The translations under genes were made by a program, and so were the position numbers. A stretch of 64,000 nt of DNA from a virus. Lineage: Duplodnaviria; Heunggongvirae; Uroviricota; Caudoviricetes. This document shows positions 1-64,000 of this stretch, in pieces. The stretch is from the IMG/VR virus record IMGVR_UViG_3300010279_000462. One strand, 5' to 3'. A model generated the notes under the pieces. The model was not told where the DNA came from. It searched no databases and saw nothing but the letters and a program-made list of their open reading frames with translations. How positions within the stretch are numbered: the first letter of the stretch is position 1; each line of letters begins with the position of its first letter.

Positions 1-1674
1 AGCTGGATCTGCACGATGGTCATGGCGGCGTCGCTGACCCTGCCCATGGCTTTGAAGGATGTCGGCACGGTGCTGAAGACCACCCAGCAGAAGGACAAAG
101 AGGGTGAGCGGTTGATCCGGCTGTTCTCCATGCCCTGCAAGCCGACCAAGACCAACGGCGGCCGCACGAGAAATCTGCCTGAGCATTTCCCGGCAGACTG
201 GGCGAAGTTCAGGTATTACTGCGTTCAGGATGTCAACACCGAGGTGGACATCTACAAGCGGCTGAAACGCTTCCCGATGCCGGCACAGGAGTGGCATCAC
301 TATCAGGTGAACGAGCGCATCAATGACCGGGGCGTGATGATCGATACGGAGCTGGTGCAGCAGGCAATCGCCTGTGACCTGATGCTTTCGGATGCCATGG
401 GCAAGAAAGCCTATGAGCTGACCGGCTTGGAGAATCCAAACTCGGTGTCGCAGCTCAAGACATGGCTGGAGGAACGCGGCATCCCGATGGACACGCTGGG
501 CAAGAAGGATGTGGCCGAGATGATCGGAGAGCTGGACAAAAACGGCGTGGACGCCGAGGCAATGGATATGCTCAAGCTCCGGCTCCAGATGGCAAAGTCC
601 TCCGTCAAAAAGTATCAGGCGGCAGAACGCTGCGTCTGTGCGGATGGCAGGGCAAGAGGTCTGTTCCAGTTCTATGGCGCAAGCCGGACGGGACGCTACT
701 CCGGCCGGAATATCCAGTTACAGAATCTTCCGCAGAACCATATCTCCACGCTGGACGAAGCACGGACGCTGGTGAAGATGGGCTGCTTCGATATGGTGGA
801 GAGCATCTACGGCAACACCCCGGATGTCCTCTCCCAGCTCATCCGCACGATGCTCATCCCGAAAGAAGGCTGTGAGTTCATCGTGGCGGACTTCTCCGCC
901 ATTGAAGCCCGCGTCCTCGCATGGGAAGCAGATGAACAGTGGGTGCTGGATGCTTTTCAGAACGGCGAGGACCTCTACTGCGCCACAGCTTCCCAGATGT
1001 TCCATGTGCCGGTGGTTAAGCACGGCGTCAACGGCGAGTTGCGGCAGAAAGGCAAGATTGCAACATTGGCCTGCGGCTACGGCGGCTCGTCCGGCGCGCT
1101 CATCAGCATGGGCGCTTTGCAGATGGGATTGAAGGAAGAAGAACTGCCGGAGATCATCGACTCCTGGCGGGAAGCCAACCCGAAGATCGTTCAGTACTGG
1201 TGGGACACAGAGAAGGCAGCAATGACTGCCTTCAAGACCGGCGAGGAGCAAGAGGTTGGCAAGATCCGCTTTGCGTTTTCCTCCGGCACACTCTGGATGC
1301 TCCTTCCGTCCGGCAGAAAGCTGGCGTATCTGGACCCCAAGCAGCAGCCGAACCGCTTTGGTCGCATGAGCGTGACCTACAAGGGCGTGGGACAGAACCA
1401 CAAGTGGAGCCGACAGGAGACCTACTCAGGACGGCTTGTCGAGAACGCCACACAGGCGATTGCCCGTGACATCCTTGCGGAAGCCATGGCGCGGATCGAG
1501 GCACACGGTCTGAATATCGTGGCCCATGTCCATGACGAGGTCATCATCGAGGCACCCAAGGGAAAGTACACGGTGGATGAGGTCTGTAAGCTCATGTCCG
1601 AGAATCCGGCATGGTGCAAAGGACTTCCACTTTCCGCAGCCGGGTACAAGGGCAACTACTACTTCAAGGATTGA
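1..1674 (+). CDS. DNA polymerase I-like (family A) polymerase domain, 5'-truncated by window edge
   Basis: Frame continues from position 1. Pol A motifs KGKIATLACGYGGSSGAL and HVHDEVIIEAP are present. Confidence 0.85.
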   Translation, partial: SWICTMVMAASLTLPMALKDVGTVLKTTQQKDKEGERLIRLFSMPCKPTKTNGGRTRNLPEHFPADWAKFRYYCVQDVNTEVDIYKRLKRFPMPAQEWHHYQVNERINDRGVMIDTELVQQAIACDLMLSDAMGKKAYELTGLENPNSVSQLKTWLEERGIPMDTLGKKDVAEMIGELDKNGVDAEAMDMLKLRLQMAKSSVKKYQAAERCVCADGRARGLFQFYGASRTGRYSGRNIQLQNLPQNHISTLDEARTLVKMGCFDMVESIYGNTPDVLSQLIRTMLIPKEGCEFIVADFSAIEARVLAWEADEQWVLDAFQNGEDLYCATASQMFHVPVVKHGVNGELRQKGKIATLACGYGGSSGALISMGALQMGLKEEELPEIIDSWREANPKIVQYWWDTEKAAMTAFKTGEEQEVGKIRFAFSSGTLWMLLPSGRKLAYLDPKQQPNRFGRMSVTYKGVGQNHKWSRQETYSGRLVENATQAIARDILAEAMARIEAHGLNIVAHVHDEVIIEAPKGKYTVDEVCKLMSENPAWCKGLPLSAAGYKGNYYFKD

Positions 1675-1683
1675 GGTGAGGAT

Positions 1684-2022
1684 ATGCCGCACGCCATTGA
1701 GATGAAGGACGGCAAGCTCCTGACGGTCTTTGATGTCAGGGATATGCTTGAAGCTGTGTCCGACTATGCCGGGGAAGAACTGGCGCGGGAACTTGGCAGC
1801 TACCTCGATACCAATGTCGAGGACATCGGTGACTACGAAAAGGAATTTGACCGACTGGATCAGGAGAACGAACGGCTGGCAGACCACTATCGGGGCGTCC
1901 TGTGCAACATTCAGGAAGAACTGTATGCGCTGGACACCCTGCTGAGTGACACCCGTCTGAATCGCGCCCGGATGCAGGGTGCGGTGAAGATCCTCCACCA
2001 GATGGTCAATCGAGAGCTGTGA
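1684..2022 (+). CDS. hypothetical phage protein
   Basis: 112-aa ORF with an RBS GAGG upstream, in the collinear replication operon. Confidence 0.5.
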   Translation: MPHAIEMKDGKLLTVFDVRDMLEAVSDYAGEELARELGSYLDTNVEDIGDYEKEFDRLDQENERLADHYRGVLCNIQEELYALDTLLSDTRLNRARMQGAVKILHQMVNREL

Positions 2023-2043
2023 ACACAGCAGAAAGGACAGCCA

Positions 2044-3111
2044 ATGAAAACAGGAAGAAACCTGCAGGAAGTTCTGGTCGAGCTGAACCGCCAGAACAAG
2101 GCAAAGCAGGATTTTATCAGCCCGGCACAGGGAATGCGCCTCCGGGAAGATGGACACACCTTTGAGCTGAACCATCTGACCACAGACCAGCAGATGACCT
2201 TCGGCACGACTTCGCTGTTCCACCGTCAGGTGGCATCGGCACTGGGCATCCCTGCCAAGTACTATGACCTCATGCAGTCGCAGAAGCCGGAGCTGCTGGC
2301 CGAGAACGTGAACGCCTGGTTCGCGGACAAGCCCAGCTCCTACATGGTGCGGTCCATGGATTACGGCGCAGGACAGGTCGCCCGTGCGTTGCTGTCAGAG
2401 CGGTACCGCCGCATTGATAACATGGAAATCGCCACAGCGGTTCTGCCACTGTTCGCCGGTTCTGACCAGTACGAGGTTATGTCGTGCGAGGTCACGGAGA
2501 ACCGTCTGTACCTCAAGGTGGTCAACCACAGGCTGGAGATGGAAGTCCGCAAGGGCGACATCGTGCAAGCCGGCGTGATGATTTCCAATTCCGAGGTCGG
2601 TCTGGGTGCAGTCTCCATCCAGCCCCTTGTTTATCGTCTGGTCTGCACCAACGGCATGGTGGTCAATGACATGGGCGAACGCCGCCACCATGTTGGCAGA
2701 CAGGCCAAGGCGGTCGAGGACAGCTTTGCACTGTATTCGGACGAAACCATGGAGGCAGAGGACAAGGCGTTCCTCCTCAAGCTCCGCGACACCACGATGG
2801 CCGCCATTGAGGAGAGCCGCTTCGCACAGGTGGTTGGCCGCTTGCAGGAATCCATGGAGGTTCCCATCACCGGCAAGGTACAGGATGTGGTGCAGCTGAC
2901 CTCCCAGAGCTACGGCATCAACGCGGAGGAGCAGGAGGGAATCCTCAAGTACCTTATCGAAGGCGGTGACCTGTCCCTCTATGGTTTGTCCAATGCGGTC
3001 ACGAGGGCCTCGCAGGATGTCGCCTCGTATGACCGCGCTACTGCGCTGGAAGGCATCGGATGGCAGGTCGCCACTATGGAGTCGGCACAGTGGAAAGAAA
3101 TCAATCGATGA
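2044..3111 (+). CDS. DUF932-like phage/plasmid-associated protein
   Basis: 355-aa ORF. Size and sequence character resemble the DUF932 family. The family assignment is from memory only. Confidence 0.5.
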   Translation: MKTGRNLQEVLVELNRQNKAKQDFISPAQGMRLREDGHTFELNHLTTDQQMTFGTTSLFHRQVASALGIPAKYYDLMQSQKPELLAENVNAWFADKPSSYMVRSMDYGAGQVARALLSERYRRIDNMEIATAVLPLFAGSDQYEVMSCEVTENRLYLKVVNHRLEMEVRKGDIVQAGVMISNSEVGLGAVSIQPLVYRLVCTNGMVVNDMGERRHHVGRQAKAVEDSFALYSDETMEAEDKAFLLKLRDTTMAAIEESRFAQVVGRLQESMEVPITGKVQDVVQLTSQSYGINAEEQEGILKYLIEGGDLSLYGLSNAVTRASQDVASYDRATALEGIGWQVATMESAQWKEINR

Positions 3112-3121
3112 GGTGACGGCT

Positions 3122-3331
3122 ATGGAAAAGGAAACACTGGTCGTTCACTGGGTCGAACACAAGAATCAAAGTCCGCCTGAGCGCAGGCACAACCGCAGTC
3201 ACGCTGACCCCACGGCAGATGCCGCCATCGGTCATGTGCTGCTGGAAGAACGCAGGAAGAAACACAAAAAGAAGCCCCGCACCGGAGTGTGGCGGGCAAA
3301 GGAGGAGCCGGATGAGGGAGAGCGAGGTTGA
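3122..3331 (+). CDS. small hypothetical protein
   Basis: 69-aa ORF between the DUF932-like and VRR-NUC genes. It overlaps the VRR-NUC start. Weak call. Confidence 0.3.
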   Translation: MEKETLVVHWVEHKNQSPPERRHNRSHADPTADAAIGHVLLEERRKKHKKKPRTGVWRAKEEPDEGERG

Positions 3332-3716
3332 GCGGCAGTTCGTGGAAGCTGTGAGGGCCGCCGGAGGGCAGGCCCTCAAATTTACGAGCCAGAGCATGAA
3401 CGGCGTACCTGACCGGCTGGTGCTGCTCATTGGCGGCAAGTGCGCCTTTGTAGAGCTGAAGGCGCCCGGCAAGCAGATGCGGCTTCTTCAGCGCAAACGC
3501 CGACAGCAGTTGGAAGCACTGGGCTTCCCTGTGTTCTGCGTGGACCGCCCGGAGCAGATCCAGCCCGCCATCGATGCACTGCTGCAATGGAATCCCGGTG
3601 AGCCGATTCCACAGGGCATCGGAGCAAAGATCCCGGAGATGCCGCGTGTCACGCTCTCGGAGCAAGCCACGCTCCCGGAGCAAGCCGCGCTCCCGGAAAA
3701 GGGGGACAGCACATGA
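3312..3716 (+). CDS. VRR-NUC domain nuclease
   Basis: RBS AAGGAGGAG precedes ATG 3312. Motifs DRLVLLIGGKCAFVELKAPGKQMRLLQ...LGFPVF are typical of VRR-NUC. Confidence 0.8.
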   Translation: MRESEVERQFVEAVRAAGGQALKFTSQSMNGVPDRLVLLIGGKCAFVELKAPGKQMRLLQRKRRQQLEALGFPVFCVDRPEQIQPAIDALLQWNPGEPIPQGIGAKIPEMPRVTLSEQATLPEQAALPEKGDST

Positions 3717-5089
3717 AGTTCATTCCGCATGATTACCAAAGCTACTGCACGGAGTACATCAAGACACACCCCGTCGCAGCTCTTTTTCTCGACATGGGAC
3801 TTGGCAAAACGGTCATTACTCTGACTGCCATCCAAGACCTCATGCTGGACACATTCGAGGTCAACAAGGTGCTGATCATTGCGCCGCTTCGTGTTGCCCG
3901 CGACACATGGCCGGCAGAAATTGAGAAGTGGGACCATCTGAAAAATCTGGACATTTCAATCGTCGTAGGCGATGTGAAGACACGCATTGCCGCTGTCCAT
4001 CACCCGGCCATGATCTATGTGGTCAACCGGGAAAATGTCAAATGGCTGGTGGAGTACTACGAGAAAAACGGGATGCGCTGGGACTTCAGCATGGTGGTCA
4101 TCGACGAGCTTTCGTCCTTCAAAAATTATCAGTCCCAGCGGTTCAAGTATCTGCGGAAAGTCCGACCCTTTGTGAAACGCTGGGTCGGGCTGACCGGCAC
4201 ACCGTCCTCCAACGGACTTATGGATCTCTGGGCCGAGATAGGAATTTTGGACGGTGGAGAGCGTTTGGGAAAGTTTATCGGTCGTTACCGTGAAGCCTAT
4301 TTCAAGGCATCGTCCATGAATCCGGCCAATGGTATCGTGTTCCAGTATAAGCCCAGAGAGGGAGCCGAGGAGCTAATCTACCAGAGAATCTCGGACATCA
4401 CCATTTCTATGAAGGCTCTGGACTACCTGCATATGCCGGACTGCATCCCGACCCGGTATGAGGTGGAGATGAACACGGAGGAGCGCAAGCTCTACGATAT
4501 GCTCAAGCAGGACCTTCTCATCCCGCTGAAGGATGGCGACATAGACGCTGCCAACGCTGCATCACTGACTGGAAAATTGTTGCAGATGAGCAATGGAGCT
4601 GTCTACGATGAGAACGGCAAAGCGAGAGTTCTGCATGACCACAAGCTGGAAGCTCTGGAGGACCTGATCGAAGCCGCCAATGGTCAGTCCGTTCTGGTGG
4701 CCTACTGGTTTAAGCATGACCGCCAGCGTATTATCGACCACCTGACAAAGCTGAAGATCCCGGTGAGGGACATCAAGACGAGCGAGGACATCAGGGACTG
4801 GAACGCCGGGAATGTCCCGGTCGCCCTGATCCATCCTGCCTCTGCCGGCCACGGTCTGAACATCCAGCAGGGCGGACACATCCTGATCTGGTTCGGGCTG
4901 ACATGGAGCCTCGAACTGTATCAGCAGACCAACGCCCGGCTTTGGCGACAGGGACAGACACAGGTGGTCACCATCCACCACATCATCACCAAGGACACGG
5001 TGGACGAGGATGTCATGGCCGCCCTTGAGCAGAAAGACATGACACAGGAGAAGCTGATTTCCGCCGTCAAAGCACGGCTGGAGGAATAG
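3713..5089 (+). CDS. SNF2-family DEAD/DEAH helicase
   Basis: Walker A DMGLGKT and DEAH-like VIDELSS are present. A C-terminal helicase domain is present. The VRR-NUC plus SNF2 pairing is common in phages. Confidence 0.85.
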   Translation: MKFIPHDYQSYCTEYIKTHPVAALFLDMGLGKTVITLTAIQDLMLDTFEVNKVLIIAPLRVARDTWPAEIEKWDHLKNLDISIVVGDVKTRIAAVHHPAMIYVVNRENVKWLVEYYEKNGMRWDFSMVVIDELSSFKNYQSQRFKYLRKVRPFVKRWVGLTGTPSSNGLMDLWAEIGILDGGERLGKFIGRYREAYFKASSMNPANGIVFQYKPREGAEELIYQRISDITISMKALDYLHMPDCIPTRYEVEMNTEERKLYDMLKQDLLIPLKDGDIDAANAASLTGKLLQMSNGAVYDENGKARVLHDHKLEALEDLIEAANGQSVLVAYWFKHDRQRIIDHLTKLKIPVRDIKTSEDIRDWNAGNVPVALIHPASAGHGLNIQQGGHILIWFGLTWSLELYQQTNARLWRQGQTQVVTIHHIITKDTVDEDVMAALEQKDMTQEKLISAVKARLEE

Positions 5090-5119
5090 CTCTCACCCTG
5101 AATAATAGGAGTAAGCAAT

Positions 5120-5836
5120 ATGAGCAAGATTCTATTTCTGAACGAAACCGACCGAAACGCATCGTATAAGACGGAGTACCGATATAAGACCGCCAAGCCG
5201 GTGAAGGCAGCCAAACCCAAGCGGGATGATGCCGGCTTCATCATCCCTTACGCAATGTTCCGTCCCATCCGGGAGCTGGGTCTGATCTGCGAGCTGCTGG
5301 GGGACACCCCGGTGCGCCGCAGTGCCGACCTCAAGATGAACCTTGACTATCTGATGAAGGAAGCCTACGAACACGCCATCGAGCAGATCATGTGCGGTGT
5401 CCGCTTGCAGGAGGTCCGCTGCCAGATGCAGTTCAATGCGGAAGACCGGGCATGGGAGCATTACACCCGGCTGCGGGAGAAGGGGCAGTACGCAGTCATG
5501 CCTTCGGTCACGGTGGAGGAACGCCGCCGGGTCATCCTTGGCGCGATCACTTGGAAGTATGACTGGATTCAGAAGCACAAGAAGTGGTGCTTCCAGTTCG
5601 CCGATGCGGTCATCACAAGAGAGAAGAACGGCGGCACGGAGAGCTGGAGCCAGTCCCAGTTCATTGAGAAGTTCATTCAGGTCGCAGATTCTCTGCCGGA
5701 AGCCAACCGACGACTGCTTGACCAACTGTACGAGACGGCTTGGGAGGTTATCCAGATTTATCGGTACGATGCTGATCCCTGCCAAGTGCCGGCTCCCTGG
5801 TATGACAAGAAGGAGGAAAACGATGCAGCAGAGTAA
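5120..5836 (+). CDS. hypothetical phage protein
   Basis: 238-aa ORF with good coding density. No recognisable motif. Confidence 0.5.
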   Translation: MSKILFLNETDRNASYKTEYRYKTAKPVKAAKPKRDDAGFIIPYAMFRPIRELGLICELLGDTPVRRSADLKMNLDYLMKEAYEHAIEQIMCGVRLQEVRCQMQFNAEDRAWEHYTRLREKGQYAVMPSVTVEERRRVILGAITWKYDWIQKHKKWCFQFADAVITREKNGGTESWSQSQFIEKFIQVADSLPEANRRLLDQLYETAWEVIQIYRYDADPCQVPAPWYDKKEENDAAE

Positions 5837-6212
5837 CACATTGCCGGCAGTTAAGAGCTTGTCGGAAGTTAAGACCTTGCCGGCAGCCAAGACCCCGTCG
5901 GCAGATAAGACTTTCCAGCCGCAGGAGAACCCTGAATGCTACGAGAACCTGGCGAATGCCATTGTCTTGCAGGCGTTCAAGGACTATAAGCGCGCACTGT
6001 GGAAGCTGTCACATGATCCGTATGACATTGACGCCGCAAGAAATAAGAAGAAGCTGGATCGTTTCTTCGATTCCAACTGGTATCGGCTGCTCACGGATGT
6101 GGATGCCGCTATTCTGGTGGGAGAAGCAAAGCGTCAGGTAGAGGACAGGTACGAGAAGCAGCAGAGGGCGATCCAGAGGTCGCGGGCGAGAAGAGCTGCC
6201 TTTGCCATGTAA
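5823..6212 (+). CDS. hypothetical phage protein
   Basis: Starts MQQSNT with RBS AGGAGGAAAACG upstream. It sits in the long ORF 5397-6212 but in the frame that follows the 5120-5836 gene. Confidence 0.45.
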   Translation: MQQSNTLPAVKSLSEVKTLPAAKTPSADKTFQPQENPECYENLANAIVLQAFKDYKRALWKLSHDPYDIDAARNKKKLDRFFDSNWYRLLTDVDAAILVGEAKRQVEDRYEKQQRAIQRSRARRAAFAM

Positions 6213-6243
6213 AACAAAGTCGGTCAGGAAGGAGGGCTTGACC

Positions 6244-6792
6244 ATGAACGAGGAAGCAAGCAACGCACAGGAAATCACAAAATCCGAACACTACATGGAA
6301 AAAGCCAGAGAACTGGCCGATTCCTATCCGCGTCTTCTGGAAAAGCGGCGGGAGCTGAAAGAGCAGATCGATGAATCTGCTGCTTGGCTGTACACACGGG
6401 ACGAGGTCATCTACAAGCTGTCGCAGGGTGCGCATGAGCAAGGTGAGCGCGTCAAGACAAGCGGCACTTCCAACCCGGTGGAGCGCACGGTCCTCAACTG
6501 CGACAAGGTGATGGCCTCCATGAACCGGGAAATCCTGAAACAGCGGGACGCCGAGCTGATGGAGCCGTACCGCCGAGTCTGCGAGGACATCGAGTTGTTT
6601 GAAATCGGCTTGCGCAGTCTGAAAGGGCAGACCCGGCAGGTTGCTCAGGAACTTTTCGTGCAGCGGAAAGCCATCCCTGCCGTGACGGATGCTGTCGGCA
6701 AACCCATCGGCCGAAAGACCGTGGAGGCTGAACGGGAGAGGGCACTTGCCGGCATTGCTAAGACCTTGGAACGATTGGAGGTGGCAGTTTGA
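6244..6792 (+). CDS. hypothetical phage protein
   Basis: Starts MNEEAS with RBS GGAAGGAGGG. 183 aa. Confidence 0.5.
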   Translation: MNEEASNAQEITKSEHYMEKARELADSYPRLLEKRRELKEQIDESAAWLYTRDEVIYKLSQGAHEQGERVKTSGTSNPVERTVLNCDKVMASMNREILKQRDAELMEPYRRVCEDIELFEIGLRSLKGQTRQVAQELFVQRKAIPAVTDAVGKPIGRKTVEAERERALAGIAKTLERLEVAV

Positions 6793-7241
6793 AAAACACA
6801 GAGGAAGTCACAGAGGAGATGAGCCGTCTGGTCATCTCGCTGTGCGATAAATACCGCAGGATTTACACGGAGGAGCTGAAAGCCAAGGCGGAACTTCACG
6901 ACTATGCAAAGTCCTCAGCGGAGGCGGTCTATCCCAAGGAAAAGGAAATGTACGAGAAGCTCTCCGCCGATGCTTCTACACGGTGTCTGATGGCCTATCA
7001 GTGGCGGCGGGACTTCAACATTGCCTTGCAGAAGGTGGAACCGCTCAAGGCAAGGCTGGTGCTGGAGCAGCACTTGATCCACGGAATGCCCCTGAAAGCC
7101 ATTGTCGGTGATCGTGGCAAAACCATGGGAAGAACCACTGCATCGCGCTACAAGCAGATCGGAATCTGGGCTTTTGCCGGGGAACTGGAGAAGATTCTCC
7201 CGGAGCTGGACAACAAGGAAAAATATATCTACGAAAAGTGA
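6789..7241 (+). CDS. putative phage transcriptional regulator (ArpU/sigma-region-4-like HTH)
   Basis: 150 aa. C-terminal HTH-like segment LKAIVGDRGKTMGRTTASRYKQ. Located at the end of the early operon. Assignment is tentative. Confidence 0.4.
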   Translation: MKNTEEVTEEMSRLVISLCDKYRRIYTEELKAKAELHDYAKSSAEAVYPKEKEMYEKLSADASTRCLMAYQWRRDFNIALQKVEPLKARLVLEQHLIHGMPLKAIVGDRGKTMGRTTASRYKQIGIWAFAGELEKILPELDNKEKYIYEK

Positions 7242-7291
7242 ACACTTTGGGTCAATGTGGAACGTCAAAGGAACACTTTGGAACATTTTTC

Positions 7292-7323
7292 TTGTTTACG
7301 GTACGTCTGCTTTTTGCTATAAT
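7292..7323 (+). promoter_or_regulatory. putative sigma70-like promoter (TTGTTT ... TATAAT)
   Basis: -10 TATAAT at 7318-7323 with a -35-like TTGTTTAC upstream. Spacing is slightly long. Confidence 0.3.
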
Positions 7324-7355
7324 TTATACTGGAAAAGCTGGATAGAGAGCGATGT

Positions 7356-7394
7356 GCCGAAGCGGTCAGATGTGACCTCGCTTCGGCTTTTTTG
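7356..7394 (+). terminator. rho-independent terminator-like hairpin
   Basis: GCCGAAGCG...CGCTTCGGC stem followed by TTTTTTG. Confidence 0.5.
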
Positions 7395-7520
7395 TTCTCC
7401 TTTTCTCCATTTACGAACATGAATTCCCATATGAATTCTCCATTTTCCGCTATCTATCCGGCTTTCTTTTACATCACAAATCCTCTCTACGAATCCCATC
7501 CACGAAAGAGGTGAACAGAA

Positions 7521-8120
7521 ATGGGTCGAAAGAATAAGAATGGGCGTCCGAAGCCCCATGTGAATAAGTACATCAACCAGAAAGGCAAGCTGCTCAAGAA
7601 GCAACCGTCGCTCAAGAAACGAATGCTCCCTCGCAAGGAGCGCAGCACACTGAAGGCGGAGGCAGAGATTATCTCTAAGGTGACCGCTCCTGCGCCGCAG
7701 TCGGTACGCCGGTTTGAGATCTGGTTTGCCGAGCTTGGCAACCATTACGGCAGCTCCGTGCAGAGCGGCAGCCGTCCGGTGCTGGTCATGAGCAATGATG
7801 TGGCAAACCACTACTCCAGCACCTTGACGGTGATCCCGATGACCACCGTGATGAAAAAGCTGGAACTGCCCACGCACATCCCGGTGTCGGAGGCGGATTG
7901 CCAGATGTACGGCAGCCACACCTATCTGCGGGAGTCTATCGCTCTGGCAGAACAGGTCACGACCATCGACAAGAAAGCCCTGCGCAATGTCCTGTGCCGA
8001 GTGACCTCTGCCGAAAAGCAGAAGGAAATCGAGCAGGCACTTGCGGGCTTCTTCAATATGGCTGCTGCGAACACAGTGGCACCTGATACCACTACCAACG
8101 AGGAGGCGAGAACATGGTAG
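7521..8120 (+). CDS. MazF/PemK-fold toxin-like protein with Lys/Arg-rich N-terminal extension
   Basis: Core FEIWFAELGNHYGSSVQSGSRPVLVMSNDVANHYSSTLTVIPMTT...LPTHIPV matches the PemK/MazF pattern. There is an N-terminal ~60-aa basic extension. RBS AAGAGGTGA. Confidence 0.65.
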   Translation: MGRKNKNGRPKPHVNKYINQKGKLLKKQPSLKKRMLPRKERSTLKAEAEIISKVTAPAPQSVRRFEIWFAELGNHYGSSVQSGSRPVLVMSNDVANHYSSTLTVIPMTTVMKKLELPTHIPVSEADCQMYGSHTYLRESIALAEQVTTIDKKALRNVLCRVTSAEKQKEIEQALAGFFNMAAANTVAPDTTTNEEARTW

Positions 8121-10516
8121 ACATCAAGAACATCCCGGTCAAGCTGAAAAATGACTGCCGGTTCTGCGTCTGGAAGTTTGAGAAGCGCAGCGGGCAGAAA
8201 ACCAAGATGCCGTATAACCCGGCAACCTCAGAACGCGCCAAAATCAACGACCTGCGCACCTTTGCGGATTTCAAGACCACCCTGATGACCTATGCGATGG
8301 GCGGTTTTGACGGCATCGGCATTGCGGTCGGCAACGGCATCGGCGCATTCGATATCGACCATTGCATTCGAGAGGACGGTACGCTGAATGACACAGCGGC
8401 GACCGTCCTTTCTATTTTCCCCTCGGCATATGTGGAGAAGTCTCCGTCCGGCCAAGGACTGCGCGGCTTCTTCTGTGTGCCGGAAGACTATGTTTTCGAT
8501 AAGACGGTCTATTACATCAACAATCGGAGCAAAGGGCTGGAAGTGTATATGCCCGGTGCGACAAACCGCTTCGTCACCGTGACGGGAGATGTTTACCGCA
8601 CAGGCGAGATTCCCAATGACCCGGAAGCCATGACCACGCTGCTTGATTCGCTGATGAAGCGGTCGAAGCAGGTGCAGAACAATCAGCTGCGCCACCACTC
8701 CTACCTGAGCGACGATGCGGTCATTGCACACGCAGAGGAAGCCGGCAACAGTGATAAGTTCAAAAAGCTGTATGCCGGTGACTGGCAGGAGCTTTATGAC
8801 AGTCAGTCTGACGCAGATATGGCAATGCTGTCTATTCTGGCTTTCTGGTGCGGGTGTGATGAGGAACAGATGGACCGCATCTTCCGCACCTCCGGCTTGA
8901 TGCGTGACAAGTGGGATCGCAAACAGGCCGGAACGACCTATGGTGCAATCTCCATCCGAAACGCTGTCAACACGGCGACTTCTGTCTATGTGCCGGTCAA
9001 CGCACAGGATATCGTGGACGAGGAGTTTTCCAATCTCGACCCGGAAGCAAAAAGTCCAGAGTATCAGCCGGATATCTCCAAGCTGACCCTGTCTCTGGAG
9101 GAGATGGCTCCGCACACGAACCCCCGCTATGGCAGAGATGAGATCGGTATGGGCAATATGTTCGCCGATTTCTTCAAGCCAATTGCCCGATACAACAGTG
9201 AGCGCGGCATCTGGTATGTCTATGACGGGAAAGTCTGGCAGCCGGATATGGAAAACCTCAAAGTTGCAGAGCTGGCAAAGCTGCTGGCGGACAAGCTGTA
9301 TGTGTTCGCCTTGACGATCACAGAGGAGGACACCAGAAAACGGTTCATCGACCGAGTGAAAAAGCTCCAGCTGCGCAAACACCGGGAGACGATGCTGAAA
9401 GATGCGAAGTCTGTGTTCCCTCTGTCCATGCGCAGTTTCGACAGCGATATTTACCTGTTCAACTGTCAGAACGGAACGCTTGATCTGCGCACGATGGAAT
9501 TTCGGGAACACCGCCCGGAGGACTATCTCACAAAGGTCTCCCCGGCTGTGTATGACCCGGAAGCGGACTGCCCGCGTTGGCGAACCTTTATTTCGGAGAT
9601 CATGCAGGACGACAAGGCGAGAGCAGACTATCTGCAGAAAGCCATCGGCTACGCTTTGACCGGCGACACACGAATGGAGTGCTTGTTCATCCTGTACGGC
9701 CCGACTTCCCGAAACGGTAAAGGCACGACGATGGAGAGCATCCTGCGCATCATGGGAGAGTACGGCAAGAACGCTGACCCGACCATGCTGCAAGCGAAGT
9801 TCAATGCACAGAGCGGCGGCCCTTCTGAGGAAATCGCGCGTCTTGCCGGCGCACGGTTCGTCAACATCTCGGAGCCTGCAAAGAAACTGACAATCGATGC
9901 GGCTTTGACTAAACGACTGACCGGCAACGATACAATCACGGCCCGGTATCTGCATGAGAACAGCTTCGAGTTTCGTCCGAACTTCAAAATCTTCATCAAT
10001 ACCAACCACCGTCCGAATATCACGGACCTTACGCTGTTCGATTCAGGTCGAATCAAGATTATCCCTTTTGACCGGCATTTCAGCGAGAGCGAGCAGGATA
10101 AGGACCTGAAGACCACATTTGCAAAGCCAGATAATATGTCCGGCATTCTGAACTGGATGCTGGAAGGCTACAGGCTGTTCCGCAGCCAAGGACTGGAAAT
10201 GCCGGACTCTGTCATCAATGCGACTGAGGACTACCGCAAGGCATCGGATAAGATCGCACAGTTCTGCGAAGCGTGTCTGGTGTCAAAGCCGGGGTCTATG
10301 CTGCGAAGTAAATCGGTTTACAACCGATACAGGCAGTGGAGCGAGGCCAATGGTTACCACGCGGAAGGTGTAAAAGGCTTCAAAGAGGAATTCAAGAAAC
10401 ACTACAAGGAAGATCGCCGCAGACCCAGTGATGGTGGGGAGAAAACCACGGTGGTTCTTGATGTGGACTTTTTGGTGGACGATGATGATCCACCTCCTGA
10501 AATTATCCCTGTATGA
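8114..10516 (+). CDS. primase-polymerase / P4-family primase with C-terminal SF3-type helicase
   Basis: N-terminal prim-pol-like DGIGIAVGNGIGAFDIDHC. C-terminal Walker A ILYGPTSRNGKGTT typical of the phage/plasmid primase P4 C-terminal domain. Confidence 0.85.
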   Translation: MVDIKNIPVKLKNDCRFCVWKFEKRSGQKTKMPYNPATSERAKINDLRTFADFKTTLMTYAMGGFDGIGIAVGNGIGAFDIDHCIREDGTLNDTAATVLSIFPSAYVEKSPSGQGLRGFFCVPEDYVFDKTVYYINNRSKGLEVYMPGATNRFVTVTGDVYRTGEIPNDPEAMTTLLDSLMKRSKQVQNNQLRHHSYLSDDAVIAHAEEAGNSDKFKKLYAGDWQELYDSQSDADMAMLSILAFWCGCDEEQMDRIFRTSGLMRDKWDRKQAGTTYGAISIRNAVNTATSVYVPVNAQDIVDEEFSNLDPEAKSPEYQPDISKLTLSLEEMAPHTNPRYGRDEIGMGNMFADFFKPIARYNSERGIWYVYDGKVWQPDMENLKVAELAKLLADKLYVFALTITEEDTRKRFIDRVKKLQLRKHRETMLKDAKSVFPLSMRSFDSDIYLFNCQNGTLDLRTMEFREHRPEDYLTKVSPAVYDPEADCPRWRTFISEIMQDDKARADYLQKAIGYALTGDTRMECLFILYGPTSRNGKGTTMESILRIMGEYGKNADPTMLQAKFNAQSGGPSEEIARLAGARFVNISEPAKKLTIDAALTKRLTGNDTITARYLHENSFEFRPNFKIFINTNHRPNITDLTLFDSGRIKIIPFDRHFSESEQDKDLKTTFAKPDNMSGILNWMLEGYRLFRSQGLEMPDSVINATEDYRKASDKIAQFCEACLVSKPGSMLRSKSVYNRYRQWSEANGYHAEGVKGFKEEFKKHYKEDRRRPSDGGEKTTVVLDVDFLVDDDDPPPEIIPV

Positions 10517-10560
10517 TCTGACTTATGCCATAGTGCTTGCCACACAGTGAAAGCATGAAA

Positions 10561-10601
10561 AGCCTGAAAAACCGCGTAATTACAGCGTTTTCAGGCTTTT
10601 T
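10561..10601 (+). terminator. rho-independent terminator
   Basis: AGCCTGAAAA...TTTTCAGGCT 10-bp stem followed by TTTT, directly after the primase gene. Confidence 0.7.
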
Positions 10602-11003
10602 GAAAGCGACTGGGGCAGTTGGGGCAACGAAAAACGGTTATTCTTATTATTACTTTCTTTTATATGTATTTTATATTTTATCTGCCACATCTGCCCCAAA
10701 AGATAAAAATAGAAAAATCAGAAAAGAAAAAAGAACGGAATATCAAGAAAAATAAGGGCTTTGAGGGCTGAAAATGTATTTTCAATGCAAAATGAGTTCT
10801 GCCACAGCCTGCCACAATCTTTGTGAGCCTATGGGTGTGCAGGGCTTTACAGAAATACGGCACTGCCTTTCAAGAATATGCCCGATGTTTTACAGGAACA
10901 CGGCATTTTACAGGAACACGGCAGGCAGTCTTTGTGGGAGCCCATATTTGTGGGCAAGGGCAAAGTCGGCCTGTTTTGTGATACATGAGAGAGGAGAACA
11001 ACT

Positions 11004-11456
11004 ATGTCGAAGAACAACCATGAAGATTTTTTGGGATGTCATACTCGCGGATATGAGGACATCAAGCTGCTGAAAATTTATCCGCTTCCGCCTGACACAA
11101 CCGTGATGGTCGTGGACACGGACAAGGACGACAATGTCGTGATGCGTGACTGTGTTGAAACCGGTAACTCCTACTGTCTGGCGTTGGTGGAGGAAAATGG
11201 CGAGAGGGCAGTTTATCCGTTTGCTCTGTCAACCATCTACGGCGTGGACTTGAGAGCGACAGTAATTCCCATTCGTCGTTGCCCCAGGTGTGGCAAACGG
11301 CTGCGTCCTCACATGGAGGAGGGCGATACCGGCACGTTGTACTACACCTGCAATCGCTGTGGTCATCGGGAGGAGAGTTGGCTGGACGCTGAGGAGCTGG
11401 ATAAACCCGAAGAATCCTGTGGCAGCTTTTTGGAGGAGGATGAAATCTATGAGTAA
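11004..11456 (+). CDS. hypothetical zinc-ribbon protein
   Basis: CPRCG...CNRCG zinc ribbon. Follows an AT-rich intergenic region. Confidence 0.5.
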   Translation: MSKNNHEDFLGCHTRGYEDIKLLKIYPLPPDTTVMVVDTDKDDNVVMRDCVETGNSYCLALVEENGERAVYPFALSTIYGVDLRATVIPIRRCPRCGKRLRPHMEEGDTGTLYYTCNRCGHREESWLDAEELDKPEESCGSFLEEDEIYE

Positions 11457-12516
11457 AATCATCACCTGTGAACAGGTCAGCAACGGTCACCCGGACAAAA
11501 TCTGTGACCAGATTGCGGATGCCATTGTGACCGACATCCTCCAGCACGACAGGAACGCCCGTGTGGCAATTGAGTGTCTGCTGAAGAAGAACCAGCTCTT
11601 TATCGCCGGCGAGGTCACGACCGACTACCAGCCCAACTACCACCAGCTCGTCCACAATGTGCTCACCGGCATCGGCACCGACAAGCTGGGCTTTGATTTC
11701 AGTGACCTGCTGCGCATCGGCATTCTGGTGGACAAGCAGTCGCCGGACATCGCACTCGGTGTGGATAGGGGCGGCGCCGGTGACCAGGGCATCATGTACG
11801 GCTACGCCACCAACGAAACGGCGGAGCAGATGCCGATTCCCTATATGGTCGCCACCAAGTTCCTGCAACTGCTGAAGGCACACCCCAGCAAGATGTTCCG
11901 TGCAGATGCCAAGGCGCAGGTCAGCTACGACTATGACACTGGCCGGATCACCACCTTCCTCTGCTCCGTGCAGCACAGCCCGGATGTAGAGGTCAGCGAC
12001 TTCCGCCATATCATCGAATCCATGATGGTGCTTGCCGCTTGTGAGTACGGACTGGATGGTGACTTCCAGAAGCTCGTCAATCCCACCGGCCGCTTCGTGC
12101 TGGGCGGCAGCTATGCAGACTGCGGTGTGACCGGTCGGAAGCTGGCGTGTGATACTTACGGCGGCATCGGTCGAATGGGTGGCGGCGCACTGTCCGGCAA
12201 AGACCCCACCAAAGTGGATCGCTCCGCTGCGTATATGGCACGGAAGATTGCCAAGGACATCGTGCAGGCCGGGTACGCTGACAAGTGCGAAGTCCAGCTG
12301 GCCTACGCCATCGGCGTGGTTCAGCCGGTGGGCGTATCGGTGGAGTGCTTCGGTACGGAGCATGAAGCCCCGGAGTTCATCGAAGCCTACGTCCGCGACA
12401 GCTACGACCTAACTCCGCAGGGCATCATCCAGCGGCTGGGTCTGCTGGATGTTGACTATAACAAGGTCAGCGCCTACGGTCACTTCGGCAAGCCTGGTCT
12501 GCCGTGGGAGGAATGA
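11449..12516 (+). CDS. metK: S-adenosylmethionine synthetase homolog, phage-encoded and compact (356 aa)
   Basis: Hallmark MetK motifs GHPDKICDQIADA, GAGDQGIMYGYA, GGGALSGKDPTKVDRSAAY. The ATG overlaps the upstream stop (ATGAGTAA). Confidence 0.85.
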   Translation: MSKIITCEQVSNGHPDKICDQIADAIVTDILQHDRNARVAIECLLKKNQLFIAGEVTTDYQPNYHQLVHNVLTGIGTDKLGFDFSDLLRIGILVDKQSPDIALGVDRGGAGDQGIMYGYATNETAEQMPIPYMVATKFLQLLKAHPSKMFRADAKAQVSYDYDTGRITTFLCSVQHSPDVEVSDFRHIIESMMVLAACEYGLDGDFQKLVNPTGRFVLGGSYADCGVTGRKLACDTYGGIGRMGGGALSGKDPTKVDRSAAYMARKIAKDIVQAGYADKCEVQLAYAIGVVQPVGVSVECFGTEHEAPEFIEAYVRDSYDLTPQGIIQRLGLLDVDYNKVSAYGHFGKPGLPWEE

Positions 12517-12519
12517 CCC

Positions 12520-12879
12520 GTGCCGCGCAGACCCAAGGTGCCGTGCAGACACCCCGGATGCCCGGAGCTGATTGAACCCGGCACTCTCTACTGTGAGAAG
12601 CACCTGCCCCTGCATCCAGAAGTGACGCGCCCTGCTGGGAAGCGGGGCTACACACGGCAGTGGCAAAAAATCAGCAAGGCGTATCTGCAAGCCCATCCAC
12701 TCTGCGCCGAGTGCATGAAGCAGGGCAGATACACGAAGGCCACCGTGGTAGACCACATCACACCGCACCGTGGAGATGCCAAACTTTTCTGGGACGAGAA
12801 TAATTGGCAGCCTCTTTGTAAGCGATGTCACGACCGGAAGACCTTCACCGAGGACATCAACCCGGTGTATCACTACTGA
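12520..12879 (+). CDS. HNH endonuclease
   Basis: CAEC...VDHITPHRGD...WQPLCKRCHDRKT is an HNH motif with zinc-binding cysteines. Confidence 0.85.
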   Translation: MPRRPKVPCRHPGCPELIEPGTLYCEKHLPLHPEVTRPAGKRGYTRQWQKISKAYLQAHPLCAECMKQGRYTKATVVDHITPHRGDAKLFWDENNWQPLCKRCHDRKTFTEDINPVYHY

Positions 12880-13280
12880 CACCCCGCCCCGGGGCCGGGG
12901 TTACTTCTCTACAGTGAAGTCACACGGAGACCGGTGGCCCCTTTCGTGTGAAAAAACGCAAAATTCATAGGCCGGGGGTCCCGGCAATATCGGCGCAAAA
13001 TGAACAGGGTGAATGCAGAGGCATCGGGGTTCCGGCTCCGGTGCCTTTCGTTTTCCCCGAAATGAACCAAAGCGTGTGAAAAACCTTGCAACACGGAACT
13101 TTTCATACGCTTTAGCTTGTTCCGGGAGGAACAGAGGCAGTTGAAAATCGGACGCCGCAAAAACAATGTAACCCGGCGGGGTAGGACCGATTTTCACTTT
13201 GCCTCTTTTCGTATGCTTTTTGAGATTTTTCACTGAAAACGCCATAGAAACGGCGAAAAATGAGGGGTAGGTGAGGATAG

Positions 13281-13583
13281 ATGCAGGATTACACAGCGGA
13301 AATGGTCAAGGACATGGCATTTGCCTTCTGTCCGCAGTGCGGAGCTGCCATCATTCCGAACCACCGGGGTAGACCACGGAAGTTCTGCTCCCCGGAATGC
13401 CGCTCCAAGTGGAACAACACTCATCCACGACCGCAGAACTGGAAGACCGTGCGGTCAAAGGTCTGCCCGGTGTGCGGCAGGGAGTTCTCCTACCGGCACC
13501 AGTACGGACTTCCGAGAAAATATTGCAGTCGTGCCTGTGCCAACACGGGCAGGGCGAAGGGAGAAAACAGAAATGGGGAATAA
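13281..13583 (+). CDS. hypothetical protein with duplicated zinc ribbons
   Basis: Two CPxCG...RKFCSxxCR / CPVCG...RKYCSRAC repeats. Confidence 0.5.
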   Translation: MQDYTAEMVKDMAFAFCPQCGAAIIPNHRGRPRKFCSPECRSKWNNTHPRPQNWKTVRSKVCPVCGREFSYRHQYGLPRKYCSRACANTGRAKGENRNGE

Positions 13584-13806
13584 GGTGATTGGCGTGTTCC
13601 CGATGTTCAACACCGGGGGCATCTGTGTACATGAGATTGACCACGCAGAGGACAAAATTCTTGCTTCCATGAACGGGGAGAACCCGGAGTGGTATCCGAT
13701 TACGGAAAAGCCGCAGTCGGAGATGGGCGGGGATGGCGATGACTTGGAGTCGGGCTTTTTGTTCGGCTCCTTTTTCGTGCCGTTCTCTGAGGTCATGCGC
13801 GTGTGA
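13573..13806 (+). CDS. small hypothetical protein
   Basis: 77-aa ORF that overlaps its neighbours at both ends. Confidence 0.35.
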   Translation: MGNKVIGVFPMFNTGGICVHEIDHAEDKILASMNGENPEWYPITEKPQSEMGGDGDDLESGFLFGSFFVPFSEVMRV

Positions 13807-15086
13807 AGGAGGACTACATGAAAGCAACCGCTGAACTGAAAATGCTGCCGGTATCTGTACTCAAGCCGGCCGCATACAATCCCCGGAAAAAGCTGAAGCC
13901 GGGGGATAAGGAGTACGAGAAGATCAAGAACTCCATCACGGAGTTCGGGTTTGCCGACCCGCTGGTGGTCAATGCCGATATGACAATTATCGGAGGACAC
14001 CAACGCCTGACTTGTGCGATTGATATGGGCTATACAGAAGTGCCTTGTGCGGTGGTGGACATCGACAAGACCAGAGAGAAAGCTCTGAACATTGCGCTCA
14101 ACAAAATCACGGGCGCGTGGGATGACACCCTGCTGGCCGACCTGCTCAAAGACATCGAAGAATCCAACTTCGATCTGGGCAAGACTGGATTTGAGCCGCC
14201 TGAAATCGAGACGCTGTTCAACAAGGTCCACAGCAAAGAAGTCAAGGAAGATGACTTTGATGTGGAGTCCGAGCTGAAGCAGCCGTGCTTCTCCAAAGCG
14301 GGCGACCTCTGGATGCTGGGCAAACACAGAGTTCTGTGCGGCGATTCCACCAAGGCAGAATGCTACGATACCCTGATGGACGGAGTAAAAGCCAACCTCG
14401 TGCTTTCGGACCCTCCGTACAATGTGGATGTGGAAGAAACGGCTGGCAAGATCATGAACGACAACATGGGCGACTCGGAATTTTACGAGTTCCTGCTGGC
14501 AGCGTTCAAGCAGATGCACGGACATCTGGCGGATGATGGCTCCATCTACATCTTCCATGCAGACACCGAAGGGCTGAACTTCCGAAAGGCATTCAAGGAT
14601 GCCGGGTTCTACTTGTCGGGGTGCTGCATCTGGAAGAAAAACGCACTGGTGCTGGGCCGCAGCCCTTACCAGTGGCAGCATGAGCCGTGCCTTTACGGGT
14701 GGAAGCAGAAAGGTAAGCACCAGTGGTATTCCGACCGCAAGCAGACGACAATCTGGGAGTACGACCGTCCGAAAGCCAATAAGGATCATCCGACCATGAA
14801 GCCCATTGGTTTGATGAGCTATCCTATCCGCAATTCCACCATGACCAACGGCATCGTCCTTGACCCGTTCCTCGGCAGTGGTTCGACCCTGATCGCCTGT
14901 GAGGAGACCGACCGCGTCTGCCGAGGTATTGAGCTGGACCCGAAGTTCGTGGATGTCATCGTGAAGCGGTATATCGAACACAGCGAAGGCCGCTATGAGG
15001 ATGTGTATGTCCTTCGGGATGGCCAGAAACTGAAGTTCGATGAGGTCGCTTCCTTTGAGCCGGAACAGGAGGCCGCAGATGGCTGA
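13803..15086 (+). CDS. ParB-like nuclease domain fused to an amino (N6-A/N4-C) DNA methyltransferase
   Basis: N-terminal ParB-N motif (PLVVNADMTIIGGHQRL). DPPYN (motif IV) precedes FLGSGST (motif I), which is the beta-class order. Confidence 0.85.
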   Translation: MKEDYMKATAELKMLPVSVLKPAAYNPRKKLKPGDKEYEKIKNSITEFGFADPLVVNADMTIIGGHQRLTCAIDMGYTEVPCAVVDIDKTREKALNIALNKITGAWDDTLLADLLKDIEESNFDLGKTGFEPPEIETLFNKVHSKEVKEDDFDVESELKQPCFSKAGDLWMLGKHRVLCGDSTKAECYDTLMDGVKANLVLSDPPYNVDVEETAGKIMNDNMGDSEFYEFLLAAFKQMHGHLADDGSIYIFHADTEGLNFRKAFKDAGFYLSGCCIWKKNALVLGRSPYQWQHEPCLYGWKQKGKHQWYSDRKQTTIWEYDRPKANKDHPTMKPIGLMSYPIRNSTMTNGIVLDPFLGSGSTLIACEETDRVCRGIELDPKFVDVIVKRYIEHSEGRYEDVYVLRDGQKLKFDEVASFEPEQEAADG

Positions 15087-15849
15087 TGCAAAATGTGTCC
15101 TCATCCACGATAACTTCCAGAACTTCAAGTCCTACAACATCCCCAAGGCACAGCTGGTGATCGCCGACATTCCGTACAACATCGGAACGGACTTCTACGC
15201 CAGCCGGCCGGACTGGTATGTGGGCGGGGACAACAAGAACGGCGAGAGCAATAAGGCACGGAAGGCGGCGTTCAATACCGACTTCACCTTCAACATCGCA
15301 GAGTACTTCCACTTCTGCAACCGGCTGCTGAAGAAGGAGCCGGCAACAGGAGAGAAGGGTGCGCCCTGTATGATCGTGTTCTGCGCGTTCCAGCAGATTC
15401 CGAAGGTCATCACCGAAGCGGAGAAGTACGGCTTCAAGAACTACATCCCGCTGACCTTCTGCAAGAACTACAGTCCGCAGGTCTTGAAGGCCAACATGAA
15501 GATCGTGGGTGCAACGGAGTATGCGCTGGTGCTGTACCGCAGCAAGCTTCCGAAGTTCCGCAACCTCGGCGAAGACGGCAAGCCCCACATGATCTTCAAC
15601 TGGTTCGACTGGAAGCGGGACGGCAAGGACTATCCGAAGATCCATCCTTCCCAGAAGCCAGTGTCCGTGCTGAAACGCCTGATTGAGATCTTCACCGACC
15701 CCGGCGATGTGGTCATTGACCCCTGCGCCGGAAGTGGCTCGACCCTTCGTGCTGCAAGAGAGCTGGGGCGGGATAGCTACGGATTTGAAGTGTCTAGAGA
15801 TTTCTACCTGAAAGCCAGGGAGCAGATGCTCGGAGAGGAGGCCGTATGA
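15079..15849 (+). CDS. DNA amino-methyltransferase (beta class)
   Basis: DIPYN motif IV and DPCAGSGSTL motif I. ATGGCTGA overlap with the upstream gene. Confidence 0.8.
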   Translation: MADAKCVLIHDNFQNFKSYNIPKAQLVIADIPYNIGTDFYASRPDWYVGGDNKNGESNKARKAAFNTDFTFNIAEYFHFCNRLLKKEPATGEKGAPCMIVFCAFQQIPKVITEAEKYGFKNYIPLTFCKNYSPQVLKANMKIVGATEYALVLYRSKLPKFRNLGEDGKPHMIFNWFDWKRDGKDYPKIHPSQKPVSVLKRLIEIFTDPGDVVIDPCAGSGSTLRAARELGRDSYGFEVSRDFYLKAREQMLGEEAV

Positions 15850-18047
15850 GCAAGGAACAGAATATGACGCTGACCCTCGGAAGTCTGTTTTCAGGCTCCG
15901 GGGGTTTTGAATTGGGAGGGCTTCTTACCAATCAAATCGTGCCGGTATTCAATTCGGAGATTGAACCATTTGCCATCCGGGTCACGACCAAGCGTCTGCC
16001 GGAGGTCAAGCATTACGGAGATGTGTCTGCCCTGAACGGTGCAGACCTGCCACCTGTGGACATCATCACCTTTGGCAGTCCTTGTCAGGATATGTCCATT
16101 GCTGGCAAGCGAGATGGTCTGGATGGTTCACGGTCCAGCCTGTTCTATGAAGCAATCCGAATCGTGAAGGAAATGAGGTGTAAGACCAATGGAGCAAAAC
16201 CAAGATTTATCGTGTGGGAGAATGTGCCGGGCGCCTTCTCCTCCAACAAAGGACAAGACTTCAAGGCAGTCCTCGAAGCCGTCATCGGTGTTAAAGAACC
16301 GTCCGCCGAGGTGCCTGCGCCTGATAAAAAAGGCTGGCCCGACGCTGACTACTATCTGGGAGACGGATGGAGCGTCGCGTATCGAGTTCTTGATGCGCAG
16401 TGGTGGGGCGTGCCCCAACGCCGAAAACGCATCTACCTTGTCGCAGATTTTACAGACCACAGTGCCCCCAAAGTACTATTTGAGTCCGACGGCCTGTCTG
16501 GGTATTCTGCGGAGAGCTTCCGTGCGTGGCAAAGAGCTGCCGCCTGTGCTGAAGACAGCACTGGAACGGCAGGCGGCTGCGGAAGAATCTGCCTGAACGA
16601 CCAAGGCGGGGCGCAGATGGATGTGTCCGAAGAAGTGACCGGGACACTCCGTGCGCAGGAGCATGGGCATCAGCCCTGCGTCCTTGAAGCGGCTGGTTTC
16701 TGTACGGAACACTCCGCCAATGCCAGAAGCATCGGGTACGAGGAAGAACGGTCGCCTACACTCCGGGCCGGCGTTGTGCCAGCCGCCATTGCACTGGAAA
16801 ATCATCCGACCGACAGCCGGGTGAAGATTTCCAAGGATGGCATGGTGCAGACGCTGACCAGCCGGTGCGGCACGGGCGGTGGGAACGTTCCTCTGATCAT
16901 GGATGGCGCGGAGAATCCTCCAGCGGTCACCTTGAAGATCCGTTCCGGGTGCGAGGGTGGCGGCAAGGGAGCCATCTGGCAGGAGGACAAGTCCGCCACT
17001 CTTGGCTGTAATAACGACCAGACAGTTTTCGTGCCGAAGTGCTACGGTGTCTGCTCGAAAGCCAGCCATTCCATGATGAGCGACAATCCGCACAGCGGCT
17101 TCTATGAAGCCAGCACTTCCCGGACGCTGGATTGCAGCGGCGGTGACCCGACCTGTAATCAGGGTGGGCTGTGTATCTGCGAACCTGTTGTCTGCGTGGA
17201 TCAGGGCGGCGGCAAGTCCAACTGTACGGTAGACGAACAGGTTGCACCGCCGCTCGCCTGTACCCATGGAGGTTCACCGGCTGTGGCATTCACGCAGAAC
17301 CAGCGGGATGAAGTCAGAGATCTGGGCGAGAAAGCCGGCTCCCTGTCCGCACAGCCGGGAATGAAGCAGCAGACCTTCGTGGCGCAGCCGGAGGATGTGA
17401 CCGCGTTCCATGTGAACCAACGCAATGAACTCATTGACCTGCACGGAAAGTCCGGCGCGCTCATGGCGACCCGGAGCGACCAGATGCAGACCTTCGTGCT
17501 GCAGGGCAGCATGATCGGGCGCAGTGATGAGAACGGTCCGCAGGGGGATGGCATCAATGAGGATGTCTGCTTCACCCTGGATGCCACTGACCGTCACGCT
17601 GTTTGCGCTTCCAAGGATGTGTACGCTATGACCACCGGCTCCTTCATGAAGGTGGAGGAGAATGTGTCTCCAACCCTTATGGCGAGGGACTATAAAGACC
17701 CGACCACCATCGCGCCGGTGCCGCAGGATATCAGCTACACGGTCCGCCGCCTGACCCCGACCGAGTGTGCCCGGCTGCAGGGCTTTCCGGATTGGTGGTG
17801 CAGTGACCTCGAAACCGAGAATCCCACGGAAGCGGATATGGCTTTCTGGCAGGATGTGTTTGAAACGCACCGCAGACTTGTGACCCATGCCAAGAAGCCG
17901 AAAACGGAGAAGCAGATCCGCAAATGGCTGGCTGACCCGTATTCGGATGCGGCAGAGTATAAGCTCTGGGGCAACGGCGTTTCTTTGCCCATAGTTTTTT
18001 TCGTTCTAAGTGGCATCGTATGGGCAGCAAATAAGGATTTTTGTTAA
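15846..18047 (+). CDS. DNA (cytosine-5)-methyltransferase with a very large variable region (733 aa)
   Basis: Motifs FSGSGGF (I), GSPCQDMS (IV), ENVPG (VI), TECARLQGFPDWW (IX) and GNGVSLP (X) are present. The final ~24 codons are supplied by the RIT left inverted repeat. Confidence 0.85.
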   Translation: MSKEQNMTLTLGSLFSGSGGFELGGLLTNQIVPVFNSEIEPFAIRVTTKRLPEVKHYGDVSALNGADLPPVDIITFGSPCQDMSIAGKRDGLDGSRSSLFYEAIRIVKEMRCKTNGAKPRFIVWENVPGAFSSNKGQDFKAVLEAVIGVKEPSAEVPAPDKKGWPDADYYLGDGWSVAYRVLDAQWWGVPQRRKRIYLVADFTDHSAPKVLFESDGLSGYSAESFRAWQRAAACAEDSTGTAGGCGRICLNDQGGAQMDVSEEVTGTLRAQEHGHQPCVLEAAGFCTEHSANARSIGYEEERSPTLRAGVVPAAIALENHPTDSRVKISKDGMVQTLTSRCGTGGGNVPLIMDGAENPPAVTLKIRSGCEGGGKGAIWQEDKSATLGCNNDQTVFVPKCYGVCSKASHSMMSDNPHSGFYEASTSRTLDCSGGDPTCNQGGLCICEPVVCVDQGGGKSNCTVDEQVAPPLACTHGGSPAVAFTQNQRDEVRDLGEKAGSLSAQPGMKQQTFVAQPEDVTAFHVNQRNELIDLHGKSGALMATRSDQMQTFVLQGSMIGRSDENGPQGDGINEDVCFTLDATDRHAVCASKDVYAMTTGSFMKVEENVSPTLMARDYKDPTTIAPVPQDISYTVRRLTPTECARLQGFPDWWCSDLETENPTEADMAFWQDVFETHRRLVTHAKKPKTEKQIRKWLADPYSDAAEYKLWGNGVSLPIVFFVLSGIVWAANKDFC

Positions 18048-18064
18048 ATTATGAGCCGATAAAA
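17976..18064 (+). repeat. RIT left terminal inverted repeat
   Basis: 17979-18004 is the exact reverse complement of 21601-21626. Imperfect similarity continues inward to about 18064. Confidence 0.7.
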
Positions 18065-18098
18065 TTCCATGATACCAACCTTTTATGATAGCTGAAAA

Positions 18099-18130
18099 GC
18101 CGGTAAAAGTAAGACCTTACTTTTACCGGC
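18099..18130 (+). promoter_or_regulatory. perfect 15-bp-arm palindrome in the ritA leader, followed by TGTATAAT
   Basis: GCCGGTAAAAGTAAG-AC-CTTACTTTTACCGGC. TATAAT lies 8 bp downstream. Confidence 0.4.
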
Positions 18131-18183
18131 TCAGCCTGTATAATGATGTTAGTACCGAACATACAGATTAAAGGTGAGGCATA

Positions 18184-19443
18184 ATGGACAATTTTCTAAC
18201 TGAGACTTCTTCAGCGAAAGTTAAAGACACTCCTACAACTTATACCGTAAAGTCCTTGGTAGAGGACGCAACGACATTTCTTCAATCCAGGGGTGACTAC
18301 CGTGACCGCGTAGTGAACTATATCAAGGGAACATGGCATCAATTTGAAAATTACTGCGAAACCAATAGCATTTTATTCTACCAGTCTGAATACAGTAACA
18401 GATTCATTGAAAGCCTTTCTATTGGTTTACAGCCTCTCAAACCGGAAACCATTAAGCGTAAGGTGGGCAATCTTAAAATGCTCGACCTGTACGCAAAAAA
18501 TGGCACATGGGAGAAGGATGCATTAGATTCCAAACCTAACCTTGAAGCGGAATTTTCTGAATTCATCGCAGCACAGGATGAGTTCTTAAAAACACGTCAC
18601 TATTCGAAATTTTCTTGTGAAACCATTTGTAAACAGACAACAGCTGTACTGAATTATCTTCAGAATAATGAAATCACCAGTTTCTCGGAAATCACTAGTG
18701 ATATCATTTCTGACTATGCTATTTCACTGAAGGGTCATGCAAAAAGTACTATGCGCTGTGAACTCAGCCGAATTAGACAGATTTTGCATAATGCCTACCT
18801 TCTAAAGTATACCGCTGATGATTTGTCCACTTACGTCCCAACGTACAATCTTGGCCAACCCCAAAGCAATGTTAAAATATGGCATTCTAGCGAGATAAAC
18901 AGAGTTCTGTCTGCGGTGGATCGGTCAAATCCTAAAGGTTTGCGGGATGCCGCTTATATCACCATTGCAGCAGAACTTGGGATGCGAAGTAAGGACATTA
19001 CTGACCTTAAGCTTTCGGATATTGATTGGGAAACTTGCACTATCTCGTTTGTCCAGAGCAAAACCGGGAAAGTCAATCCCCTTCCGCTTAATGAAAAAAT
19101 TGGCCGCGCCATTATTGACTATCTGAAAGTCAGACCCGATACGGATTGTGAATACCTATTTGTGAATATGAATCCTCCGTATGGCAAAATGAAGTCGTTC
19201 AATTCATCATTTAACAAGTATGTCAGCCGCTCCGGAGTCACTATTCCTGTTAATGCTCACCATAATCTTCACTCGCTCCGGGCTACCGTTGCGACCAAAC
19301 TTTTGAAAGAGGGCGTATCTCCTGACGATATCGTTTCTTTTCTGGGGCATTCCGACAGGGAGTCGCTTCACAACTATATCCGTATGGATATAGACAGCCT
19401 CCGAAATTGTGCATTGTCTTTTGAGAATGGTGAGTTTGTATGA
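18184..19443 (+). CDS. ritA: tyrosine recombinase RitA-like
   Basis: 419 aa. RBS AGGTGAGG. Motifs HSLRAT...LGHSD...LHNY (R-H-R-Y). Confidence 0.8.
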   Translation: MDNFLTETSSAKVKDTPTTYTVKSLVEDATTFLQSRGDYRDRVVNYIKGTWHQFENYCETNSILFYQSEYSNRFIESLSIGLQPLKPETIKRKVGNLKMLDLYAKNGTWEKDALDSKPNLEAEFSEFIAAQDEFLKTRHYSKFSCETICKQTTAVLNYLQNNEITSFSEITSDIISDYAISLKGHAKSTMRCELSRIRQILHNAYLLKYTADDLSTYVPTYNLGQPQSNVKIWHSSEINRVLSAVDRSNPKGLRDAAYITIAAELGMRSKDITDLKLSDIDWETCTISFVQSKTGKVNPLPLNEKIGRAIIDYLKVRPDTDCEYLFVNMNPPYGKMKSFNSSFNKYVSRSGVTIPVNAHHNLHSLRATVATKLLKEGVSPDDIVSFLGHSDRESLHNYIRMDIDSLRNCALSFENGEFV

Positions 19444-20420
19444 TGCGGGTTTACAAATACACAAGTGGACTATCCACACAGATACAATCCTTTATAGAGG
19501 AAAAGCGTGCTCTTGGATGCAAGTATGAAAAGGAGGCCAAAGTCTTTTATGAAATGGACAGATTTCTAGTTAGGGAAGGAGTTGTTGAGCCAATCCTCAC
19601 TCAGAATGTGGTTGAAAAATGGGTAGAGAAGCGTCCCAACGAGAAAAGAAAAAATCAACGTTGGCGACTAAATTTTACCAAGCGTTTTGTAGCTTATCTT
19701 CTGCTTCACCACTATGAAGCGTATTATCCTGAATACAAAATTTCCTCAAGCGATGACAAATGCTTCGTGCCATACATTTTCACAAACACGGAAATTGGCG
19801 ACCTTATTGCATATTTTAATACCATGAAGCCAAGTAGACAGTATCCTAATGGCCATATCGTACTTCCCTTACTGTTTCTAACACTTATATGCTGTGGGTT
19901 GCGGTCTGGTGAAGTTGCATCGCTTACAGTTAATGATGTTGATATTAAAAACGGCATTCTCACAATCAGAAATGCCAAGCACGGGAAAAGTCGCAGTATT
20001 CCTATTTCTGAAAGTATGTGCCTCAAATATGCTGAATACTATGATTTACTCCATACTAACAGCGACGGTAAGGATTATTTCTTCCCGAATGCACGTGGCA
20101 ACTGTCATCACACCAATGAAATCGAACGCAGATTTAAGGAGGCGCTATGGAACTGCGGCATTCCTTATAAAGGACGCGGTTATGGTCCTAGAGTCCATGA
20201 TCTTCGCCATACTTTTGCAGTTCGCGCCATGCAGAAGATTCGGAAGGAAAAAGGAAGTAATCTTATGGCACTTCCATATCTGTCAGTCTATTTAGGGCAC
20301 TACAACATGAACAAAACACAGCAATATTTGCACCTTGTTGTGGATGCATATCCAGAATTAATTGAGAAGCAGCAAGATTACCTTGGCGAAACAATACCAG
20401 TATGGGAGGTTTCAGAATGA
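19440..20420 (+). CDS. ritB: tyrosine recombinase RitB-like
   Basis: 326 aa. ATGA overlap with ritA. Motifs RHTFAVRA...LGHYNMNKTQQY. Confidence 0.8.
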   Translation: MMRVYKYTSGLSTQIQSFIEEKRALGCKYEKEAKVFYEMDRFLVREGVVEPILTQNVVEKWVEKRPNEKRKNQRWRLNFTKRFVAYLLLHHYEAYYPEYKISSSDDKCFVPYIFTNTEIGDLIAYFNTMKPSRQYPNGHIVLPLLFLTLICCGLRSGEVASLTVNDVDIKNGILTIRNAKHGKSRSIPISESMCLKYAEYYDLLHTNSDGKDYFFPNARGNCHHTNEIERRFKEALWNCGIPYKGRGYGPRVHDLRHTFAVRAMQKIRKEKGSNLMALPYLSVYLGHYNMNKTQQYLHLVVDAYPELIEKQQDYLGETIPVWEVSE

Positions 20421-21436
20421 GAACACCGGACTTTTCAAAATACTTAACGATGTTCCTTGAACACTATCTTCCAGAACTTAAGAATGCCAGCGAGAATACC
20501 TTGGCAACATACAGCGACACTTTCTGCTATTTTCTAACTTATTGTCAGGATGTGGAAGCAATGAAAATTGAGCGAATGTCGGTCAGTGATTTCACTGCGG
20601 AACTTGTTGAAAGATACCTGCACTGGATGGAAACAAGCCAAGGCAATAGTCTTGCAACTCGGAATAACCGACTGGCTACAATCCATTCTTTCGTTAGATT
20701 TTTGCAGCCCAGGGAACCAAAACTGCTACTCAACTTTCAGAAGATTCTTGCAATTCCAACAAAGAAAGCACCACAAAAAACTGTGCAGCCTCTCTCAAAG
20801 GAATCTGTCGCTGTACTACTTCGTCAGCCAGACACATCTACTCTCAAGGGAAGAAGGGATGCAACTGTTCTATGCGTGTTGTATGATACGGCTGCTCGTG
20901 TATCGGAAATCTGCAATCTCCGCATAGAGGATGTGCGGTTTGAGAATCCTCCGCATATTCGCATAATGGGAAAAGGAATGAAAGTGCGTACAGTTCCTAT
21001 TTTGCCAGCGACAGCTATAAACTTAAAAAGCTACCTTATAGAAACGCATCGATTAAAGCCTGAGTGCTATCACTTGCCTCTTTTCGTTAACCGTGATGGA
21101 GAACCCTTTACACGGTCCGGAATCAGGTATATTTTAAACAAATACGTCAAAATGGCCCATGAAATAGATCCATCTATTCCCGAAAGTCTTAATCCCCATC
21201 GTATCAGACATACCAAGGCAATGCATCTATATGAGGCGGTTGATGACCTTATCGATGTCCGTGATTTTCTCGGCCATGCTGATATAAAAACTACAAGTAT
21301 CTACGCTAGATCCAGTCTTGCCAAAAAGAGGAAGGCACAAGAGAAGATTTCGAATTCTCCTGTGCCTGAGATGGCATCTTGGCAACAGGATAAAGGCACA
21401 CTCGAATGGCTTAAAAACTATGGGCGCAAGAAATAG
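20417..21436 (+). CDS. ritC: tyrosine recombinase RitC-like
   Basis: About 339 aa. RBS GGGAGG 7 nt upstream. ATGA overlap with ritB. Motifs HRIRHTKAM...LGHADIKTTSIY. Confidence 0.8.
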   Translation: MRTPDFSKYLTMFLEHYLPELKNASENTLATYSDTFCYFLTYCQDVEAMKIERMSVSDFTAELVERYLHWMETSQGNSLATRNNRLATIHSFVRFLQPREPKLLLNFQKILAIPTKKAPQKTVQPLSKESVAVLLRQPDTSTLKGRRDATVLCVLYDTAARVSEICNLRIEDVRFENPPHIRIMGKGMKVRTVPILPATAINLKSYLIETHRLKPECYHLPLFVNRDGEPFTRSGIRYILNKYVKMAHEIDPSIPESLNPHRIRHTKAMHLYEAVDDLIDVRDFLGHADIKTTSIYARSSLAKKRKAQEKISNSPVPEMASWQQDKGTLEWLKNYGRKK

Positions 21437-21540
21437 CAACGGAGCCCCAAATTATAGCAGGCAGATCAGGATAATTCTTGATCTGCTTTTTTATTGGTAT
21501 ACACCATTACCTATTTGATACTGACTGTAAGGGAGGCGGA

Positions 21541-21629
21541 TTTTATTGGCTTATTTTCTATGACAAATCTTTATTATATGCCCAAACTATTCCAGATAAG
21601 ACGAAAAAAACTATGGGCAAAGAAACACC
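21541..21629 (+). repeat. RIT right terminal inverted repeat
   Basis: Reverse complement aligns with 17976-18064. The outer 26 bp are exact and the inner part is imperfect. Confidence 0.7.
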
Positions 21630-21651
21630 ATTATCGGTTGCAATACATAAT

Positions 21652-21729
21652 GGCGTCGCACTGCCATGTGTCTATTTTGTGCTGGCCGGCATCGTGTGGG
21701 CGGCGCAGAATGCCGAGGAAACCCAATAA
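21652..21729 (+). pseudogene. displaced native 3' end of the C5-MTase gene (encodes GVALPCVYFVLAGIVWAAQNAEETQ*)
   Basis: About 70% nt identity to the element-borne MTase 3' end at 17976-18040. Its protein tail parallels GVSLPIVFFVLSGIVWAANKDFC*. Confidence 0.55.
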
Positions 21730-21859
21730 AACGGCCTGCTGTATGATGAGGTACCAGAACCCCATGATACAGTGGGCATACATATCGGATGATCCTGCAC
21801 AACCGTGTCTGGCACGATTTGTGTAATGGGTCGAACATGAGAAATGTCGAAAAATGGCC

Positions 21860-21890
21860 TTGCTATTTCATCGATTCAGAGCAATATATG
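21860..21890 (+). promoter_or_regulatory. promoter cassette copy (TTGCTA-N17/18-ATATAT)
   Basis: TGGCCTTGCTATTT, same family as copies at 23161, 25060 and 27084. Confidence 0.5.
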
Positions 21891-21923
21891 TGCTACCGAA
21901 AATAAAGAAGGGAGCACAAAACC

Positions 21924-23006
21924 ATGAAAAAGTACGTTTTGAACATCGATGACCGCAAGGCACTGGTAGGCCGCCTGATGGAGCTGACTGGGCTGAGTTC
22001 CCAGTACACCTATATGCCGCGGTGTGCCTACCTTGTCGGCAACTACACCGTTGAGAAGGAGGGAACGCTTGTGACGGACGAAACCGCAGACCAGCAGGTC
22101 ATTGAGACCCTGCTGAACGAGGGCATCATCGTGGACCCTGATATGCCGACCCAGCAGCCGAGTGTGGCAGAAGCACCGCAGGACGAGATGCCCGGCGAGG
22201 TGACCGAACAGACCGATGCCGAGGAGGAAGCAACCGCCGAGGAATCCTCGGATGTTGAGGAAACCGATGACGAGGAGGAAGATGACACCCCTGATGAATC
22301 CACGGAGTCCGAAAGCGAGGATGTGGATGACCTGACGGTCAGCGTTCCTATGGCGGGTCACACTCCACAGAGCATCCGCAACTTCCTGAACCTGATGTAC
22401 AGCCGCGGACCGCTGCTGAACAAGGCTCTGGGAACGAATTTCTCGGTATCGGATGCTTTGCTGGAAGCCTTGGATCAGGCGACCATCCGCACGGTGAATG
22501 AGATGCTGGATGAGCTGGAGGAGTACCGCCTCGGTGCGGGAGATACCGGCATGACCGGCATCCTCATCCTGCCGGATAAGATCAGCCTGTGCTTCGCCGG
22601 ACCGCTGAGTTCGGAACAGGTGCGCGTCTGCACCCAGCTGACTTCCGCCATGAACCGCATGGCGATCACCCAGAAGCGGATTCAGGCAAAGACCGTGAAC
22701 GATGAGAACGAGAAGTACGCTTTACGCATCTGGCTCATCCGCTTGGGTCTGAATGGCAACGAACACAAGGAACTGCGCAGAGTCCTGATGCAGAACCTTT
22801 CCGGCCATGCCGCCTTCCGCACGGCAGAGGAAGCTGAGAAGTTCCGTATCAAGGAAAAGGCAAAGCGCGACAAGCTGAAAGCCGCGAAACAGGCGGCACA
22901 GGGCGGCGACGCCGATGCCGGGGAAACGGGCGAGGCGGAAGCAGACGCGCCCACACAGCCCGACTGTGGGGCGGACACGGCGCAGATGCTGGAAGCGGGA
23001 GCGTAA
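21924..23006 (+). CDS. protein with amidoligase C-terminal-like domain and acidic linker (paralog of the downstream amidoligase C-terminus)
   Basis: C-terminal ~110 aa (…NDENEKYALRIWLIRLGLNGNEHKELRRVLMQNL…) align with the amidoligase C-terminus (…TDNEKYAMRCWMLRLGFIGDEFKTAREILLRNM…). D/E-rich segment in the middle. Confidence 0.6.
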   Translation: MKKYVLNIDDRKALVGRLMELTGLSSQYTYMPRCAYLVGNYTVEKEGTLVTDETADQQVIETLLNEGIIVDPDMPTQQPSVAEAPQDEMPGEVTEQTDAEEEATAEESSDVEETDDEEEDDTPDESTESESEDVDDLTVSVPMAGHTPQSIRNFLNLMYSRGPLLNKALGTNFSVSDALLEALDQATIRTVNEMLDELEEYRLGAGDTGMTGILILPDKISLCFAGPLSSEQVRVCTQLTSAMNRMAITQKRIQAKTVNDENEKYALRIWLIRLGLNGNEHKELRRVLMQNLSGHAAFRTAEEAEKFRIKEKAKRDKLKAAKQAAQGGDADAGETGEAEADAPTQPDCGADTAQMLEAGA

Positions 23007-23160
23007 GCTCCTGACCCCTTATGGGGCCGGCAGATAACCGAGAGCCTTTTTCATTGTACCGATATTACCTCTGAAAATGTACATTATCAAGCGGATTTTC
23101 CGCAATAATGTACACGATCATTGCCCTCGAAGATCGGTGATTATTTGACCCTTTATGGCC

Positions 23161-23189
23161 TTGATATACACCCAACATGACGGTAATAT
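23161..23189 (+). promoter_or_regulatory. promoter cassette copy TTGATA-N17-TAATAT
   Basis: Exact 17-nt spacing. ATGTACA and TGTACACGATCA motifs lie upstream. Confidence 0.6.
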
Positions 23190-23236
23190 GCACATACCGC
23201 AAGGGGAACAGAACAAGACCAAAGGAGAAGAACACC

Positions 23237-24172
23237 ATGAACGATAAGACCAGAGAGCAGATTGAAGCCATGAAGAAGCAGACCATCGGGGTCGAGATCG
23301 AGATGAACAACATCACCCGCGAGAAGGCAGCCAGAAAGGTTGCGGATTACTTCGGAACGACAGCGTGGAATGCAGCCGCCCAGTACGGCTACATGAGCTG
23401 GGCTTGTAAAGACCAGCAGGGCAGGGTTTGGAAGTTCCAGCGGGACATCAGCATCCACGGACCGGACAGCGAGAAGTGCGAACTGGTGACCCCCATCCTT
23501 ACCTACGAAGACATCGAGACCTTGCAGGAAATCGTCCGACTGCTTCGCAAGGCGGGTGCAAAGTCCAGCCCCAGCAGAGGATGCGGAGTTCACATCCACA
23601 TCGGAAAGGGCGACCACGATGCAAAGACCCTGCGAAACTTGGTCAACATCATGGCAGCCCACGAGGAGCAAATCGGCAGAGCGATTCGCATCGATGAGGG
23701 ACGCACTGGTCACTACTGCCAAGTGGTCAACTACCACTTCCTCAAAGAGCTGAACCGCAGAAAGCCCACCACCATGACCCAGCTTGCCGACATCTGGTAC
23801 GAGGGCAACGATGCAGACTACGGCAGAACCCAGCACTACAATTCCAGCCGGTACCATATGCTCAACCTCCACGCAACCTTCACCAAGGGTACGATTGAGT
23901 TCCGGCTTTTCCAATTCGCAGACCCTTCGGACGGCAAGCAGAACGGGCTGCACGCCGGTGAGCTGAAGGCATACATCCAGCTTTGCCTTGCGATGAGCCA
24001 GCTTGCCAAGACGGTGCGCACGGCAAGCCCCAAGCCCCAGCAGACCGACAATGAAAAGTACGCGATGCGCTGCTGGATGCTTCGGCTGGGCTTCATCGGA
24101 GACGAATTCAAAACGGCAAGGGAAATCCTTCTGCGGAATATGGAGGGCAACGCTTCCTGGCGCAACGCATGA
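23237..24172 (+). CDS. amidoligase (Amidoligase_2 / GCS2-like carboxylate-amine ligase family)
   Basis: N-terminal IGVEIEMN motif and GCS2-like overall profile. Adjacent to two GGCT genes, the conserved neighbourhood described for phage amidoligases. RBS AAAGGAGAAG. Confidence 0.6.
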   Translation: MNDKTREQIEAMKKQTIGVEIEMNNITREKAARKVADYFGTTAWNAAAQYGYMSWACKDQQGRVWKFQRDISIHGPDSEKCELVTPILTYEDIETLQEIVRLLRKAGAKSSPSRGCGVHIHIGKGDHDAKTLRNLVNIMAAHEEQIGRAIRIDEGRTGHYCQVVNYHFLKELNRRKPTTMTQLADIWYEGNDADYGRTQHYNSSRYHMLNLHATFTKGTIEFRLFQFADPSDGKQNGLHAGELKAYIQLCLAMSQLAKTVRTASPKPQQTDNEKYAMRCWMLRLGFIGDEFKTAREILLRNMEGNASWRNA

Positions 24173-24241
24173 GCGCAGGAAGTTCGGGCACCTATCGGGC
24201 GGGCAACCGCCCTTTAGGCGGTAGAAGGAGGCAGCAAAACC

Positions 24242-24472
24242 ATGAAAAATCAGACAACCGAAAAAGCACCCGGCAGAAGCTTTCGGGTGGTCATCACCGA
24301 GACGCTCAAGCGGGTGGTCGAGGTCAACGAAAGCGAACTCAAGGAACCCACAATGGACGAAGCCATCCAAACCGTCAGCGACTGGTGGCACAACGAGCAG
24401 ATTGTTCTGGAAGCAGAGGATTTCGATGGCGTGGAATTCACGCCCGCGGAGGGCGGTGGACAGGATGACTGA
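24242..24472 (+). CDS. small acidic hypothetical protein
   Basis: 76 aa. RBS AGGAGG. Lies between the amidoligase and GGCT genes. Confidence 0.45.
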   Translation: MKNQTTEKAPGRSFRVVITETLKRVVEVNESELKEPTMDEAIQTVSDWWHNEQIVLEAEDFDGVEFTPAEGGGQDD

Positions 24473-25001
24473 CCGATTCCGGCTGAACCTTGACACCGCC
24501 AGCCGAAAGCCGACACGGTATTATCTTGCCTACGGCAGCAACCTCGACATGGAGCGTATGGGACACAGATGCCCCTACGCAGTCCCCATCGGAACGACCG
24601 AGATCTACGGCTACCGGCTCCTGTTCAAGAGGAGCAAGACCGGCAGCTACGCGACCATCGAGCAGGACGCCAACGAAAGCGTCCCGGCTGTGGTCTGGCT
24701 GCTCTCGGAATACGATGAGCGTCTGCTCGACGGGTACGAGGGCTGTCCGAGGTACTACTACAAGAAGCAGTTCCAGCTTCCGGTCTGGAATTTGGAAGGG
24801 CATCGGATGAAAAAACTGAAACCCTGCATGGCATACATCCTGCACGAAGAACGACTGCTGGGCTGCCCCAGCCGGGACTACTTCAAGCTGCTGGATGACG
24901 GATACGCAGATTGGGGATTTCCCAAGGATGTCCTCTGCCGCGGGCTTTGCGCCAGCATCGGCAGGGTGGCAGCCATGCAGTTTCTCGGAAACAGCGGATG
25001 A
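24465..25001 (+). CDS. gamma-glutamyl cyclotransferase (AIG2/GGCT-like) 1
   Basis: YYLAYGSNLDMERM...GYRLLF...YEGCPRYY is the GGCT signature. Confidence 0.75.
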   Translation: MTDRFRLNLDTASRKPTRYYLAYGSNLDMERMGHRCPYAVPIGTTEIYGYRLLFKRSKTGSYATIEQDANESVPAVVWLLSEYDERLLDGYEGCPRYYYKKQFQLPVWNLEGHRMKKLKPCMAYILHEERLLGCPSRDYFKLLDDGYADWGFPKDVLCRGLCASIGRVAAMQFLGNSG

Positions 25002-25059
25002 GTACAATATCCACGATCTTGTGAGGAAATCATTGTGCAGGATATGATGCACACCGGCC

Positions 25060-25090
25060 TTGCTATTTGAGCAAAACAGAGGCATATATA
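25060..25090 (+). promoter_or_regulatory. promoter cassette copy (TTGCTA ... ATATAT)
   Basis: CCGGCCTTGCTATTTGAGCAAAACAGAGGCATATATAG. Confidence 0.45.
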
Positions 25091-25134
25091 GCATACCGCC
25101 AGACAAGAGCGGAAAACGAAGGGAGATAAAGAAC

Positions 25135-25626
25135 ATGAATAAAACAAAGTATTACATCGCCTACGGCAGCAACCTGTCGGTAAAGCAGATGGCGCACCGA
25201 TGCCCGGATGCCCGCGTTGCGGGTCAGGCGGTGCTGGAAGACTGGGAACTGCTGTTCAAGGGCTGTGCGACCATCGAACCGAACAAGGAGAAGAACACGC
25301 CTGTTCTGGTGTGGGAGATCTCCGAGGAAGATGAGAAGCGGCTGGATGTCTACGAGGGCTACCCGCATTACTACCGCAAGGAAGACCTGACGGTCGAGGT
25401 GATTAGCGAGGGAGCAGAACCGAAAACGGTCACCGCCATGGTCTACATCATGGAGAACGACTTCGGGCATACCTGTCCGGCCATCAACTATTACGGAGTC
25501 CTGCATGACAGCTACAGGGCTTTGCATTTCCCGATGCACGTCCTTGAGGGTGCGCTGAAGAAGTGCATCGGCAAGGAGGCGGCAGCCCGGATGATCAAGG
25601 AGGTGCAGCACAATGTTTCCGAATGA
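25135..25626 (+). CDS. gamma-glutamyl cyclotransferase (AIG2/GGCT-like) 2
   Basis: YYIAYGSNLSVKQMAHRCP...YEGYPHYY. Confidence 0.75.
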   Translation: MNKTKYYIAYGSNLSVKQMAHRCPDARVAGQAVLEDWELLFKGCATIEPNKEKNTPVLVWEISEEDEKRLDVYEGYPHYYRKEDLTVEVISEGAEPKTVTAMVYIMENDFGHTCPAINYYGVLHDSYRALHFPMHVLEGALKKCIGKEAAARMIKEVQHNVSE

Positions 25627-26071
25627 GAACACCGTAAAAGCCCTGCGCGCGAAGTTCCCGGTCGGCTGCCGTGTGGTGCTGGACCAGATGGACGATGTGC
25701 AGGCCCCGCCCATCGGGACGCAGGGAACCTGCCGAGGCGTGGATGATGCCGGCTCCGTAATGGTCGCGTGGGATTCAGGCGGAAGCCTGAGCGTTGCCTA
25801 TGGCGCGGACAGTTGCCACCGTGTGGCTTCCGAAGAAGAAATCAAGGTGTCGCTCGACCACATCGGTAAAACGCGACACAGGGGCGCATTTTGCCCCAGG
25901 TGCGGAACCAGAGTGGACAAGGAGTATGGACACCAGCTTCAGGCAGTCAGCCGGGTGGCGGACATCCTGATTTGCAACACTTGTGGAACGTCAGAAGCGA
26001 TGGAGGCTTTCCGTGGCAATCAGACGCCCCTTGCTGACTGGGCAATTGTGAAAGCGGGGTGGGTCGAATGA
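25613..26071 (+). CDS. hypothetical conserved phage protein (DUF4314-like)
   Basis: RBS AAGGAGG. VVLDQMDD...GTQG motif and a CPRCG...CNTCG zinc ribbon. Confidence 0.45.
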   Translation: MFPNENTVKALRAKFPVGCRVVLDQMDDVQAPPIGTQGTCRGVDDAGSVMVAWDSGGSLSVAYGADSCHRVASEEEIKVSLDHIGKTRHRGAFCPRCGTRVDKEYGHQLQAVSRVADILICNTCGTSEAMEAFRGNQTPLADWAIVKAGWVE

Positions 26072-26439
26072 AGGTGCTTTTGGTCGAACCGATGAAGCAC
26101 CCGCAGGAGATTGATATTCAGCCGGAGCTGAAAGAGTACTACCGAATCCTCGACTGCGACTGCATCACGGCGACCTACCCTTGGGTGGAGCCGATGGCGT
26201 TGGTGACCGATGACAACGGCCTCTTTACGGACAAGCTTTTCAGCCGGTTCATCCCGGAACTGCAGCAGGCCATCCGGGGCAGCTTCTTCCTCTGCGGGAT
26301 CGGTGGGGAGGACTTTACCGACCTGCCGCCGGACCTGATGGAGAAGTTCAAGAAGCGGTTCTGGTACCCGGAAGCCTTCATCCGAACCGCCAAAGGCATG
26401 ATGGCCTTCCGGCTGGCCGATGACGCACAGCCCGAATAA
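26069..26439 (+). CDS. hypothetical phage protein (DUF3846-like)
   Basis: Starts MKVLLVEPMK. 123 aa. Start overlaps the upstream stop. Confidence 0.4.
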
Positions 26440-26448
26440 ATGCAAAAG

Positions 26449-26480
26449 CCCCTCCAGCGAGATGCCGGAGGGGTTGGTTT
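26449..26480 (+). terminator. terminator-like GC hairpin (CCCCTCC...GGAGGGG) followed by TTGGTTT
   Basis: 7-bp GC stem directly after the 26439 stop. The U-tract is weak. Confidence 0.45.
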
Positions 26481-26683
26481 GTGGAGCGATTGGGGGCCGG
26501 AAAATATCGAGGACCCTTTTCCAGTTTACTGTATATTAGCTCTCAAATGCAAGAATAGCAAGCCGGAATACCGCAAGATCCTGCACGAACTTTGGGCGGC
26601 AGATGTGTGTATATGGTCGAAAGGAAAACGGAGAGTACGAGGAACAGCCCCAGCCTCTGCTGGGGGTTCCTTGGGGGATTCCC

Positions 26684-26935
26684 TTAAAGGAAATCCCTCA
26701 TGCTCATGCCGACTTCGTTGAGCTGCTGTTCAAGGCTCATGTAGTGCCATTCTTCGTCCTCGTTTTCTTCCTCCTCGTCCAGTTCTTCGGGGTAGGGGTC
26801 GTGCTTCCAGCCGCCCTTCCGGTATTCTTCTTCCCGAATGTCGTTGCGGTCGTAAATGTCCAGCTCGTATTCTTCTTCCAGCTCTGCGATGCGTTCCTCG
26901 ATGGCGGTTTCAATCTCGGTGATGGTCTTTTTCAT
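26684..26935 (-). CDS. small highly acidic hypothetical protein (minus strand)
   Basis: Starts MKKTITEIE with RBS GGAGG on the minus strand. A GC hairpin (CAGCCCCAGC/GCTGGGG) lies downstream at about 26650-26675. Confidence 0.5.
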   Translation of the reverse strand: MKKTITEIETAIEERIAELEEEYELDIYDRNDIREEEYRKGGWKHDPYPEELDEEEENEDEEWHYMSLEQQLNEVGMSMRDFL

Positions 26936-27083
26936 GGTCGTGTCCTCCGTTTTCCTTGTGTGTTTCTTTCCTTTCGGTGACTGTATATTCGCTCTAAAAC
27001 ACATATTTATCAAGGCCATTACGCGATATAAATCCACCAAAGAATGCCCCGGATGATTGGCGATAATATGATGTTTTATGGCC

Positions 27084-27112
27084 TTGCTATTCTTCGGACA
27101 TGACGGTAATAT
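27084..27112 (+). promoter_or_regulatory. promoter cassette copy TTGCTA-N17-TAATAT
   Basis: Exact spacing. TTTATGGCCTTGCTATTC subfamily. Confidence 0.6.
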
Positions 27113-27143
27113 GCACATACCGAAACGGAAAGGAGCAAACAAC

Positions 27144-27350
27144 ATGGAACGCTACACCTACGAGATCACCTTCACCCGGCTGGACGGCCAGCCCGAAGAA
27201 GTCCAGCAGTACACCGACGAGGGCTTTGCCAGAGAATGCTTCCGGCTTTTCGATGAGCCGGACAGCGCAGAGATGTACAGCCGCATCCGCCTGACCCGCC
27301 ACGACTGGGAAACCGGCACGGACGAGACGCTGGAAACCTTGGAATTCTGA
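27144..27350 (+). CDS. small acidic hypothetical protein (68 aa)
   Basis: RBS GGAAAGGAGC. First gene behind the promoter copy. Confidence 0.55.
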   Translation: MERYTYEITFTRLDGQPEEVQQYTDEGFARECFRLFDEPDSAEMYSRIRLTRHDWETGTDETLETLEF

Positions 27351-27365
27351 AAGGAGAGAACGAAC

Positions 27366-27905
27366 ATGGATAAGAACTGGAACAAGGCCCGCCTTGATGA
27401 ACTGGCAGCCGATTTTGGCAGCGCGGCATCCCGCCGCAAGCTGGTTCAGGAATTCGGGGATTACCCCGATGCCCTGTGGGGCAACAACGAGAACGGTGAG
27501 AAGGTGATGCTTTCCATCCGGAAGGACGGTCTCACCGAGCGTGTGTTCCAAAACAACCACTGGGTGCGCGTCAGCGAGTACGGTGCGGAAGGACAGATGG
27601 AGGGTGAGACCTACGAGGGGCGGCGGGCTGAATGCCCGAAGCCGACCGAGACCGAACCGGAGGAGCTGGAACTTTCGGACGCGCAGAACGCCCGCAACGA
27701 TGAAATCTACAACGCCGCCTTCGATTTCTGCAAGGTGATGGCCGAGGATGAGAACCTTGAATGGAACATGGAGATCATTGGACAGCTTGCGGACTTTGCC
27801 GCAGAACTCCTGACCGCCCACGGCAGCCGCGTCCGCTTCCCCTCGGTGGTCATCGAGCCGGATGATACCCAGCACATCGAAGAATACTACAGCGAGGAAC
27901 AGTGA
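27366..27905 (+). CDS. acidic hypothetical protein (179 aa)
   Basis: RBS AAAGGAGAG. Co-transcribed with the 27144 gene. Confidence 0.55.
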   Translation: MDKNWNKARLDELAADFGSAASRRKLVQEFGDYPDALWGNNENGEKVMLSIRKDGLTERVFQNNHWVRVSEYGAEGQMEGETYEGRRAECPKPTETEPEELELSDAQNARNDEIYNAAFDFCKVMAEDENLEWNMEIIGQLADFAAELLTAHGSRVRFPSVVIEPDDTQHIEEYYSEEQ

Positions 27906-27951
27906 CACATTTGCCCGAACACAAGGCTGAATGATCGTGTACATTAGCCAC

Positions 27952-27980
27952 TTGCTATTGCCGAACCGTGACGGTAATAT
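27952..27980 (+). promoter_or_regulatory. promoter cassette copy TTGCTA-N17-TAATAT
   Basis: Preceded by GAATGATCGTGTACATT. Confidence 0.6.
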
Positions 27981-28011
27981 ACAGCTACCAAAACGAAAGG
28001 GGTACGAAACC

Positions 28012-28272
28012 ATGACCTACACGAAAATCAGCCTTTACACTTCCAACGGAATCCCGGAGGCACTCAGCAATCTTTGGTACGGAGCAGAAAGCTCGGTGGT
28101 CGAGATTCGGGATGCGGTCGAAGATGCCGAAAACGGCAAAGACCTCCTGCGGCGGCTGGGTGACATAAAGCTCCTGCGGCGGTTCACCCTCGACCGGGAG
28201 AACGAGCAGAGAATTCGACTGAAAAGCACGGACTGCTTCGGGAATGTAAGCTACCTTGAAATCCGAAAGTAA
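28012..28272 (+). CDS. small hypothetical protein (86 aa)
   Basis: RBS AAAGGGG. Starts MTYTKIS. Confidence 0.5.
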   Translation: MTYTKISLYTSNGIPEALSNLWYGAESSVVEIRDAVEDAENGKDLLRRLGDIKLLRRFTLDRENEQRIRLKSTDCFGNVSYLEIRK

Positions 28273-28390
28273 GCGGAAGGACGGGCAGGAGCAAGGGGCT
28301 GGGAAACCGGCCTTTTGCTCGTGTCCGCTCAGTAAAAAGTCGCCCGAATATGTACAAATCATCCGGCAAATGATCGTGTGATCTAGCCGC

Positions 28391-28419
28391 TTGATAGTGT
28401 GCGGACGTGACGGTAATAT
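28391..28419 (+). promoter_or_regulatory. promoter cassette copy TTGATA-N17-TAATAT
   Basis: Upstream ATGTACA...AATGATCGTGTGA. The leader contains GGGGGAAAGCCCC. Confidence 0.65.
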
Positions 28420-28480
28420 ACAGTCACCGCAAGGGGGAAAGCCCCACGGACGACAAAAAACAACGCTGGAGGATACAAAA

Positions 28481-28924
28481 ATGAAGAAGAACGAAGACCG
28501 CATCAACAAACTTTTCGAGGAGCTGGTTCCCATTAGCGGCAAGGCCGACAGCCTCGCCGGGGAGCTGGTCAGAGCCATCAGCCGCATCGGATACCGATTC
28601 TACAACGACGGCGACCTTGTGAACATTGGGTACGGCAAGGAAACCTGCAACCCGGCAGCCCGCTTCCTGATCGCCAAGGGCAATAACGAGATTTCCGACC
28701 TGACGGTTGCCCTTTGGGAAATCTTCAGCGAGGACGCCTACGAAAAGGTGCTGGACACCTTGGAAGGCGCGGTTGCCGACTACATCGAGCAGAACCCCGA
28801 CCTTCGCAAGCAGCCCACCGAAGATATGTGGAGCTTCCGGGATGCGGAAGAAGACAAGGATGACAGCTGGCTAGAGGAAGATGACTGCGAGGAAGACTAC
28901 TACGACGAGGCAGAAGATTTCTAA
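28481..28924 (+). CDS. acidic hypothetical protein (147 aa)
   Basis: RBS GGAGGA. Starts MKKNEDR. Confidence 0.55.
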   Translation: MKKNEDRINKLFEELVPISGKADSLAGELVRAISRIGYRFYNDGDLVNIGYGKETCNPAARFLIAKGNNEISDLTVALWEIFSEDAYEKVLDTLEGAVADYIEQNPDLRKQPTEDMWSFRDAEEDKDDSWLEEDDCEEDYYDEAEDF

Positions 28925-28938
28925 AACACACCAGACAG

Positions 28939-28970
28939 GGGAGCTTGCCGGAAACGGCGGCTCCTTTTCT
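28939..28970 (+). terminator. terminator-like GC hairpin followed by TTTTCTT
   Basis: GGAGCTTGCCG-GAAA-CGGCGGCTCC then TTTTCTT. Confidence 0.45.
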
Positions 28971-29030
28971 TGTGTCAGAACCCGTAAATGTACACCGATC
29001 TGAGGGCGAATGATCGTGTAGTATAGCCGC

Positions 29031-29059
29031 TTGATAATGTGGGACCGTGACGGTAATAT
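29031..29059 (+). promoter_or_regulatory. promoter cassette copy TTGATA-N17-TAATAT
   Basis: Upstream AATGTACA...GAATGATCGTGTAGTATAGCCGC. Confidence 0.65.
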
Positions 29060-29091
29060 ACACTCACAAAAACGAAAGCGAGGAAACGAAC

Positions 29092-29286
29092 ATGAAAAAG
29101 AAGACCCTTACCAAGAAGCAGCAGGAAGCCCTCCTGGAGATTGCCAAGCGCCTGATGGCATCGGTGGACAGCCGCGGCGACCTTGAGGAACGCGGATGCG
29201 ACAGCGAGGACTTCATCGAGGTTCCGGTCTGGGGCATCCAGAAGGCTATGGAGGAAGCCTACCTTCTGGGCAAAGCGAGCCGGTAA
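29092..29286 (+). CDS. small hypothetical protein (64 aa)
   Basis: RBS GCGAGGAAACG. Starts MKKKTLT. Confidence 0.5.
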   Translation: MKKKTLTKKQQEALLEIAKRLMASVDSRGDLEERGCDSEDFIEVPVWGIQKAMEEAYLLGKASR

Positions 29287-29397
29287 GCCCCAGACAGCCC
29301 CCACAAAGGGGCGCAGAAACAAGCAAGCAACGACCCAAGCCAGACCGCACAAGCCCCACGGAGGGGCTGTGTGGCGGCGTGGGGAAAGGACGGAGGA

Positions 29398-29622
29398 ATG
29401 AAGAACATGGAAGAAATCATGATGGATATCATCGTGGAAATCTACAACCACATGGATGAGGGCGACAAAGAAGCCTTCACGCTGGAGGATGCCAAGGAGA
29501 TGGTCGAAGACCAGATCCGGATGGATAAGGAGGCTGGTCGGGAACCGCTGGACTACGACCCACAGTTCTTCTACGACAACATCGTGGACCTCATGGAGCA
29601 GGATGCCGAGGACGAGGATTGA
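29398..29622 (+). CDS. small highly acidic hypothetical protein (about 74 aa)
   Basis: RBS GGACGGAGGA. Starts MKNMEE. Confidence 0.45.
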   Translation: MKNMEEIMMDIIVEIYNHMDEGDKEAFTLEDAKEMVEDQIRMDKEAGREPLDYDPQFFYDNIVDLMEQDAEDED

Positions 29623-29671
29623 TGTACATTCTGCCCGGTATTCCGGGCAGATGATCGTGTAGTATAGCCGC

Positions 29672-29700
29672 TTGATAGTGTGGGGCAGTGACGGTAATAT
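29672..29700 (+). promoter_or_regulatory. promoter cassette copy TTGATA-N17-TAATAT
   Basis: Upstream GATGTACA...AGATGATCGTGTAGTATAGCCGC. Confidence 0.65.
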
Positions 29701-29756
29701 ACAGACACCGAAAGGGAAAAGCCCCAAGGAAAACAAAACACACGGAGGATACTACC

Positions 29757-30059
29757 ATGAAAAAAACCTTTACCAGCACGAAGAACGAGTACCGCTTCAA
29801 GACCACCACCACGCAGGAAGACCTTGAAATGCAGGTTTGCGCCGGAGACGGTATGGTGTGCAAGTACGGTGACCATATCCTGATGGTTGACCCCTATTGG
29901 AAGGGCGGATTCATCGCCGCCATCTACGAGTTCATTGAAACCCCGGAGGAAACCGGGCTTTGCGAATGCGAATGCCGCTTGAATTTCTGCGAGAAGTCGG
30001 AAGCCTCTTTCGAGGATGGCGGCCACGCAATGGCATGGGCCATCAGCCGGGTGCAGTAA
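29757..30059 (+). CDS. cysteine-rich small hypothetical protein (100 aa)
   Basis: RBS CACGGAGGA. Starts MKKTFT. Contains CECECRLNFC. Confidence 0.55.
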   Translation: MKKTFTSTKNEYRFKTTTTQEDLEMQVCAGDGMVCKYGDHILMVDPYWKGGFIAAIYEFIETPEETGLCECECRLNFCEKSEASFEDGGHAMAWAISRVQ

Positions 30060-30178
30060 AGCACCCAAGGGCAAGGCTCCCGGCAGGGGGCTTTTGCTCG
30101 TTGTGGCGTATCCTCCGCGTAGAATTATACACATAAATCCGACAATACCGAGTGCGAATGATTGTGTATCATAGCCGC

Positions 30179-30207
30179 TTGCTATATCCCGGCACTGACG
30201 GTAATAT
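30179..30207 (+). promoter_or_regulatory. promoter cassette copy TTGCTA-N17-TAATAT
   Basis: Upstream TATACA...GAATGATTGTGTATCATAGCCGC. The leader contains GGGGGAAAGCCCC. Confidence 0.6.
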
Positions 30208-30264
30208 ACAGACACCGAAAGGGGGAAAGCCCCACGGAAACAAAACACACGGAGGATACACACC

Positions 30265-30642
30265 ATGATGAAGAAAGCGAAAACCTACCTTGCCAGCATC
30301 GAGAAGGCCACCACCGAGCGGGAGCTGCTCGGCATCGAGATCCAGTTCAAGCAGGACATGACGATCAGCTGCGATGACCTCGGAAAACTTTGCAGGGCGG
30401 CAGAAGACAAGCGGTACACCCTGCGGAACAACGAGGAGACCAAGCGGCTGAAGCACATCCTTTTCTTCCGTACCAAGGCGGAGATGGACGCCTACCACGA
30501 CATGAGCCGCAAGCCGGAAGCGTGGAGCGCAGAGGAAATCGAACACCAGCGCATTCGCTTCTGCAGCGTTTGGCAGGTCATCGAGGAAGCGGAGCTTGCC
30601 GATGAGTATGAGGCTTGGAAGGAAGCCAACCCCAACGCATAA
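30265..30642 (+). CDS. hypothetical protein (125 aa)
   Basis: RBS CACGGAGGA. Starts MMKKAKT. Confidence 0.55.
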   Translation: MMKKAKTYLASIEKATTERELLGIEIQFKQDMTISCDDLGKLCRAAEDKRYTLRNNEETKRLKHILFFRTKAEMDAYHDMSRKPEAWSAEEIEHQRIRFCSVWQVIEEAELADEYEAWKEANPNA

Positions 30643-30650
30643 CCCAAAAA

Positions 30651-30682
30651 GGACACACGCCCCGCAAGGGGCTGTGTCTCGT
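30651..30682 (+). terminator. weak terminator-like hairpin (ACACGCCCC-GCAA-GGGGCTGTGT)
   Basis: GC stem with one bulge. No clear U-tract. Confidence 0.3.
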
Positions 30683-30753
30683 ATCCACCATGTTTCCGAA
30701 AATGGAAAAGATTTTGAATACAAAATAAAAAGTTTCCCAAATGGGAAAATGAT

Positions 30754-30782
30754 TTGATATTCTGCGTATAATATGCTATACT
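30754..30782 (+). promoter_or_regulatory. sigma70-like promoter TTGATA-N17-TATACT
   Basis: Exact spacing. Upstream direct repeats AAATGGAAAAGATTTTGA / AAATGGGAAAATGATTTGA. Confidence 0.5.
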
Positions 30783-30804
30783 AGGAAAAAGGAGGCGGGA
30801 AAGT

Positions 30805-32022
30805 ATGGTTGTGCGAAAAGAATACCTTGATCAGCTTTGGGCATGGAAAGATGAGCAGCAGATTAAGGTTGTGACCGGAATTCGACGCTGTGGAAAGTCT
30901 GTACTTTTGGAACAGTATCAGCAACGTCTTTTAGAAGAGGGGGTTGCACCGGAACAGATTATTTCAATCAATTTTGAAGACATGGATAATGAGCCTTTGA
31001 AGGATTATAGGGAACTGTATCGGTATCTCAAGGAGCATTTGTGCGTTGGTAAAATGACCTATATCTTTTTGGATGAAATTCAGGAAGTTGAGTATTTTGA
31101 AAAGGTGGTCGACAGTCTTTATATCCGAGATGGTGTGGACATCTATATTACAGGCTCGAATGCTTATATGTTGTCAAGTGAGCTTGCGACTCTTTTGTCA
31201 GGTCGATATACAGAAATAAAGATGCTGCCGCTTTCATTCCGCGAATATAGCGCTGTGACAGGTTTGCCGAAAGAAGAAGGTTTTGCGGAGTTTATGAAAA
31301 CCGGCGGAATTCCGTATGTGGCTGCAATGAACCGCACAGATGACAAGGTAAATCAATATCTTGAAGGAATTTATAACACTGTTATCATAAAAGATATTGA
31401 GCAGCGGCAGGCAAGACGAGAAAAAGAAGGCGGAAGACGAAAAATCACGGATATTACGCTGCTGAAGACAATTGCACGATATCTCGCAAGTGTAATCGGT
31501 AGCCCGGTATCTATGAAGAGCATAACTGATTATCTGACATCAGCAGGAAGAAAGGTTTCACAGAACACAGTTAGCGATTATGTTGAAGCATTAACGGAAT
31601 CGTTCGTCTTTTACCCGGTAGAACGCTTTGACATTGTTGGAAAGCAGATTCTAAAGGTCAATAATAAGTTTTACATGGTCGATATGGGAATCAGGAACCA
31701 CATTCTTCCAAGAAAGCGTTATGATCTTGGATTTACCATTGAAAATATTGTGTTCCTTGAACTGACACGAAGAGGAGGACAAATCAATATAGGAAAATAT
31801 GGCTCCACAGAAGTAGATTTTGTGGTACAGAAGGAAGGCGTTCTGACTTATTATCAGGTGACAGCTGACATGACAGCCGAAGAAACATTTGAACGAGAGA
31901 TGCGGCCTTTGCGTAGCATCCAGGACAACTATGAAAAGATTGTATTGACACTGGATCGGTTCTCTCTTGGAAATTACGACGGCATAAAAGTCGTGAATGT
32001 CATTGACTGGCTATTGACATGA
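30805..32022 (+). CDS. AAA+ ATPase (DUF4143-type ATP-binding protein)
   Basis: Walker A GIRRCGKS and Walker B IFLDEIQ. In a low-GC island. Confidence 0.75.
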   Translation: MVVRKEYLDQLWAWKDEQQIKVVTGIRRCGKSVLLEQYQQRLLEEGVAPEQIISINFEDMDNEPLKDYRELYRYLKEHLCVGKMTYIFLDEIQEVEYFEKVVDSLYIRDGVDIYITGSNAYMLSSELATLLSGRYTEIKMLPLSFREYSAVTGLPKEEGFAEFMKTGGIPYVAAMNRTDDKVNQYLEGIYNTVIIKDIEQRQARREKEGGRRKITDITLLKTIARYLASVIGSPVSMKSITDYLTSAGRKVSQNTVSDYVEALTESFVFYPVERFDIVGKQILKVNNKFYMVDMGIRNHILPRKRYDLGFTIENIVFLELTRRGGQINIGKYGSTEVDFVVQKEGVLTYYQVTADMTAEETFEREMRPLRSIQDNYEKIVLTLDRFSLGNYDGIKVVNVIDWLLT

Positions 32023-32270
32023 AGAGGATGCGTATGAATGATGCAAACTTCGGTCCGAAGAAACAAGATGGCAATGCCAATCGGGGTACCACTGATAAAA
32101 TGAGCGTTACGGAATCGCTCACAGGAATTCTAAAAGATGAAAACCTTGAGGCACTAAAAGCGGAGAGGATAAAAGAAAAGTACGAAACTGTTTAATACAC
32201 GATATATTTCAAGGACTTCTTCGGAGGTCCTTTTTCTTTTGCTCATTTTCAAAGAAGGGAGGGAAAGCCA

Positions 32271-32750
32271 ATGGCTACCAGAGGCAGAAAACCAAAGCCA
32301 ACCGCTATCAAGGAACTGGAAGGCAATCCGGGCAAGCATCCGTTGAATGCCAGCGAACCGAAGCCCAACAAGAAAGCACCGGCCTGTCCGAAATGGCTGG
32401 AGCCGGAAGCGAAAAAAGAATGGCGGCGACTCGCCAAGCAGATGGAAGCCATCGGCATCCTGACCGAAGTGGACATGGCGGCCTTTGCCGGTTACTGTCA
32501 GGCATACGCCAGATGGAAAGAAGCCGAAGAATTCATCACCCAGCACGGCAGCATCGTCAAGACCCCGTCCGGCTACTGGCAGCAGGTGCCGCAGGTATCC
32601 ATTGCTCAAACCTACTTGAAAATCATGAACAAGTTTGCAGAGCAGTTCGGTCTGACCCCTTCTTCCCGAAGCCGGATCATTGCATCGGACGAAAGCCCTG
32701 CGGATGCGACCGATGAGATGGAGAATCTGCTGGGAGGAGGTGGCAGCTGA
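32271..32750 (+). CDS. terminase small subunit, P27 family
   Basis: N-terminal GRKPKPTAIKELEGNPGKHPL and overall P27-family pattern. Directly upstream of TerL. Confidence 0.8.
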   Translation: MATRGRKPKPTAIKELEGNPGKHPLNASEPKPNKKAPACPKWLEPEAKKEWRRLAKQMEAIGILTEVDMAAFAGYCQAYARWKEAEEFITQHGSIVKTPSGYWQQVPQVSIAQTYLKIMNKFAEQFGLTPSSRSRIIASDESPADATDEMENLLGGGGS

Positions 32751-34375
32751 TGGCAGAAACCAGACCGAAAAACTACCCTAAGCTGAAGGACTACAAGCCC
32801 AGCCGGTTCATGCTGCCGACCTGCCACTATGATGAAGCTAAGGCTGACCGGGCGGTGACCTTCATTGAGAACCTGCGCCATACAAAAGGCAAGTGGGCGG
32901 GCAAGCGGTTCTGGCTCTTGCCTTGGCAGGAACAGATCATCCGGGATGTGTTCGGCATTGTGGATGAGCGCGGCAACCGTCAGTTCCGCACAGCCTATGT
33001 GGAGATTGGCAAGAAGAACGGAAAGTCCGAGCTTGCCGCTGCGGTGGCTCTGTATCTGCTTTTTGCCGACAACGAACCCTCTGCAGAAGTGTACGGCGCA
33101 GCCGCCGACCGCCAGCAGGCATCCATCGTTTTCGATGTCGCCCACCAGATGGTGCAGATGACCCCGGCTCTTTTGAAACGCTGCAAGATCATGGCGGCGA
33201 CCAAGCGTATCGTCAATTACGGCAATGCCGGATTCTATCAGGTGTTGTCGGCAGAAGTCGGAACGAAACACGGCTTGAACGTGTCCGGCCTTGTGCTGGA
33301 TGAAGTCCATGCGCAGCCCAACCGCAAGCTCTATGATGTCCTGACCAAAGGCTCTGGTGATGCACGAGAACAGCCGCTGTTCTTCCTGATCACCACGGCC
33401 GGCACGGATAAGGAGAGCATCTGCTACGAGCTGCACATGAAAGCCCTTGACCTTCTGGCAGGGCGCAAGATTGACCACACCTTTTACCCGGTCGTCTATG
33501 GTCTGACCGATGAGGACGACTGGCACGATGAAGCCAACTGGTACAAAGCGAATCCCTCACTCGGACAGACCATCCGCATTGAGCGTGTCCGGGATGCTTA
33601 CCGGGAAGCCCTGGATAACCCGGCAGAGGAAAATGTGTTCAAGCAGCTTCGTTTGAATATGTGGGTGTCCTCGCTGACTCGCTTCATTCCGGAACACATC
33701 TACAACCTTGGCGATCAGCCAATAGACATGGAAGCCCTAAAAGGCCGTGACTGTTATGGTGGACTGGACTTGTCCAGCACCGGCGACATCACGGCTTTTG
33801 TGCTGATGTTCCCGCCGAGGACGCCGGACGAGAAGTACATCATGCTTCCGTTTTTCTGGATTCCGGAGGACACGATTCCCCAGCGTGTGCGCAGGGCATC
33901 CGTTCCATATGATATCTGGCATCAGCAGGGCTGCCTCATGGCAACCGAGGGCAATGTCATCCACTACGGATTCATTGAGGAGTTCATCAAGGAGCTGGGT
34001 GAAAAGTACCACATCCTCGAAATCGCCTTTGACCGCTGGGGTGCGGTGCAGATGACTCAGAACCTTGAAGGGATGGGCTTCACGGTCGTACCTTTTGGAC
34101 AGGGCTTCAAGGATATGAGCCCGCCCACCAAAGAGTTCTATAAGCTCCTGATGGAAGGACGCATCGTCCACGGCGGCAATCCTATCATGGCATGGATGGC
34201 GGGAAATGTGGTCGTGGACACAGATCCGGCTGGCAACATCAAGCCGACCAAGGCAAAGTCGCCGGAGAAGATCGATGGTATCGTCGCTGCGATCATGGCA
34301 CTTGACCGCTGCATCCGAAACGAAGGACAGCAGCAAGGCAGCATCTACGATGAGCGCGACATGATCGTTTTTTAA
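32750..34375 (+). CDS. terminase large subunit
   Basis: 541 aa. Terminase ATPase and nuclease organisation. ATGA overlap with TerS. Confidence 0.85.
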   Translation: MAETRPKNYPKLKDYKPSRFMLPTCHYDEAKADRAVTFIENLRHTKGKWAGKRFWLLPWQEQIIRDVFGIVDERGNRQFRTAYVEIGKKNGKSELAAAVALYLLFADNEPSAEVYGAAADRQQASIVFDVAHQMVQMTPALLKRCKIMAATKRIVNYGNAGFYQVLSAEVGTKHGLNVSGLVLDEVHAQPNRKLYDVLTKGSGDAREQPLFFLITTAGTDKESICYELHMKALDLLAGRKIDHTFYPVVYGLTDEDDWHDEANWYKANPSLGQTIRIERVRDAYREALDNPAEENVFKQLRLNMWVSSLTRFIPEHIYNLGDQPIDMEALKGRDCYGGLDLSSTGDITAFVLMFPPRTPDEKYIMLPFFWIPEDTIPQRVRRASVPYDIWHQQGCLMATEGNVIHYGFIEEFIKELGEKYHILEIAFDRWGAVQMTQNLEGMGFTVVPFGQGFKDMSPPTKEFYKLLMEGRIVHGGNPIMAWMAGNVVVDTDPAGNIKPTKAKSPEKIDGIVAAIMALDRCIRNEGQQQGSIYDERDMIVF

Positions 34376-34399
34376 TCACCAAGTTATGGAGGAAAACCT

Positions 34400-34615
34400 A
34401 TGAAGTATCTGATGAGTGCAGAGTGGTGGCACGCCGCCGGCGTCCGTGCCGCAAAGACCATGTTCCAGACCGGCGCGGCTCTGGTAGTGACCCAGATGCC
34501 GGGCGGAAGCGTGGACTGGATGGCGGTCGGCAGTGCCGTGATCGTGGCGGGCATTGCCTCGCTTGGAACCAGCCTTGCCGGTTTGCCGGAGCTGGAGAAG
34601 GGAGATAACGCCTGA
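34400..34615 (+). CDS. small hydrophobic protein
   Basis: 71-aa ORF rich in A/G/V with likely TM segments. Lies between TerL and portal. Confidence 0.4.
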   Translation: MKYLMSAEWWHAAGVRAAKTMFQTGAALVVTQMPGGSVDWMAVGSAVIVAGIASLGTSLAGLPELEKGDNA

Positions 34616-36012
34616 TGACATTCTGGGAATGGCTGGGGTTTGCGAATCCCAGAGACGCGCCTGAAACAACCGAACAGCCCAAAGAAGGTCTGCCGCAGGT
34701 CACGGATAATGTCCGTGATTCCGGGCAGACCTTTGTGTTTGGACGATCGAACGCGGGGGAGCAGGTGGATGAAAAAGCCGCTATGCAGATCCCGACCGTG
34801 TATGCCTGTGTCCGTCTGCTGGCAGAGTCCATTGCGGCATTACCGCTCCATCTGTACCGGGTGACGGATGAGAACGGCAACAAGGAAAAGGCACGGGACC
34901 ATCCGCTATACAAGATCCTGTACCGACAGCCTAATCCAGAAATGACAGCCTTTGTGTTCTGGGAGACCCTGATGACCCATCTGCTGCTGTGGGGCAACGC
35001 CTACGCACAGATCGTCCGGGACGGCAAGAACACAGTACTGGGACTGTACCCGCTTTTGCCGGAAAATGTCGAAGTAGACCGGGATGAAAGCGGCGAGCTG
35101 TACTATATCTATCATGCCTACACCGATGAAGTGCCGGGAGAACAGAACAAGGATATCTACTTCCGCAGGGATGAAATCTTCCATGTTCCGGGTCTGGGAT
35201 TCAATGGCCTAATCGGTTTCTCGCCGATTGCCATGATGAAGAACAGTCTCGGCACTTCCATTGCGGTGGACAAGTATGGTTCGGCTTTCTTCAAAAATGG
35301 AGCCCAGCCGAGCGGTGTTCTGGAACATCCCGGCATCATCAAGGACCCCACCCGCGTCCGAGATAACTGGGAAGCCGCCTATGGCGGTGCAGCAAATGCG
35401 CACCGTGTGGCAGTGCTGGAGGAGGGCATGAGCTACAAGCCCATTTCTCTGCCCCCGGAGGACAGCCAGTTCCTTGAAACCAAGCAGTTCTCTGTGACGG
35501 AGATCTGCCGCATCTTCCGTGTGCCTCCGCATCTGGTAGCCGACCTGTCCAGAGCGACCTTTTCCAACATTGAATACCAGTCACTGAATTTTGTGATGCA
35601 CTCCCTGACTCCGTGGCTTGTCCGCATCGAGCAGGGCATCATCAAAGATTTGCTGCTGGAGGAAGAACAGGATACTTACTTCCCGAAATTCAACGTGGAT
35701 GGGTTACTCCGTGGCGATTACCAGAGCCGGATGAACGGCTATGCCACCGGCATCAGCAACGGCTTCCTCTCTCCGAATGACATCCATCGTCTTGAAAATA
35801 TGGACCTGATCCCGGCAGAGGATGGCGGCGATGACTACTATCTGAATGGCGGCTATGTGAAGCTGAAGGATGCTGGTGCAGCCCAGCAGAATAAAGCGGC
35901 CGCCATCCAGCAGAACCAGCCTGCACAGACACAGCCGGAGGAAGATGACCCTGACAGCGACAATCGGCTGAGTGAGAGTAGGCCACAGAAAAGTAGAAGG
36001 AGAAGCAGATGA
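34615..36012 (+). CDS. portal protein (HK97-family)
   Basis: 465 aa. Position and sequence character of phage portals. Confidence 0.8.
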   Translation: MTFWEWLGFANPRDAPETTEQPKEGLPQVTDNVRDSGQTFVFGRSNAGEQVDEKAAMQIPTVYACVRLLAESIAALPLHLYRVTDENGNKEKARDHPLYKILYRQPNPEMTAFVFWETLMTHLLLWGNAYAQIVRDGKNTVLGLYPLLPENVEVDRDESGELYYIYHAYTDEVPGEQNKDIYFRRDEIFHVPGLGFNGLIGFSPIAMMKNSLGTSIAVDKYGSAFFKNGAQPSGVLEHPGIIKDPTRVRDNWEAAYGGAANAHRVAVLEEGMSYKPISLPPEDSQFLETKQFSVTEICRIFRVPPHLVADLSRATFSNIEYQSLNFVMHSLTPWLVRIEQGIIKDLLLEEEQDTYFPKFNVDGLLRGDYQSRMNGYATGISNGFLSPNDIHRLENMDLIPAEDGGDDYYLNGGYVKLKDAGAAQQNKAAAIQQNQPAQTQPEEDDPDSDNRLSESRPQKSRRRSR

Positions 36013-36860
36013 AAAAGTTCTGGAACTGGATCAAGAACAGCGATGACACCAGAATTCTCCGGCTGGAAGGTCCCATCGATGAGGAATCCTTCTGGGGCGA
36101 TGAGATCACGCCGCAGATGTTCCGGGATGAGCTGAATGCCGGAGAGGGTGATGTGACCGTCTGGATCAATTCTCCCGGCGGCAATGTGTTCGCCGCCAGT
36201 GAGATTTACACTATGCTCAGGGACTACAAGGGTAAGATCACGGTCAAGATCGATGCGATTGCGGCTTCCGCTGCATCCGTTGTTGCAATGGCCGGTGATA
36301 TTGTCCAGATGAGTCCCGTTGCGATGCTCATGATCCATGACCCCAGCACCGTGGCGATGGGCAACACCAAGGATATGGAGAAAGCCATCGAGGTGCTGAA
36401 CGAAGTCAAAGAGAGCATCATCAACGCCTATGCGGATAAGTCTGGTCTGACTCACGCCCGCATTGCCAACCTTATGAGCAATGAGACATGGATGAACGCC
36501 AAGAAAGCCGTGGAGCTGGGCTTTGCGGACGAGATTCTCTTTGCAAAGAAAGCGGAGCCGGACAGTGACCCGGCTGACCCTGCAGAAGCGGAAGAAGCCC
36601 CAGACGAGGAACCGGGCGAGGGCGAAGAAAAGCAGTCTATCCAGAAGGATACGGCAGGGCACCTTTTCTCCAGCCGTCAGATGGATTTAATCGTCCTGAA
36701 TCGTCTGGGTGTCAAACCTTCCGCGACCGCAGCAACCCCCAAGGAATCGCCCAAAGAGTCGCCTGCCGATTCTGGCCCTGTTCTGGATATGGACGGCAAG
36801 ACCGAGAACGGCGACTATTCCTACAATGTCCTGATGAAGCAGCTGGAGTGCATGAAGTGA
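36009..36860 (+). CDS. ClpP-like head maturation protease
   Basis: INSPGGNVFAASEIYTMLRDYKGKITVKIDAIAASAASVVAMAGD is the ClpP/S14 fold motif. Confidence 0.85.
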   Translation: MKKFWNWIKNSDDTRILRLEGPIDEESFWGDEITPQMFRDELNAGEGDVTVWINSPGGNVFAASEIYTMLRDYKGKITVKIDAIAASAASVVAMAGDIVQMSPVAMLMIHDPSTVAMGNTKDMEKAIEVLNEVKESIINAYADKSGLTHARIANLMSNETWMNAKKAVELGFADEILFAKKAEPDSDPADPAEAEEAPDEEPGEGEEKQSIQKDTAGHLFSSRQMDLIVLNRLGVKPSATAATPKESPKESPADSGPVLDMDGKTENGDYSYNVLMKQLECMK

Positions 36861-36912
36861 TGCGTCCCGGCTTTTTTCATACCGATAACTGAATTTGTGG
36901 AGGTACACGAAT

Positions 36913-38118
36913 ATGAGTAAGATTCTGGAACTGCGCACCAAGCGCAACACCCTCTGGGAGCAGACCAAGGACTTCCTGGAGAAGAACCGCGGTGAGAACG
37001 GTCTGGTCAAGGCCGAAGCTGTGGAGCAGTACAACAAGATGGCGCAGGAGGTCAAGGATCTGGGTGCAGAGATCGAGCGGCTGGAACAGCAGGCACAGAT
37101 CGAGGCACAGCTGTCCGCTCCGACTTCCAATCCTGTTCACGCTGACCCCAAGAACGGCAGCAAGAAGGATGTCAAGCCCACGGCCACTGCCGAGTATGCC
37201 GAGAACTTCTGGAATATGATCCGCAATCGCGGTCACTACGGCGAAGTCCGCAACGCCCTGTCTGTGGGCGAGGACACCGAGGGCGGCTTTACTGTCCCGG
37301 ACGAGTTCGAGAAAAAGCTGGTAGAGGCACTGGAGGAGAACAACATCTTCCGTGGAATGGCGACCGTCATCCGCACCAGCTCCGGCACCCGCAAGATTCC
37401 CATTGCGGAGGATACCGGCGAGGCAAGCTGGATCGATGAGGGCGAGGAGATCCCGGAGAGCGATGCCGCCTTCGGTCAGACTATGCTGTCTGCCTACAAG
37501 CTGGGTACTATGATCAAGATTTCCAATGAGCTGCTGAACGATTCCGCCTTTGACCTTGCCACCTATATTGCCCGCCGTTTTGGTGTGCGTATGGGCAATG
37601 CCGAGGAACGCGCCTTTATCACCGGTGATGGTGTCGGCAAGCCTCTGGGCCTGCTGGCAGAGACCGGCGGTGCAAAGGTCGGTGTGACCGCAGCCAAGAA
37701 GGATGCCGTGTCCTTTGATGAGATCTTCAAGCTCTACTACGCACTGAAGGCTCCGTACCGCAAGAAGGCACAGTTCCTCTGCAACGAAGCTCTGGTGCTG
37801 CAGCTGATGACCCTCAAGGACAATAACAACAACTATATCTGGAAGCCGGGTCTGGAGATCGGCAAGCCGGATACCCTGCTGAACCGTCCGCTGAAGACTT
37901 CTGCCTTTATGCCGGAGGTCAAGGGCGGCAGCAAGGTCATGGCCTTTGGCGATTACAGCTACTACTGGGTGGCTGACCGCCAGAACCGCACCTTCCGTCG
38001 TCTGAACGAGCTGTATGCCCGTACCGATCAGGTCGGTTTCCTGACCACCCAGCGTGTGGATGGCAAGCTGATCCTGCCGGAGTCCGTGCAGCTGCTCCAG
38101 ATGGCTGCCGGCGGCTGA
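36913..38118 (+). CDS. major capsid protein, HK97 family
   Basis: N-terminal coiled-coil delta domain followed by the HK97 MCP fold. RBS GTGGAGGT. Confidence 0.85.
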   Translation: MSKILELRTKRNTLWEQTKDFLEKNRGENGLVKAEAVEQYNKMAQEVKDLGAEIERLEQQAQIEAQLSAPTSNPVHADPKNGSKKDVKPTATAEYAENFWNMIRNRGHYGEVRNALSVGEDTEGGFTVPDEFEKKLVEALEENNIFRGMATVIRTSSGTRKIPIAEDTGEASWIDEGEEIPESDAAFGQTMLSAYKLGTMIKISNELLNDSAFDLATYIARRFGVRMGNAEERAFITGDGVGKPLGLLAETGGAKVGVTAAKKDAVSFDEIFKLYYALKAPYRKKAQFLCNEALVLQLMTLKDNNNNYIWKPGLEIGKPDTLLNRPLKTSAFMPEVKGGSKVMAFGDYSYYWVADRQNRTFRRLNELYARTDQVGFLTTQRVDGKLILPESVQLLQMAAGG

Positions 38119-38139
38119 TAAGAGAGGAGAAAACCGATC

Positions 38140-38478
38140 ATGGCACTGATCCCGCTTTTTGAAGCAAAGACCTATCTGCGCGTGGACAGCGGGGATGAGG
38201 ATGCCCTGATCGGACTCCTGCTCTCCTCTGCTGAGCAGATGTGCAAGGATGTGGGGCGGCTCTCGGATGACCAGTGGGAGGCAGTCAATGCTGCTGACCG
38301 GGATGCCGAGAACGGTGTACAGCCGACGAGGGAGCTGGAAGCCCTGCGCAGTACTTGCCGTGTGGCAATTCTGTATGCTCTGGGCTATTTGTACGAACAC
38401 AGGGACGAAGCAGACCATCACGCACTGATGATGACGCTTCGTTCCATTCTGTTTGCTGTGAGGGAGGGGGTGTTCTGA
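38140..38478 (+). CDS. head-tail connector protein (gp6-like)
   Basis: 112 aa. LIPLFEAKTYLRVD...LLLSSAEQMCKD pattern. Confidence 0.65.
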   Translation: MALIPLFEAKTYLRVDSGDEDALIGLLLSSAEQMCKDVGRLSDDQWEAVNAADRDAENGVQPTRELEALRSTCRVAILYALGYLYEHRDEADHHALMMTLRSILFAVREGVF

Positions 38479-38810
38479 TGATTGAAAAGCTGAACGAGCG
38501 AATCACGATTCAGCAGAGCAAGCATATGACCGACAAGGTCGGCAACCATCGGAACGCATGGGTGGATTATTACACCTGCTTCGCCTACGCTTCGACCTAT
38601 GAGGCGCAGGAGGAAGAAGGTGAAGTCACAGCTGAACAGAAAAGCGTGGTGTTCACGGTTCGCTGGTGCAGCGAAGTCAGACAGCTGACTTCGACCGGCT
38701 ACCGGGTCATGTTCCGGGGTGAGCTGTACGACATCATTTCGGTTGACCCAATGAACTACGGTAAGAAAACCATCAAGGTTCATTGCCGGCTGCAAAGGAG
38801 ACAGAAATGA
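38478..38810 (+). CDS. head closure / head-tail adaptor protein
   Basis: 110 aa. YDIISVD motif. TGATG overlap with the upstream gene. Confidence 0.6.
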   Translation: MIEKLNERITIQQSKHMTDKVGNHRNAWVDYYTCFAYASTYEAQEEEGEVTAEQKSVVFTVRWCSEVRQLTSTGYRVMFRGELYDIISVDPMNYGKKTIKVHCRLQRRQK

Positions 38811-39184
38811 GCAGGACTGTGAGTGTGGATGAGCTGGCATCCGCCATCAATGAGGGCTTGCAGGAGTATGCGACACTCGCTGCCGCTGGGGTCAAGAGTG
38901 CGGTCCGCAAATCTGCCAAAACCGTCAAGGAACAGATTGAGGCGGGCGCGCCGACTCGGACCGGCCATTACAAGTCGAGCTGGGTCGCCACCAAGCAGGA
39001 GGAGTCCAGCCAGAGTTTGCAGATGGTCGTGCATTCCAAAGACAGATACCAGCTGGCGCATCTTCTGGAAAATGGTCATGCCAAGCGCGGCGGTGGGCGT
39101 GTGGCGGGAAGACCGCATATTGCGCCAGCCGAGCAGCTGGGCGAAGAATTGCTCCAAGGCCTCATCGAGAAGGCACTGAAATAG
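38807..39184 (+). CDS. HK97 gp10-family neck protein
   Basis: TGHYKSSW motif. Overlapping start. Confidence 0.6.
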   Translation: MSRTVSVDELASAINEGLQEYATLAAAGVKSAVRKSAKTVKEQIEAGAPTRTGHYKSSWVATKQEESSQSLQMVVHSKDRYQLAHLLENGHAKRGGGRVAGRPHIAPAEQLGEELLQGLIEKALK

Positions 39185-39193
39185 GAGGACACC

Positions 39194-39511
39194 ATGACCC
39201 ACGAAGAAGTCAAAACTATGGTGGAGGAAATGGGCTATCCTTGTGCGTATGACCATTTCGCAGAGGGGGAAAGTCCTGACCCGCCATTCATCTGCTTCCT
39301 TTATCCGAAAGCCGAGAATTTCGGTGCGGACGACATCGTGTATCACCATTTTAACCGGCTGCACATTGAAGTCTACACAGATTACAAAGACCCGGATATG
39401 GAAGCGGCAATCGAAGAAGTCCTGACCCGGCACGAGCTTTTTTATGAAAAGAGCGAGGTCTGGATCGAGACTGAAAAAATGTATGAAGTCCTGTATGAGC
39501 TAATCGTGTGA
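39194..39511 (+). CDS. putative tail terminator/completion protein
   Basis: Call based on position only. 105 aa. Confidence 0.4.
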   Translation: MTHEEVKTMVEEMGYPCAYDHFAEGESPDPPFICFLYPKAENFGADDIVYHHFNRLHIEVYTDYKDPDMEAAIEEVLTRHELFYEKSEVWIETEKMYEVLYELIV

Positions 39512-39547
39512 CGCTGATGCAGGGCTGTTTTTATGGAGGAATAAGCA

Positions 39548-40159
39548 ATGGCCAAGAAAAGCAATAAGGTCAAGTACGGCCTGAAAAACTGCCATTACGC
39601 CAAGGCAACCTTTGACGAGGATGGCAGTGTCACCTACGCAAAGCCTGTGCGTATCCCCGGTGCGGTCAGCCTGTCGATGGATGCCAACGGCGATATTGAA
39701 CCGTTCTATGCGGACAACATCGCGTACTATGTCGTGAACAACAACTCCGGCTATGAGGGTGACCTCGAAATCGCGCTGATCCCTGAGAGCTTCCTCACCG
39801 ACATTATGCACGAGGAGCTGGACGGCAACGGTGTGCTGGCGGAGAACGCTAACGCGGAGCTGGAGCATTTCGCCTTCCTGTTTGAATTCGATGGCGACCA
39901 GCGGCACATCCGTCATGTCATGTACAACTGCGTGGCATCCCGTCCGGCTGTGGAGGGTGACACCAACGAGGACAGCAAGGAGGTCAAGACCGACAAGCTG
40001 ACCATTCAGGCAACCCCACTGGCGAACGGCTACGTCAAGGCCAAGACCGGCACTGACACCACCGATGATGTCTACAACAAGTGGTACGAAAAGGTGTATG
40101 AGCCGCAGGCGGAAGCATCCAGTGTGACTGACCCGGAGGAAGTAGACCCCCAGGGCTGA
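39548..40159 (+). CDS. major tail protein
   Basis: 203 aa. Located upstream of the chaperone/TMP pair. RBS GGAGGAATAA. Confidence 0.65.
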   Translation: MAKKSNKVKYGLKNCHYAKATFDEDGSVTYAKPVRIPGAVSLSMDANGDIEPFYADNIAYYVVNNNSGYEGDLEIALIPESFLTDIMHEELDGNGVLAENANAELEHFAFLFEFDGDQRHIRHVMYNCVASRPAVEGDTNEDSKEVKTDKLTIQATPLANGYVKAKTGTDTTDDVYNKWYEKVYEPQAEASSVTDPEEVDPQG

Positions 40160-40215
40160 TTTGAACTGTGGCAGGGCATTGGCTCTGTCACTACATGAAA
40201 AAGGAGAATTTTGAT

Positions 40216-41049
40216 ATGAAAAAAAGTCGTGTATTCCCTCTGTTCGCTGTCATCGTGATCGCATTCCTGCTGATTCGGTCGCTGACCATTGTGCCGACCG
40301 GCTACACAGGCGTTAAGACCAGCTTCGGTCAGATTCAGGAAACCACTATTCAGAGTGGCAAGCTCAACTTTACGATCCCCTTTGTGCAGAGCATCCACAC
40401 CGTCAACAACAAGCAGCAGGACAAGCATATTGAGAACCAGATCTGGGGCGAAGCCTCCGACAAGACTCCGGTGTATGCGGCAGATGTCATCGTGACCTAT
40501 CAGGTATTGCCTGAAAAGTCCGCGTGGCTGTATGCCAATGTGTCCGACATCAAGAATCTGCTTGGGGATGAGCTGGTCGCATCTGCTGTGAAATCGGCTA
40601 TGTCTGAGCTGGGTCCCGAAGATGTGACCAATCGCACCAAGGTGGAGCCTCTGGCACAGCGGAAGCTGGCTGAGTCCCTTAACCAGAAGTACGGTGAGGG
40701 TGCTGTGTTCGTCAACAAGGTGGTCATCAACGACATGGATTTCGAGGAAGCGTACAATGTTGCCATCCAGCAGAAATCCATTGCACAGCAGAATGCCGCC
40801 CGCCAGAAGATCGAGAATGAAGCCGCTATTGCTAAGGCAGAGGCGGACAAGCAGGTGGCCATCACCAATGCTGAGGCAGAAGCCCAGAAGACTTCCATTG
40901 CAGCCGAGGCACAGGCAGAAGCCAACCGCAAGATTACGGACAGCCTGTCTGATACGCTGATCGAGTACCAGAAGGTTCAGAAGTGGGACGGCAAGCTGCC
41001 CACCGTCAGCGGCGGCAATGCGCTGGTTAGCATCGACCCGGCAGAGTAA
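40216..41049 (+). CDS. SPFH/band-7 (prohibitin/HflC-like) domain membrane protein
   Basis: N-terminal TM helix, then an SPFH core (TGYTGVKTSFGQIQE…), then an Ala/Gln/Glu-rich coiled coil (AQQNAARQKIENEAAIAKAEAD...). Confidence 0.75.
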   Translation: MKKSRVFPLFAVIVIAFLLIRSLTIVPTGYTGVKTSFGQIQETTIQSGKLNFTIPFVQSIHTVNNKQQDKHIENQIWGEASDKTPVYAADVIVTYQVLPEKSAWLYANVSDIKNLLGDELVASAVKSAMSELGPEDVTNRTKVEPLAQRKLAESLNQKYGEGAVFVNKVVINDMDFEEAYNVAIQQKSIAQQNAARQKIENEAAIAKAEADKQVAITNAEAEAQKTSIAAEAQAEANRKITDSLSDTLIEYQKVQKWDGKLPTVSGGNALVSIDPAE

Positions 41050-41112
41050 GAATCACAGATTGAGGGCAGGAGGACTGCCCTCTTATACATTGAATATAGG
41101 AGGACAACAACC

Positions 41113-41490
41113 ATGGCAGTTACGAAGAAAATCGAGATCGATGGTCAGCAGGTGGAGTTCCGTGCAAGCGCAGCCGTGCCGCGCCTGTACCGCATCAAGT
41201 TCGGCAGAGACATCTATAAGGACCTTCGTTCTCTGGAAAAGAGTGTGGATGACGGCAACGAGGATAGCTCCGACCTCGACTTGTTCAGTCTGGAGATGTT
41301 TGAAAATATCGCCTATATCATGGCGAAGCACGCCCATCCGGATCAGGTGGCAGACACCCCGGATGAGTGGCTGGAGAACTTCAACACCTTCTCCATCTAC
41401 CAGATCCTTCCCCAGTTGATCGAGCTGTGGGGTCTGAATGTGCAGACGGAGGTAGAGGCAAGAAAAAACCTCGCAAAAGTGAGCGGGTAA
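41113..41490 (+). CDS. tail assembly chaperone (gpG-like)
   Basis: 125 aa. Lies immediately upstream of the TMP and ends with the slippery heptamer A_AAA_AAC. Confidence 0.7.
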   Translation: MAVTKKIEIDGQQVEFRASAAVPRLYRIKFGRDIYKDLRSLEKSVDDGNEDSSDLDLFSLEMFENIAYIMAKHAHPDQVADTPDEWLENFNTFSIYQILPQLIELWGLNVQTEVEARKNLAKVSG

Positions 41491-41654
41491 TGACCACCCC
41501 GCTCTTTATGCTGCGCTGTGTACAGCTCGGTATCAGCATCGCCGACCTCGACCTGCTGACCATTGGGTTGGTCAATGATATGTTCACGGAGCGGCAGAAC
41601 GATGAGTATCCGTATCAGGAATTGGCAAGCCAGTCGGACTTCGACCGATTCTGA
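41469..41654 (+). CDS. tail assembly chaperone -1 frameshift extension (gpGT-like)
   Basis: Slippery A AAA AAC at 41463-41469 in the zero frame. The -1 frame stays open to 41654. Confidence 0.55.
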   Translation, partial: PRKSERVMTTPLFMLRCVQLGISIADLDLLTIGLVNDMFTERQNDEYPYQELASQSDFDRF

Positions 41655-41714
41655 GAACCAGACGCTCGTGCTTATTTGAAGTGTGAAATAAGCACGGTAG
41701 GTGAGTGAGGGCGG

Positions 41715-41754
41715 AAAATAAAAAATCCCACCCAGCCGTGCACAGCTGAGTGGG
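41715..41754 (-). terminator. rho-independent terminator on the minus strand, downstream of the TA cassette
   Basis: CCCACCCAGC...GCTGAGTGGG stem. The minus-strand reading is followed by ATTTTTTATTTT. Confidence 0.55.
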
Positions 41755-41853
41755 AAAAGAAGGTGGCCCGTAGGTCATCTTCCCGGTCTCGGACCTCGCA
41801 AGGTTGCCGAAAACTGATCGCGTTTAGAATTATAACCGACTTGGCAGCAACAG

Positions 41854-42189
41854 TCAACCGATTAGACCGTGCTTGGAAGCTCTTTTCTGGGCAAGATCAT
41901 ATACTTCTTCATCGGCACGAACACCAATGACGATTACCATCATGGATGATTCCGTGCGGCGAAGTTGGTAAACGACTCGTAAGCCCGCGGAACGGAGCTT
42001 GATTTTAAGCAATCCGGCAAGATTGGTTCCACTGTGATTGCCGAGGGGCTTACCGTAGCCTTGTTCATCAACAGGCAGAGGATTCTGCTGAACTTTTTTG
42101 ATGGCCTTCAGAACAAGGACGCGCTGGCTTCCATCAAGGTCTTTCAGATCTTTTTCTGCTTCGGGAAGATATTCAAGTTTCCAGCTCAT
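41854..42189 (-). CDS. RelE/ParE-family type II toxin
   Basis: 111 aa. RelE-like profile (KPLGNHSG...GLLKIKLRSAGLRVVYQ). ATGA overlap with the antitoxin. Confidence 0.75.
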   Translation of the reverse strand: MSWKLEYLPEAEKDLKDLDGSQRVLVLKAIKKVQQNPLPVDEQGYGKPLGNHSGTNLAGLLKIKLRSAGLRVVYQLRRTESSMMVIVIGVRADEEVYDLAQKRASKHGLIG

Positions 42190-42518
42190 TCGATTTCAAC
42201 CTCGTCAAAACCGGCGAGATCGTCTTCCGTGACACCGAGACGACGGTTCATTTCTTCCTCAGAAATTAAAGTGGAGGGATCAAAATGTGCCATACGCTCA
42301 GATGCAATCGCCATCAAGCGGGCATCGTTCAATTCATCCATCAGTCGGACATACTCATCCGGGGAAATAAGGACGCATTCAGCAACGTTGTTTTTCATAA
42401 CAACTTTTGCACCGTATTGTTTGACGTCCTCAAAAATTTTTCCTGCAAGGCCGCGGTTGAATTGCGTGATGGGAACCGTATTCGTAATAGCACTCATAAC
42501 AGAAGCCATGGTCGTCAA
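42186..42518 (-). CDS. Phd/YefM-family antitoxin
   Basis: 110 aa. ITQFNRG...AECVLISPDEYVRLMDEL pattern. Lies upstream of the toxin. Confidence 0.7.
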   Translation of the reverse strand: MTTMASVMSAITNTVPITQFNRGLAGKIFEDVKQYGAKVVMKNNVAECVLISPDEYVRLMDELNDARLMAIASERMAHFDPSTLISEEEMNRRLGVTEDDLAGFDEVEIE

Positions 42519-42700
42519 CTCCTTTCTTCATCATCATTGTAGCACTTATCTGCAAAATCGTCAACCATAATATTGACCAATTTGCTGACAAATATATTGT
42601 ATGCTAAAAAGACGACTTTGATGCAAACGTCAATATATGGAGCCTGTCTGCCTTCGTGCAGATGGGCTTTTTTCATGCCAACAAGGAGGTGGTTATCCGC

Positions 42701-45700
42701 ATGGCATCCAGAATCGCAGGCATTACCGTTGAAATTGGCGGTGACACTACAAAACTCTCCAAAGCATTGGAAGGCGTCAACAAGTCCATCAAGACAACGC
42801 AGTCTGAGTTGAAGGATGTCAACAAGCTCTTAAAGCTCGACCCCTCCAATACGGAAGCGGTGACCCAGAAGCAGCGGATGCTGAAGGAAGCCATCGAAGC
42901 CACCAAGGAGAAGCTGACTACCCTCAAGACGGCGGCTCAACAGGCCAATGAACAACTGGCTGACGGCAAGATCACCCAGGAGCAGTATGATGCACTCCAG
43001 CGTGAGATCGTGGAAACGGAGGAACAGCTCAAATCCCTGCAGGAACAAGCGGCGGTCACCAATGCGACCCTTGCCAAGATCGATGCGGTGGGTGACAAGC
43101 TGCAAACTGTGGGGTCCAAGGTCGAGGACACCGGCAAAAAGTTCCTGCCGGTAACGGCGGCTGTCACCGGCCTTGGTACAGCGGCGGTCAAGACGGCAGC
43201 GGACTTTGATACAGAAATGAGCAAGGTCGCCGCTATTTCCGGCGCAACGGGAGATGACTTTGACCAGCTCCGTGCCAAAGCCCGCGAGATGGGCGCCAAG
43301 ACCAAGTTCTCTGCATCCGAGGCGGCATCGGCCATGGAGTACATGGCTATGGCCGGCTGGAAGACCGGGGATATGCTGGACGGTATCGAAGGTATCATGA
43401 ACCTCGCGGCCGCATCGGGTGAAGACCTCGCCACGACCTCGGATATCGTTACGGATGCGCTGACTGCCTTTGGCCTGTCGGCTTCGGATTCCGGGCATTT
43501 CGCAGATATCCTCGCAGCGGCTTCGTCCAATGCCAACACGAATGTCTCCATGATGGGCGAGACGTTCAAATACTGTGCGCCTATCGCGGGTGCTTTGGGA
43601 TTCTCCGCAGAGGACACCGCCGAAGCCATCGGCCTAATGGCAAACTCTGGCATCAAGGCATCTCAGGCCGGCACATCACTGCGCTCCATCATGAACAACC
43701 TTGCCGGTGAAGTTACCTTTGTGGGTAAGAACATCGGTGAGGTCACCATTGCCACCAGCAATGCAGACGGCAGTATGCGCAGCCTAAACGACATCCTGGC
43801 AGATTGCCGTGTGGCTTTCTCCGGGTTGTCGGAATCTGAGAAAGCTGCGAATGCAGAAGCACTGGTCGGCAAGAACGCCATGTCCGGCTTCCTGGCTCTA
43901 ATGAATGCCAGCCAGTCGGACATCGACAAGCTGAGCGGTGCCATTGAAAACTGCGATGGCGCATCCGAGAGCATGGCGACTACCATGCAGGATAACCTCA
44001 ATGGTCAGCTCACCATTCTGAAATCTCAGTTGGAGGAGCTGGCTATTTCTTTTGGCGACCTGCTCATGCCGACCATCCGTAAGATCGTGTCGGCGGTACA
44101 GGCATTCGTGGACAAGCTCAACAGCATGGATGACAGCACCAGAGAAACCATCATCAAGGTGGCGGCTTTGGCGGCGGCTATTGGTCCGCTCCTGATCGTA
44201 TTAGGCAAGACCATATCGACAGTCGGTACAGCCCTCAAGGGATTCAGTTCTCTGGCAAAGGGCATCCGGCTGCTGTCCACCCATGTCGGCAGCGCAAGCG
44301 GCTTGTTTGGAAAACTGGGCGCGGCACTCGGCGGGATCTCCGCCCCGGTCATGACCGTTGTTGCGGTCATCGGAGTTCTGGTCGCAGCCTTTGTGAATCT
44401 CTGGAACACCAATGAGGAGTTCCGCACGGCGATCACCAACATCTGGAACGGCATTGTGGAAACGGTACGCGGCTTCTGTGACCAGCTGACCCAGCGAATC
44501 AATGACCTCGGCTTTGACTTCAAGGACATTGTCGAAGTCCTGAAAGCTGTGTGGGATGGCTTCTGTCAGGTGTTAGCTCCTGTGTTCGAGGGCGCGTTTC
44601 AGGTCGTATCCACGGTGTTGAGTACTGTGCTGGATACCCTGATCGGTCTGTTCGATGTTTTCTCCAATCTGTTCCAAGGAAACTGGAGCGGAGCGTGGGA
44701 AGCAGTCAAGGGTATCTTCTCCGGCATCTGGGAGGGCATCCAGTCCATCTTCTCTACGGTGCTGGACACCTTGAAGGGCGTGGCAGATGTGTTCCTCGGC
44801 TGGTTCGGCACGGATTGGAACTCGGTCTGGGAGAGTATCAAGTCGTTCTTTGAAGGTATCTGGACGGGAATCAGCACGTTCTTCTCCGGCGTTCTGACTG
44901 GAATTCAGACGACCGCGTCCAACATCTGGACCGACATTTCGACATTTTTCACAGGGGTGTGGACCGGGATCAAGACCTTCTTTGAGGGGATCTGGAATGG
45001 TATCGTTTCTTTCTTTACTGGAAAGACCAGTGAGATGGACGAGAACACCACATCCACCTTCAATGGCATCTCGTCGTTTCTCGGCGGCATCCTGTCTGGC
45101 TTGCAGACGGTCTTCTCCACGGTGTGGGAAGCCATCTCTGGCGTGGTCGGCGGTGTCATGGATGCCATTTCCTCGGTCATCTCCACCGTAATGAACCTGA
45201 TCTCCGGCGACTGGTCATCGGCCTGGGAGGGTATCAAGTCCACGGCTTCTACCGTGTGGGAAGACATTTCCAGTGTGGTTTCGACCGCATGGGAGGGCAT
45301 CTCGTCCTTTGTGTCGGGTGCTGTTTCCACGCTGGGCAGCGGACTGTCCACTGCATGGGAAGGCATCAAGACAACCGCAGACACAGCGTGGGAAGGGCTG
45401 AAGACCGGCATCTCGGATGTCTGGTCGAACCTGCAAACCACTGTGTCCACAGCGGTATCCACACTGGGCAGTAATCTTTCTACGGCGTGGGATGGCATTA
45501 AGAGTACGGCATCGACGGCATGGGATGGTATCAAAAGTGCCATCACCTCGGTGTGGGACGGCATCCAGTCGGGTGTGACCTCTGCCGTTGATACGGTCGC
45601 CACCGGGTTATCCAGCGCATGGGAAGGAATTCAGTCCACGGCAAGCACTGCATGGGAGGGCATCAAGTCCGGCATTTCCAGTGCGTGGGAAGGAATCTCC

Positions 45701-48655
45701 GGCTTCTTTGGCGGCATCTGGGATTCCATTACCGGCAAGACCAGCGATTCCACTTCTCAGATGAAGACCGACACCTCCAATGCGTGGTCGGGTGTGGAGG
45801 CAGAAGCACAGACCGCATGGTCTGGTGTCTCCACTTCCGTGTCGGCTGCCTGTTCTGGTATGGCGCAGTCGGTGACAAGCCAGATCGACAGCATCAAGGC
45901 ATCCATGTCTGCGGCATGGTCCGGAATCGCCTCGGAAACGACCGCAGCCTGGAACAATGTCAAGACCAGCCTTGCAACGGCATGGTCGGGCATCTCCTCC
46001 ACCATGACTGCCAGCCTGAATGGTGTAAAAGCAGCGGTCAGCAACGGCTGGACACAGCTTCGCAGCCTGACGGTTTCCAGCTGGTCCGGCATCCAGTCCA
46101 GCCTGACGGCGAGCTGGAATTCCATCAAGACGGCGACCACGACGGCAGTCAATACCGTGAAGACTTCGGTCACAACGGGGTGGACGGATCTGCGCGGCCT
46201 GACCACTTCCAGCTGGAGTTCCATCCAGAATGCGCTGAATACGAGCTGGAACTCCATCAAGAGCGCAACGACAGCATCGGTTAATGCGGTGAACACCTCG
46301 GTCACGACCGGGTGGACGAATCTGCGGAGCTTGACTGCTTCGAGCTGGAACTCTATACAGACTGCACTGAACACAAGCTGGAACAACATCCGGAGTGCGA
46401 CCACGAGTTCGGTCAATGCGGTGAATACCTCTGTCACGGCCGGATGGAACAATCTGCGCAGCATGACTGCCAGCAGTTGGTCGAGTATCCAGTCGGCACT
46501 CAGTTCCATCTGGAACAGCATTAAGTCTACGGCTTCTTCGGCGGTCAACGCTGTGAAATCCGCTGTGTCCTCTGGATGGAGCGGGGTGAAGTCCTCGACA
46601 AGCTCCACCTTCAGCAGTGTGCAGTCGGCAGTGTCAGGTGCAATGTCGAATCTGCGCTCTACGGTATCCTCCGGTGTGTCCAGCGTCAAGAGCAGTTTCA
46701 ACTCGCTGAGTTCCATTGCATCCTCGGCATACAGCTGGGGCGCAGATATCTGCTCTCAGATGGCAGCCGGTGTCCGGGCGGCAGCTGGCAGGGTCGTTCA
46801 GGCGGCGGAAAATGTGGCAAGCAAGGTCAGAAGCCTCTTGCACTTCTCTGTTCCTGACACCGGTCCTCTGTCCGATGCGGATGAGTATATGCCTGACTTC
46901 ATGAAGCTGCTGGCAAGCGGCATCAAGAAGAATCAGGACAAGGTCATCAAGGCAGTCAAGAAGTTGTCCAGCGGCATGAACACCAACCTGACGACCCCGG
47001 TCGGTGACATGAGCGATAAGGTCAAGTCGGTGGTTGGCGGCTTTGCCAGTACGATTTCCGGCAGCACCTATCGGGTCAGTTCTGCGGCAAGTGGGCTGGC
47101 AAGCGGCATCAAAAATGGTCTGTTGAACGGTCTATCGGATCTTCAGACGGAGTTCAAGGGTGTCTGGGACGGACTCGAAAATACCACGAAGGCCGCCATG
47201 GACAACATCAGCGATGAAGTCAAGCATGGAATGTCCGAGATGGCAAACTCCATGGGAGAGCTTGGTTCTCAGACCAGCTCCCTTGGCTCCCTGATCCGTA
47301 ACCTTGGCGACACCTTCAATAACGATTTCCTTTCTAACCTCGGCAGTGGCATCGGCAAGGTCGGCGATACCGTGAGCAATGTCATGGGTATCGTGGACAA
47401 GCTGGGGCAGATGAAGAACACGGTCAGCTCTTTGGGCGAGACCTTCAAGAATCTGACCGGCGCGCTTGGCACAGATTCGGGCGGCGGATTGTTGTCGAAA
47501 TTGGGGCAGCTTGTGTCGCAGCTCGGCAGCAGCAACAGCTCTGGCATCATCTCCAACTTCGGCAACCTCATCTCCGGACTGACCTCGAAGATGGGCGGTC
47601 TGGGACAGGGCATCTCCGGCGTTCTCTCGAAGCTGGGTAGCCTTGGTTCCAGCGGAAGCGGAATCCTGTCGAGTCTCGGCAGCGTTGCTTCCGGTGTGCT
47701 TTCCAAGCTCGGCGGTGTGGGCAGCAGTCTGTCGGGAATCCTTTCCGGAGTTGGCTCCTCGCTGGGCGGCATCGCGGCTTCTGCGGGTTCGGCGCTTACC
47801 GGGCTGTTCGGCTCGGTCGGAACAACGGTGTCCGGCTTGGCGGCAGGAGCCGGTTCCGCACTGGCCGGCATCGCTTCCTCAGCTGGCGGTTTTCTCGCTT
47901 CGGCTGGTACGGCGCTTGCTGGCGTGGCCGGCCCTGCGGGTATTGCTGTAGCGGCGGTCGCCGGTGTCGGACTTGGCGTGAAAGCCCTGTGGGATAACTG
48001 CGACAGCTTCCGGGACGGTGTGACGAATATCTGGAATGGCATCAAGAACACCTTTGCCAGCGGCGTTGCTGCCGTAAAGCAGGGCGTATCGAATGCGGCT
48101 TCCTTTGTCGGCAACATCGCTTCTTCCATCTGGGGCGGTGTCAAGAACGTGGCATCCTCGGCATGGAACTGGGGCAAGGACATCGTAAGCGGTATCGCTG
48201 GCGGCATCCAAAAGGGTGTCAGCTGGTTCGGCAACGCTGTCAGGAGTGTGGCGGACGGTATCCGTTCCTTCCTCCACTTCTCTGTCCCGGATGAAGGCCC
48301 TCTGGCAGATGCCGATACCTATATGCCGGACTTCATGCAGCTTATGGCAAAGGGAATTCAGGGCAATACCGGCAATGTGCTGGATTCTGTGAAAACTCTG
48401 GTCGGAAAAGTCCATGAAGGCATGGCGGATATCAGCACATTTCGTCTGCCGGAAGTGAATATTCCACAATTCAATGCGAATGGGTGGAATATTCCGCAGC
48501 CCGCGCTGGCTGGCGGTACGACCAGAACGACCAATCTGGGCGGTGTTCACATCACCGTGAATGGCTACAATGCCCGGAACGATGATGAGCTGGCACAGAT
48601 CGTGGCAGACAAGATCAATGACATGATTGATCAGGATGATTCAGTCTACAAGTAA
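42701..48655 (+). CDS. tail tape measure protein (1984 aa)
   Basis: RBS AAGGAGGTGG. N-terminal TMP domain, long low-complexity repeat core (WxGIKS repeats) and duplicated C-terminal modules. Confidence 0.85.
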   Translation: MASRIAGITVEIGGDTTKLSKALEGVNKSIKTTQSELKDVNKLLKLDPSNTEAVTQKQRMLKEAIEATKEKLTTLKTAAQQANEQLADGKITQEQYDALQREIVETEEQLKSLQEQAAVTNATLAKIDAVGDKLQTVGSKVEDTGKKFLPVTAAVTGLGTAAVKTAADFDTEMSKVAAISGATGDDFDQLRAKAREMGAKTKFSASEAASAMEYMAMAGWKTGDMLDGIEGIMNLAAASGEDLATTSDIVTDALTAFGLSASDSGHFADILAAASSNANTNVSMMGETFKYCAPIAGALGFSAEDTAEAIGLMANSGIKASQAGTSLRSIMNNLAGEVTFVGKNIGEVTIATSNADGSMRSLNDILADCRVAFSGLSESEKAANAEALVGKNAMSGFLALMNASQSDIDKLSGAIENCDGASESMATTMQDNLNGQLTILKSQLEELAISFGDLLMPTIRKIVSAVQAFVDKLNSMDDSTRETIIKVAALAAAIGPLLIVLGKTISTVGTALKGFSSLAKGIRLLSTHVGSASGLFGKLGAALGGISAPVMTVVAVIGVLVAAFVNLWNTNEEFRTAITNIWNGIVETVRGFCDQLTQRINDLGFDFKDIVEVLKAVWDGFCQVLAPVFEGAFQVVSTVLSTVLDTLIGLFDVFSNLFQGNWSGAWEAVKGIFSGIWEGIQSIFSTVLDTLKGVADVFLGWFGTDWNSVWESIKSFFEGIWTGISTFFSGVLTGIQTTASNIWTDISTFFTGVWTGIKTFFEGIWNGIVSFFTGKTSEMDENTTSTFNGISSFLGGILSGLQTVFSTVWEAISGVVGGVMDAISSVISTVMNLISGDWSSAWEGIKSTASTVWEDISSVVSTAWEGISSFVSGAVSTLGSGLSTAWEGIKTTADTAWEGLKTGISDVWSNLQTTVSTAVSTLGSNLSTAWDGIKSTASTAWDGIKSAITSVWDGIQSGVTSAVDTVATGLSSAWEGIQSTASTAWEGIKSGISSAWEGISGFFGGIWDSITGKTSDSTSQMKTDTSNAWSGVEAEAQTAWSGVSTSVSAACSGMAQSVTSQIDSIKASMSAAWSGIASETTAAWNNVKTSLATAWSGISSTMTASLNGVKAAVSNGWTQLRSLTVSSWSGIQSSLTASWNSIKTATTTAVNTVKTSVTTGWTDLRGLTTSSWSSIQNALNTSWNSIKSATTASVNAVNTSVTTGWTNLRSLTASSWNSIQTALNTSWNNIRSATTSSVNAVNTSVTAGWNNLRSMTASSWSSIQSALSSIWNSIKSTASSAVNAVKSAVSSGWSGVKSSTSSTFSSVQSAVSGAMSNLRSTVSSGVSSVKSSFNSLSSIASSAYSWGADICSQMAAGVRAAAGRVVQAAENVASKVRSLLHFSVPDTGPLSDADEYMPDFMKLLASGIKKNQDKVIKAVKKLSSGMNTNLTTPVGDMSDKVKSVVGGFASTISGSTYRVSSAASGLASGIKNGLLNGLSDLQTEFKGVWDGLENTTKAAMDNISDEVKHGMSEMANSMGELGSQTSSLGSLIRNLGDTFNNDFLSNLGSGIGKVGDTVSNVMGIVDKLGQMKNTVSSLGETFKNLTGALGTDSGGGLLSKLGQLVSQLGSSNSSGIISNFGNLISGLTSKMGGLGQGISGVLSKLGSLGSSGSGILSSLGSVASGVLSKLGGVGSSLSGILSGVGSSLGGIAASAGSALTGLFGSVGTTVSGLAAGAGSALAGIASSAGGFLASAGTALAGVAGPAGIAVAAVAGVGLGVKALWDNCDSFRDGVTNIWNGIKNTFASGVAAVKQGVSNAASFVGNIASSIWGGVKNVASSAWNWGKDIVSGIAGGIQKGVSWFGNAVRSVADGIRSFLHFSVPDEGPLADADTYMPDFMQLMAKGIQGNTGNVLDSVKTLVGKVHEGMADISTFRLPEVNIPQFNANGWNIPQPALAGGTTRTTNLGGVHITVNGYNARNDDELAQIVADKINDMIDQDDSVYK

Positions 48656-48672
48656 GAAATGAGGTGATGCGT

Positions 48673-49449
48673 ATGGGCTATCTGCCTGAACGGAAAACGG
48701 TATCGCAGTTTGATCTCAAGGGCAGGTTCGCACGACAGTATCTGTCCTTTGCGGGGAAGTCCAGCAAGGACTTCCTTTTATATTTGTCCGGACCCGGTGT
48801 GTATGACTCCCCGGCGGCAGATGTGGAAAGCACGGCGGTCCCCGGACGAAACGGTGACATCATCAGCGAAAACGCCAAGTCCGGCAGGCGGCGGTTTCAG
48901 AATGTGGATATCAAATATGAAGCGTTCTTTTTCAACGGTCTGCCCGCCAAGACTGCGGCGGTGAAGTCGTGGCTTTTGTCCCCGGTTGGGTATCAGAAAC
49001 TGCAGGACACCTACGACCCCTCATTCTTCCGTATGGCGGTCTGTACGGAAGCCATGGAGTTTGATGTAACGGCGCAGAAGGCTGCCAAGATGGACCTCGT
49101 GTTCAACTGCAAGCCCCAGCGTTGGAGTGTAGAAGGGCAGAGAACGGTACGGCTGGAAAGCCGCAGCAACCTCATGAATCCCTTTGCTTTCCCGGCACAG
49201 CCCATCTTCAAGGTCTATGGAGATTCGGGCGGTGTGCTGTATGTGGGAGACGAGTCCATTACCATCCACAGCATCAAGGACTATGTCCTGCTGGACTGTG
49301 AGACGCACAACGCCTACAACGCCAGCGGCTTCTGCAATGAAACCATCCTGTCAGATGATTTCCCGGAACTGCCGGCCGGCAAAACGCAGATCACATGGAC
49401 GGGCGGGATCACGGCTGTAGAGGTAACACCAAGATGGTGGACACTGTGA
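48673..49449 (+). CDS. distal tail protein (Dit)
   Basis: Position after the TMP. About 258 aa. RBS GAGGTG. Confidence 0.65.
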   Translation: MGYLPERKTVSQFDLKGRFARQYLSFAGKSSKDFLLYLSGPGVYDSPAADVESTAVPGRNGDIISENAKSGRRRFQNVDIKYEAFFFNGLPAKTAAVKSWLLSPVGYQKLQDTYDPSFFRMAVCTEAMEFDVTAQKAAKMDLVFNCKPQRWSVEGQRTVRLESRSNLMNPFAFPAQPIFKVYGDSGGVLYVGDESITIHSIKDYVLLDCETHNAYNASGFCNETILSDDFPELPAGKTQITWTGGITAVEVTPRWWTL

Positions 49450-49465
49450 TAGGAGGTGGAGCGGG

Positions 49466-51286
49466 ATGATCCCTTGTCTGTATGCATCCACAGAGACAAA
49501 ATTCGACAATAACGGCATCGGGAAGCTGGCGGACGCACAGTCCTGTGTGGTGACAGAAAAGCGCAACGGCAGCTTTGAACTGGAAATGGTCTGTCCGGCA
49601 GACGGCATCCATGCGGAGAGCTTGGAGGAGGGAAACATCATTCTCGCAAAACCCTCGGATACCGGCAGGACACAGCCGTTTCGCATCTATAAGATCGCAA
49701 CGCCCATCGATGGCAAGCTGGTGGTGAAGGCACGGCACATCTCCTATCAGCTTAACTTCATCACCGTCTCGCCCTTTGCCACGACTGGCTGCACCGGTGC
49801 GCTGGCAGGACTGGAAAATCATGCGGCGTCTGACTGCCCTTTTGCGGTCTGGACGGATATTTCCTCCAATGCAGCATTCCGGCTGTCCACGCCATCGTCC
49901 TTCCGAAACTGTCTCGGCGGTATCGATGGCTCTGTGCTGGACACCTTTGACGGAGAATATGAGTGGGATCGATACGAGGTCAAACTCCATCGCTGCCGGG
50001 GAGCTGACCACGGTGTGCATATCACCTATGGAAAGAACCTCACGGATTTCCGAATGGAGAAGAACATCGAGAATGTTATCACCGGTGTGCATCCATATTG
50101 GCAGAACTCTGAAACCGGCGAGGTGACAGAGCTGCCGGAAAAGGTCGTGTTGATGGAACAGCGGTCTGTGCCGTACCAGAAGTTCTCTGTGCTGGACTGC
50201 ACCGCTGGCTTTCAGGACAAGCCGACTGCGGAGATGCTTCGCAGCTATGCGCAGGAATATCTGAAGAACACCAGCCTGACCGAGCCGCAGGTCGATATCG
50301 ACATCGACTTCATCCAGCTCTGGAATACGCCGGATTATGCGGATGTGGTGGAAGCTGAACAGGTGAGCCTCTGTGATACCGTCCATGTGTTCATTTCTAA
50401 GCTGGGAATCGAGGTCAGTTCCAAGGTGACGGAGACCGAGTACGATGTCCTGCTGGAACGGTACAAGAGCATCACGCTGTCGAACTCGCTGGTCAGCAGC
50501 CGGAACTCCTCGCTGACTACGGCGTTGAGCAGCATCCGCAATACCGCCAACGAAGCCTACAATACCGCACTTCGTGTGGAAAACAGCATGGGCGAACAGA
50601 TCGGCGGTATCTCCGTGTCCATGGTTTATGATGGTACGCTGTTGGCCGGTCTGTTCGGTCTGCACTACCAGAATGTGACCGAGGTGAACGGAGATACCGT
50701 GCGGTATGCCTTCAATGCCGGAACGCTGGCAAAGTCCAGTTTCGCATGGAAGAACAGTCCGGCAGGATTCTTCATTTCCACAGATGGCGGTAAGACATGG
50801 GGCTATGGCTGGGAAAAGGATGATTCCCCGGTCAAGACCGCACTGCTCCTGGAAGATACCTTGCAGGAGTTGGACGAGAGATACAAGAAAGCGGCGGCTC
50901 TGACAGATGAGCTTCTGGCACAGCTGGATGAGCGGTACAAGACTGCATCCGCCTTGACCGAAGACCTGCTCAAGAAGCTGGATGAACGATACGGTGTGGC
51001 AGGAAAGCTGTCGGAATCCCTGATGGCTGAACTGGATGAACGCTATGCGCCGGCAGTTGTGGTAAGAAAGACCGCACCAACAGCACCAAAGGACAATGCA
51101 CTCTGGGTCGATATCTCCGAACTGCGGCTGAAGCTGTGGGATGGAGAAGCATGGCAGACGGTTGGCTATGAGCCGCCAGAGCCTGACCCGGATACCCCGA
51201 CAGAGGAAGGAGGCGAAGAAGATGGCAAGCAGGAAAGCGGCAGTACAGACGCAGGAGCAGACAGCGCAGGTGACACAGACGGCTAA
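49466..51286 (+). CDS. tail-associated lysin / tail endopeptidase-like protein (Tal)
   Basis: N-terminal siphovirus Tal fold (NGIGKLADAQS...). C-terminal 4x LDERYK coiled-coil repeat. Confidence 0.7.
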   Translation: MIPCLYASTETKFDNNGIGKLADAQSCVVTEKRNGSFELEMVCPADGIHAESLEEGNIILAKPSDTGRTQPFRIYKIATPIDGKLVVKARHISYQLNFITVSPFATTGCTGALAGLENHAASDCPFAVWTDISSNAAFRLSTPSSFRNCLGGIDGSVLDTFDGEYEWDRYEVKLHRCRGADHGVHITYGKNLTDFRMEKNIENVITGVHPYWQNSETGEVTELPEKVVLMEQRSVPYQKFSVLDCTAGFQDKPTAEMLRSYAQEYLKNTSLTEPQVDIDIDFIQLWNTPDYADVVEAEQVSLCDTVHVFISKLGIEVSSKVTETEYDVLLERYKSITLSNSLVSSRNSSLTTALSSIRNTANEAYNTALRVENSMGEQIGGISVSMVYDGTLLAGLFGLHYQNVTEVNGDTVRYAFNAGTLAKSSFAWKNSPAGFFISTDGGKTWGYGWEKDDSPVKTALLLEDTLQELDERYKKAAALTDELLAQLDERYKTASALTEDLLKKLDERYGVAGKLSESLMAELDERYAPAVVVRKTAPTAPKDNALWVDISELRLKLWDGEAWQTVGYEPPEPDPDTPTEEGGEEDGKQESGSTDAGADSAGDTDG

Positions 51287-51965
51287 GTCGTTCACGGTGT
51301 TTCAGGATGTGGAGCTGTCCTTTACGGAGAACCTGATCCCCACGCACATCCCGGTCAAGCAGTACGACAATCAGGCGCGGAAAGTGCGGTGTCGGCTGTA
51401 TCAGAATTCTCTGGAATATAAGGTCAGCACGGACATCATTGTGAGCTATTCGGCTACGCGGCCAGATGGCGCAGTGTTCCAGTATTCCAGTGAGACGCGC
51501 CCGGATCTCGTGTTTGTGGAGGATGGCGCAGTGATCCTGACAGTCACGGCCTTTATGACCGAAGTGTATGGGCGGTTTCCCATTGACATCTACCTTCTGT
51601 CCGATGAGGGGGATGTGATCGGCTCGTTCAGTCTGGTGCTGAATGTGACCCGTGCGGCGGTCAAGAATGGCAAGATTGCAACGCTGACCTACAAGGCGTG
51701 TCTGGAAGCAACCGCAAAGGGCATTCTGGAATTCCTCATTACCGATGACGGCTACCTCGTGATGCGCTCGGACAACAATCTGGGTCTGACGCAGGGGTCT
51801 GTGTCCAGCACCATTGACAAGGTGGCGCAGGACATCGCCGAGGGAATGGTCAACGCATCCATCAATATGGATGGGCATCTGGTATTTGAGAGCTGGGATG
51901 CTCTGAACCTGATATTTGAGATGGACGACGAGGGTCGGCTCATCGTGAGATACAATGAGGCGTAA
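51222..51965 (+). CDS. tail/baseplate protein
   Basis: RBS GGAAGGAGG. 247 aa. Start overlaps the Tal 3' end. Confidence 0.5.
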   Translation: MASRKAAVQTQEQTAQVTQTAKSFTVFQDVELSFTENLIPTHIPVKQYDNQARKVRCRLYQNSLEYKVSTDIIVSYSATRPDGAVFQYSSETRPDLVFVEDGAVILTVTAFMTEVYGRFPIDIYLLSDEGDVIGSFSLVLNVTRAAVKNGKIATLTYKACLEATAKGILEFLITDDGYLVMRSDNNLGLTQGSVSSTIDKVAQDIAEGMVNASINMDGHLVFESWDALNLIFEMDDEGRLIVRYNEA

Positions 51966-51982
51966 GCCGGAAAGGACAAAGA

Positions 51983-54900
51983 ATGGGAGAGTTTGTCGGA
52001 AAACGAGTGGTTCCGGATCATGTTGGTATCTGGGATCAGAATAAGACCTATGAACCCCTGATGATCGTGCTGGACAATTCGACCGGCGACAGCTATATCA
52101 GCCGAAGGGCAGTGCCGACTGGCATTTCTCTGGCGGATGAGAGCTATTGGTCTCTGTGCGCCCACTACTCCGCACAGATGCGCAAGCTGGAACAGGACAT
52201 CAGTCTGGATGTCCAGCAGATGCACAGCGATGTGAGTGCTGCGAAGAATGCCATGAGCAAAGATCTGTCGGACACGAAAACCGCAATGAGCCGGGAACTG
52301 ACCGACACGCATACTGCCATGAGTCAGGAATTGTCGCAGACGGAACAGCGCGTGGAGAATAACCTCAAGCAGACCAGTGCCGAGCTGACGGGCAGGGTCG
52401 AACAGGCAAAATCCGACCTGAATACGGGTCGTCAGGAGTTGCAGGATGCTAAGACTACGCTGACCAAGCGCATGGATAGCATTGCCGGAAGCCGCACGAC
52501 CAATGCGGAGGTGCTGGACGCTCGTGTGGATGCAGAGGGTAAGACCCACACCAATCTTGGTGAGCATATCCGCAGCGGTTTTGAGCGCGTTTGGGGTGAC
52601 CAGCAGGAATCTGTGAATCATCTTTGCCGGATGGCGGCGGTAAGCGATGCGATGCGCACGGCGAACCTTGTCCATACGGTTGACACCGAGGCGCAGAATA
52701 CGTCTGGTGAAGTCAAGGCAAAAGCCGTGTCTTACGGACATGGTGACCGCGCGGGTGCTATCCTGAATGGTCAGCTGAAGGAAGGCGAGAATGGCGTGTC
52801 TGTTCTGCGCTTTACCGAGCCGATGTCGATCAAGGCTGGAACGCCGTATACCGTGTTCATCGATGAATCGACCCCGAAGATGGGCTACGGCGTTTTCTTC
52901 TATGAGGTCGATACCGGTGTCTGCCTGCAGGTGAATGGTGTGAACCGAGGTTTTACTCCGGCCAACAATGTCATTTCCACTGCGGTATTTGACAACGGCG
53001 GTATGTTCCGTGCTGGCGTTTATTCGACCGACTGTGAATTCGAGGATCACGAGATCCACCTGTATGTGGTGGAGGGCGAGTATACCCGGAAGGACTTCTT
53101 CGGTATGCCTGCTGCTGAAGATATCTCGAAGAACGCAGCCGAGATCGCATCCGTCCGGGATGAAGTGCGAAAGGACAACCTCATCATCATGCGGCAGGTC
53201 ATGGTGAATGATGAGGCCGGTGAGCCGCTCTTTACGGCGACCCCGGTTGGAACGCTGAATCTTGGCGCAACGGTGCTGAACGGAAAGTTGGGACCGACTG
53301 CCGGGACGTATATCACGCAGATTTCTGCCACGTTCCAGCTGGAGCAGGAGAAAAACTACACCCTGCTCGTTTTGGATGACCGCAAGGATATCGAATACTC
53401 TGTGTTCCTGCTGGATGTAGATGCGTGGAAGGATGTCATGGAAAACGGCAAGACCCGTGAATTCAATGTCATCCATAGCCCTTGCGGATTGATCCCCGCC
53501 CATCGCACGGGTCCGCATCAGCTCCGTTTGTGGGTCAAGACCGATACGGAGTTCAAGAACCGCGCGGTACAGGTCTATCTGGTAGAGGGCGAACACGAGG
53601 AGAATGAACTCCGCGCTTATCTCCCGGCCAAGGAAGCCGAAACTGCAGTGAGAGGTGTTTCAGAGAACATTGTCTCTGTCGGCCGGGTCAGTGATACTCT
53701 GCGCCGCAATAACCTGATCCGCACGGTCTCCCGAAAGGCTGTGGACTCCAGTAATGCGGTCCATGCCACGGCGGAAAGTCTGGGCGTATCTTCCGGCGCT
53801 ATCATCAACGGCAGCCTTGGGCCGAATGTAGGCATAAGTACTCTGCATTTTGGCGAGGACTTCTGGCTGGACAGCTCCAAGACCTACACCCTTTATGCTC
53901 GTGCCGGAGAAGATATGCCGGAATGTTCGGTCTACTTCTATGGAAACAGCAAGTCGGGATGTATGCAGGTGAGCGGTGTCAACAAGGGATTCAGTGTCCA
54001 TGCCATTGCACCGCAGACCTTCACTCCGGATGAAAGCTGCTATTATCGTCCGGGCGTGTACACCAGTCAGGATTTGGAGTTCGAGAACTGTGAGCTGCAT
54101 CTCTTTGTGCTGGAGGGCGTCTATACCTATGCGGATGTCCGTGGGCTTGTTGAGTTCAATGACCTAAACGACAGCAGCACTGCAATGTCCGCAGTGCGGG
54201 ACTTCATCCGGAAGAAAAATCTGCTCCGGACGACCAATTATTCGGATAGCAATGCTCAGACACAGGCAAAGATCCGGATAATCGCAGACAACGAGAGCGA
54301 CCAGTCTATGATTCGGATGGAAGGCAATATGGGCGGTGCGCTTGCACTGAACAGCATCCGCTGTACATCGCTTTTCCATCTGACGAAAGGAAGAACCTAC
54401 ACCCTGTTCGTGATTGCGGAGAAAGATTGCCCGATGCTCACTGCCTATGCCGGCGATGAGGTGACCTATGGCTCGGTACAGATCGGTGGTGTAACGGTTG
54501 CAGTCAACTCTAAGAACGATCCGGTGCATACCTTTACCGCTGACAAGGACTACGATTGCCGCCTGCGTATTGCCTGTGACACAGCCACGACCTTTACGGG
54601 ACAGAGAGCGTATTTCTATCTGGTAGAAGGCAGCTATACAGGACAGCAGATGCGCTCGTGGGCTGGGTATGATGAGCTGATGGCGTTGGAGTCTGCAACA
54701 AGTGAAATGACCCAAGCTCTGGCACAGAAGGAGGAAGCCCGCTGGAATTCTGTGCAGAACGGTTTGGAGAATGTTATGACAGTCTCGGACCGTGCGCGGA
54801 TGTACAACCTAGTGAAAACCATTGATTCCAGCGTGAAGAACAATGAGGGAAAAGTGGCTGCAACGGCAACTGCCTGCGGTATTCTCGACAATGCGGGTGT

Positions 54901-56947
54901 CGTTATCAACGGCACGATGTCCAGTGAGATGAACGCCAGCATCCTAAAGTTCTCCGAGCCGATGCATCTGGAAAAAGGCAAGACCTACACGGCGCATATC
55001 GTGGACCCTGACCCGACTGCACCGTACTCCATGTTCTTCTACAAGGTGGGTTCCAACGCCTGTTTGCAGCAGGATGGCGCGAATCGCGGTGTTTCGGCAA
55101 TCGGTGGCCGCTTTGAATTGGTGATCCCGGATACAACGGGAGATTATCAGATGGGCGTCTATTCCACCGGCGCACAGTTCGACAATCATCTGATCCATGC
55201 CTATCTGTATGAGGGCACGGATTGGAGTGCAGATGATTTCTATGCCTATCCCACCAGCACCCTGCTTGCAAGCTGCATTTCCGAGATGGCAGCAGTCAAG
55301 GACAGCGTTCGCAAGAAGAACCTTGTGCGGATGATGAGCGGCAAGGGATTCCGGGACGGTGCCGGTGTCTATCGGCTGAATGCAATCGGTATGCCCGACC
55401 CGGCGGGGCTTGTGCTGAATGGTGAGGTTGGTACAGCAACGACTGTGAGCTACACGAATATCAGCGAAGTGTTCCATCTGGAAGCAGGTCGGACCTACAC
55501 CATTCTGGTTCGGGATGACGATAAGACGATGGACTACAATGTGACGGTAGTTGATAAGACTACAGGCAACTCCATCCGGCAGGACGGAGCGGGGCTGGCG
55601 TTCCATGTTCAGAAGTCGCCTTTTGCGAACTTTGTCCCGGATGCCAGTCAGGATGTTCGTCTGCGCATCAACTTCCGTAAGGCGATGAGCTGTGAAGACC
55701 ATATCCTGCACGTTTATCTGGTCGAGGGTAAATACAGCCTGACGGATATGCTGGCGTTTGCACAGGAAAAAGAGGAAGAACCGGAAGAGGATACCGGCTT
55801 CCCTTATGAGAGCTATAACCTCCCGATCCTGAAATTGACCGGCTCCATGAAGGGCATCAGCAAGTCCAACAAAGTCAATCTGACCTACACCTACGGGGAA
55901 CTTTCTGGAAGCTGTACGCTGAAATGGCAGGGCGCATCCAGCATTGCCTACGACAAGAAGAACTTCACCATTACCTTCGGCGAGGCGCAGACCATCGTGG
56001 AGAGCTGGGGCGCACAGAAGAAGTACTGTCTGAAAGCGAATTATGTCGATTTCAGTCATTGCCGCAACATTGTGGCTGCTAAGCTCTGGGGTCAAGCCCT
56101 GCGCACCCGAACGAAGCGCAATGAAAAGCTGTATCCGCTGCCCAATGGTGGCGCTATTGATGGCTTCCCCATCATGCTGGTGATCAACGACGAGTATCAG
56201 GGCATCTATACCTTTAACATCCCGAAAGACAAGTGGATGTTTGGTATGACGGACGGTGCAAGGGAGTGTATCCTGACTGCTGAGACCCACGCCAAGGGAA
56301 CACAGTTTGCAGAGGAAGCCAAGGTCGATACGACAGACTTCGAGATGGAGTATGTGCCGGATGAAGCCAATACCCAGTGGGTCAAGGACAGCGTGAACAC
56401 CCTGATCCGCACGGTCATGAACTTTAGCGGAACCACGGCGGCAGAAGTGGACAGTGTGATTGGTCCTTATCTGGACATCGACAGCGCGGTGGACTATTTC
56501 ATCATCACCTGTATGTTTGCCCTGACGGACAACCTCGACAAGAACTATATCCTGCTCACTTTCGATGGCGTGAAATGGATGTTTTCCGAGTATGACCTGG
56601 ATACGGCATTCGGTAACTGCTGGAACGGCAAAACCTACTACAATCCGAGTACCATTGTGACCCTTAAGAGTTTTGCGAATACCCATAAGATGATGGGTAT
56701 CCTCTACAACTGCTATAAGGACAAGATCAAAGCCCGGTATGCCGCACTGCGCAAGAATGTTCTGAGCGAAGGCAATGTGCAGACGACCGTTTCCAACTTC
56801 CTCGTGGACATCCCGAAAGGGCTGCTGGATGAGGAAGTTGTTCTGTGGCCGAAGATTCCCGGCACGAACACAAACAATATGAGCCAGATTCTCAACTGGT
56901 ATCGCCTGCGCTGCATCGAGATGGACGCAGAGATCAACGCACTCTAA
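51983..56947 (+). CDS. tail fiber / receptor-binding protein 1 (1654 aa)
   Basis: The N-terminal ~190 aa are shared with fiber 2 (MGEFVG...YISR..VP, THTAMSQEL repeats). Five modules of about 230 aa each open with ..VR(K)KNL.R. Distinct C-terminal domain. Confidence 0.75.
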   Translation: MGEFVGKRVVPDHVGIWDQNKTYEPLMIVLDNSTGDSYISRRAVPTGISLADESYWSLCAHYSAQMRKLEQDISLDVQQMHSDVSAAKNAMSKDLSDTKTAMSRELTDTHTAMSQELSQTEQRVENNLKQTSAELTGRVEQAKSDLNTGRQELQDAKTTLTKRMDSIAGSRTTNAEVLDARVDAEGKTHTNLGEHIRSGFERVWGDQQESVNHLCRMAAVSDAMRTANLVHTVDTEAQNTSGEVKAKAVSYGHGDRAGAILNGQLKEGENGVSVLRFTEPMSIKAGTPYTVFIDESTPKMGYGVFFYEVDTGVCLQVNGVNRGFTPANNVISTAVFDNGGMFRAGVYSTDCEFEDHEIHLYVVEGEYTRKDFFGMPAAEDISKNAAEIASVRDEVRKDNLIIMRQVMVNDEAGEPLFTATPVGTLNLGATVLNGKLGPTAGTYITQISATFQLEQEKNYTLLVLDDRKDIEYSVFLLDVDAWKDVMENGKTREFNVIHSPCGLIPAHRTGPHQLRLWVKTDTEFKNRAVQVYLVEGEHEENELRAYLPAKEAETAVRGVSENIVSVGRVSDTLRRNNLIRTVSRKAVDSSNAVHATAESLGVSSGAIINGSLGPNVGISTLHFGEDFWLDSSKTYTLYARAGEDMPECSVYFYGNSKSGCMQVSGVNKGFSVHAIAPQTFTPDESCYYRPGVYTSQDLEFENCELHLFVLEGVYTYADVRGLVEFNDLNDSSTAMSAVRDFIRKKNLLRTTNYSDSNAQTQAKIRIIADNESDQSMIRMEGNMGGALALNSIRCTSLFHLTKGRTYTLFVIAEKDCPMLTAYAGDEVTYGSVQIGGVTVAVNSKNDPVHTFTADKDYDCRLRIACDTATTFTGQRAYFYLVEGSYTGQQMRSWAGYDELMALESATSEMTQALAQKEEARWNSVQNGLENVMTVSDRARMYNLVKTIDSSVKNNEGKVAATATACGILDNAGVVINGTMSSEMNASILKFSEPMHLEKGKTYTAHIVDPDPTAPYSMFFYKVGSNACLQQDGANRGVSAIGGRFELVIPDTTGDYQMGVYSTGAQFDNHLIHAYLYEGTDWSADDFYAYPTSTLLASCISEMAAVKDSVRKKNLVRMMSGKGFRDGAGVYRLNAIGMPDPAGLVLNGEVGTATTVSYTNISEVFHLEAGRTYTILVRDDDKTMDYNVTVVDKTTGNSIRQDGAGLAFHVQKSPFANFVPDASQDVRLRINFRKAMSCEDHILHVYLVEGKYSLTDMLAFAQEKEEEPEEDTGFPYESYNLPILKLTGSMKGISKSNKVNLTYTYGELSGSCTLKWQGASSIAYDKKNFTITFGEAQTIVESWGAQKKYCLKANYVDFSHCRNIVAAKLWGQALRTRTKRNEKLYPLPNGGAIDGFPIMLVINDEYQGIYTFNIPKDKWMFGMTDGARECILTAETHAKGTQFAEEAKVDTTDFEMEYVPDEANTQWVKDSVNTLIRTVMNFSGTTAAEVDSVIGPYLDIDSAVDYFIITCMFALTDNLDKNYILLTFDGVKWMFSEYDLDTAFGNCWNGKTYYNPSTIVTLKSFANTHKMMGILYNCYKDKIKARYAALRKNVLSEGNVQTTVSNFLVDIPKGLLDEEVVLWPKIPGTNTNNMSQILNWYRLRCIEMDAEINAL

Positions 56948-56960
56948 GGAGGTCAATTCT

Positions 56961-57086
56961 ATGAAGAAACACGTTAATATGACTAAATTTTTCGGGGGGG
57001 GGGTAGTCCTGACAGCTGATTCTCATCCTCCTCCTGCTCACTGGAAAGTCATAAGAAAGCCTAACAGCAAGCAGGAAGGAGAATGA
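56961..57086 (+). CDS. 41-codon leader ORF containing a G10 homopolymer
   Basis: Strong RBS TAAGGAGG 8 nt upstream. G10 at 56994-57003 encodes GGG. Stop lies 5 nt before the fiber-2 ATG. Confidence 0.4.
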   Translation: MKKHVNMTKFFGGGVVLTADSHPPPAHWKVIRKPNSKQEGE

Positions 57087-57090
57087 GATC

Positions 57091-59703
57091 ATGGGTGAAT
57101 TCGTAGGCGGCCGCATCGTGCCCAAGCACTGCGGCGTATGGAACAAGAACACAAAGTACGAAATGCTCAGCATCGTATTTCAGCCGGAAACGGGCAACAG
57201 CTATATCAGCCGAAAGAACGTCCCGGAGGGTACTGCTTTGAGCAGCGAGGAATACTGGGCGCTCTCTGCAGAGTATTCGGCACAGGTCCACCGGCTGGAA
57301 CAGGATGTTGAAGCGGATGTGGAGCAGATGCACACCGACCTTGCCGCAACCAAGGAAGCGATGAGCAAGGAACTCTCTGAAACGCATACTGCGATGAGCC
57401 AAGAGCTGACAGAGACCCACACCGCCATGAGTGAGGAGTTGTCTGAAACGGAGAATCGGCTGAATACCAGCCTTCAGCGGACCACGGACGCTCTGACTGG
57501 ACAGGTGAACCAGGCAAAGTCTGACCTGAACACGGGCCGTCAGGAGTTGCAGGAGGCGAAGACCACGCTGACCAAGCGTATGGACAGTATTGCTGGCGGC
57601 CGAACGACCAACGCTGAGATTCTGGATGCCCGTGTCGATAACCAGGGCGTAACGCACGACACAATTGGCGCGGCAATGCGCTCGGCAGAACAGACGCGCG
57701 GACTGTGGGATAGCTGGTTCTCTTCCATTGTGACGCAGCTTCTGGATGAGGCGACTGGGCGGGAAACGGAAGCATTGACTTTCGATTCTACAATCAAGAC
57801 CTTTATCAATCTGGATGGCACGGTGGGAACGCTGGCAAATGACAGTGACAGCGGTTGGCACACTTCCGAGATGATTCCGGTCGTTGCAGGTCATGTGTAT
57901 GTGGTGACTGCATCAAGCGGTTGGAGAAAATACTACTATGCTTTCTACGACAGCGATGAGAAGGTTCTTTCTGGTGAAATCGCGCCGGATAACAGCTCTG
58001 CCCGCATTGAGAATCGTGTTGTGATTGCGCCGGTTGGTGCCGTTACGATGCGCATCACATGGATTCAGAGCACCACCTTTATCGGAAAGGTCGAGGAAGT
58101 GACGCGGTTCCTCTTTGCCTCCAATGAACTGAACGGAAAGCCGGAGGAACGTGTGGCGGCTCTGGAAGGTGAAATGGACAGGGCACAGGCTGATCTAACT
58201 GCGGCGGCAACAGGAGAGCAGAACACGCTGGACAGTGCAGCGGTGGTCGAGGGTGAAGCCATTGAAATCACTTACACGGCAAACCGCTGCATCAACGAAA
58301 GAGCAGGTGAAATCAGTCCTCTGGCAACAGAGAACACTGCCTTCCGTGTCTCTGACCCTATTCCTGTGGTTCCGGGTGAGCTGTACGCTTTTACAGTGTC
58401 TGGTGGCTGGCACAAGTATCTGTATGCGTTCTATAATGCCGATGGAAAAGTTGTCGGCGGATTTCAGGAGCATCGTGATGCTGTTGGTACCTACTATGAT
58501 AGGATTTCACCGGTTCCGGCAACTGCGGCTACTGTGCGTATTGCGTGGATTGAAAACAGTCATTTCACCGGCGTGATCAAGAAGGTGAGTCGTATCAGCT
58601 ACCCTTCGGCAGAGCTTGTTGGCGTTGCCGCGGAAGAAGCTGCTGTTCGGGATAGCAAGATTGCCGGGCTGGAATCCTATCTGGCCACCAAGGTCGTTGA
58701 CGAAAACTACGAGTATGCCATTGGCGATAAGCTCAAGGTCACGGAGAATACTGGTATTGTCTTGAATCCGACGACTGGCGCCAAGGTCAAGGAGCCAACC
58801 GGTAACACGAACTACCGGGTCACGGAACCTATTTCTGTGGAGCCGTACACGCCGTACTGCATCAATGCAGCTGGAAGGGCTGGCTACGGACTGTATGCGT
58901 TCTATGATGCGGCTGGCAATCGTGTCGGCGGTGAAAACAATACCAGTGGAGCCGACCGAAAGATTGAGAACAAGACTGTGGTTGCGCCGGCAAGAGCCGC
59001 GACAGTTCGGATTGCCTGCATCCGTGGCGTTCAGGAGTGCTCTATTCAGAAAATGACGCGCGGCTATTTTATCGGTATGAAGCCGAAATGGGCGGGCCGC
59101 ACTTGGGTATGCCTGGGTGACAGCCTGACGGAGAACAACAGCCGAACCACAAAGCACTACTTCGACTATATTGCCGAAAAGACCGGCATCAGCGTAGTCA
59201 ATCTCGGTGTAAGCGGGACTGGTTATATGCGGCGTCAGGATATCAACAGAGCCTTCTACCAGCGGGTAAGTGATATCCCGGTGGATGCCGATGTGATCAC
59301 CATCTTTGGCAGCGGCAACGACCTGAGCCTGACACTGGGGACGGTTACAGATACCGGCACGGATACGCTTTGCGGCTGTATCAATGCGACTATTGATGCA
59401 ATCTACGAGCGCATCCCGTTGGCACGGCTTGGCATCGTAACGCCGACTCCGTGGGTTGGCAGTATGCCCTCTAAGACCACTTGTGCTATGGCAAAGTATT
59501 CGGATGCCATCGTTGAGATTTGCAAGCGGCGCAGTATTCCGTGTCTTGACCTCTACCGCGAATCCAATCTGCGCCCGGATGATGAGAATTTCCGCAAGCT
59601 GGCTTTCTCGAAGGATGACGGTAACGGTGTGCATCCGGACGAAAAAGGACACGAGATTATTGCGGCATCGTTCCAGAGTTTGCTGGAACGGCTCATTCTC
59701 TAA
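57091..59703 (+). CDS. tail fiber 2 with three CBM-like repeats and a C-terminal SGNH/GDSL hydrolase
   Basis: N-terminus paralogous to fiber 1. Three repeats of about 95 aa. C-terminal GDSLTE...GSGND...DGNGVHPDEKGH (SGNH catalytic motifs). Confidence 0.8.
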   Translation: MGEFVGGRIVPKHCGVWNKNTKYEMLSIVFQPETGNSYISRKNVPEGTALSSEEYWALSAEYSAQVHRLEQDVEADVEQMHTDLAATKEAMSKELSETHTAMSQELTETHTAMSEELSETENRLNTSLQRTTDALTGQVNQAKSDLNTGRQELQEAKTTLTKRMDSIAGGRTTNAEILDARVDNQGVTHDTIGAAMRSAEQTRGLWDSWFSSIVTQLLDEATGRETEALTFDSTIKTFINLDGTVGTLANDSDSGWHTSEMIPVVAGHVYVVTASSGWRKYYYAFYDSDEKVLSGEIAPDNSSARIENRVVIAPVGAVTMRITWIQSTTFIGKVEEVTRFLFASNELNGKPEERVAALEGEMDRAQADLTAAATGEQNTLDSAAVVEGEAIEITYTANRCINERAGEISPLATENTAFRVSDPIPVVPGELYAFTVSGGWHKYLYAFYNADGKVVGGFQEHRDAVGTYYDRISPVPATAATVRIAWIENSHFTGVIKKVSRISYPSAELVGVAAEEAAVRDSKIAGLESYLATKVVDENYEYAIGDKLKVTENTGIVLNPTTGAKVKEPTGNTNYRVTEPISVEPYTPYCINAAGRAGYGLYAFYDAAGNRVGGENNTSGADRKIENKTVVAPARAATVRIACIRGVQECSIQKMTRGYFIGMKPKWAGRTWVCLGDSLTENNSRTTKHYFDYIAEKTGISVVNLGVSGTGYMRRQDINRAFYQRVSDIPVDADVITIFGSGNDLSLTLGTVTDTGTDTLCGCINATIDAIYERIPLARLGIVTPTPWVGSMPSKTTCAMAKYSDAIVEICKRRSIPCLDLYRESNLRPDDENFRKLAFSKDDGNGVHPDEKGHEIIAASFQSLLERLIL

Positions 59704-59708
59704 CACCC

Positions 59709-59731
59709 CACAGCCCAGCGGCTGTGTTTTT
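59709..59731 (+). terminator. rho-independent terminator
   Basis: CACAGCC-CAGC-GGCTGTG followed by TTTTT. Confidence 0.7.
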
Positions 59732-59813
59732 AATAGATTACCACTACACAGGGGCGGCAGACACCGTCCCAATTTTTATGCCCTGAAATGGGGCAGGAAA
59801 GGCAAGGTACAAT

Positions 59814-60245
59814 ATGCAGAATGTGATCGACAAGATCCAGTTCGCTTTTGCGGCACTGGGCGGCTTTCTCGGTTGGTTTTTCGGAGGCTTTGATGGCTTC
59901 CTCTACGCGCTCATCATCTTTGTGGTGACCGACTACTTTACTGGCATCCTTGCGGCAGGCATTCGCAAGGAGTTGTCCAGCGAGGTGGGCTTCAAGGGCA
60001 TCGCAAAGAAGGTGTGCATCTTCCTGCTGGTGGGCATGGCGAATGTCATTGACACGCAGGTACTCCAGAACGGAGCAGCCATCCGCACGGCAGTGATCTT
60101 CTTCTATCTGTCCAATGAAGGTCTGTCTATTCTGGAGAACTCCGCCGTCATCGGAATTCCCATCCCGGACAAGCTGAAGGAGATGCTGATCCAGCTGACC
60201 AAGGAAAAGCACATCCCTGAAAAGAGCGATGAGGACGATAATTGA
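59814..60245 (+). CDS. holin (TcdE/phage_holin_4-like)
   Basis: 143 aa. Three TM segments and a charged C-terminus. Confidence 0.7.
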   Translation: MQNVIDKIQFAFAALGGFLGWFFGGFDGFLYALIIFVVTDYFTGILAAGIRKELSSEVGFKGIAKKVCIFLLVGMANVIDTQVLQNGAAIRTAVIFFYLSNEGLSILENSAVIGIPIPDKLKEMLIQLTKEKHIPEKSDEDDN

Positions 60246-60362
60246 CCTCTATTGAGAGAAATTTTCATGAGAAGGCTTAACTTTCGTCAGAAAATCGTGC
60301 GCTTTATGAAGGAGTGTTTATGGGAGAGGGCAACCTCTCCCTCATTTTGAGGAGGAACAGTT

Positions 60363-61031
60363 ATGAGTGAATATCCTGCAAAGCTGACCACCGGCTATTA
60401 CCGTGTGCGGAGCAATTGGGAAGATGAGGCATCCCAGCTCGGAGCCTACAAGCTGCTGTCAAATGCCAAGGCTAAGTGTGACGAAAACCCCGGCAGCTAT
60501 GTGTTTGCCGAGGACGGCACCGTAATCTACCCGGAAGACGAACCTGCAACTCGTGAAGAACTGGGCGAGGAGAAGCCTGTGTTGGACAAACCGGAGGAGC
60601 ATCCTACTGAGGATGAGTCTGGTAAGGATGACTCCGCCGACAGCGAGGAGTTCCCACCCGCAGAGGCACAGCCGGATGCTAATGCCTATGGCAAGCTGAA
60701 AACGCTGATGAACATCCGGGCGGAACCCGACCTCACTGCCGAGGTGAAAGCAATCTACCCGGTTGGAACCATTGTGGAGGTGCTGGAGGTCTGCGGTGAC
60801 TGGCTGAAGATCAGATGCCCGGAAGCAGAGAATGGCATTGCGTATGTGCTGAATGCTGAGGGCGAGTATGTCTTTGTCGGCCGGAATGTGTACGAAGTCG
60901 TAGCGGGGGACAACCTGTGGCGCATTGCAGAGCGCAAGCTCGGCAGCGGTACCCGCTATACCGACATCCGTGCGCTGAACGGCCTGACATCCAACACCAT
61001 CCGCATTGGCATGAAGCTCCTGCTTCCCTGA
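60363..61031 (+). CDS. cell-wall-binding protein (novel N-domain, SH3-like and LysM), no catalytic domain
   Basis: N-terminal domain YRVRSNWEDEASQLGAYKLLSNAKAKCDENPGSYVF is paralogous to the endolysin C-terminal module. C-terminal LysM (GDNLWRIAERKLG...IRIGMKLLLP). Confidence 0.65.
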   Translation: MSEYPAKLTTGYYRVRSNWEDEASQLGAYKLLSNAKAKCDENPGSYVFAEDGTVIYPEDEPATREELGEEKPVLDKPEEHPTEDESGKDDSADSEEFPPAEAQPDANAYGKLKTLMNIRAEPDLTAEVKAIYPVGTIVEVLEVCGDWLKIRCPEAENGIAYVLNAEGEYVFVGRNVYEVVAGDNLWRIAERKLGSGTRYTDIRALNGLTSNTIRIGMKLLLP

Positions 61032-61060
61032 TGCCCGCTGAAACAAATCAACCATGCACG

Positions 61061-61085
61061 GCCCGGAGCAATCCGGGCTTTTTTC
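61061..61085 (+). terminator. rho-independent terminator
   Basis: GCCCGG-AGCAAT-CCGGGC followed by TTTTTTC. Confidence 0.65.
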
Positions 61086-61102
61086 ATTTGGAGGAAAAGA
61101 CT

Positions 61103-62605
61103 ATGGCTTATACGAACAGCCCACTTGTGGCATACACGAAACTCAGCCCGAATCACTCCGGGCAGAGGACGCACAGCATCGATCGCATCACGCCCCACTG
61201 TGTCGTTGGTCAGCTGAGTGCGGAAAGCATCTGCGGGTGCTTCATCAACACGAGCCGTCAGGCAAGCTGCAACTATGGCATTGGCAAGGACGGTCGCATC
61301 TCGCTCTGTGTCGAGGAGAAGAACCGCAGCTGGTGTTCTTCCAGCAGGGAGAATGACCAGAGAGCCATCACCATCGAGTGCGCCAGCGACAACTTCCACC
61401 CTTATGCAATGAACGATGCGGTCTACACCAGCCTCATCAAGCTCTGCACCGACATCTGCAAGCGCAACGGAAAAACGAAACTTATCTGGCTGGCGGACAA
61501 GAATAAAACTCTCAATTACACCCCGGCGGCAGATGAGATGGTGCTGTCTGTTCATAGATGGTTTGCCGCAAAAGCGTGTCCCGGTGACTGGCTGTACGCC
61601 CGCCTCGGTGATCTTGCCGCCAAGGTGACGGCTGCGCTTGGCACACCTGCTGCTCCTGTGGCGACCGGCTTGCAGGCAACTGCGCTCAAAGCACTCACCG
61701 ATGCAGAAGTCGTGGCAAAGGTGGCTCCGCTGTTCACTGCAAACCAGAAGCAGTCCGGCATCCTTGCCTCTGTGTCTCTGGCGCAGTTCATTCTGGAGTC
61801 CGGCTATGGCAAATCGGAACTGGCGCAGAACGCCAATAACTGTTTTGGCATGAAGAAATCCCTTTCAGGGAACAGCTGGGCTGGCTCTGCGTGGGATGGG
61901 CAGTCTGTCTACACCAAGCAGACCGGGGAGCAGAACCCGGATGGGAGCTATGAGACCATCACGGCGGATTTCCGAAAGTATGCTTCTGTCGAGGACTCCA
62001 TTACGGACCACTCCGCCTATCTGCTGGGCGCGATGAACGGCGACAAGAAGCGGTACGAAGGTCTGGTAGGGTGCAAGGACTACAAGAAAGCCGTGCAGCT
62101 CATCAAGGACGGCGGCTATGCCACCAGCCTGACCTATGTGCAGAACCTTTGCAGTGTCATCGAGCGTTGGAACCTGACGCAGTATGATGTCACTGAATCT
62201 TCTGCGCCAGAGGCATCTGGCTGGTACCGTGTGCGCAAGAGCTGGTCTGACGCGGCATCCCAGAAGGGCGCATTCAGGGAACTTTCCAATGCCAAGGCGT
62301 GTGCGGACAAGAATCCCGGCTATTCCGTTTTCGATGGCAGCGGTAGCGTGGTCTATGCGGTTGCCAGCACCTCTGCCAATGCAACCGCATCCTTCCAGCC
62401 GTATATGGTGCGTGTTTCCATCAGTGACCTGAATATCCGCAAAGGTCCCGGCACGAATTACAGTTCTCGCGGCTATACCGGCAAGGGCGTGTTCACCATT
62501 GTAGAGGAGGCATCCGGCAAGGGCGCAACCAAGTGGGGGCTTCTGAAGTCCTATGCTTCCGGCAGGAACGGCTGGGTCAGCCTTGACTACGCCAAGAAGG
62601 TCTGA
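61103..62605 (+). CDS. bifunctional endolysin: N-acetylmuramoyl-L-alanine amidase plus glucosaminidase plus wall-binding domains
   Basis: Amidase_2/PGRP motifs (IDRITPHCVVGQ, HRWFAAKACPGDW). Glucosaminidase (ILESGYGKSELAQNANNCFGMK). Repeated YRVR-type domain and bacterial SH3. Confidence 0.8.
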   Translation: MAYTNSPLVAYTKLSPNHSGQRTHSIDRITPHCVVGQLSAESICGCFINTSRQASCNYGIGKDGRISLCVEEKNRSWCSSSRENDQRAITIECASDNFHPYAMNDAVYTSLIKLCTDICKRNGKTKLIWLADKNKTLNYTPAADEMVLSVHRWFAAKACPGDWLYARLGDLAAKVTAALGTPAAPVATGLQATALKALTDAEVVAKVAPLFTANQKQSGILASVSLAQFILESGYGKSELAQNANNCFGMKKSLSGNSWAGSAWDGQSVYTKQTGEQNPDGSYETITADFRKYASVEDSITDHSAYLLGAMNGDKKRYEGLVGCKDYKKAVQLIKDGGYATSLTYVQNLCSVIERWNLTQYDVTESSAPEASGWYRVRKSWSDAASQKGAFRELSNAKACADKNPGYSVFDGSGSVVYAVASTSANATASFQPYMVRVSISDLNIRKGPGTNYSSRGYTGKGVFTIVEEASGKGATKWGLLKSYASGRNGWVSLDYAKKV

Positions 62606-62668
62606 TTGACCGCATCAGCCTCGCAACGGAAACCTATCTGACGGTTGCAAAGCAGCCCGCTTCGCTCT

Positions 62669-62698
62669 GGACTTCCCAAATCAGCTGGGAAGTCCTTT
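62669..62698 (+). terminator. rho-independent terminator
   Basis: GGACTTCCCA...TGGGAAGTCC 10-bp stem followed by TTTACATTTT. Confidence 0.7.
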
Positions 62699-62784
62699 AC
62701 ATTTTGTCGGTATTGCTTCGATCTCGGCATTCTGTCAGGCAGATAATTTGTCGGTATTATGCCGATTTATCTTTGCGACAGAAC

Positions 62785-62813
62785 TTGCTATTCGGGTCCA
62801 TATGCGGCAATAT
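62785..62813 (+). promoter_or_regulatory. promoter cassette family copy TTGCTA-N17-CAATAT
   Basis: ACTTGCTATTCGGG...GGCAATATAC resembles the 27084 copy. Precedes the serine recombinase. Confidence 0.45.
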
Positions 62814-62839
62814 ACGACTACCAAAAGGAGGACAACACA

Positions 62840-63781
62840 ATGGAAGTGATGGTTGATCGCAAGCGGGCGGCGGCTTATTGCCGAGTCAGTACGGGAATGG
62901 AATGTCAGGAAGGTTCGTATGAAACCCAAATCAAGTACTACAAGGACCTGATCTCTAACGACCCGGATGAGGAACTGGTAAAAATCTATGCAGATGAGGG
63001 AAGCGGACGGAGTACGCAACGCCGGCCTGAGTTCCAGCAGATGATGCAGGACTGTGAGGATGGCAAGATCGATGTCATCTACACCAAGTCCATCTCCCGA
63101 TTCTCCCGAAATATGCTTGATTGTGTGACCGCAGTGCGTCGGCTGAAAGAGCTGGGCATTGCGGTCATTTTTGAACGGGAAAACATCAACACAATGGACC
63201 GCCAGAACGAACTGTTCTTCCACATCATGGCGATTATCGCTGAGGAAGAATCCAAGAGCATCGGCGGAAATGTAAAGCTCGCCATTGACCACTGCCATGA
63301 GGAAGGCAAGCCGACCGGGCGCGTGACTTATGGGTATCGCCGGGTAAACAACAAAGGCGAGTGGCGCATTGAGGAATCGGAGGCACGGCGCGTCCGTTGT
63401 GCCTTTGACCTTGCCGCCAAGGGCATCGGCTACGATGCTATCCGGAAGGAACTGGACGCGATGGAAAAGGCGGAAGGAACAGGCGTTTCATGGTCCCAAA
63501 ACCGCAACCGTGTTCCGATGCTGTTGAAGCACATCGCCTACACGGGGGACTACATCACGGACACCTACTATACGGCATACGGCAAAAACGGCCACCGATA
63601 CAGCAAGCGGAATAACGGGGAACGCGCCCAGACCTATCTGGAAGGTCATCATGAACCCATTGTCAGCAAGGAGCAGTTCGAGCGTGTCCAGACCCTGATG
63701 AGCATGGGACTGCTTCACTCTGGCAGGAAGAAGTACACGAAGGAACAGCAGGAGCTTCTAAACGATTCCAGCTGGCAGTAA
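62840..63781 (+). CDS. serine recombinase (resolvase plus recombinase domains)
   Basis: AAYCRVSTG with catalytic Ser. SRFSRN. Recombinase domain YGYRRVN. RBS AAAGGAGGA. Confidence 0.8.
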   Translation: MEVMVDRKRAAAYCRVSTGMECQEGSYETQIKYYKDLISNDPDEELVKIYADEGSGRSTQRRPEFQQMMQDCEDGKIDVIYTKSISRFSRNMLDCVTAVRRLKELGIAVIFERENINTMDRQNELFFHIMAIIAEEESKSIGGNVKLAIDHCHEEGKPTGRVTYGYRRVNNKGEWRIEESEARRVRCAFDLAAKGIGYDAIRKELDAMEKAEGTGVSWSQNRNRVPMLLKHIAYTGDYITDTYYTAYGKNGHRYSKRNNGERAQTYLEGHHEPIVSKEQFERVQTLMSMGLLHSGRKKYTKEQQELLNDSSWQ

Positions 63782-63796
63782 GAGGGAGGAAAGCGT

Positions 63797-64000
63797 ATGG
63801 AGATTACAGTTGAAAAAGTCAATACGGCAGTACAGCCCAAGAAACGAGCACTGAACACCTTGAACGGAGTGCGCGTGGCAGTCTATGCCCGTGTCAGCAC
63901 GGATCAGGAGATTCAGCTCCACAGCCTGGATGAGCAGATGAAAGGCTTCAAGATGAAGATTGCCCAGAATCCCGGCTGGGTGCTGGTAGATGTTTACGCC
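63797..64000 (+). CDS. second serine recombinase, 3'-truncated by window edge
   Basis: VAVYARVSTDQE resolvase motif. RBS GAGGGAGGAAAG. Confidence 0.7.
   Translation, partial: MEITVEKVNTAVQPKKRALNTLNGVRVAVYARVSTDQEIQLHSLDEQMKGFKMKIAQNPGWVLVDVYA

Follow-up and report, generated by a model that had tools for sequence, protein, structure and literature searches.

Recombinase-in-trio (RIT) elements have been known since 2009. Other mobile elements carry a spare 3' end of the gene they enter, among them those with phage and island integrases that target tRNA genes, and e14 or phage 21 in icd. Tn554 encodes TnpA (~360 aa), a long TnpB (~630 aa), and the non-recombinase TnpC, and is without terminal inverted repeats. 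GInt/SE elements have four conserved genes, including non-recombinases (GinD/Srap, Tfp), plus cargo (PMC10214605). The target specificity, movement, and mechanism of RITs are still listed as untested (PMC10214605, Table 1). ATGA-type start/stop overlaps have been named as a RIT feature (PMC2864759), the ends have been described as an inverted repeat that flanks the trio and overlaps a palindrome at its ritC end (PMC3414803), and, among the proteins, RitA has two sequential core-binding domains and RitC an extra conserved C-terminal helix (PMC8138268).

The element analyzed here is a 3676-bp insertion of low GC content (positions 17973-21648) in the 3' end of a C5-methyltransferase gene, within a 64-kb stretch of DNA (64,000 nt, hereafter the window). 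Similar to the known RITs of Cupriavidus, Burkholderia, and rhizobia (PMC2864759; PMC3414803), which are ~3.5 kb long, it has the order ritA-ritB-ritC, with similar protein sizes (about 410, 315, and 335 aa in RITs) and ATGA overlaps, as well as an inverted repeat, a palindrome on the ritC side, and ACATAA motifs at corresponding distances. Different from them, its repeats are 93 nt long (28-34 nt as reported for known RITs), each of the two arms codes for a long replacement C-terminus resembling that of the target, insertion is into a defined C5-methylase motif, and the hosts are gut Clostridia phages. With the spare-3'-end elements it shares tyrosine-recombinase insertion at a gene 3' end, a look-alike end, and retention of the displaced end; however, those elements have one replacement end, one orientation, and one integrase, whereas this one has two replacement ends, both orientations, and three recombinases. 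The Tn554 family and GInt/SE elements are likewise multi-recombinase and site-specific without conventional target duplication. Three recombinases of ordinary size and the 93-nt inverted repeats rule out the former, and the three recombinase genes, which stand alone between the repeats without cargo, rule out the latter.

Phage Context and Organization of the Element

Read across its whole length, the gene content of the window is entirely phage, including genes for PolA, D5 primase, SAM synthetase, TerL, portal, tape measure, lysin, and a large serine recombinase. GC content is 0.38-0.45 within the element and 0.53-0.63 in the flanks, a drop of 17 points that coincides with the element and agrees with the low-GC interior reported in a first-pass annotation. 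The genes and hairpins of the locus are as follows.

15846-18047, plus strand: C5 cytosine DNA methyltransferase ORF, 733 aa, chimeric (PF00145, E = 4e-42; TIGR00675)
18098-18131: perfect 16+16-nt hairpin between the left repeat and ritA
18184-19443, plus strand: ritA, 419 aa, a tyrosine recombinase whose N-terminal part has two four-helix core-binding domains (Pfam, protein matches, AF2 model)
19440-20420, plus strand: ritB, 326 aa (ATGA overlap with ritA; protein matches)
20417-21436, plus strand: ritC, 339 aa, with a C-terminal extension past the catalytic Tyr (ATGA overlap with ritB; protein matches)
21459-21488, plus strand: terminator-like hairpin after ritC, 13-bp stem and T run
62759-63781: large serine recombinase, the phage's own

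ATGA overlaps occur at both gene junctions (19440-19443 and 20417-20420). The longest ORF for the third gene is 20402-21436 (344 aa), but the ATGA at 20417-20420 makes 20417 the most likely start, with a product of 339 aa. All three proteins matched Pfam Phage_integrase (E-values 9e-26 to 1.4e-30), and their catalytic residues are invariant in alignments: R254, H363, R366, H389, and Y398 in RitA; R155, R256, H257, H287, and Y296 in RitB; and R151/152, H266, R269, H292, and Y301 in RitC. Three overlapping recombinase genes of these sizes, each with R-H-R-Y motifs, had been proposed before, and ORFs, overlaps, domain matches, and alignments all agree with that proposal. The hairpin at 18098-18131 could be a transcription stop behind the repaired methylase ORF.

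Identity of the Recombinase Trio

Type and order of the three proteins agree with those of known RITs in pairwise matches. RitA best matched a Burkholderia RitA-position protein (3e-45) and pHG1 PHG134 (7e-28), RitB a Burkholderia RitB-position protein (6e-69) and PHG135 (7e-35), and RitC a Burkholderia RitC-position protein (1e-100) and PHG136 (2e-60), while cross-type matches against the pHG1 trio were 1e-10 or weaker. An AF2 model of RitA, built from a 19-sequence alignment, places four-helix bundles at residues 22-106 and 122-206 (pLDDT ~85-94) before the catalytic domain. Approximately 40 aa are conserved past the catalytic Tyr of RitC (…KRKALEK…PSWQQ…L.WL) and are common to the Burkholderia and pHG1 RitC in the alignment. 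The ends of a Burkholderia plasmid trio are laid out in the same way, with ACATAA at +84 and, next to ritC, a palindrome, in agreement with the published description (PMC3414803). Judged from its proteins and ends, the element is a true RIT, of a clade specialized on methylase genes. The first-pass annotation had suggested RIT identity, to be checked by grouping with RitA/B/C; each protein is indeed nearest its own type from pHG1 and Burkholderia. Nor did the trio turn up in related phages as ordinary integrase or Xer genes free of terminal inverted repeats, the other outcome that would have spoken against that proposal. The annotation had also described RITs as mainly proteobacterial and actinobacterial and a location in a Clostridia-type prophage as unusual; the latter is not supported, and RITs of Firmicutes and RitA-family members in prophages were already listed (PMC3414803).

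Other identities were rejected. A Gamma-mobile-trio (GmtY/Z/X) is excluded by an NCBIfam GmtY match of 21 bits against a curated cut-off of 340, the "three tyrosine recombinases" of Tyrovirus are unrelated genes dispersed in 160-kb Bacillus phages (PMC9703825), and a phage integration module (single integrase, syntenic, attP adjacent) does not fit a trio that is absent from the closest phage relative. "RIT" in the REP-sequence literature denotes a Rho-independent terminator, a different thing.

Terminal Repeats, Spacer, and Junction Cores

The ends of the element and their surroundings comprise five features.

17973-18065, plus strand: left terminal inverted repeat (IRL), 93 nt, with the core at repeat positions 1-8 and CGATAA at 85-90
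17973-17980, plus strand: left junction core AACGGCGT, encoding Asn-Gly-Val of motif X
21540-21632, minus strand: right terminal inverted repeat (IRR), 93 nt, whose minus strand encodes NGVSLPIVFFVLSGIVWAYNKDLS and a stop
21633-21648: 16-nt spacer ATCGGTTGCAATACAT, part of the element and missing from empty sites
21649-21729, plus strand: displaced native methylase tail, NGVALPCVYFVLAGIVWAAQNAEETQ and a stop, matching the tail of the uninterrupted homologue L034

The repeats are imperfect, being 77% complementary over 93 nt. Of the earlier description of them, the exact 26-nt core (17979-18004 against 21601-21626) stood, whereas the length of ~89 bp is replaced by 93 nt (17973-18065 and 21540-21632). 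A 22-nt arm pattern has only two sites in the 64-kb window, one in each arm, and none in 100 shuffles. CGATAA is the counterpart of ACATAA in other clades.

In 20 tabulated elements, body junctions, resident arms, and displaced tails all have an 8-mer of the same class as the left core, which varies at positions 3, 6, and 7 only. A comparison of the three cores aimed at mapping the crossover point showed variation at these positions and nothing finer. We read AACGGCGT as AA, the end of a putative recombinase-binding element, followed by a 6-bp overlap region, CGGCGT. Similarly, the spacer at 21633-21648, which has the form AT-N12-AT in every relative and lies on the side opposite the methylase body, is read as two putative outer recombinase-binding elements set back to back. 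A palindrome at 21625-21656 consists of the IRR core, the spacer, and the tail core. The junctions thus read are consistent with core sites of Xer/dif type in which the 6-bp overlap is YGGNGT, an analogy drawn from sequence layout and from the dif sequence. With XerCD/dif, IMEX, and CTX phage, the element has in common Xer-like simple tyrosine recombinases and, at the junctions, an imperfect dif-like layout (…CATAA, 6-bp overlap, TTAT…), but, different from XerCD/dif users, it brings its own three recombinases, has a target in a coding motif, and would carry two back-to-back core sites.

Repeats as Coding Sequence

The native methylase body ends at 17972 (…AEYKLWG), as read directly from the sequence. 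The left repeat supplies the last 24 codons of the ORF (17973-18044, NGVSLPIVFFVLSGIVWAANKDFC) and its stop (18045-18047). Intact homologues end in …YKLWGNGVALPCVYFVLAGIAWCAGLEE (L034) and …YKMWGNGVALPCVFFVLAGIAYYAFSD (L035), each followed by a stop. The native tail, severed from its gene, lies beyond the spacer; it has a phage-like high GC content and begins with the core AATGGCGT.

Both repeats read inward as ~24 codons resembling this displaced tail. Over the first 18 codons, IRL and IRR differ by nine nucleotides and no amino acid, and in a relative (L020) the eight nucleotides that differ between the arms are all third codon positions (p = 5.5e-7). Nucleotide identity between arm and native tail is 65% and amino acid identity 79%, and the synonymous differences, arm to arm or arm to tail, include a switch between the serine codons AGT and TCT. 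With only 65% identity to the tail beyond the core, the DNA identity needed for recombination appears limited to ~8 nt. Frame and stop are retained in both arms in every clade, and host methylase ORFs that carry the element remain full-length (660-842 aa). Because both inverted ends encode a spare tail, the methylase frame is full-length in either orientation of the element. Clades vary in how closely the two arm peptides resemble each other, and in the GNSV clade the 29-aa tail specified by the right arm is dissimilar. The GC content of the arms is low like that of the element and unlike that of the host; their synonymous divergence could be partly inherited from captured target DNA. We infer that a methylase with a repeat-encoded tail is active. 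In the census of copies described below, the ORF of the right arm ends no more than 13 nt from ritC. The earlier annotation had overlooked that both repeats are coding, that a spacer is present and the native tail retained, and that both orientations are used.

Target Site, Empty Sites, and Relatives

A related phage scaffold (MT836278.1) has an uninterrupted methylase gene with collinear flanks, which places the insertion in the 3' end of a C5-methyltransferase gene as previously annotated. Empty sites were recovered in L034 and L035, with collinear phage flanks, and the DNA downstream of the tail in L034 is likewise homologous to the window. The comparison with related phages called for by the first-pass annotation thus recovered the uninterrupted gene.

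The census comprised 122 related copies, 77 of them with both flanks classified. The same codons, Asn-Gly/Ser-Val of motif X, hold 50 of these 77 copies (24 in one orientation and 26 in the other), so that the supposedly unusual location inside a methylase gene is the normal target for this clade. A non-methylase flank was found in 13 copies, indicating that target specificity is strong and not absolute. Two tails or two methylase bodies flank 14 of the 77, as a result either of genuine rearrangement or of metagenome mis-joins over a 3.5-kb repeat. The order body, core-arm … arm-spacer-core-tail was followed at every eye-inspected locus with one methylase-body junction; L010 and L025 differ in having spacer and tail on both sides.

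Several observations bear on movement. RitA proteins identical in sequence are shared by different phages and by both orientations, and many element-only contigs of ~3.65 kb constitute a multi-copy signature. An IRR-spacer-IRL junction is present in L088 and in L023 (a contig of 3586 nt whose ends overlap by 55 nt), both of the GNSV clade and not the window's clade, where a circular contig is indistinguishable from a tandem array. A MITE-like 316-bp miniature (L038) retains only the two arms and the spacer at the canonical target site and is a candidate sign of activity in trans or of decay; no miniature RIT derivative was reported in the RIT literature searched. An exact-match arm scan of viral contigs returned just two loci, one of them the miniature and the other a solitary arm-like tail. 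Next to the same methylase genes lies a second, distant RIT family, whose left and right ends were not definable as an inverted repeat. Its junctions in L051 and L028 are ambiguous, and its one clear insertion is that of L036 at motif VI.

Proposed Transposition Cycle

We consider it likely that 17973-21648 is an autonomous RIT specialized on the motif X Asn-Gly/Ser-Val codons of C5-methyltransferases in gut Clostridia phages, with the following cycle. RitA, RitB, and RitC would together cut the element out as a circle, whose junction would read IRR, 16-nt spacer, IRL. Each side of this junction would form an Xer/dif-like core site composed of an outer binding element that ends in ACATAA (CGATAA in the window's clade) and the 6-bp overlap YGGNGT, with the start of the repeat as the inner binding element. 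Either core site could recombine with the look-alike …TGGGGN-AAYGGNGT-… in a methylase gene, which would explain why both orientations occur. The repeat landing beside the gene body would extend its frame by ~24 codons, which mimic the native C-terminal helix, as far as a stop; downstream would come the second repeat, the spacer, and the native tail in intact form. As the native tail is kept intact there, excision could restore the original gene exactly. Each repeat would be at once a recombination site and a spare exon, so that the protective phage methylase would stay full-length and the cost of carriage would be lower.

The repeats may instead resemble the tail only because of what the recombinases need in their sites, or because ends were copied from past targets, which would make the coding capacity a by-product and leave the methylase in effect knocked out or insensitive to its tail. 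Tyrosine recombinases do require related sites in both partners, the core differs with each insertion, which means that some exchange with target sequence occurs, and the right-arm peptide of the GNSV clade is unlike the native tail. Moreover, a member of the second RIT family (L036) interrupts a gene of this kind at motif VI with no repair, and insertions of known RITs in radC and transposase genes have been termed inactivating (PMC2864759). However, differences between arms and between arm and tail are mostly synonymous, even to the serine codon switch, the low GC of the arms matches the element and not the host, and frame and stop are preserved in both arms of all clades; in addition, the short stretch of identity apparently needed and the intact host ORFs make this account unlikely. 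A more doubtful proposal is integration of a folded single strand, as in integron attC or CTX phage, by one strand exchange in a ~200-nt IRR-spacer-IRL hairpin resolved by replication. The junction is a long imperfect palindrome, mismatches within the 6-bp overlap are tolerated, and Sphingobium RITs gave exonuclease-protected forms and no circle junction in a mobilome study whose authors proposed hairpin intermediates (PMC5737581). Against it are the double-strand-type junction assembled in L023 and L088, arms that in the window are just 77% complementary, and the retained native tail, which suggests reversible, conservative recombination.

It is less probable still that the segment is a resident invertible switch, flipping in place so that the methylase alternates between two C-termini by phase variation, not transposition. 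Coding capacity in both arms would suit such a switch, and the spacer is reversed relative to the element between L051 and L052 (the same element) and between L018 and L017, a pattern that inversion in place would produce. The two tails are nevertheless near-identical and the target-recognition region does not include them, so that a flip would not be expected to alter specificity, and empty sites, off-target copies, the circle-type junction, and the element-only multi-copy contigs indicate movement; inversion as a side reaction is compatible with the autonomous RIT proposed above. We find it scarcely credible that the trio is the phage's own integration or dimer-resolution (Xer-like) module. 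The closest named NCBIfam models are XerC, XerD, and XerA, each below its cut-off, yet the segment is missing from closely related phage DNA, has a GC content far under that of its flanks, is bounded by terminal inverted repeats, occurs in both orientations and in unrelated contexts, and coexists with the separate large serine recombinase.

Implications for RIT Elements and Gut Phages

It seems an evenly balanced matter whether RIT ends in general are dual-purpose, serving both as an Xer-like site and as an interchangeable spare exon of the target methylase, with a junction logic that is perhaps a general scheme of RIT transposition. With such ends the element would insert either way, and probably flip, without destroying the gene. 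A Burkholderia RIT copy in another conserved gene motif, the catalytic-tyrosine region of an integrase, has the same junction logic (gene body, core, arm … arm, core, back-to-back spacer, core, displaced tail). A circular intermediate with two inverted core sites, and half-site mimics in conserved coding motifs, may therefore be a general scheme so far undescribed.

The clade supplies natural substrates, namely the empty target, the junctions at both ends, one of circle type, and a miniature donor, and this complete set makes the question of RIT targeting and mechanism directly testable. A C5 methylase is found in 67% of genomes of Ca. Heliusvirales, a widespread gut phage order (PMC11283538), and one related RitA cluster has >2000 member sequences; the element is therefore a common gut-phage passenger. 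It is a possible driver of rearrangements between methylase loci and a cause of broken assemblies. For a transposon, a target in a conserved motif combined with replacement coding sequence in both inverted repeats would be a route to lowering the cost to its host.

Genes, Repeats, and Phage Setting of the Element

Three same-strand open reading frames (ORFs), each encoding a Phage_integrase catalytic domain (Pfam), lie between long inverted repeats at the 3′ end of a C5 cytosine methyltransferase gene in the window.

Features of the inserted element and its flanks
15846-18047, upstream of the trio: C5 cytosine methyltransferase ORF (profile matches)
17973-18065 and 21540-21632: left (IRL) and right (IRR) arms of the inverted repeat bracketing the ORFs (93 nt, 77% complementary, 26-nt exact core)
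18184-19443, 19440-20420, and 20402-21436, same strand: ritA, ritB, and ritC as found by ORF calling
21633-21648, after the right arm: 16-nt spacer ATCGGTTGCAATACAT
21649-21729, after the spacer: displaced native tail NGVALPCVYFVLAGIVWAAQNAEETQ with its stop, intact; DNA AATGGCGT-CGCACTGCCATGTGTC…

Because both gene junctions are ATGA overlaps (19440 and 20417), ritC most likely spans 20417-21436 and would encode 339 aa. A 22-nt pattern built from the arms occurs only at those two sites in the 64 kb and at none in shuffled sequences, and GC content falls from ~0.58 to ~0.41 across the element. The trio, inverted repeats, low GC, and position at the 3′ end of a C5 methyltransferase gene noted in the first-pass annotation were thus all recovered. 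The whole window is phage DNA, encoding PolA, an SNF2 helicase, a D5 primase, a SAM synthetase, two N6/N4 methylases, TerL, a portal, a tape measure, and a lysin, and the phage is similar to Oscillospiraceae and Ruminococcus gut phages of Ca. Heliusvirales. A large serine recombinase with Resolvase and Recombinase domains (62759-63781, at the window end) is probably the phage's own integrase, distinct from the trio.

The identification as a recombinase-in-trio (RIT) element was borne out by several comparisons. The proteins match type for type those of PHG134/135/136 (A-A 7e-28, B-B 7e-35, C-C 2e-60; cross-type matches no stronger than 1e-10), the trio of plasmid pHG1 named a rit element (PMC2864759), and those of the trio on a Burkholderia sp. 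RPE67 plasmid (3e-45, 6e-69, 1e-100). Plasmid matches to RitA by tblastn were mainly from Sinorhizobium, Rhizobium, Bradyrhizobium, Sphingobium, Paraburkholderia, and Ralstonia, which are classic RIT hosts. In the predicted structure of RitA, two four-helix bundles precede the catalytic domain, in agreement with the RitA subgroup described previously (PMC8138268). Alignments revealed a conserved C-terminal extension common to RitC of the window and of proteobacteria, and catalytic residues are invariant in all three Rit alignments. RIT ends comprise a 28-29-bp inverted repeat and an overlapping palindrome beside ritC (PMC3414803), a layout also present in the window element and the Burkholderia copy.

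Insertion Into an Intact Methylase Gene

The empty site is represented by phage scaffold MT836278.1 (L034), which is collinear with the window on both flanks. Its methylase is uninterrupted and ends in …AEYKLWGNGVALPCVYFVLAGIAWCAGLEE before the stop (DNA CTCTGGGGT-AACGGTGT-CGCACTTCCATGTGTG). The window carries this same sequence in two pieces: the left repeat comes after …CTCTGGGGC-AACGGCGT, and the spacer and native tail stand beyond the right one; the insertion therefore measures 3676 bp. An 8-nt core, AAYGGNGT, occurs three times, at the junction with the upstream methylase portion (the body), inverted in the right repeat, and where the displaced tail begins. We consider with high confidence that the window element is a site-specific RIT insertion.

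Recurrent Targeting of Methylase Genes

We collected 122 element copies from genomes, viral contigs, metagenomes, and protein-indexed contigs. In all junctions read by eye with a body on one side, …(Y/R)K(L/M/A)(W/L)G is joined in frame to the repeat, which starts there with AAYGGNGT, or with AAYAGYGT in a clade of relatives with a variant core (GNSV clade); the opposite side carries the repeat, a 16-nt spacer (AT-N12-AT), and a displaced tail that is GC-rich and ends in a stop of its own. Spacer and tail stand on both sides in L010 and L025.

Flank classes in the automated census (77 copies with both flanks classified)
Methylase upstream of ritA: 24/77
Methylase converging on ritC: 26/77
Two tails: 7/77
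Two methylase bodies: 7/77
Non-methylase flank: 13/77

The first-pass annotation regarded the location as unusual, which does not hold for this clade: the methylase site at motif X (Asn-Gly/Ser-Val codons) is a recurrent target in both orientations (24 + 26 of 77). One exact RitA protein, P0072, is found in both orientations in different phage contigs. Off-target copies occupy core-like sequences of other genes, such as …TIG/NAV in L099 (slash, junction) and a site in a relaxase-bearing island (L045-L049).

Contigs with displaced tails on both sides (L010, L025, L026, L058, L080, L129, L132), and those in which two different convergent methylase genes are each capped by one arm (L071, L100, L114, L117, L124, L125, L134), could be reciprocal recombination products between copies or, just as well, metagenome assemblies mis-joined across a 3.5-kb repeat.

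Repeats as Coding Sequence

Read inward, the window's left repeat encodes NGVSLPIVFFVLSGIVWAANKDFC and its right repeat NGVSLPIVFFVLSGIVWAYNKDLS, each ending in a stop. Nine nucleotide differences, an AGT/TCT serine pair among them, separate the arms within their first 18 codons, and none changes an amino acid. The arms of L020 differ at 8 nt across 26 codons, every one a third position (p = 5.5e-7). Between arm and native tail, identity is 65% in DNA and 79% in protein, and 13 of the 20 differences fall at third positions. In every clade, both arms retain the reading frame and reach a stop within 18-29 codons, the GNSV-clade right arm encoding a dissimilar peptide, and methylase ORFs with an insertion stay full-length (660-842 aa). 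In L039 (IMGVR_UViG_3300035505_000318, ~4985-5075), the C-terminus of a full-length methylase is an arm-like tail, NGVCLPIVFFVLSGIKWASSKDQELGKEE followed by a stop, with 21 nt identical to the repeat and no element downstream; this is either a solo arm left after deletion or a methylase type ancestral to the arms. Because of the synonymous differences, the preserved frame and stop, the full-length ORFs, and the L039 tail, we suggest with moderate confidence that selection maintains a usable replacement C-terminus in whichever arm adjoins the methylase and would thereby preserve the enzyme.

A conserved peptide, KYYLSxxAxxGIxxRAxxRGKxLP, was also observed in the +1 frame inside the methyltransferase ORF (window 16189-16596), and in L016, L029, L031, L034, L035, L038, L039, L041-L044, and L036/L020. 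In at least 12 homologues, down to ~50% identity, it lies within an alternative ORF of 134-152 codons, and the main frame is open too. A GNSV-type methylase (L022) has the motif in the frame of its C-terminal domain. This peptide may represent conserved dual coding, a programmed frameshift, or an overlapping gene.

Putative Recombination Sites and Proposed Mechanism

Three features are common to the arms of all clades: the core occupies positions 1-8, TTATGN (in the window's clade, TTTCGT) lies at ~26-31, and ACATAA (in the window's clade, CGATAA or CAATAA) lies at 85-90, the end of the inverted repeat. In the Burkholderia RIT, ACATAA stands at an equal distance. The spacer end beside the core is ACAT, giving a spacer-side sequence of …ACATAA, YGGNGT, TTNTNT…. 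A Xer/dif core site consists of a binding element, a 6-bp overlap, and an inverted binding element. Because the three blocks stand in that order, the spacer-side junction appears to have the Xer/dif layout, and all three recombinases are Xer-like (NCBIfam). The 16-nt spacer would comprise two putative outer binding elements, back to back. Elements that are otherwise identical show variation among their three cores at positions 3, 6, and 7 only; each of these falls within the proposed overlap, as expected with strand exchange there.

Contig L023 (SPAdes, 3586 nt) contains IRR-core-spacer-core-IRL and, because of its 55-nt terminal overlap, must represent either a tandem array or a circle of 3531 bp; L088 also contains this predicted donor junction. 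Either of the two inverted core sites in the junction could recombine with the methylase half-site, which would yield both insertion orientations. L051 (vs. L052) and L018 (vs. L017) have the spacer turned round with respect to the element, which would be the exact outcome expected of whole-element flipping between arms. A 316-bp miniature in L038 (IMGVR_UViG_3300029760_000301, 6282-6597) consists of two arms, 194 nt between them, and a spacer; lacking recombinase genes, it occupies a canonical motif-X site with the native tail kept downstream. Our confidence in the detailed strand-exchange model is moderate to low.

In isolate genomes of Flintibacter muris DSM 110149 (L012, NODE_94, cov 434) and Vescimonas sanitatis MH37-1 (L014 and L022), the element forms a separate high-coverage 3.5-kb contig or lies on more than one scaffold, which suggests that these cultured strains hold several copies of it or an extrachromosomal form. 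Contigs made up of the element alone, or nearly so, also occur in metagenome-assembled genomes labelled Bacteroides sp. (L009) and Methanocorpusculum sp. (L019, archaeal), for which binning error of a short repeat contig seems more likely than true hosts.

Junctions of Other RITs

A second RIT family, 30-40% identical, was observed in a Pseudobacteroides cellulosolvens prophage (L036 5472-9320, equivalent to L020/L030), where motif VI of a methylase gene is the point of interruption. Its upstream junction is …RFIVWE/NVPYVLKFIRDIMSCKHL and a stop, and its downstream one …CTGATCAT/AACGTGCCGGGC (NVPGAFSS…), leaving the reading frame without repair; the same gene also bears a motif-X RIT at its 3′ end. 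Distant trios resembling this family adjoin methylase fragments in L022, L028, L051, and L053. On Burkholderia sp. RPE67 plasmid p2 (L033 3700-3837 and 7327-7420), the RIT interrupts another tyrosine recombinase gene at its catalytic-tyrosine motif (…LLGHRSLATTS/RYYRP and a stop), and the displaced tail RYLKVATST… follows a palindromic spacer of 20 nt; the junctions are built on the same logic as those of the window element.

Implications

Some integrases carry a spare 3′ end of their target gene. These are the closest functional analogue of the window element, which, unlike them, has two such ends along with three recombinases. The literature already records RITs from Firmicutes and prophage proteins of the RitA family (PMC3414803), and RIT insertions in radC, IS66 tnpA, and Tn6049 tnpA were called inactivating (PMC2864759; PMC3414803). 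Target specificity, empty site, and movement of RITs are all entered as "not tested" in the table of a 2023 review (PMC10214605). No description of methylase targeting or coding repeats of RITs was found in the literature searched, and a 2013 RIT paper may mention them. The Flintibacter muris and Vescimonas sanitatis isolates carrying the element could serve for experiments, and the empty target, both junctions, and the circle-type junction all have natural examples. The mechanistic value of these findings lies in a defined target motif, Xer-like core sites, repeat-encoded replacement tails, and a miniature derivative.

Follow-up and report, generated by a model that had tools for sequence, protein, structure and literature searches.

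The 64,000-nt stretch of phage DNA analysed here (the window) carries a RIT (recombinase-in-trio) element which very probably entered a phage C5-methyltransferase gene through site-specific recombination at the N-G-V codons of motif X. The element was delimited at positions 17981–21656 (plus strand; 3,676 bp) and comprises, in this order, the repeat IR-L, ritA, ritB, ritC, the repeat IR-R and a terminal palindrome. Its GC content of ~0.41 (0.39–0.45 across 17.9–21.6 kb) is set against ~0.58 on either side. The host of the element is a phage, with genes for a terminase, portal, major head protein, primase, helicase and endolysin present; this phage occurs in samples ERZ27241763, ERZ27241764, SRR5190303 and SRR5190129. 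An earlier reading of the sequence alone had proposed site-specific integration into the 3′ end of a gene with a complementing copy, and this is supported by an empty site in a related phage, by other copies of the element at the same position and by a circular form.

Recombinase genes and assignment to the RIT elements

All three genes encode tyrosine recombinases and lie on the plus strand. The first, ritA (18184–19443), encodes a protein of 419 aa with a PF00589 domain and ~235 aa on the N-terminal side of this catalytic domain. The start of ritB (19440–20420; 326 aa; PF00589) shares 4 bp (ATGA) with the last codons of ritA, and ritC (20417–21436), which encodes 339 aa from the ATG at 20417 with PF00589 and SAM-like N-terminal domains, overlaps ritB by another 4 bp. 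The longest ORF for ritC starts at 20402; the gene is called as 339 aa in loci L001–L004. The RitA residues R254, H359, R366 and Y398 were found to be invariant among 25 homologs, and from the translations the catalytic motifs were read as GLRSGE, HDLRH and LGHYNMNKTQQY for RitB and as AARVSE, HRIRH and LGHADIKTTSIY for RitC.

The trio matched that of the Cupriavidus necator megaplasmid pHG1, singled out as RIT-rich by Van Houdt et al. (PMC3414803), gene for gene and in the same order. RitA showed 29% identity over its full length to the first pHG1 protein (E = 7e-44), RitB 33% to the second (E = 9e-67) and RitC 45% to the third (E = 6e-103), with the best cross-match between the two trios at 1e-14. 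Sizes are 419/326/339 aa in the window versus 420/327/336 aa on pHG1, and gene overlaps 4 and 4 bp versus 8 and 4 bp. The window element also resembles published RIT elements (Van Houdt et al., 2009, 2012, PMC3414803; Ricker et al., 2013) in its overlapping ritA-ritB-ritC genes, in its size of ~3.5 kb, in its terminal inverted repeats, one of which is overlapped by a palindrome, and in the presence of multiple copies per genome. The trio was found to be adjacent on one strand, in subfamily order and with its catalytic residues, on a unit of ~3.5 kb with inverted repeats and a palindrome that appears to move as a whole, and by homology and architecture the element is assigned as a RIT.

A RIT-specific model is absent from NCBIfam, where Xer-like matches were sub-threshold only and a weak match to the ‘gamma-mobile-trio’ model was found. 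An exact-protein look-up returned no record for RitC and placed RitA solely in the same phage context. RitA has been described with two core-binding domains and RitC with an extra C-terminal helix (PMC8138268); the ~235 aa that precede the catalytic domain of the window RitA would fit the former. A division of labour among RitA, RitB and RitC is presumed.

The interrupted methyltransferase gene and its displaced end

The ORF at 15846–18047 (plus strand; 733 aa) was predicted to encode a C5 cytosine methyltransferase (PF00145, 3.9e-42; TIGR00675 dcm) and is chimeric. Its body up to 17980, comprising 711 intact codons, is phage-derived, with the last 22 codons and the stop codon (17981–18047) supplied by IR-L of the element. 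As the earlier reading had it, the gene runs into IR-L and acquires a replacement end at motif X (GNGV), which was confirmed by translation and by the PF00145 match; the C-terminus reads KLWGNGVSLPIVFFVLSGIVWAANKDFC before the stop or, in a longer form of the reading, WGNGVSLPIVFFVLSGIVWAANKDFC. The N-G-V codons of motif X are formed by the 8-mer AACGGCGT (17973–17980, plus strand), the putative crossover region on the methyltransferase side (attL). Among relatives the 8-mer at this position differs according to the host gene.

The native 3′ end of the gene was located at 21657–21729 (plus strand), beyond the right end of the element; together with the 8-mer AATGGCGT that precedes it (21649–21656), it encodes NGVALPCVYFVLAGIVWAAQNAEETQ and a stop. 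This placement rests on locus L138, a syntenic phage contig without the element in which the methyltransferase gene is uninterrupted and which shows 93–94% identity to both window flanks (93% for the left flank, 94% for the right flank from 21649). Synteny covers genes for a SAM synthetase, an HNH protein, a ParB-methylase, a methylase, the C5-methylase, a homologue of the ORF at 21924–23006, an amidoligase, DpnD-PcfM and GGACT. The left 8-mer AACGGCGT and the outer 8-mer AATGGCGT both align to the single AACGGTGT at 6613–6620 of L138, so the insert amounts to 3,676 bp; the shared string noted before at both junctions as GGCGT extends to these full 8-mers. The empty-site sequence predicted for the window phage is GAGTATAAGCTCTGGGGCAACGGCGTCGCACTGCCATGTG. 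In addition, the methyltransferases P0121 and P0122 (97% identical) end in WGNGVALPCVYFVLAGIVWAAQSTEEAQ, a tail of the remnant type and not of the IR-L type. The survival of the native end outside IR-R is thereby upheld; were the IR-L type of tail the original gene end, the opposite would be expected of these relatives. An uninterrupted motif X and tail was present in 26 viral contigs. The L138 methyltransferase gene also contains a 14-nt deletion and a gap of 10 N, both away from the insertion site.

Across the right junction an ORF of 38 aa beginning MGKETPLSVAIHNGVALPC is present at 21613–21729 (plus strand), running from IR-R through the palindrome into the remnant. It had been reported to start at 21611; its ATG lies at 21613. 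Reading of the 20 nt upstream gave no purine-rich ribosome-binding motif, and the predicted ORF is a by-product of the insertion.

Inverted repeats and terminal palindrome

The arms of the main inverted repeat (17973–18065 and 21540–21632) are 93 nt long and 77% complementary, with an alignment score of 81 compared to 15 ± 2.5 in shuffled sequences. Within them, IR-L (17981–18065, plus strand) encodes the replacement tail SLPIVFFVLSGIVWAANKDFC and a stop in the methyltransferase frame. The reverse complement of IR-R (21540–21624, minus strand) encodes a second copy of the replacement tail, SLPIVFFVLSGIVWAYNKDLS, again followed by a stop; the strand reads NGVSLPIVFFVLSGIVWAYNKDLS up to the stop codon, and both ends of the element thus carry a copy of the tail, which had been missed previously.

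IR-R is followed by a terminal palindrome of 32 nt (21625–21656), which forms part of the element. It is built from two inverted 8-mers (AAYGGYGT) around a 16-nt centre. The inner 8-mer is ACACCATT, with AATGGTGT as its reverse complement; the centre is ATCGGTTGCAATACAT; and the outer 8-mer, AATGGCGT, is the putative crossover region on the remnant side (attR). The layout is kept in relatives, for example CCGTTATGTGTTGCAACACATAATGG and CTGTTATGTTGAGCTTCACATAACAG. The sequence-only reading had described IR-R and the remnant as a head-to-head palindrome centred on CCATTAT...ATAATGG. Of IR-R plus remnant, only ACACCATTAT/ATAATGGCGT is strongly palindromic (9/10), and this part belongs to the terminal palindrome of the element. 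Beyond it the proposed DNA palindrome did not hold: IR-R and the remnant are complementary at 39 of 75 positions, and folding of the strand from 21580 to 21720 was no better than that of shuffled sequences (z = +0.43). The palindrome in question is mainly the element's own terminal palindrome together with a mirror image at the protein-coding level. It should also be noted that the 20-nt ‘spacer’ is part of the element.

Two further structures were detected inside the element. A perfect stem of 16 bp with a 2-nt loop (100% complementary) lies between IR-L and ritA at 18098–18131; it was left uncalled by the terminator scan because it has no T-tract, and might serve to block transcripts or to bind a protein. 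The scan did call a terminator-like hairpin of 13 pairs with a T-tract 3′ of ritC (21459–21498, plus strand).

Related elements at motif X

Homologs of RitA were gathered from genomes, viral contigs and metagenomes, giving ~100 related loci. In these, RIT relatives lie directly 3′ of G-N-(G/S/A)-(V/I/C) codons in PF00145 genes; at least 30 different C5-methyltransferase genes are occupied at these codons, and both orientations occur. The expectation that other RIT copies would abut methyltransferase 3′ ends was thus borne out. All subgroups have the motif X consensus (E/R)Y(K/R)x(W/L)GN(G/S/A)(V/I/C) of a PF00145 gene next to one end of the element. At the other end there is a 32-nt near-palindrome and, on its outer side, a tail of the native type (NSVAIPCVEFIMSRIAAALL or NGVALPCVCFVLAGIAWVI, for example, each with a stop). 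A megablast search with 15846–22000 against phage and plasmid collections gave partial methyltransferase matches or none.

Among 85 loci of the two commonest subgroups (RitA identity of 55–56%), 21 had the order methyltransferase, RIT, palindrome plus remnant, and 16 were its mirror image. Across the 85 loci the junction peptides on the gene-body side were of 28 kinds and the remnants of 33, with two ends assignable to neither type. Many of the loci are short-read contigs across a 3.5-kb repeat, in which the linkage of a flank to a given end may be chimeric; 12 contigs with gene bodies at both ends and five with remnants at both may be such chimeras or true inversions. As each junction lies within ~100 nt, the conclusions on junctions are independent of long-range assembly. 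The same structure was also found on a 6.9-Mb contig of an isolate genome, that of Pseudobacteroides cellulosolvens ATCC 35603 (L019). More than one copy is carried by the isolates Flintibacter muris DSM 110149 and Vescimonas sanitatis MH37-1. An identical RitA protein, P0007, occurred in both orientations (L142 versus L143 and L145), and for the window element the junction predicted in the opposite orientation is CTCTGGGGCAACGGTGTTTCTTTGCCCATAGTTTTTTTCGTCTTATCTGG.

It had been suggested that the inverted repeat resembles its target. This applies to the clade of the window; in the commonest human-gut clade the resemblance does not extend beyond the 8-mer, and the two tails of that subgroup, YWDKAIMLMMGTKMA and YLIMVVMRRTDV, differ from each other as well as from native tails (AIPCVEFIMSRIAAALL).

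Excised form and exchange of the 8-mers

For the window element a circle junction of CTATGGGCAAAGAAACACCATTATCGGTTGCAATACATAATGGCGTTTCTTTGCCCATAG is predicted, which folds at −37.2 kcal/mol (z = −9.6). When viral contigs were scanned for the junction that a circle of the window subgroup would have, with the pattern GGCAAAGAA-N28-36-TTCTTTGCC, 18 matches were obtained, all unrelated and due to chance. An excised form was found in a different subgroup, where contig L022 has a direct terminal overlap of 55 nt that closes it into a circle of 3,531 bp with ritA-ritB-ritC; this is one low-coverage metagenome contig, and a tandem copy would look identical. Its junction reads IR-R, ACACTGTT, ATGTTGAGCTTCACAT, AACAGCGT, IR-L, as predicted, and the insert is exactly 3,531 bp in 24 integrated loci of the same subgroup, which answers the call made with the earlier reading for evidence of an excised circle.

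The 16-nt centre of the palindrome is asymmetric, and its orientation relative to the element was constant in 50 of 54 ends, whether it lay beside IR-R or beside IR-L. Such constancy is expected of one symmetric attP in which either 8-mer can serve for the crossover. Element-sized unitigs were seen in multiple contexts within samples, and one of them (L140) begins and ends exactly at the two 8-mers.

Host-type variants of the 8-mer AAYNNNRT (AATTCGGT, AACGCCAT, AACTCTGT and others) were observed at all three positions, namely at the gene junction, beside the remnant (14 of 60) and in the palindrome beside the repeat (29 of 60). A palindrome search restricted to canonical 8-mers hides these variants, and an unbiased tabulation was needed to reveal them. 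Both reciprocal patterns of 8-mers were seen in clean loci, in seven and four cases. A fixed exchange point after the 8-mer, without reciprocal products, was ruled out by these patterns and by the spread of host-type variants over all three positions. Most simply, the 8-mer would be the overlap between staggered cuts, with heterology tolerated and host 8-mers carried off on excision; staggered cleavage at the 8-mer is accordingly the form of exchange that we infer.

A reference RIT element on pHG1

The RIT trio on pHG1 is flanked by repeats of 35 nt. On the ritA side (IR-L) lies a perfect 32-nt palindrome, TAGCGC-AAATGTGCTGCAGCACATTT-GCGCTA, and TAGCGC occurs again after IR-R. When the flanks were joined at one TAGCGC, the resulting sequence was contiguous in 12 other Burkholderiaceae plasmids, at 85–91% identity over 99% of its length. 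A gene of 484 codons for a ‘site-specific integrase’ is interrupted there at codon 445, just after the ERY codons of the catalytic tyrosine. The gene reads into IR-R, with TTERY followed across the junction by YRPKVFMC and a later stop codon, and its native end (beginning LGYRENCKLFDAV) is retained beyond the palindrome; the replacement tail is unrelated to the native one. The pHG1 copy therefore shares with the window element the architecture of its ends, a position in the 3′ end of a gene and one-to-one protein homology, and the window architecture seems to be a general RIT property, from two families so far.

Proposed integration and alternative explanations

On the preferred reading, integration at motif X would start from an excised circle whose attP is two-fold symmetric, consisting of IR-R (antisense tail), an 8-mer, the 16-nt centre, a second 8-mer and IR-L (sense tail). 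Either attP 8-mer (AAYNNNRT) would pair with the methyltransferase codons (attB) and act as the crossover region and, since either is usable, the element could enter in both orientations. In each orientation the gene body would be fused in frame to a hydrophobic tail and stop codon encoded by a repeat, with the native tail left behind the palindrome at the opposite end. Mismatches in the 8-mer would be tolerated, and the element would carry host 8-mers away. Because motif X is conserved at the protein level, its DNA would be a landing site both common and predictable on phages and other mobile DNA, and with the tail replaced the burden on the carrier should be limited.

Of the other explanations considered, the strongest, although still unlikely, accepts a mobile element that targets motif X and regards the tail as incidental, merely ending the ORF, with the methyltransferase inactivated or crippled. 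Tails unlike the native ones, as found in the 3,531-bp subgroup and on pHG1, speak for this, as does a test for coding constraint in a member of that subgroup (L131) which was not significant (P = 0.11). Functional complementation by a substitute tail may for the same reason not be general. In the clade of the window, on the other hand, the replacement tail shares 14 of 23 residues with the native tail and keeps its hydrophobic pattern, and the 711-codon gene body upstream is intact. Comparison of IR-L with reverse-complemented IR-R over 75 nt gave 17 differences, 11 of them at third codon positions, with three of 25 codons changed, a result that none of 5,000 random-placement simulations equalled; in L019 all eight mismatches between the repeats are at third positions with no amino-acid changes. 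Such a distribution would be hard to explain by constraint on DNA binding alone. Tail conservation in the window and the largely synonymous repeat differences support selection for a working tail in both orientations, and the methyltransferase would presumably retain its activity with the replacement tail.

A somewhat less probable alternative concerns the route of movement. Here the element would move as a folded single strand or cruciform, in the manner of integron attC sites or CTX phage, and not through a conventional double-stranded attP × attB reaction. The hairpin stem formed by IR-R and IR-L would mimic the target duplex, one strand would be exchanged and replication would resolve the junction. 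The strong predicted fold of the circle junction given above would suit this route, as would the breaks of unitigs exactly at the 8-mers. Sphingobium RITs gave exonuclease-protected DNA and no circle junction, and hairpin intermediates were proposed for them (PMC5737581). Against it stand the circular contig L022 with its double-stranded type of junction and the finding of both reciprocal 8-mer outcomes, as a heteroduplex overlap after two staggered exchanges predicts; moreover, with the repeats 77% complementary, the stem would carry mismatches.

It is most improbable that the trio is a resident phage switch, not an inserted element, which swaps methyltransferase C-termini by inversion between IR-L and IR-R. 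Inverted repeats do flank the recombinase genes, each repeat does encode a tail, and both orientations are seen in populations. Yet the close relative L138 lacks the element entirely, the same element occupies at least 30 different genes, its GC content is foreign to the phage, and the palindrome centre tracks the element and not the host in 50 of 54 ends. The two tails in the window are, furthermore, nearly identical, so that inversion would change nothing.

The similarity between 17976–18040 and 21652–21716, previously put at about 70% and found here to be 60% (39 of 65 nt), has practically no likelihood of being due to chance or low-complexity sequence in spite of this modest identity and some T-rich runs. 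Relatives have a true gene end to which the remnant is orthologous, and the ungapped match (41 of 66) was the third best in the window on either strand, after the query itself (17973) and IR-R, and ~7 SD above a background of 16.2 ± 3.5, with 15 of the 23 mismatches in the tail-coding sequence at third codon positions. It is diverged coding homology.

The integration proposed for the window element could conceivably be extended to all RITs, although we hold this wider proposal only tentatively and consider it rather doubtful. RITs would then share one mechanism based on a symmetric excised junction of tail mimic, 8-mer, centre, 8-mer and tail mimic, and would target codons of conserved motifs near gene 3′ ends, such as motif X of methyltransferases here and, on pHG1, the catalytic ERY codons in the gene for another recombinase. 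The three recombinases would serve three kinds of half-site, namely the palindrome centre, the tail or tail mimic, and the conserved target codons upstream.

Comparison with known systems and significance

Insertion into the 3′ end of a conserved gene, which is kept intact by a substitute end while the native end is left downstream, is typical of phage 21 and e14 (icd) and of integrases that use tRNA genes. In these systems integration depends on one lambda-type integrase with arm sites, its orientation is fixed, and there is just one substitute copy. The window element resembles phage 21 and e14 at icd in that its insertion lies within the 3′ end of an ORF, an in-frame substitute end is provided and the native end is displaced downstream; it differs in having three simple Xer-like recombinases, a symmetric attP, two substitute copies and both orientations. 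It works like the gene-end-complementing integrative elements but by recombinase type is not one of them.

In Tn916 and CTnDOT, heterology in the crossover (the coupling sequence) is tolerated, and the excised element takes flanking bases of the host along. Tn916, which uses one integrase together with Xis, shows little target specificity. The host-type 8-mers within the RIT palindrome would be comparable to coupling sequences, whereas the position of the RIT, unlike that of Tn916, is fixed in a coding motif. Tn554, SE and GInt (PMC10214605; PMC5385486) likewise combine several tyrosine recombinases with site-specific insertion and a circular form; they differ in having two recombinases plus accessory proteins, in carrying cargo and in belonging to other families, and no repeat-encoded gene ends have been described for them. 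Both Tn554 and one RIT have been reported in radC (PMC3414803).

The window element also departs from published RITs in several respects. Its target, motif X of a C5-methyltransferase gene, is defined to the nucleotide, its repeats are long (93 nt) and protein-coding, and hosts of the window type are gut Clostridia and their phages, compared to Proteobacteria for the published elements. In the published accounts of RITs consulted, mobility and target specificity were untested and the mechanism unknown (PMC3414803; PMC5737581). Targeting of methyltransferases by RITs was not found in a literature search, although an earlier mention is possible, for example in Ricker et al. (2013).

The locus and its ~100 relatives provide attL, attR, attB and attP at nucleotide level, together with a candidate 8-bp crossover, both orientations and a circular form, and thus offer sequence-level evidence on the target choice of RITs, a widespread but poorly understood class of elements. 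For annotation, many gut-metagenome loci recorded as a methyltransferase followed by three integrases, along with their contig breaks and chimeras, may be explained by RIT insertion. A mechanism shared by all RITs, if true, would explain the need for three recombinases and how RITs move, and would amount to a programmable, orientation-independent integration system for protein-constrained DNA. The element would ride on phages and mobile DNA through a protein-conserved stretch of anti-restriction methyltransferase genes and, in the clade of the window, would patch the gene that it interrupts from either of its two ends.

Assembly behaviour of the RIT element

Independent unitigs were found to break at or beside the 8-mers, the proposed crossover sequences that bound the recombinase-in-trio (RIT) element (L003, L004 and L140). 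Two of these, the Logan contigs L003 and L004, share a common end base, the equivalent of position 21630 of the window, which lies two bases inside the outer edge of the inner 8-mer. The third, L140, carries AACAGTGT at both of its extremities (1-8 and 3649-3656). This suggests that the breaks represent branching of the assembly graph at recombination sites, that is, several contexts of the element per sample.

In the isolate assemblies of Flintibacter muris DSM 110149 (L011, NODE_94, 3,510 nt, with a coverage of 434 according to the record name, a value given without a genome-wide baseline) and Vescimonas sanitatis MH37-1 (L013 and L021), the element was present as a separate element-sized contig or placed at contig ends, as would be the case for a multi-copy repeat. 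Short contigs with relatives of the Clostridia-associated RIT clade had also been binned into an archaeal Methanocorpusculum MAG (L018) and a Bacteroides MAG (L008). This placement is probably due to mis-binning of a multi-copy element, the alternative being transfer of the element.

Loci with like ends and inverted palindrome centres

At five loci the RIT is flanked on both sides by the palindrome and the methyltransferase remnant, the displaced native 3' end of the gene, while at 12 loci it is flanked on both sides by methyltransferase bodies, the gene part upstream of the junction. Such like-ended contigs (among them L005, L009, L012 and L135) reflect either chimeric assembly across a 3.5-kb repeat that exists in multiple copies and in both orientations, or genuine RIT-mediated inversions or fusions. 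In L005 (IMGVR_UViG_3300029698_000145, 5419-10477), which has the palindrome and remnant on both sides, the downstream phage genes are also mirror-imaged, with an identity of 70-81%. It should also be noted that, at 9487-10112 of this contig, a HicA/HicB toxin-antitoxin pair separates the remnant from the phage gene that follows it; this is the case on a single side.

The 16-nt centre of the palindrome was inverted relative to the element in four of the 54 ends in the final tally; the copies with this arrangement in the first, filtered tally were L014, L077, L133 and L135. Such a centre could arise if the 8-mers on either side of it recombined with each other, or if the element was inverted in place.

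Between IR-L and ritA, inside the element, there is a perfect stem of 16 bp closed by a 2-nt loop (window 18098-18131). It lacks a T-tract, and a portion of it (TGAGCCGATAAAA / TTTTACCGGCTCA) also pairs with 18052-18064.

Target genes

The reference RIT of Cupriavidus plasmid pHG1 (L139, NC_005241.1, 3291-3351 and 6820-6854; for the target gene see also L167, 2541-3992) interrupts another tyrosine recombinase gene immediately 3' of the catalytic ERY codons. An uninterrupted version of this gene was found in 12 other plasmids. The target is the last gene in a set of three encoding an integrase, a 626-aa hypothetical protein and a further integrase; this set may be a mobile module in its own right.

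The C5-methyltransferase gene of the empty-site relative L138 (4484-6693) contains a 14-nt deletion and a 10-N scaffold gap. Gene calling split it into pieces of 144 aa and 230 aa, so that it may be either pseudogenic or misassembled.

In the window, three consecutive DNA methyltransferase genes overlap end to end (13803-18047), encoding in order a ParB-N6/N4 methylase, an N6/N4 methylase and a 733-aa C5 enzyme, the last being long and containing repeated modules. In relatives, these methyltransferase genes are preceded by a SAM synthetase gene and an HNH gene. This row of methyltransferases is a large anti-restriction module.

Follow-up and report, generated by a model that had tools for sequence, protein, structure and literature searches.

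A repeated promoter cassette and its array of putative accessory-gene units upstream of the terminase genes in a temperate phage of gut Clostridia

In the 64,000-nt stretch of viral DNA analysed here (hereafter the window), a conserved promoter repeat is present in about a dozen copies and is widespread among related phages. We consider it reasonably likely that the region it marks is an array of about a dozen self-contained, co-regulated and independently terminated transcription units for accessory genes. The system is not a new kind but a relative of repeated promoter cassettes that T4-type phages are already known to carry. The window derives from an HK97-like temperate siphophage of gut Clostridia, where TerS, TerL, portal, ClpP, HK97 capsid and tape measure genes bear out the phage identity given in a preliminary description, and the overall architecture of the region is of Ca. 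Heliusvirales type. In such phages the array is located between DNA-methylase genes and the terminase; in the window its neighbours are a SAM synthetase and three DNA methyltransferases, with three tyrosine recombinase genes directly upstream.

The pattern TTGMTA-N12-GACGG-TAATAT is found without mismatch seven times, always on the plus strand (-35 at 23161, 27084, 27952, 28391, 29031, 29672 and 30179); with up to 3 mismatches the window holds 9 matches against 0.06 expected, and GACGGTAATAT alone occurs 7 times against 0.39 expected. Six further copies are diverged, namely 21860, 25060, 62785 and three on the minus strand with the -35 at 27013->27008, 26561->26556 and 23090->23085. The preliminary description had listed ten near-identical copies, each with exactly 17 nt ending in GTGACGG followed by TAATAT; the repeat is real, but this layout holds exactly for seven and is false for three of the ten (21860, 25060 and 62785), and the minus-strand copies were missed. 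The cassette subfamilies, formerly given as two, are at least three, since 21860 (...CAGAGC-AATATA) and 25060 (...CAGAGG-CATATA), which the main-family profile barely finds (E 1.8 and 1.1), form a third; 62785 (...ATGCGG-CAATAT) is detected by this profile at E 4e-4.

On the plus strand, a subfamily 3 cassette (21854..21926; ATGGCC-TTGCTA with the -35 at 21860-21865, 17 nt ending CAGAGC, AATATA at 21883-21888, a leader and ATG 21924) precedes the gene of a 360-aa acidic protein (21924-23006), and a subfamily 1 cassette (23130..23239; degenerate box AAGATCGGTGA at -31, ATGGCC-TTGATA at 23161, GACGG-TAATAT with the -10 at 23184-23189, ATG 23237) precedes genes for amidoligase, DpnD/PcfM and GGACT proteins (23237-25001). 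The other subfamily 3 cassette (25029..25137; box-like ATCATTGTGCA at -31, TTGCTA at 25060, CAGAGG-CATATA with the -10 at 25083-25088, ATG 25135) is followed by GGACT, DUF4314 and DUF3846 genes (25135-26439). Another subfamily 1 cassette (27053..27146; box-like ATGATTGGCGA at -31, ATGGCC-TTGCTA at 27084, GACGG-TAATAT with the -10 at 27107-27112, ATG 27144), with genes for 68-aa and 179-aa acidic proteins (27144-27905), forms a divergent pair with a minus-strand cassette (26933..27044; ATGGCC-TTGATA at 27013->27008, TTAGAGC-GAATAT at 26990->26985, leader ACAGTCACCGAAAGG, GGAGGA, ATG 26935) that precedes the gene of an 83-aa acidic protein (26935->26684).

The remaining minus-strand cassettes carry no gene. 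One (23062..23121; box ATGATCGTGTA at 23121->23111, TTGATA at 23090->23085, 17 nt ending CAGAGG, TAATAT at 23067->23062) has downstream of it only an 11-codon ORF and the hairpin that follows the 360-aa gene, and the other (26533..26592; box-like AAGTTCGTGCA at 26592->26582, TTGCTA at 26561->26556, 17 nt, TAATAT at 26538->26533; profile E 5e-5) faces a bidirectional terminator at 26449-26473. The view that each copy drives a separate small gene fits most copies, which precede a gene or a short operon, but not these two. As the cassettes lie on both strands, half-sites had appeared to be inverted between copies; the copy at 23111-23121 is the box of the minus-strand 23090 cassette and not a half-site of the 23161 unit.

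Five subfamily 2 cassettes follow on the plus strand. The first (27931..28014; box ATGATCGTGTA at 27931-27941, TTGCTA at 27952, GACGG-TAATAT with the -10 at 27975-27980, ATG 28012) precedes an 86-aa protein gene, and the second (28370..28483; box ATGATCGTGTG at 28370-28380, TTGATA at 28391, TAATAT at 28414-28419, ATG 28481), whose long leader carries a GGGGGAAAGCCCC hairpin, precedes that of a 147-aa acidic protein. The third (29010..29094; box at 29010-29020, TTGATA at 29031, TAATAT at 29054-29059, ATG 29092) is followed by DUF6900 and 71-aa acidic protein genes, the fourth (29651..29759; box at 29651-29661, TTGATA at 29672, TAATAT at 29695-29700, ATG 29757) by an Nmad4 gene, and the fifth (30158..30267; box ATGATTGTGTA at 30158-30168, TTGCTA at 30179, TAATAT at 30202-30207, ATG 30265) by the gene of a 125-aa protein, which in relatives is the last array gene before terS. 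Far from the array, the diverged plus-strand cassette (62764..62842; TTGCTA at 62785, 17 nt ending ATGCGG, CAATAT at 62808-62813, leader ACGACTACCAAAAGGAGG, ATG 62840) precedes a large serine recombinase (integrase); one relative (L240) has the same arrangement, and serine recombinases are preceded by cassettes in 8 other loci.

Several units of the window come after an intrinsic terminator, such as that at about 28940-28971 (28945-28960) upstream of the 29031 cassette, and terminator-type hairpins were read by eye at ~28289-28320 and ~30071-30099, upstream of the 28391 and 30179 cassettes. Across loci, 59% of cassettes have a terminator-like hairpin upstream, compared with 30% of random windows.

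A profile search detected 585 cassette copies in 240 sequences, often 5-7 per locus, although such cross-locus counts overstate independence because many of the compared units are orthologues. In each unit the conserved sequence spans ~90-110 bp and comprises a loosely conserved inverted partner (A/T)(G/A)TACAC, the 11-bp box ATGATCGTGTA, a -35 TTG(A/C)TA, a 17-nt spacer with GACGG (or AGAGC/G) as its last five bases, a -10 TAATAT (or GAATAT, AATATA) and a start-of-transcript region ACAG.CACCGAAAGGG, then a ribosome-binding site and ATG. This is the anatomy of sigma-70/sigma-A-type promoters, in keeping with the promoters described earlier, and from the sequence suggests that the units act as promoters. 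Hundreds of units agree in the box, -35, GACGG, -10 and start region but vary in the first 11 nt of the spacer, and the distances from -35 to ATG cluster at ~60, 73 and 86 nt.

In each of the five copies 27952 to 30179 the box, with at most 1 mismatch, precedes the -35 by exactly 21 nt. Among non-redundant units its start is offset by 21 nt in 50, by 31 nt in 21 and by 16 nt in 3, and shuffled motifs show no such peaks. Since it occupies two discrete offsets (21 or 31 nt) and is far better conserved than the adjoining spacer, the box fits a protein operator, in agreement with the earlier suggestion of operators for one common regulator. The motif ATGTACA, said to lie before both subfamilies, precedes only 4 of the ten listed units (23161, 28391, 29031 and 29672), with ATACACA or GACACA in its place at other units; the window contains more ATGTACA than chance predicts (14 sites, with 4.1 expected).

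Some 80 related loci, viral or from Clostridia, share the array at the syntenic position ahead of TerS/TerL; they include genomes of Faecalibacterium, Blautia and other Clostridia as well as the deposited Clostridium phage NatCom_42228, classified as Ca. Heliusvirales. Relatives differ by whole-gene gain, loss or replacement between conserved cassettes. Behind an identical cassette, the 68-aa gene may be present or missing, the difference spanning exactly the interval between two ribosome-binding sites, and of two phages one has it after a subfamily 1 cassette and the other after a subfamily 2 cassette; this one precise breakpoint examined is at ribosome-binding-site microhomology, not within the promoter. 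The Nmad4 ORF is 30-65% identical between relatives, against 70-92% for its flanks. The genes had been described as modular and swappable, which is borne out by these cassette-wise differences, but the order of the array is largely conserved, so that swapping is limited to occasional whole-gene changes and recombination at cassettes must be occasional.

The cargo consists mostly of small acidic proteins, mostly of pI 4.1-4.7, together with amidoligase, GGACT and Nmad4 enzymes. DpnD/PcfM, amidoligase, DUF4314 and DUF3846 are known mainly from conjugative elements. Judging from protein composition, domain names and neighbourhood, the cargo is probably an anti-restriction or DNA-modification set needed early in infection.

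In the reading we favour, host sigma-A RNA polymerase would start ~7 nt after the -10 of each unit, so that each gene or short operon would be expressed independently, and one DNA-binding protein would probably bind the helically phased box and tune all units jointly, integrase promoter included, making the cassettes a putative regulon. Against this reading, the -10 shares only 4 of 6 positions with TATAAT, we know of no role in sigma-A promoters for GACGG, strongly conserved here, and no DNA-binding protein was identified in the array or elsewhere in the window.

It is possible, if doubtful, that the cassettes are instead activator-dependent middle or late promoters, at which a phage activator bound to the box (at about -52 or -62) would recruit RNA polymerase and switch on the array, and the terminase operon by read-through, together after replication and not early. 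The box does lie upstream of the core promoter rather than over it, its offsets are exactly 10 bp apart, as is the case with class I activators, the -10 is imperfect, and the array directly precedes terS in the same orientation across a 136-206-nt gap that holds no cassette, only hairpins and a terminator. However, activator-dependent promoters typically lack so good a -35 (TTG..A) and 17-nt spacing, terminators close several units and a strong one stands just ahead of terS, the integrase with its related cassette is not a late function, and no activator was identified.

It is unlikely that the units are morons, expressed not during infection but by the repressed prophage to benefit its lysogen (superinfection exclusion, defence, fitness). 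The phage is temperate, the promoter-gene-terminator anatomy fits and relatives may have or lack some genes between otherwise neighbouring ones, but the cargo resembles anti-restriction and DNA-modification functions and adjoins phage methyltransferases, the integrase, with its related promoter, is normally silent in lysogens, and classical morons do not share one promoter sequence.

Quite improbable is the reading of GACGG-TAATAT (or AGAGC-GAATAT) by a phage sigma-like factor, the product of 6789-7241 or 6202-6792, in place of host sigma-A. Conservation reaches beyond the canonical hexamers and the C-terminal parts of both proteins resemble, by eye, helix-turn-helix segments, but the TTG -35, 17-nt spacer and TA...T -10 are sigma-A requirements. 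The 6789-7241 product, put forward earlier as an ArpU/sigma-like regulator, had no sequence match in Pfam, NCBIfam or PDB, even when E values up to 10 were admitted, and its confident model (pLDDT 93) gave no sigma or ArpU structural match, only generic helical bundles (best E 0.13), leaving that proposal unsupported.

Least credible of all, and largely refuted, are structured elements (Frpo-like single-strand promoters, integron-like attC sites for the neighbouring tyrosine recombinases, or an RNA motif): many units do have inverted TACAC.../...GTGTA partners upstream and the three recombinase genes adjoin the array, but when tested, readings as hairpins, single-strand promoters or integron-like elements all failed: the box pairs with upstream DNA at energies no better than shuffled sequence does (mean z -0.1), single-strand DNA folds vary by copy (z +0.6 to -3.3) and none pairs -35 with -10, stems are ~5 bp with loops of 17-28 nt, only 3 of ~80 related arrays have the recombinase trio, in varying positions, and Rfam gave no match at gathering score or E up to 1.

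Among known systems, anti-defence islands in plasmid leading regions carry Frpo promoters, which are folded single strands (Samuel et al. 2024, PMC11541004). They likewise cluster small same-strand accessory genes beside methyltransferases under repeated dedicated promoters, whereas the present cassettes do not fold in this way and belong to a double-stranded DNA phage. Aca-controlled anti-CRISPR promoters have operators usually within the core promoter and a helix-turn-helix Aca gene in the same operon (PMC13551039). In them, too, small anti-defence genes have a strong promoter, combined with a possible operator repeat for a dedicated regulator, but in the present array the box precedes the -35, and none of the array proteins was found to contain a helix-turn-helix. 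Repeated motifs of actinobacteriophages include stoperators, start-associated sequences and the phiC31 early promoters with conserved inverted repeats; here as there, one short motif is repeated many times in one orientation relative to transcription, tying genes to one regulator or expression class. Stoperators, however, serve the immunity repressor as binding sites and occur inside transcription units all over the genome, while our motif precedes promoters and is restricted to one array and the integrase.

The closest analogues are phage morons and the PeSL (promoter-early stem-loop) cassettes of T4-type phages. Morons, reportedly described in lambdoid phages by Juhala et al. 2000 and Hendrix et al. 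2000, are likewise single genes, each bracketed by a promoter of its own and a factor-independent terminator, and inserted in some phages between genes that are adjacent in relatives; the classical ones are isolated, have unrelated promoters and are defined by prophage expression, in contrast to a dozen units with one promoter family. PeSL cassettes bear no sequence relationship to ours, occur in lytic myoviruses of Gram-negative bacteria and not in temperate siphoviruses of Clostridia, have an AT-rich tract upstream of the -35 in place of a specific conserved box at two phased offsets, and interleave the stem-loop with the hexamers where we find a separate upstream terminator; array order is also far more conserved here. 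Nevertheless, both systems have many copies of one sigma-70-like promoter with terminator stem-loops, ribosome-binding site and start codon, clustered where small genes without assigned function make up a variable region, and related phages differ by cassette-bounded insertions, deletions and replacements. In a second role, the conserved cassettes, ribosome-binding sites and terminators may supply homology for recombination, at which single genes would be gained, lost or replaced as described for PeSL cassettes (Arbiol et al. 2010, PMC2839356; Comeau et al. 2014, PMC4122927).

The array, a run of promoter cassettes and small genes lying before terS at 21.8-30.7 kb of the window, carries a feature that is real, strongly non-random, evolutionarily conserved and unannotated. 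Each cassette, named here by its -35 position, consists of an upstream box, a promoter, a leader, a ribosome-binding site (RBS) and a start codon. The region was inspected by direct reading, and a pattern search with TTGMTA-N12-GACGG-TAATAT returned matches without mismatch on the + strand at 23161, 27084, 27952, 28391, 29031, 29672 and 30179; with up to three mismatches allowed, the 64 kb gave nine matches where 0.06 are expected. GACGGTAATAT by itself is found seven times in the window (0.39 expected), as does the 11-mer box ATGATCGTGTA when one mismatch is tolerated (0.84 expected). Placed side by side, all units possess a -35 hexamer, a 17-nt spacer, a -10 hexamer, ACAG.CACCGAAAGGG, a purine-rich RBS and an ATG situated 53-93 nt 3' of the -35.

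On careful comparison, the window was found to hold seven strict and six diverged copies, falling into at least three subfamilies. The preliminary description, which had listed at least ten copies of one cassette in two subfamilies, stands for seven exact matches, while the copies at 21860, 25060 and 62785 deviate from GTGACGG-TAATAT. The first two share the -35 context GGCC-TTGCTATTT and are set apart by their CAGAGC/G block, reading CAGAGC-AATATA (21860) and CAGAGG-CATATA (25060) in place of GTGACGG-TAATAT; they are barely detected by the main-family profile. The 62785 copy reads ATGCGG-CAATAT and is recovered by that profile at an E-value of 4e-4. The list was also incomplete by three minus-strand copies. 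One (-35 at 27013-27008), carrying the conserved leader in full, drives the gene of an acidic protein of 83 aa, the second (-35 at 26561-26556, -10 to 26533) lacks a gene and runs directly into a bidirectional terminator, and the third (-35 at 23090-23085, -10 to 23062) is followed only by an 11-codon ORF. The box at 23111-23121, earlier taken for an inverted half-site of the 23161 unit, belongs to this third cassette. Both gene-less cassettes (23062-23090 and 26533-26561, minus strand) are aimed into terminators, and might be what is left of deleted genes or might give rise to short antisense RNA.

The strict pattern occurs exactly in at least 119 IMG/VR viral contig stretches and in many Clostridia genomes. 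Using a profile built on 241 units, we detected 585 copies in 240 sequences, commonly five to seven per locus. Of the 75 genome loci that the profile matches, only two or three are not from Clostridia; the Clostridia loci include some from isolates of Faecalibacterium intestinale, Blautia and Eubacterium plexicaudatum. Among strains with the array, F. intestinale CLA-AA-H281 has seven cassettes (locus L238), and Blautia sp. HCP28S3_G10 is a further carrier. The pattern also matches in Bacteroidota, Paenibacillus and others, where the profile gives nothing; these are chance matches. Searches with the window proteins (tblastn) placed the array as a syntenic module directly 5' of TerS/TerL in about 80 loci, in which TerS/TerL are ~95 % identical and the accessory proteins merely 35-95 %. 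Megablast of the array against deposited phages gave only three weak, partial matches. TerL is 76 % identical to that of the deposited Clostridium phage NatCom_42228, whose record is classified as Ca. Heliusvirales, and this phage matches the window in gene order and has three cassettes (two by profile, one by eye), all of the AGAGC-(G)AATAT type and none annotated. With PolA, SNF2 helicase, TerL, portal, ClpP and HK97 capsid, the gene set of the window appears to fit the description of Ca. Heliusviridae, a very widespread gut lineage (10.1101/2021.03.30.437683). Promoters go unmentioned in that paper (10.1101/2021.03.30.437683), and a literature search with the motif strings and the domain combination returned nothing relevant and no account of the cassette.

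The window is a temperate siphophage. Its early-side genes include those for replication (DNA polymerase A, DUF932, SNF2 helicase and a D5-type primase-helicase), a MazF-like toxin, SAM synthetase, an HNH protein and three DNA methyltransferases; three tyrosine recombinases in a row separate them from the array. Past the array come an AAA_14/DUF4143 ATPase, TerS, TerL, portal, ClpP protease and HK97-type capsid and, farther on, a 1999-aa tape measure, lysins and a large serine recombinase. The toxin gene (7521-8120) encodes a PemK/MazF-like domain with a 60-aa N-terminal extension, and overlaps and directly precedes the primase-helicase gene; NatCom_42228 has a MazF-like gene at the equivalent place. 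SAM synthetase, the HNH protein and the methyltransferases (ParB-N6/N4, N6/N4 and C5) occupy 11290-18047, an order kept in relatives directly 5' of the array. Domains recognised in the array itself are amidoligase, DpnD/PcfM, two GGACT proteins, DUF4314, DUF3846, DUF6900 and Nmad4; the remaining array genes have no family match, and the proteins are mostly strongly acidic (pI 4.1-4.7). A 360-aa acidic protein (21924-23006) and the amidoligase (23237-24172) have in common a C-terminal domain of ~74 residues (38 % identity, E-value 6e-15) with the motif EKYA.R.W..RLG..G.E.K, and this tail recurs in a family of 229-aa proteins behind cassettes at 10 other loci.

Across several hundred units, information content is high in the box, TAGCCGC, the -35, GACGG, the -10 and the first 15 nt past it, and low over the spacer's first 11 nt and in DNA farther upstream. 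In the five subfamily 2 copies of the window (27952 to 30179), the box is near-invariant while the neighbouring spacer differs at most positions, indicating that conservation is position-specific and no by-product of recent duplication. The distance from the box start to the -35 is 21 nt in 50 non-redundant units, 31 nt in 21 and 16 nt in 3, and the peaks at 21 and 31 nt are absent with shuffled motifs. As these two offsets differ by exactly 10 bp, the same face of the helix is kept. An inverted partner, (A/T)(G/A)TACAC, tends to sit 17-19 or 25-28 nt farther 5' of the box; exact inverted matches of at least 7 nt were seen in 18 of 120 units against 5 direct matches, an enrichment that is real and weak.

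Readings of these elements as folded structures were rejected. For a TACAC.../...GTGTA hairpin, the pairing energy of the box with upstream DNA equals that of shuffles (mean z -0.1) and the stems are merely ~5 bp. A single-strand promoter of the Frpo/ssi type was discarded since the single-strand DNA folds of seven cassettes are mutually inconsistent, with the -35 and -10 hexamers paired in none of them. A known RNA family was likewise dismissed: Rfam has no match in the window at gathering score, and at E-values up to 1 the sole match is an irrelevant mir-10 outside the cassettes. Considering the shuffle-level pairing, the inconsistent folds and the Rfam result together, two protein sites would explain the inverted matches better than a hairpin. 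Many long leaders contain a hairpin, GGGG(A)AAAGCCCC, and many others lack it, so it is no defining part of the cassette, and a GTGAC...GTCAC inverted repeat around the -10 occurs in some copies only and was not retained as a general feature.

Terminators lie between several units. A scan found a bidirectional one at 26449-26473, after the DUF3846 gene, and another at 28945-28960, after a 147-aa gene; terminator-type hairpins with T runs were read by eye after an 86-aa gene and after Nmad4, and a flank, CTTTTGCTCGT, is common to several terminators. A terminator-like hairpin is clear before cassettes 28391, 29031 and 30179 and absent before 27952 and 29672. In relatives, 59 % of cassettes have such a hairpin within 115 nt on the 5' side as against 30 % of random windows, by one loose criterion applied to cassettes and controls alike. 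Directly after the last array gene lies a conserved GC-rich hairpin (30652-30682), and a strong terminator (AAGGACTTCTTCGGAGGTCCTT and a T run; 32211-32240) lies just ~25 nt 5' of the terS RBS; both are kept in all relatives (L047, L102 and others). The two elements hint at a cos region, or at control of the late operon by antitermination or read-through. More speculatively, a genome end in the hairpin-rich gap directly before terS would put the array on the first-entering end of the virion DNA, and the array would then correspond, in a phage, to a plasmid's leading region.

Written as strings of gene clusters, the arrays of relatives are mostly colinear and differ by whole units (for example, 3-5-4-2-0-0-1, 3-4-6-2-0-0-1 and 5-6-2-0-0-1), with occasional extra or substituted genes. 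Two related loci carry an identical subfamily 2 cassette with different genes behind it: in L112 the cassette is followed by a 68-aa gene and an 86-aa gene, in L058 by the 86-aa gene directly, and the junction falls at two RBSs. In the window and in locus L102, the 68-aa gene follows a subfamily 1 cassette, a swap of subfamily. Between these same two sequences the Nmad4 ORF is 30-65 % identical and the flanking cassette and terminator DNA 70-92 %, an allele replacement within conserved flanks.

The three tyrosine recombinase genes (18184-21436; 419, 326 and 344 aa), consecutive and overlapping, resemble a 'recombinase in trio' element. Counterparts occur in only 3 of ~80 related loci, at other positions and with 29-40 % identity; one trio (L089, 2193-5306) is inside an amidoligase gene and another (L069, 4183-7296) beside an inverted DpnD-GGACT-DUF4314 segment. 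The AAA_14 gene is likewise found in just three related loci. Both are insertions, and an integron-like reading of the array was rejected, as there is also no attC-type pairing beyond shuffles and every cassette has its own promoter. The ATPase gene (30805-32022) has a TTGATA-17-TATACT promoter of its own at 30754 and sits as an insertion in the stretch (30700-32270) that separates the last array gene from terS; in relatives this gap measures 136-143 nt or, in a version with a ~65-nt footprint, 206 nt.

The integrase seems to belong to this promoter class as well. In the window and in a close relative (L240) a diverged cassette stands before the serine recombinase, and stronger copies stand before serine recombinases at eight other loci. 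In L240 (9920-13647) three serine recombinase genes (340, 497 and 398 aa) come in tandem after the cassette; the window ends within the first such gene. We tentatively propose that, in a lineage present in most human guts, a portable promoter-operator-leader cassette with its terminator may constitute a dedicated regulon under one regulator, coupling anti-restriction and DNA-modification genes to the integrase, and may serve as a recombination linker for their exchange. In the favoured mechanism, host sigma-A polymerase would start transcription at each cassette, terminators would insulate the units, and a common factor at the phased box would tune them together. The cargo, beside SAM synthetase and three methyltransferases, may protect or modify incoming or replicating phage DNA, and conserved cassette DNA could provide homology for occasional cassette-wise exchange.

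That the cassettes, with their phased box 5' of the -35, are activator-dependent middle or late promoters is a somewhat doubtful alternative; an integrase driven from a cassette promoter would speak for expression soon after entry and tell against an exclusively late role. It is unlikely that the units are prophage-expressed morons, that is, genes with their own promoter and terminator lying between genes adjacent in relatives, an arrangement that the array units do resemble. Very improbable is a phage sigma-like factor reading the extended -10, where GACGG is conserved: the ArpU/sigma-like product of 6789-7241, previously named as the candidate regulator, is without profile, sequence or structure support. 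Pfam, NCBIfam and PDB sequence searches gave it no match at E-values up to 10, its 13 homologues are all unannotated, and its confident model (pLDDT 93) gives generic helical-bundle matches only (best E-value 0.13). No DNA-binding domain was detected in the array proteins, and a search for the box near a repressor gene gave, in L240 DNA downstream of the integrase, only a single 10/11 match, inside an ORF and unconvincing.

If the cassettes work as proposed for a shared regulon, they offer a handle on regulation in very widespread, experimentally almost untouched temperate gut phages of Faecalibacterium, Blautia and relatives, one short motif would tag a class of co-expressed accessory genes, and the box could be used as bait for the regulator. 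The cassette also points to candidate anti-restriction and anti-defence genes, most without known function, and may supply a compact, naturally portable promoter/leader/terminator unit for Clostridia genetics.

Considering known systems, the Aca arrangement has a helix-turn-helix gene in the operon and an operator inside the core promoter; here neither is seen, and the box is 5' of the -35. Frpo forms a long imperfect hairpin pairing the -35 and -10 with complementary segments, a fold that the cassettes lack. Integrons have a consistently adjacent tyrosine recombinase, attC hairpins and promoterless cassettes, none of which holds for the array. The closest likeness is with the promoter-early stem-loop (PeSL) cassettes of T4-type phages (PMC2839356; PMC4122927), in which a sigma-70-like promoter, RBS and start codon are repeated; at the sequence level the same anatomy is found here in 13 copies. 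PeSL cassettes bound the insertions, deletions and replacements between relatives, and the array behaves in the same way. They differ in having an AT-rich tract 5' of the -35, where here the conserved box ATGATCGTGTA..TAGCCGC is found. PeSL cassettes also carry a terminator stem-loop within or beside the promoter; here hairpins lie 5' of some cassettes and are missing before 27952 and 29672. The cassette array is a variant of known repeated promoter-terminator cassettes and morons and not categorically new, and it would carry the PeSL idea, that regulatory cassettes double as recombination linkers, beyond lytic T4-type phages and into temperate siphoviruses of Gram-positive anaerobes.
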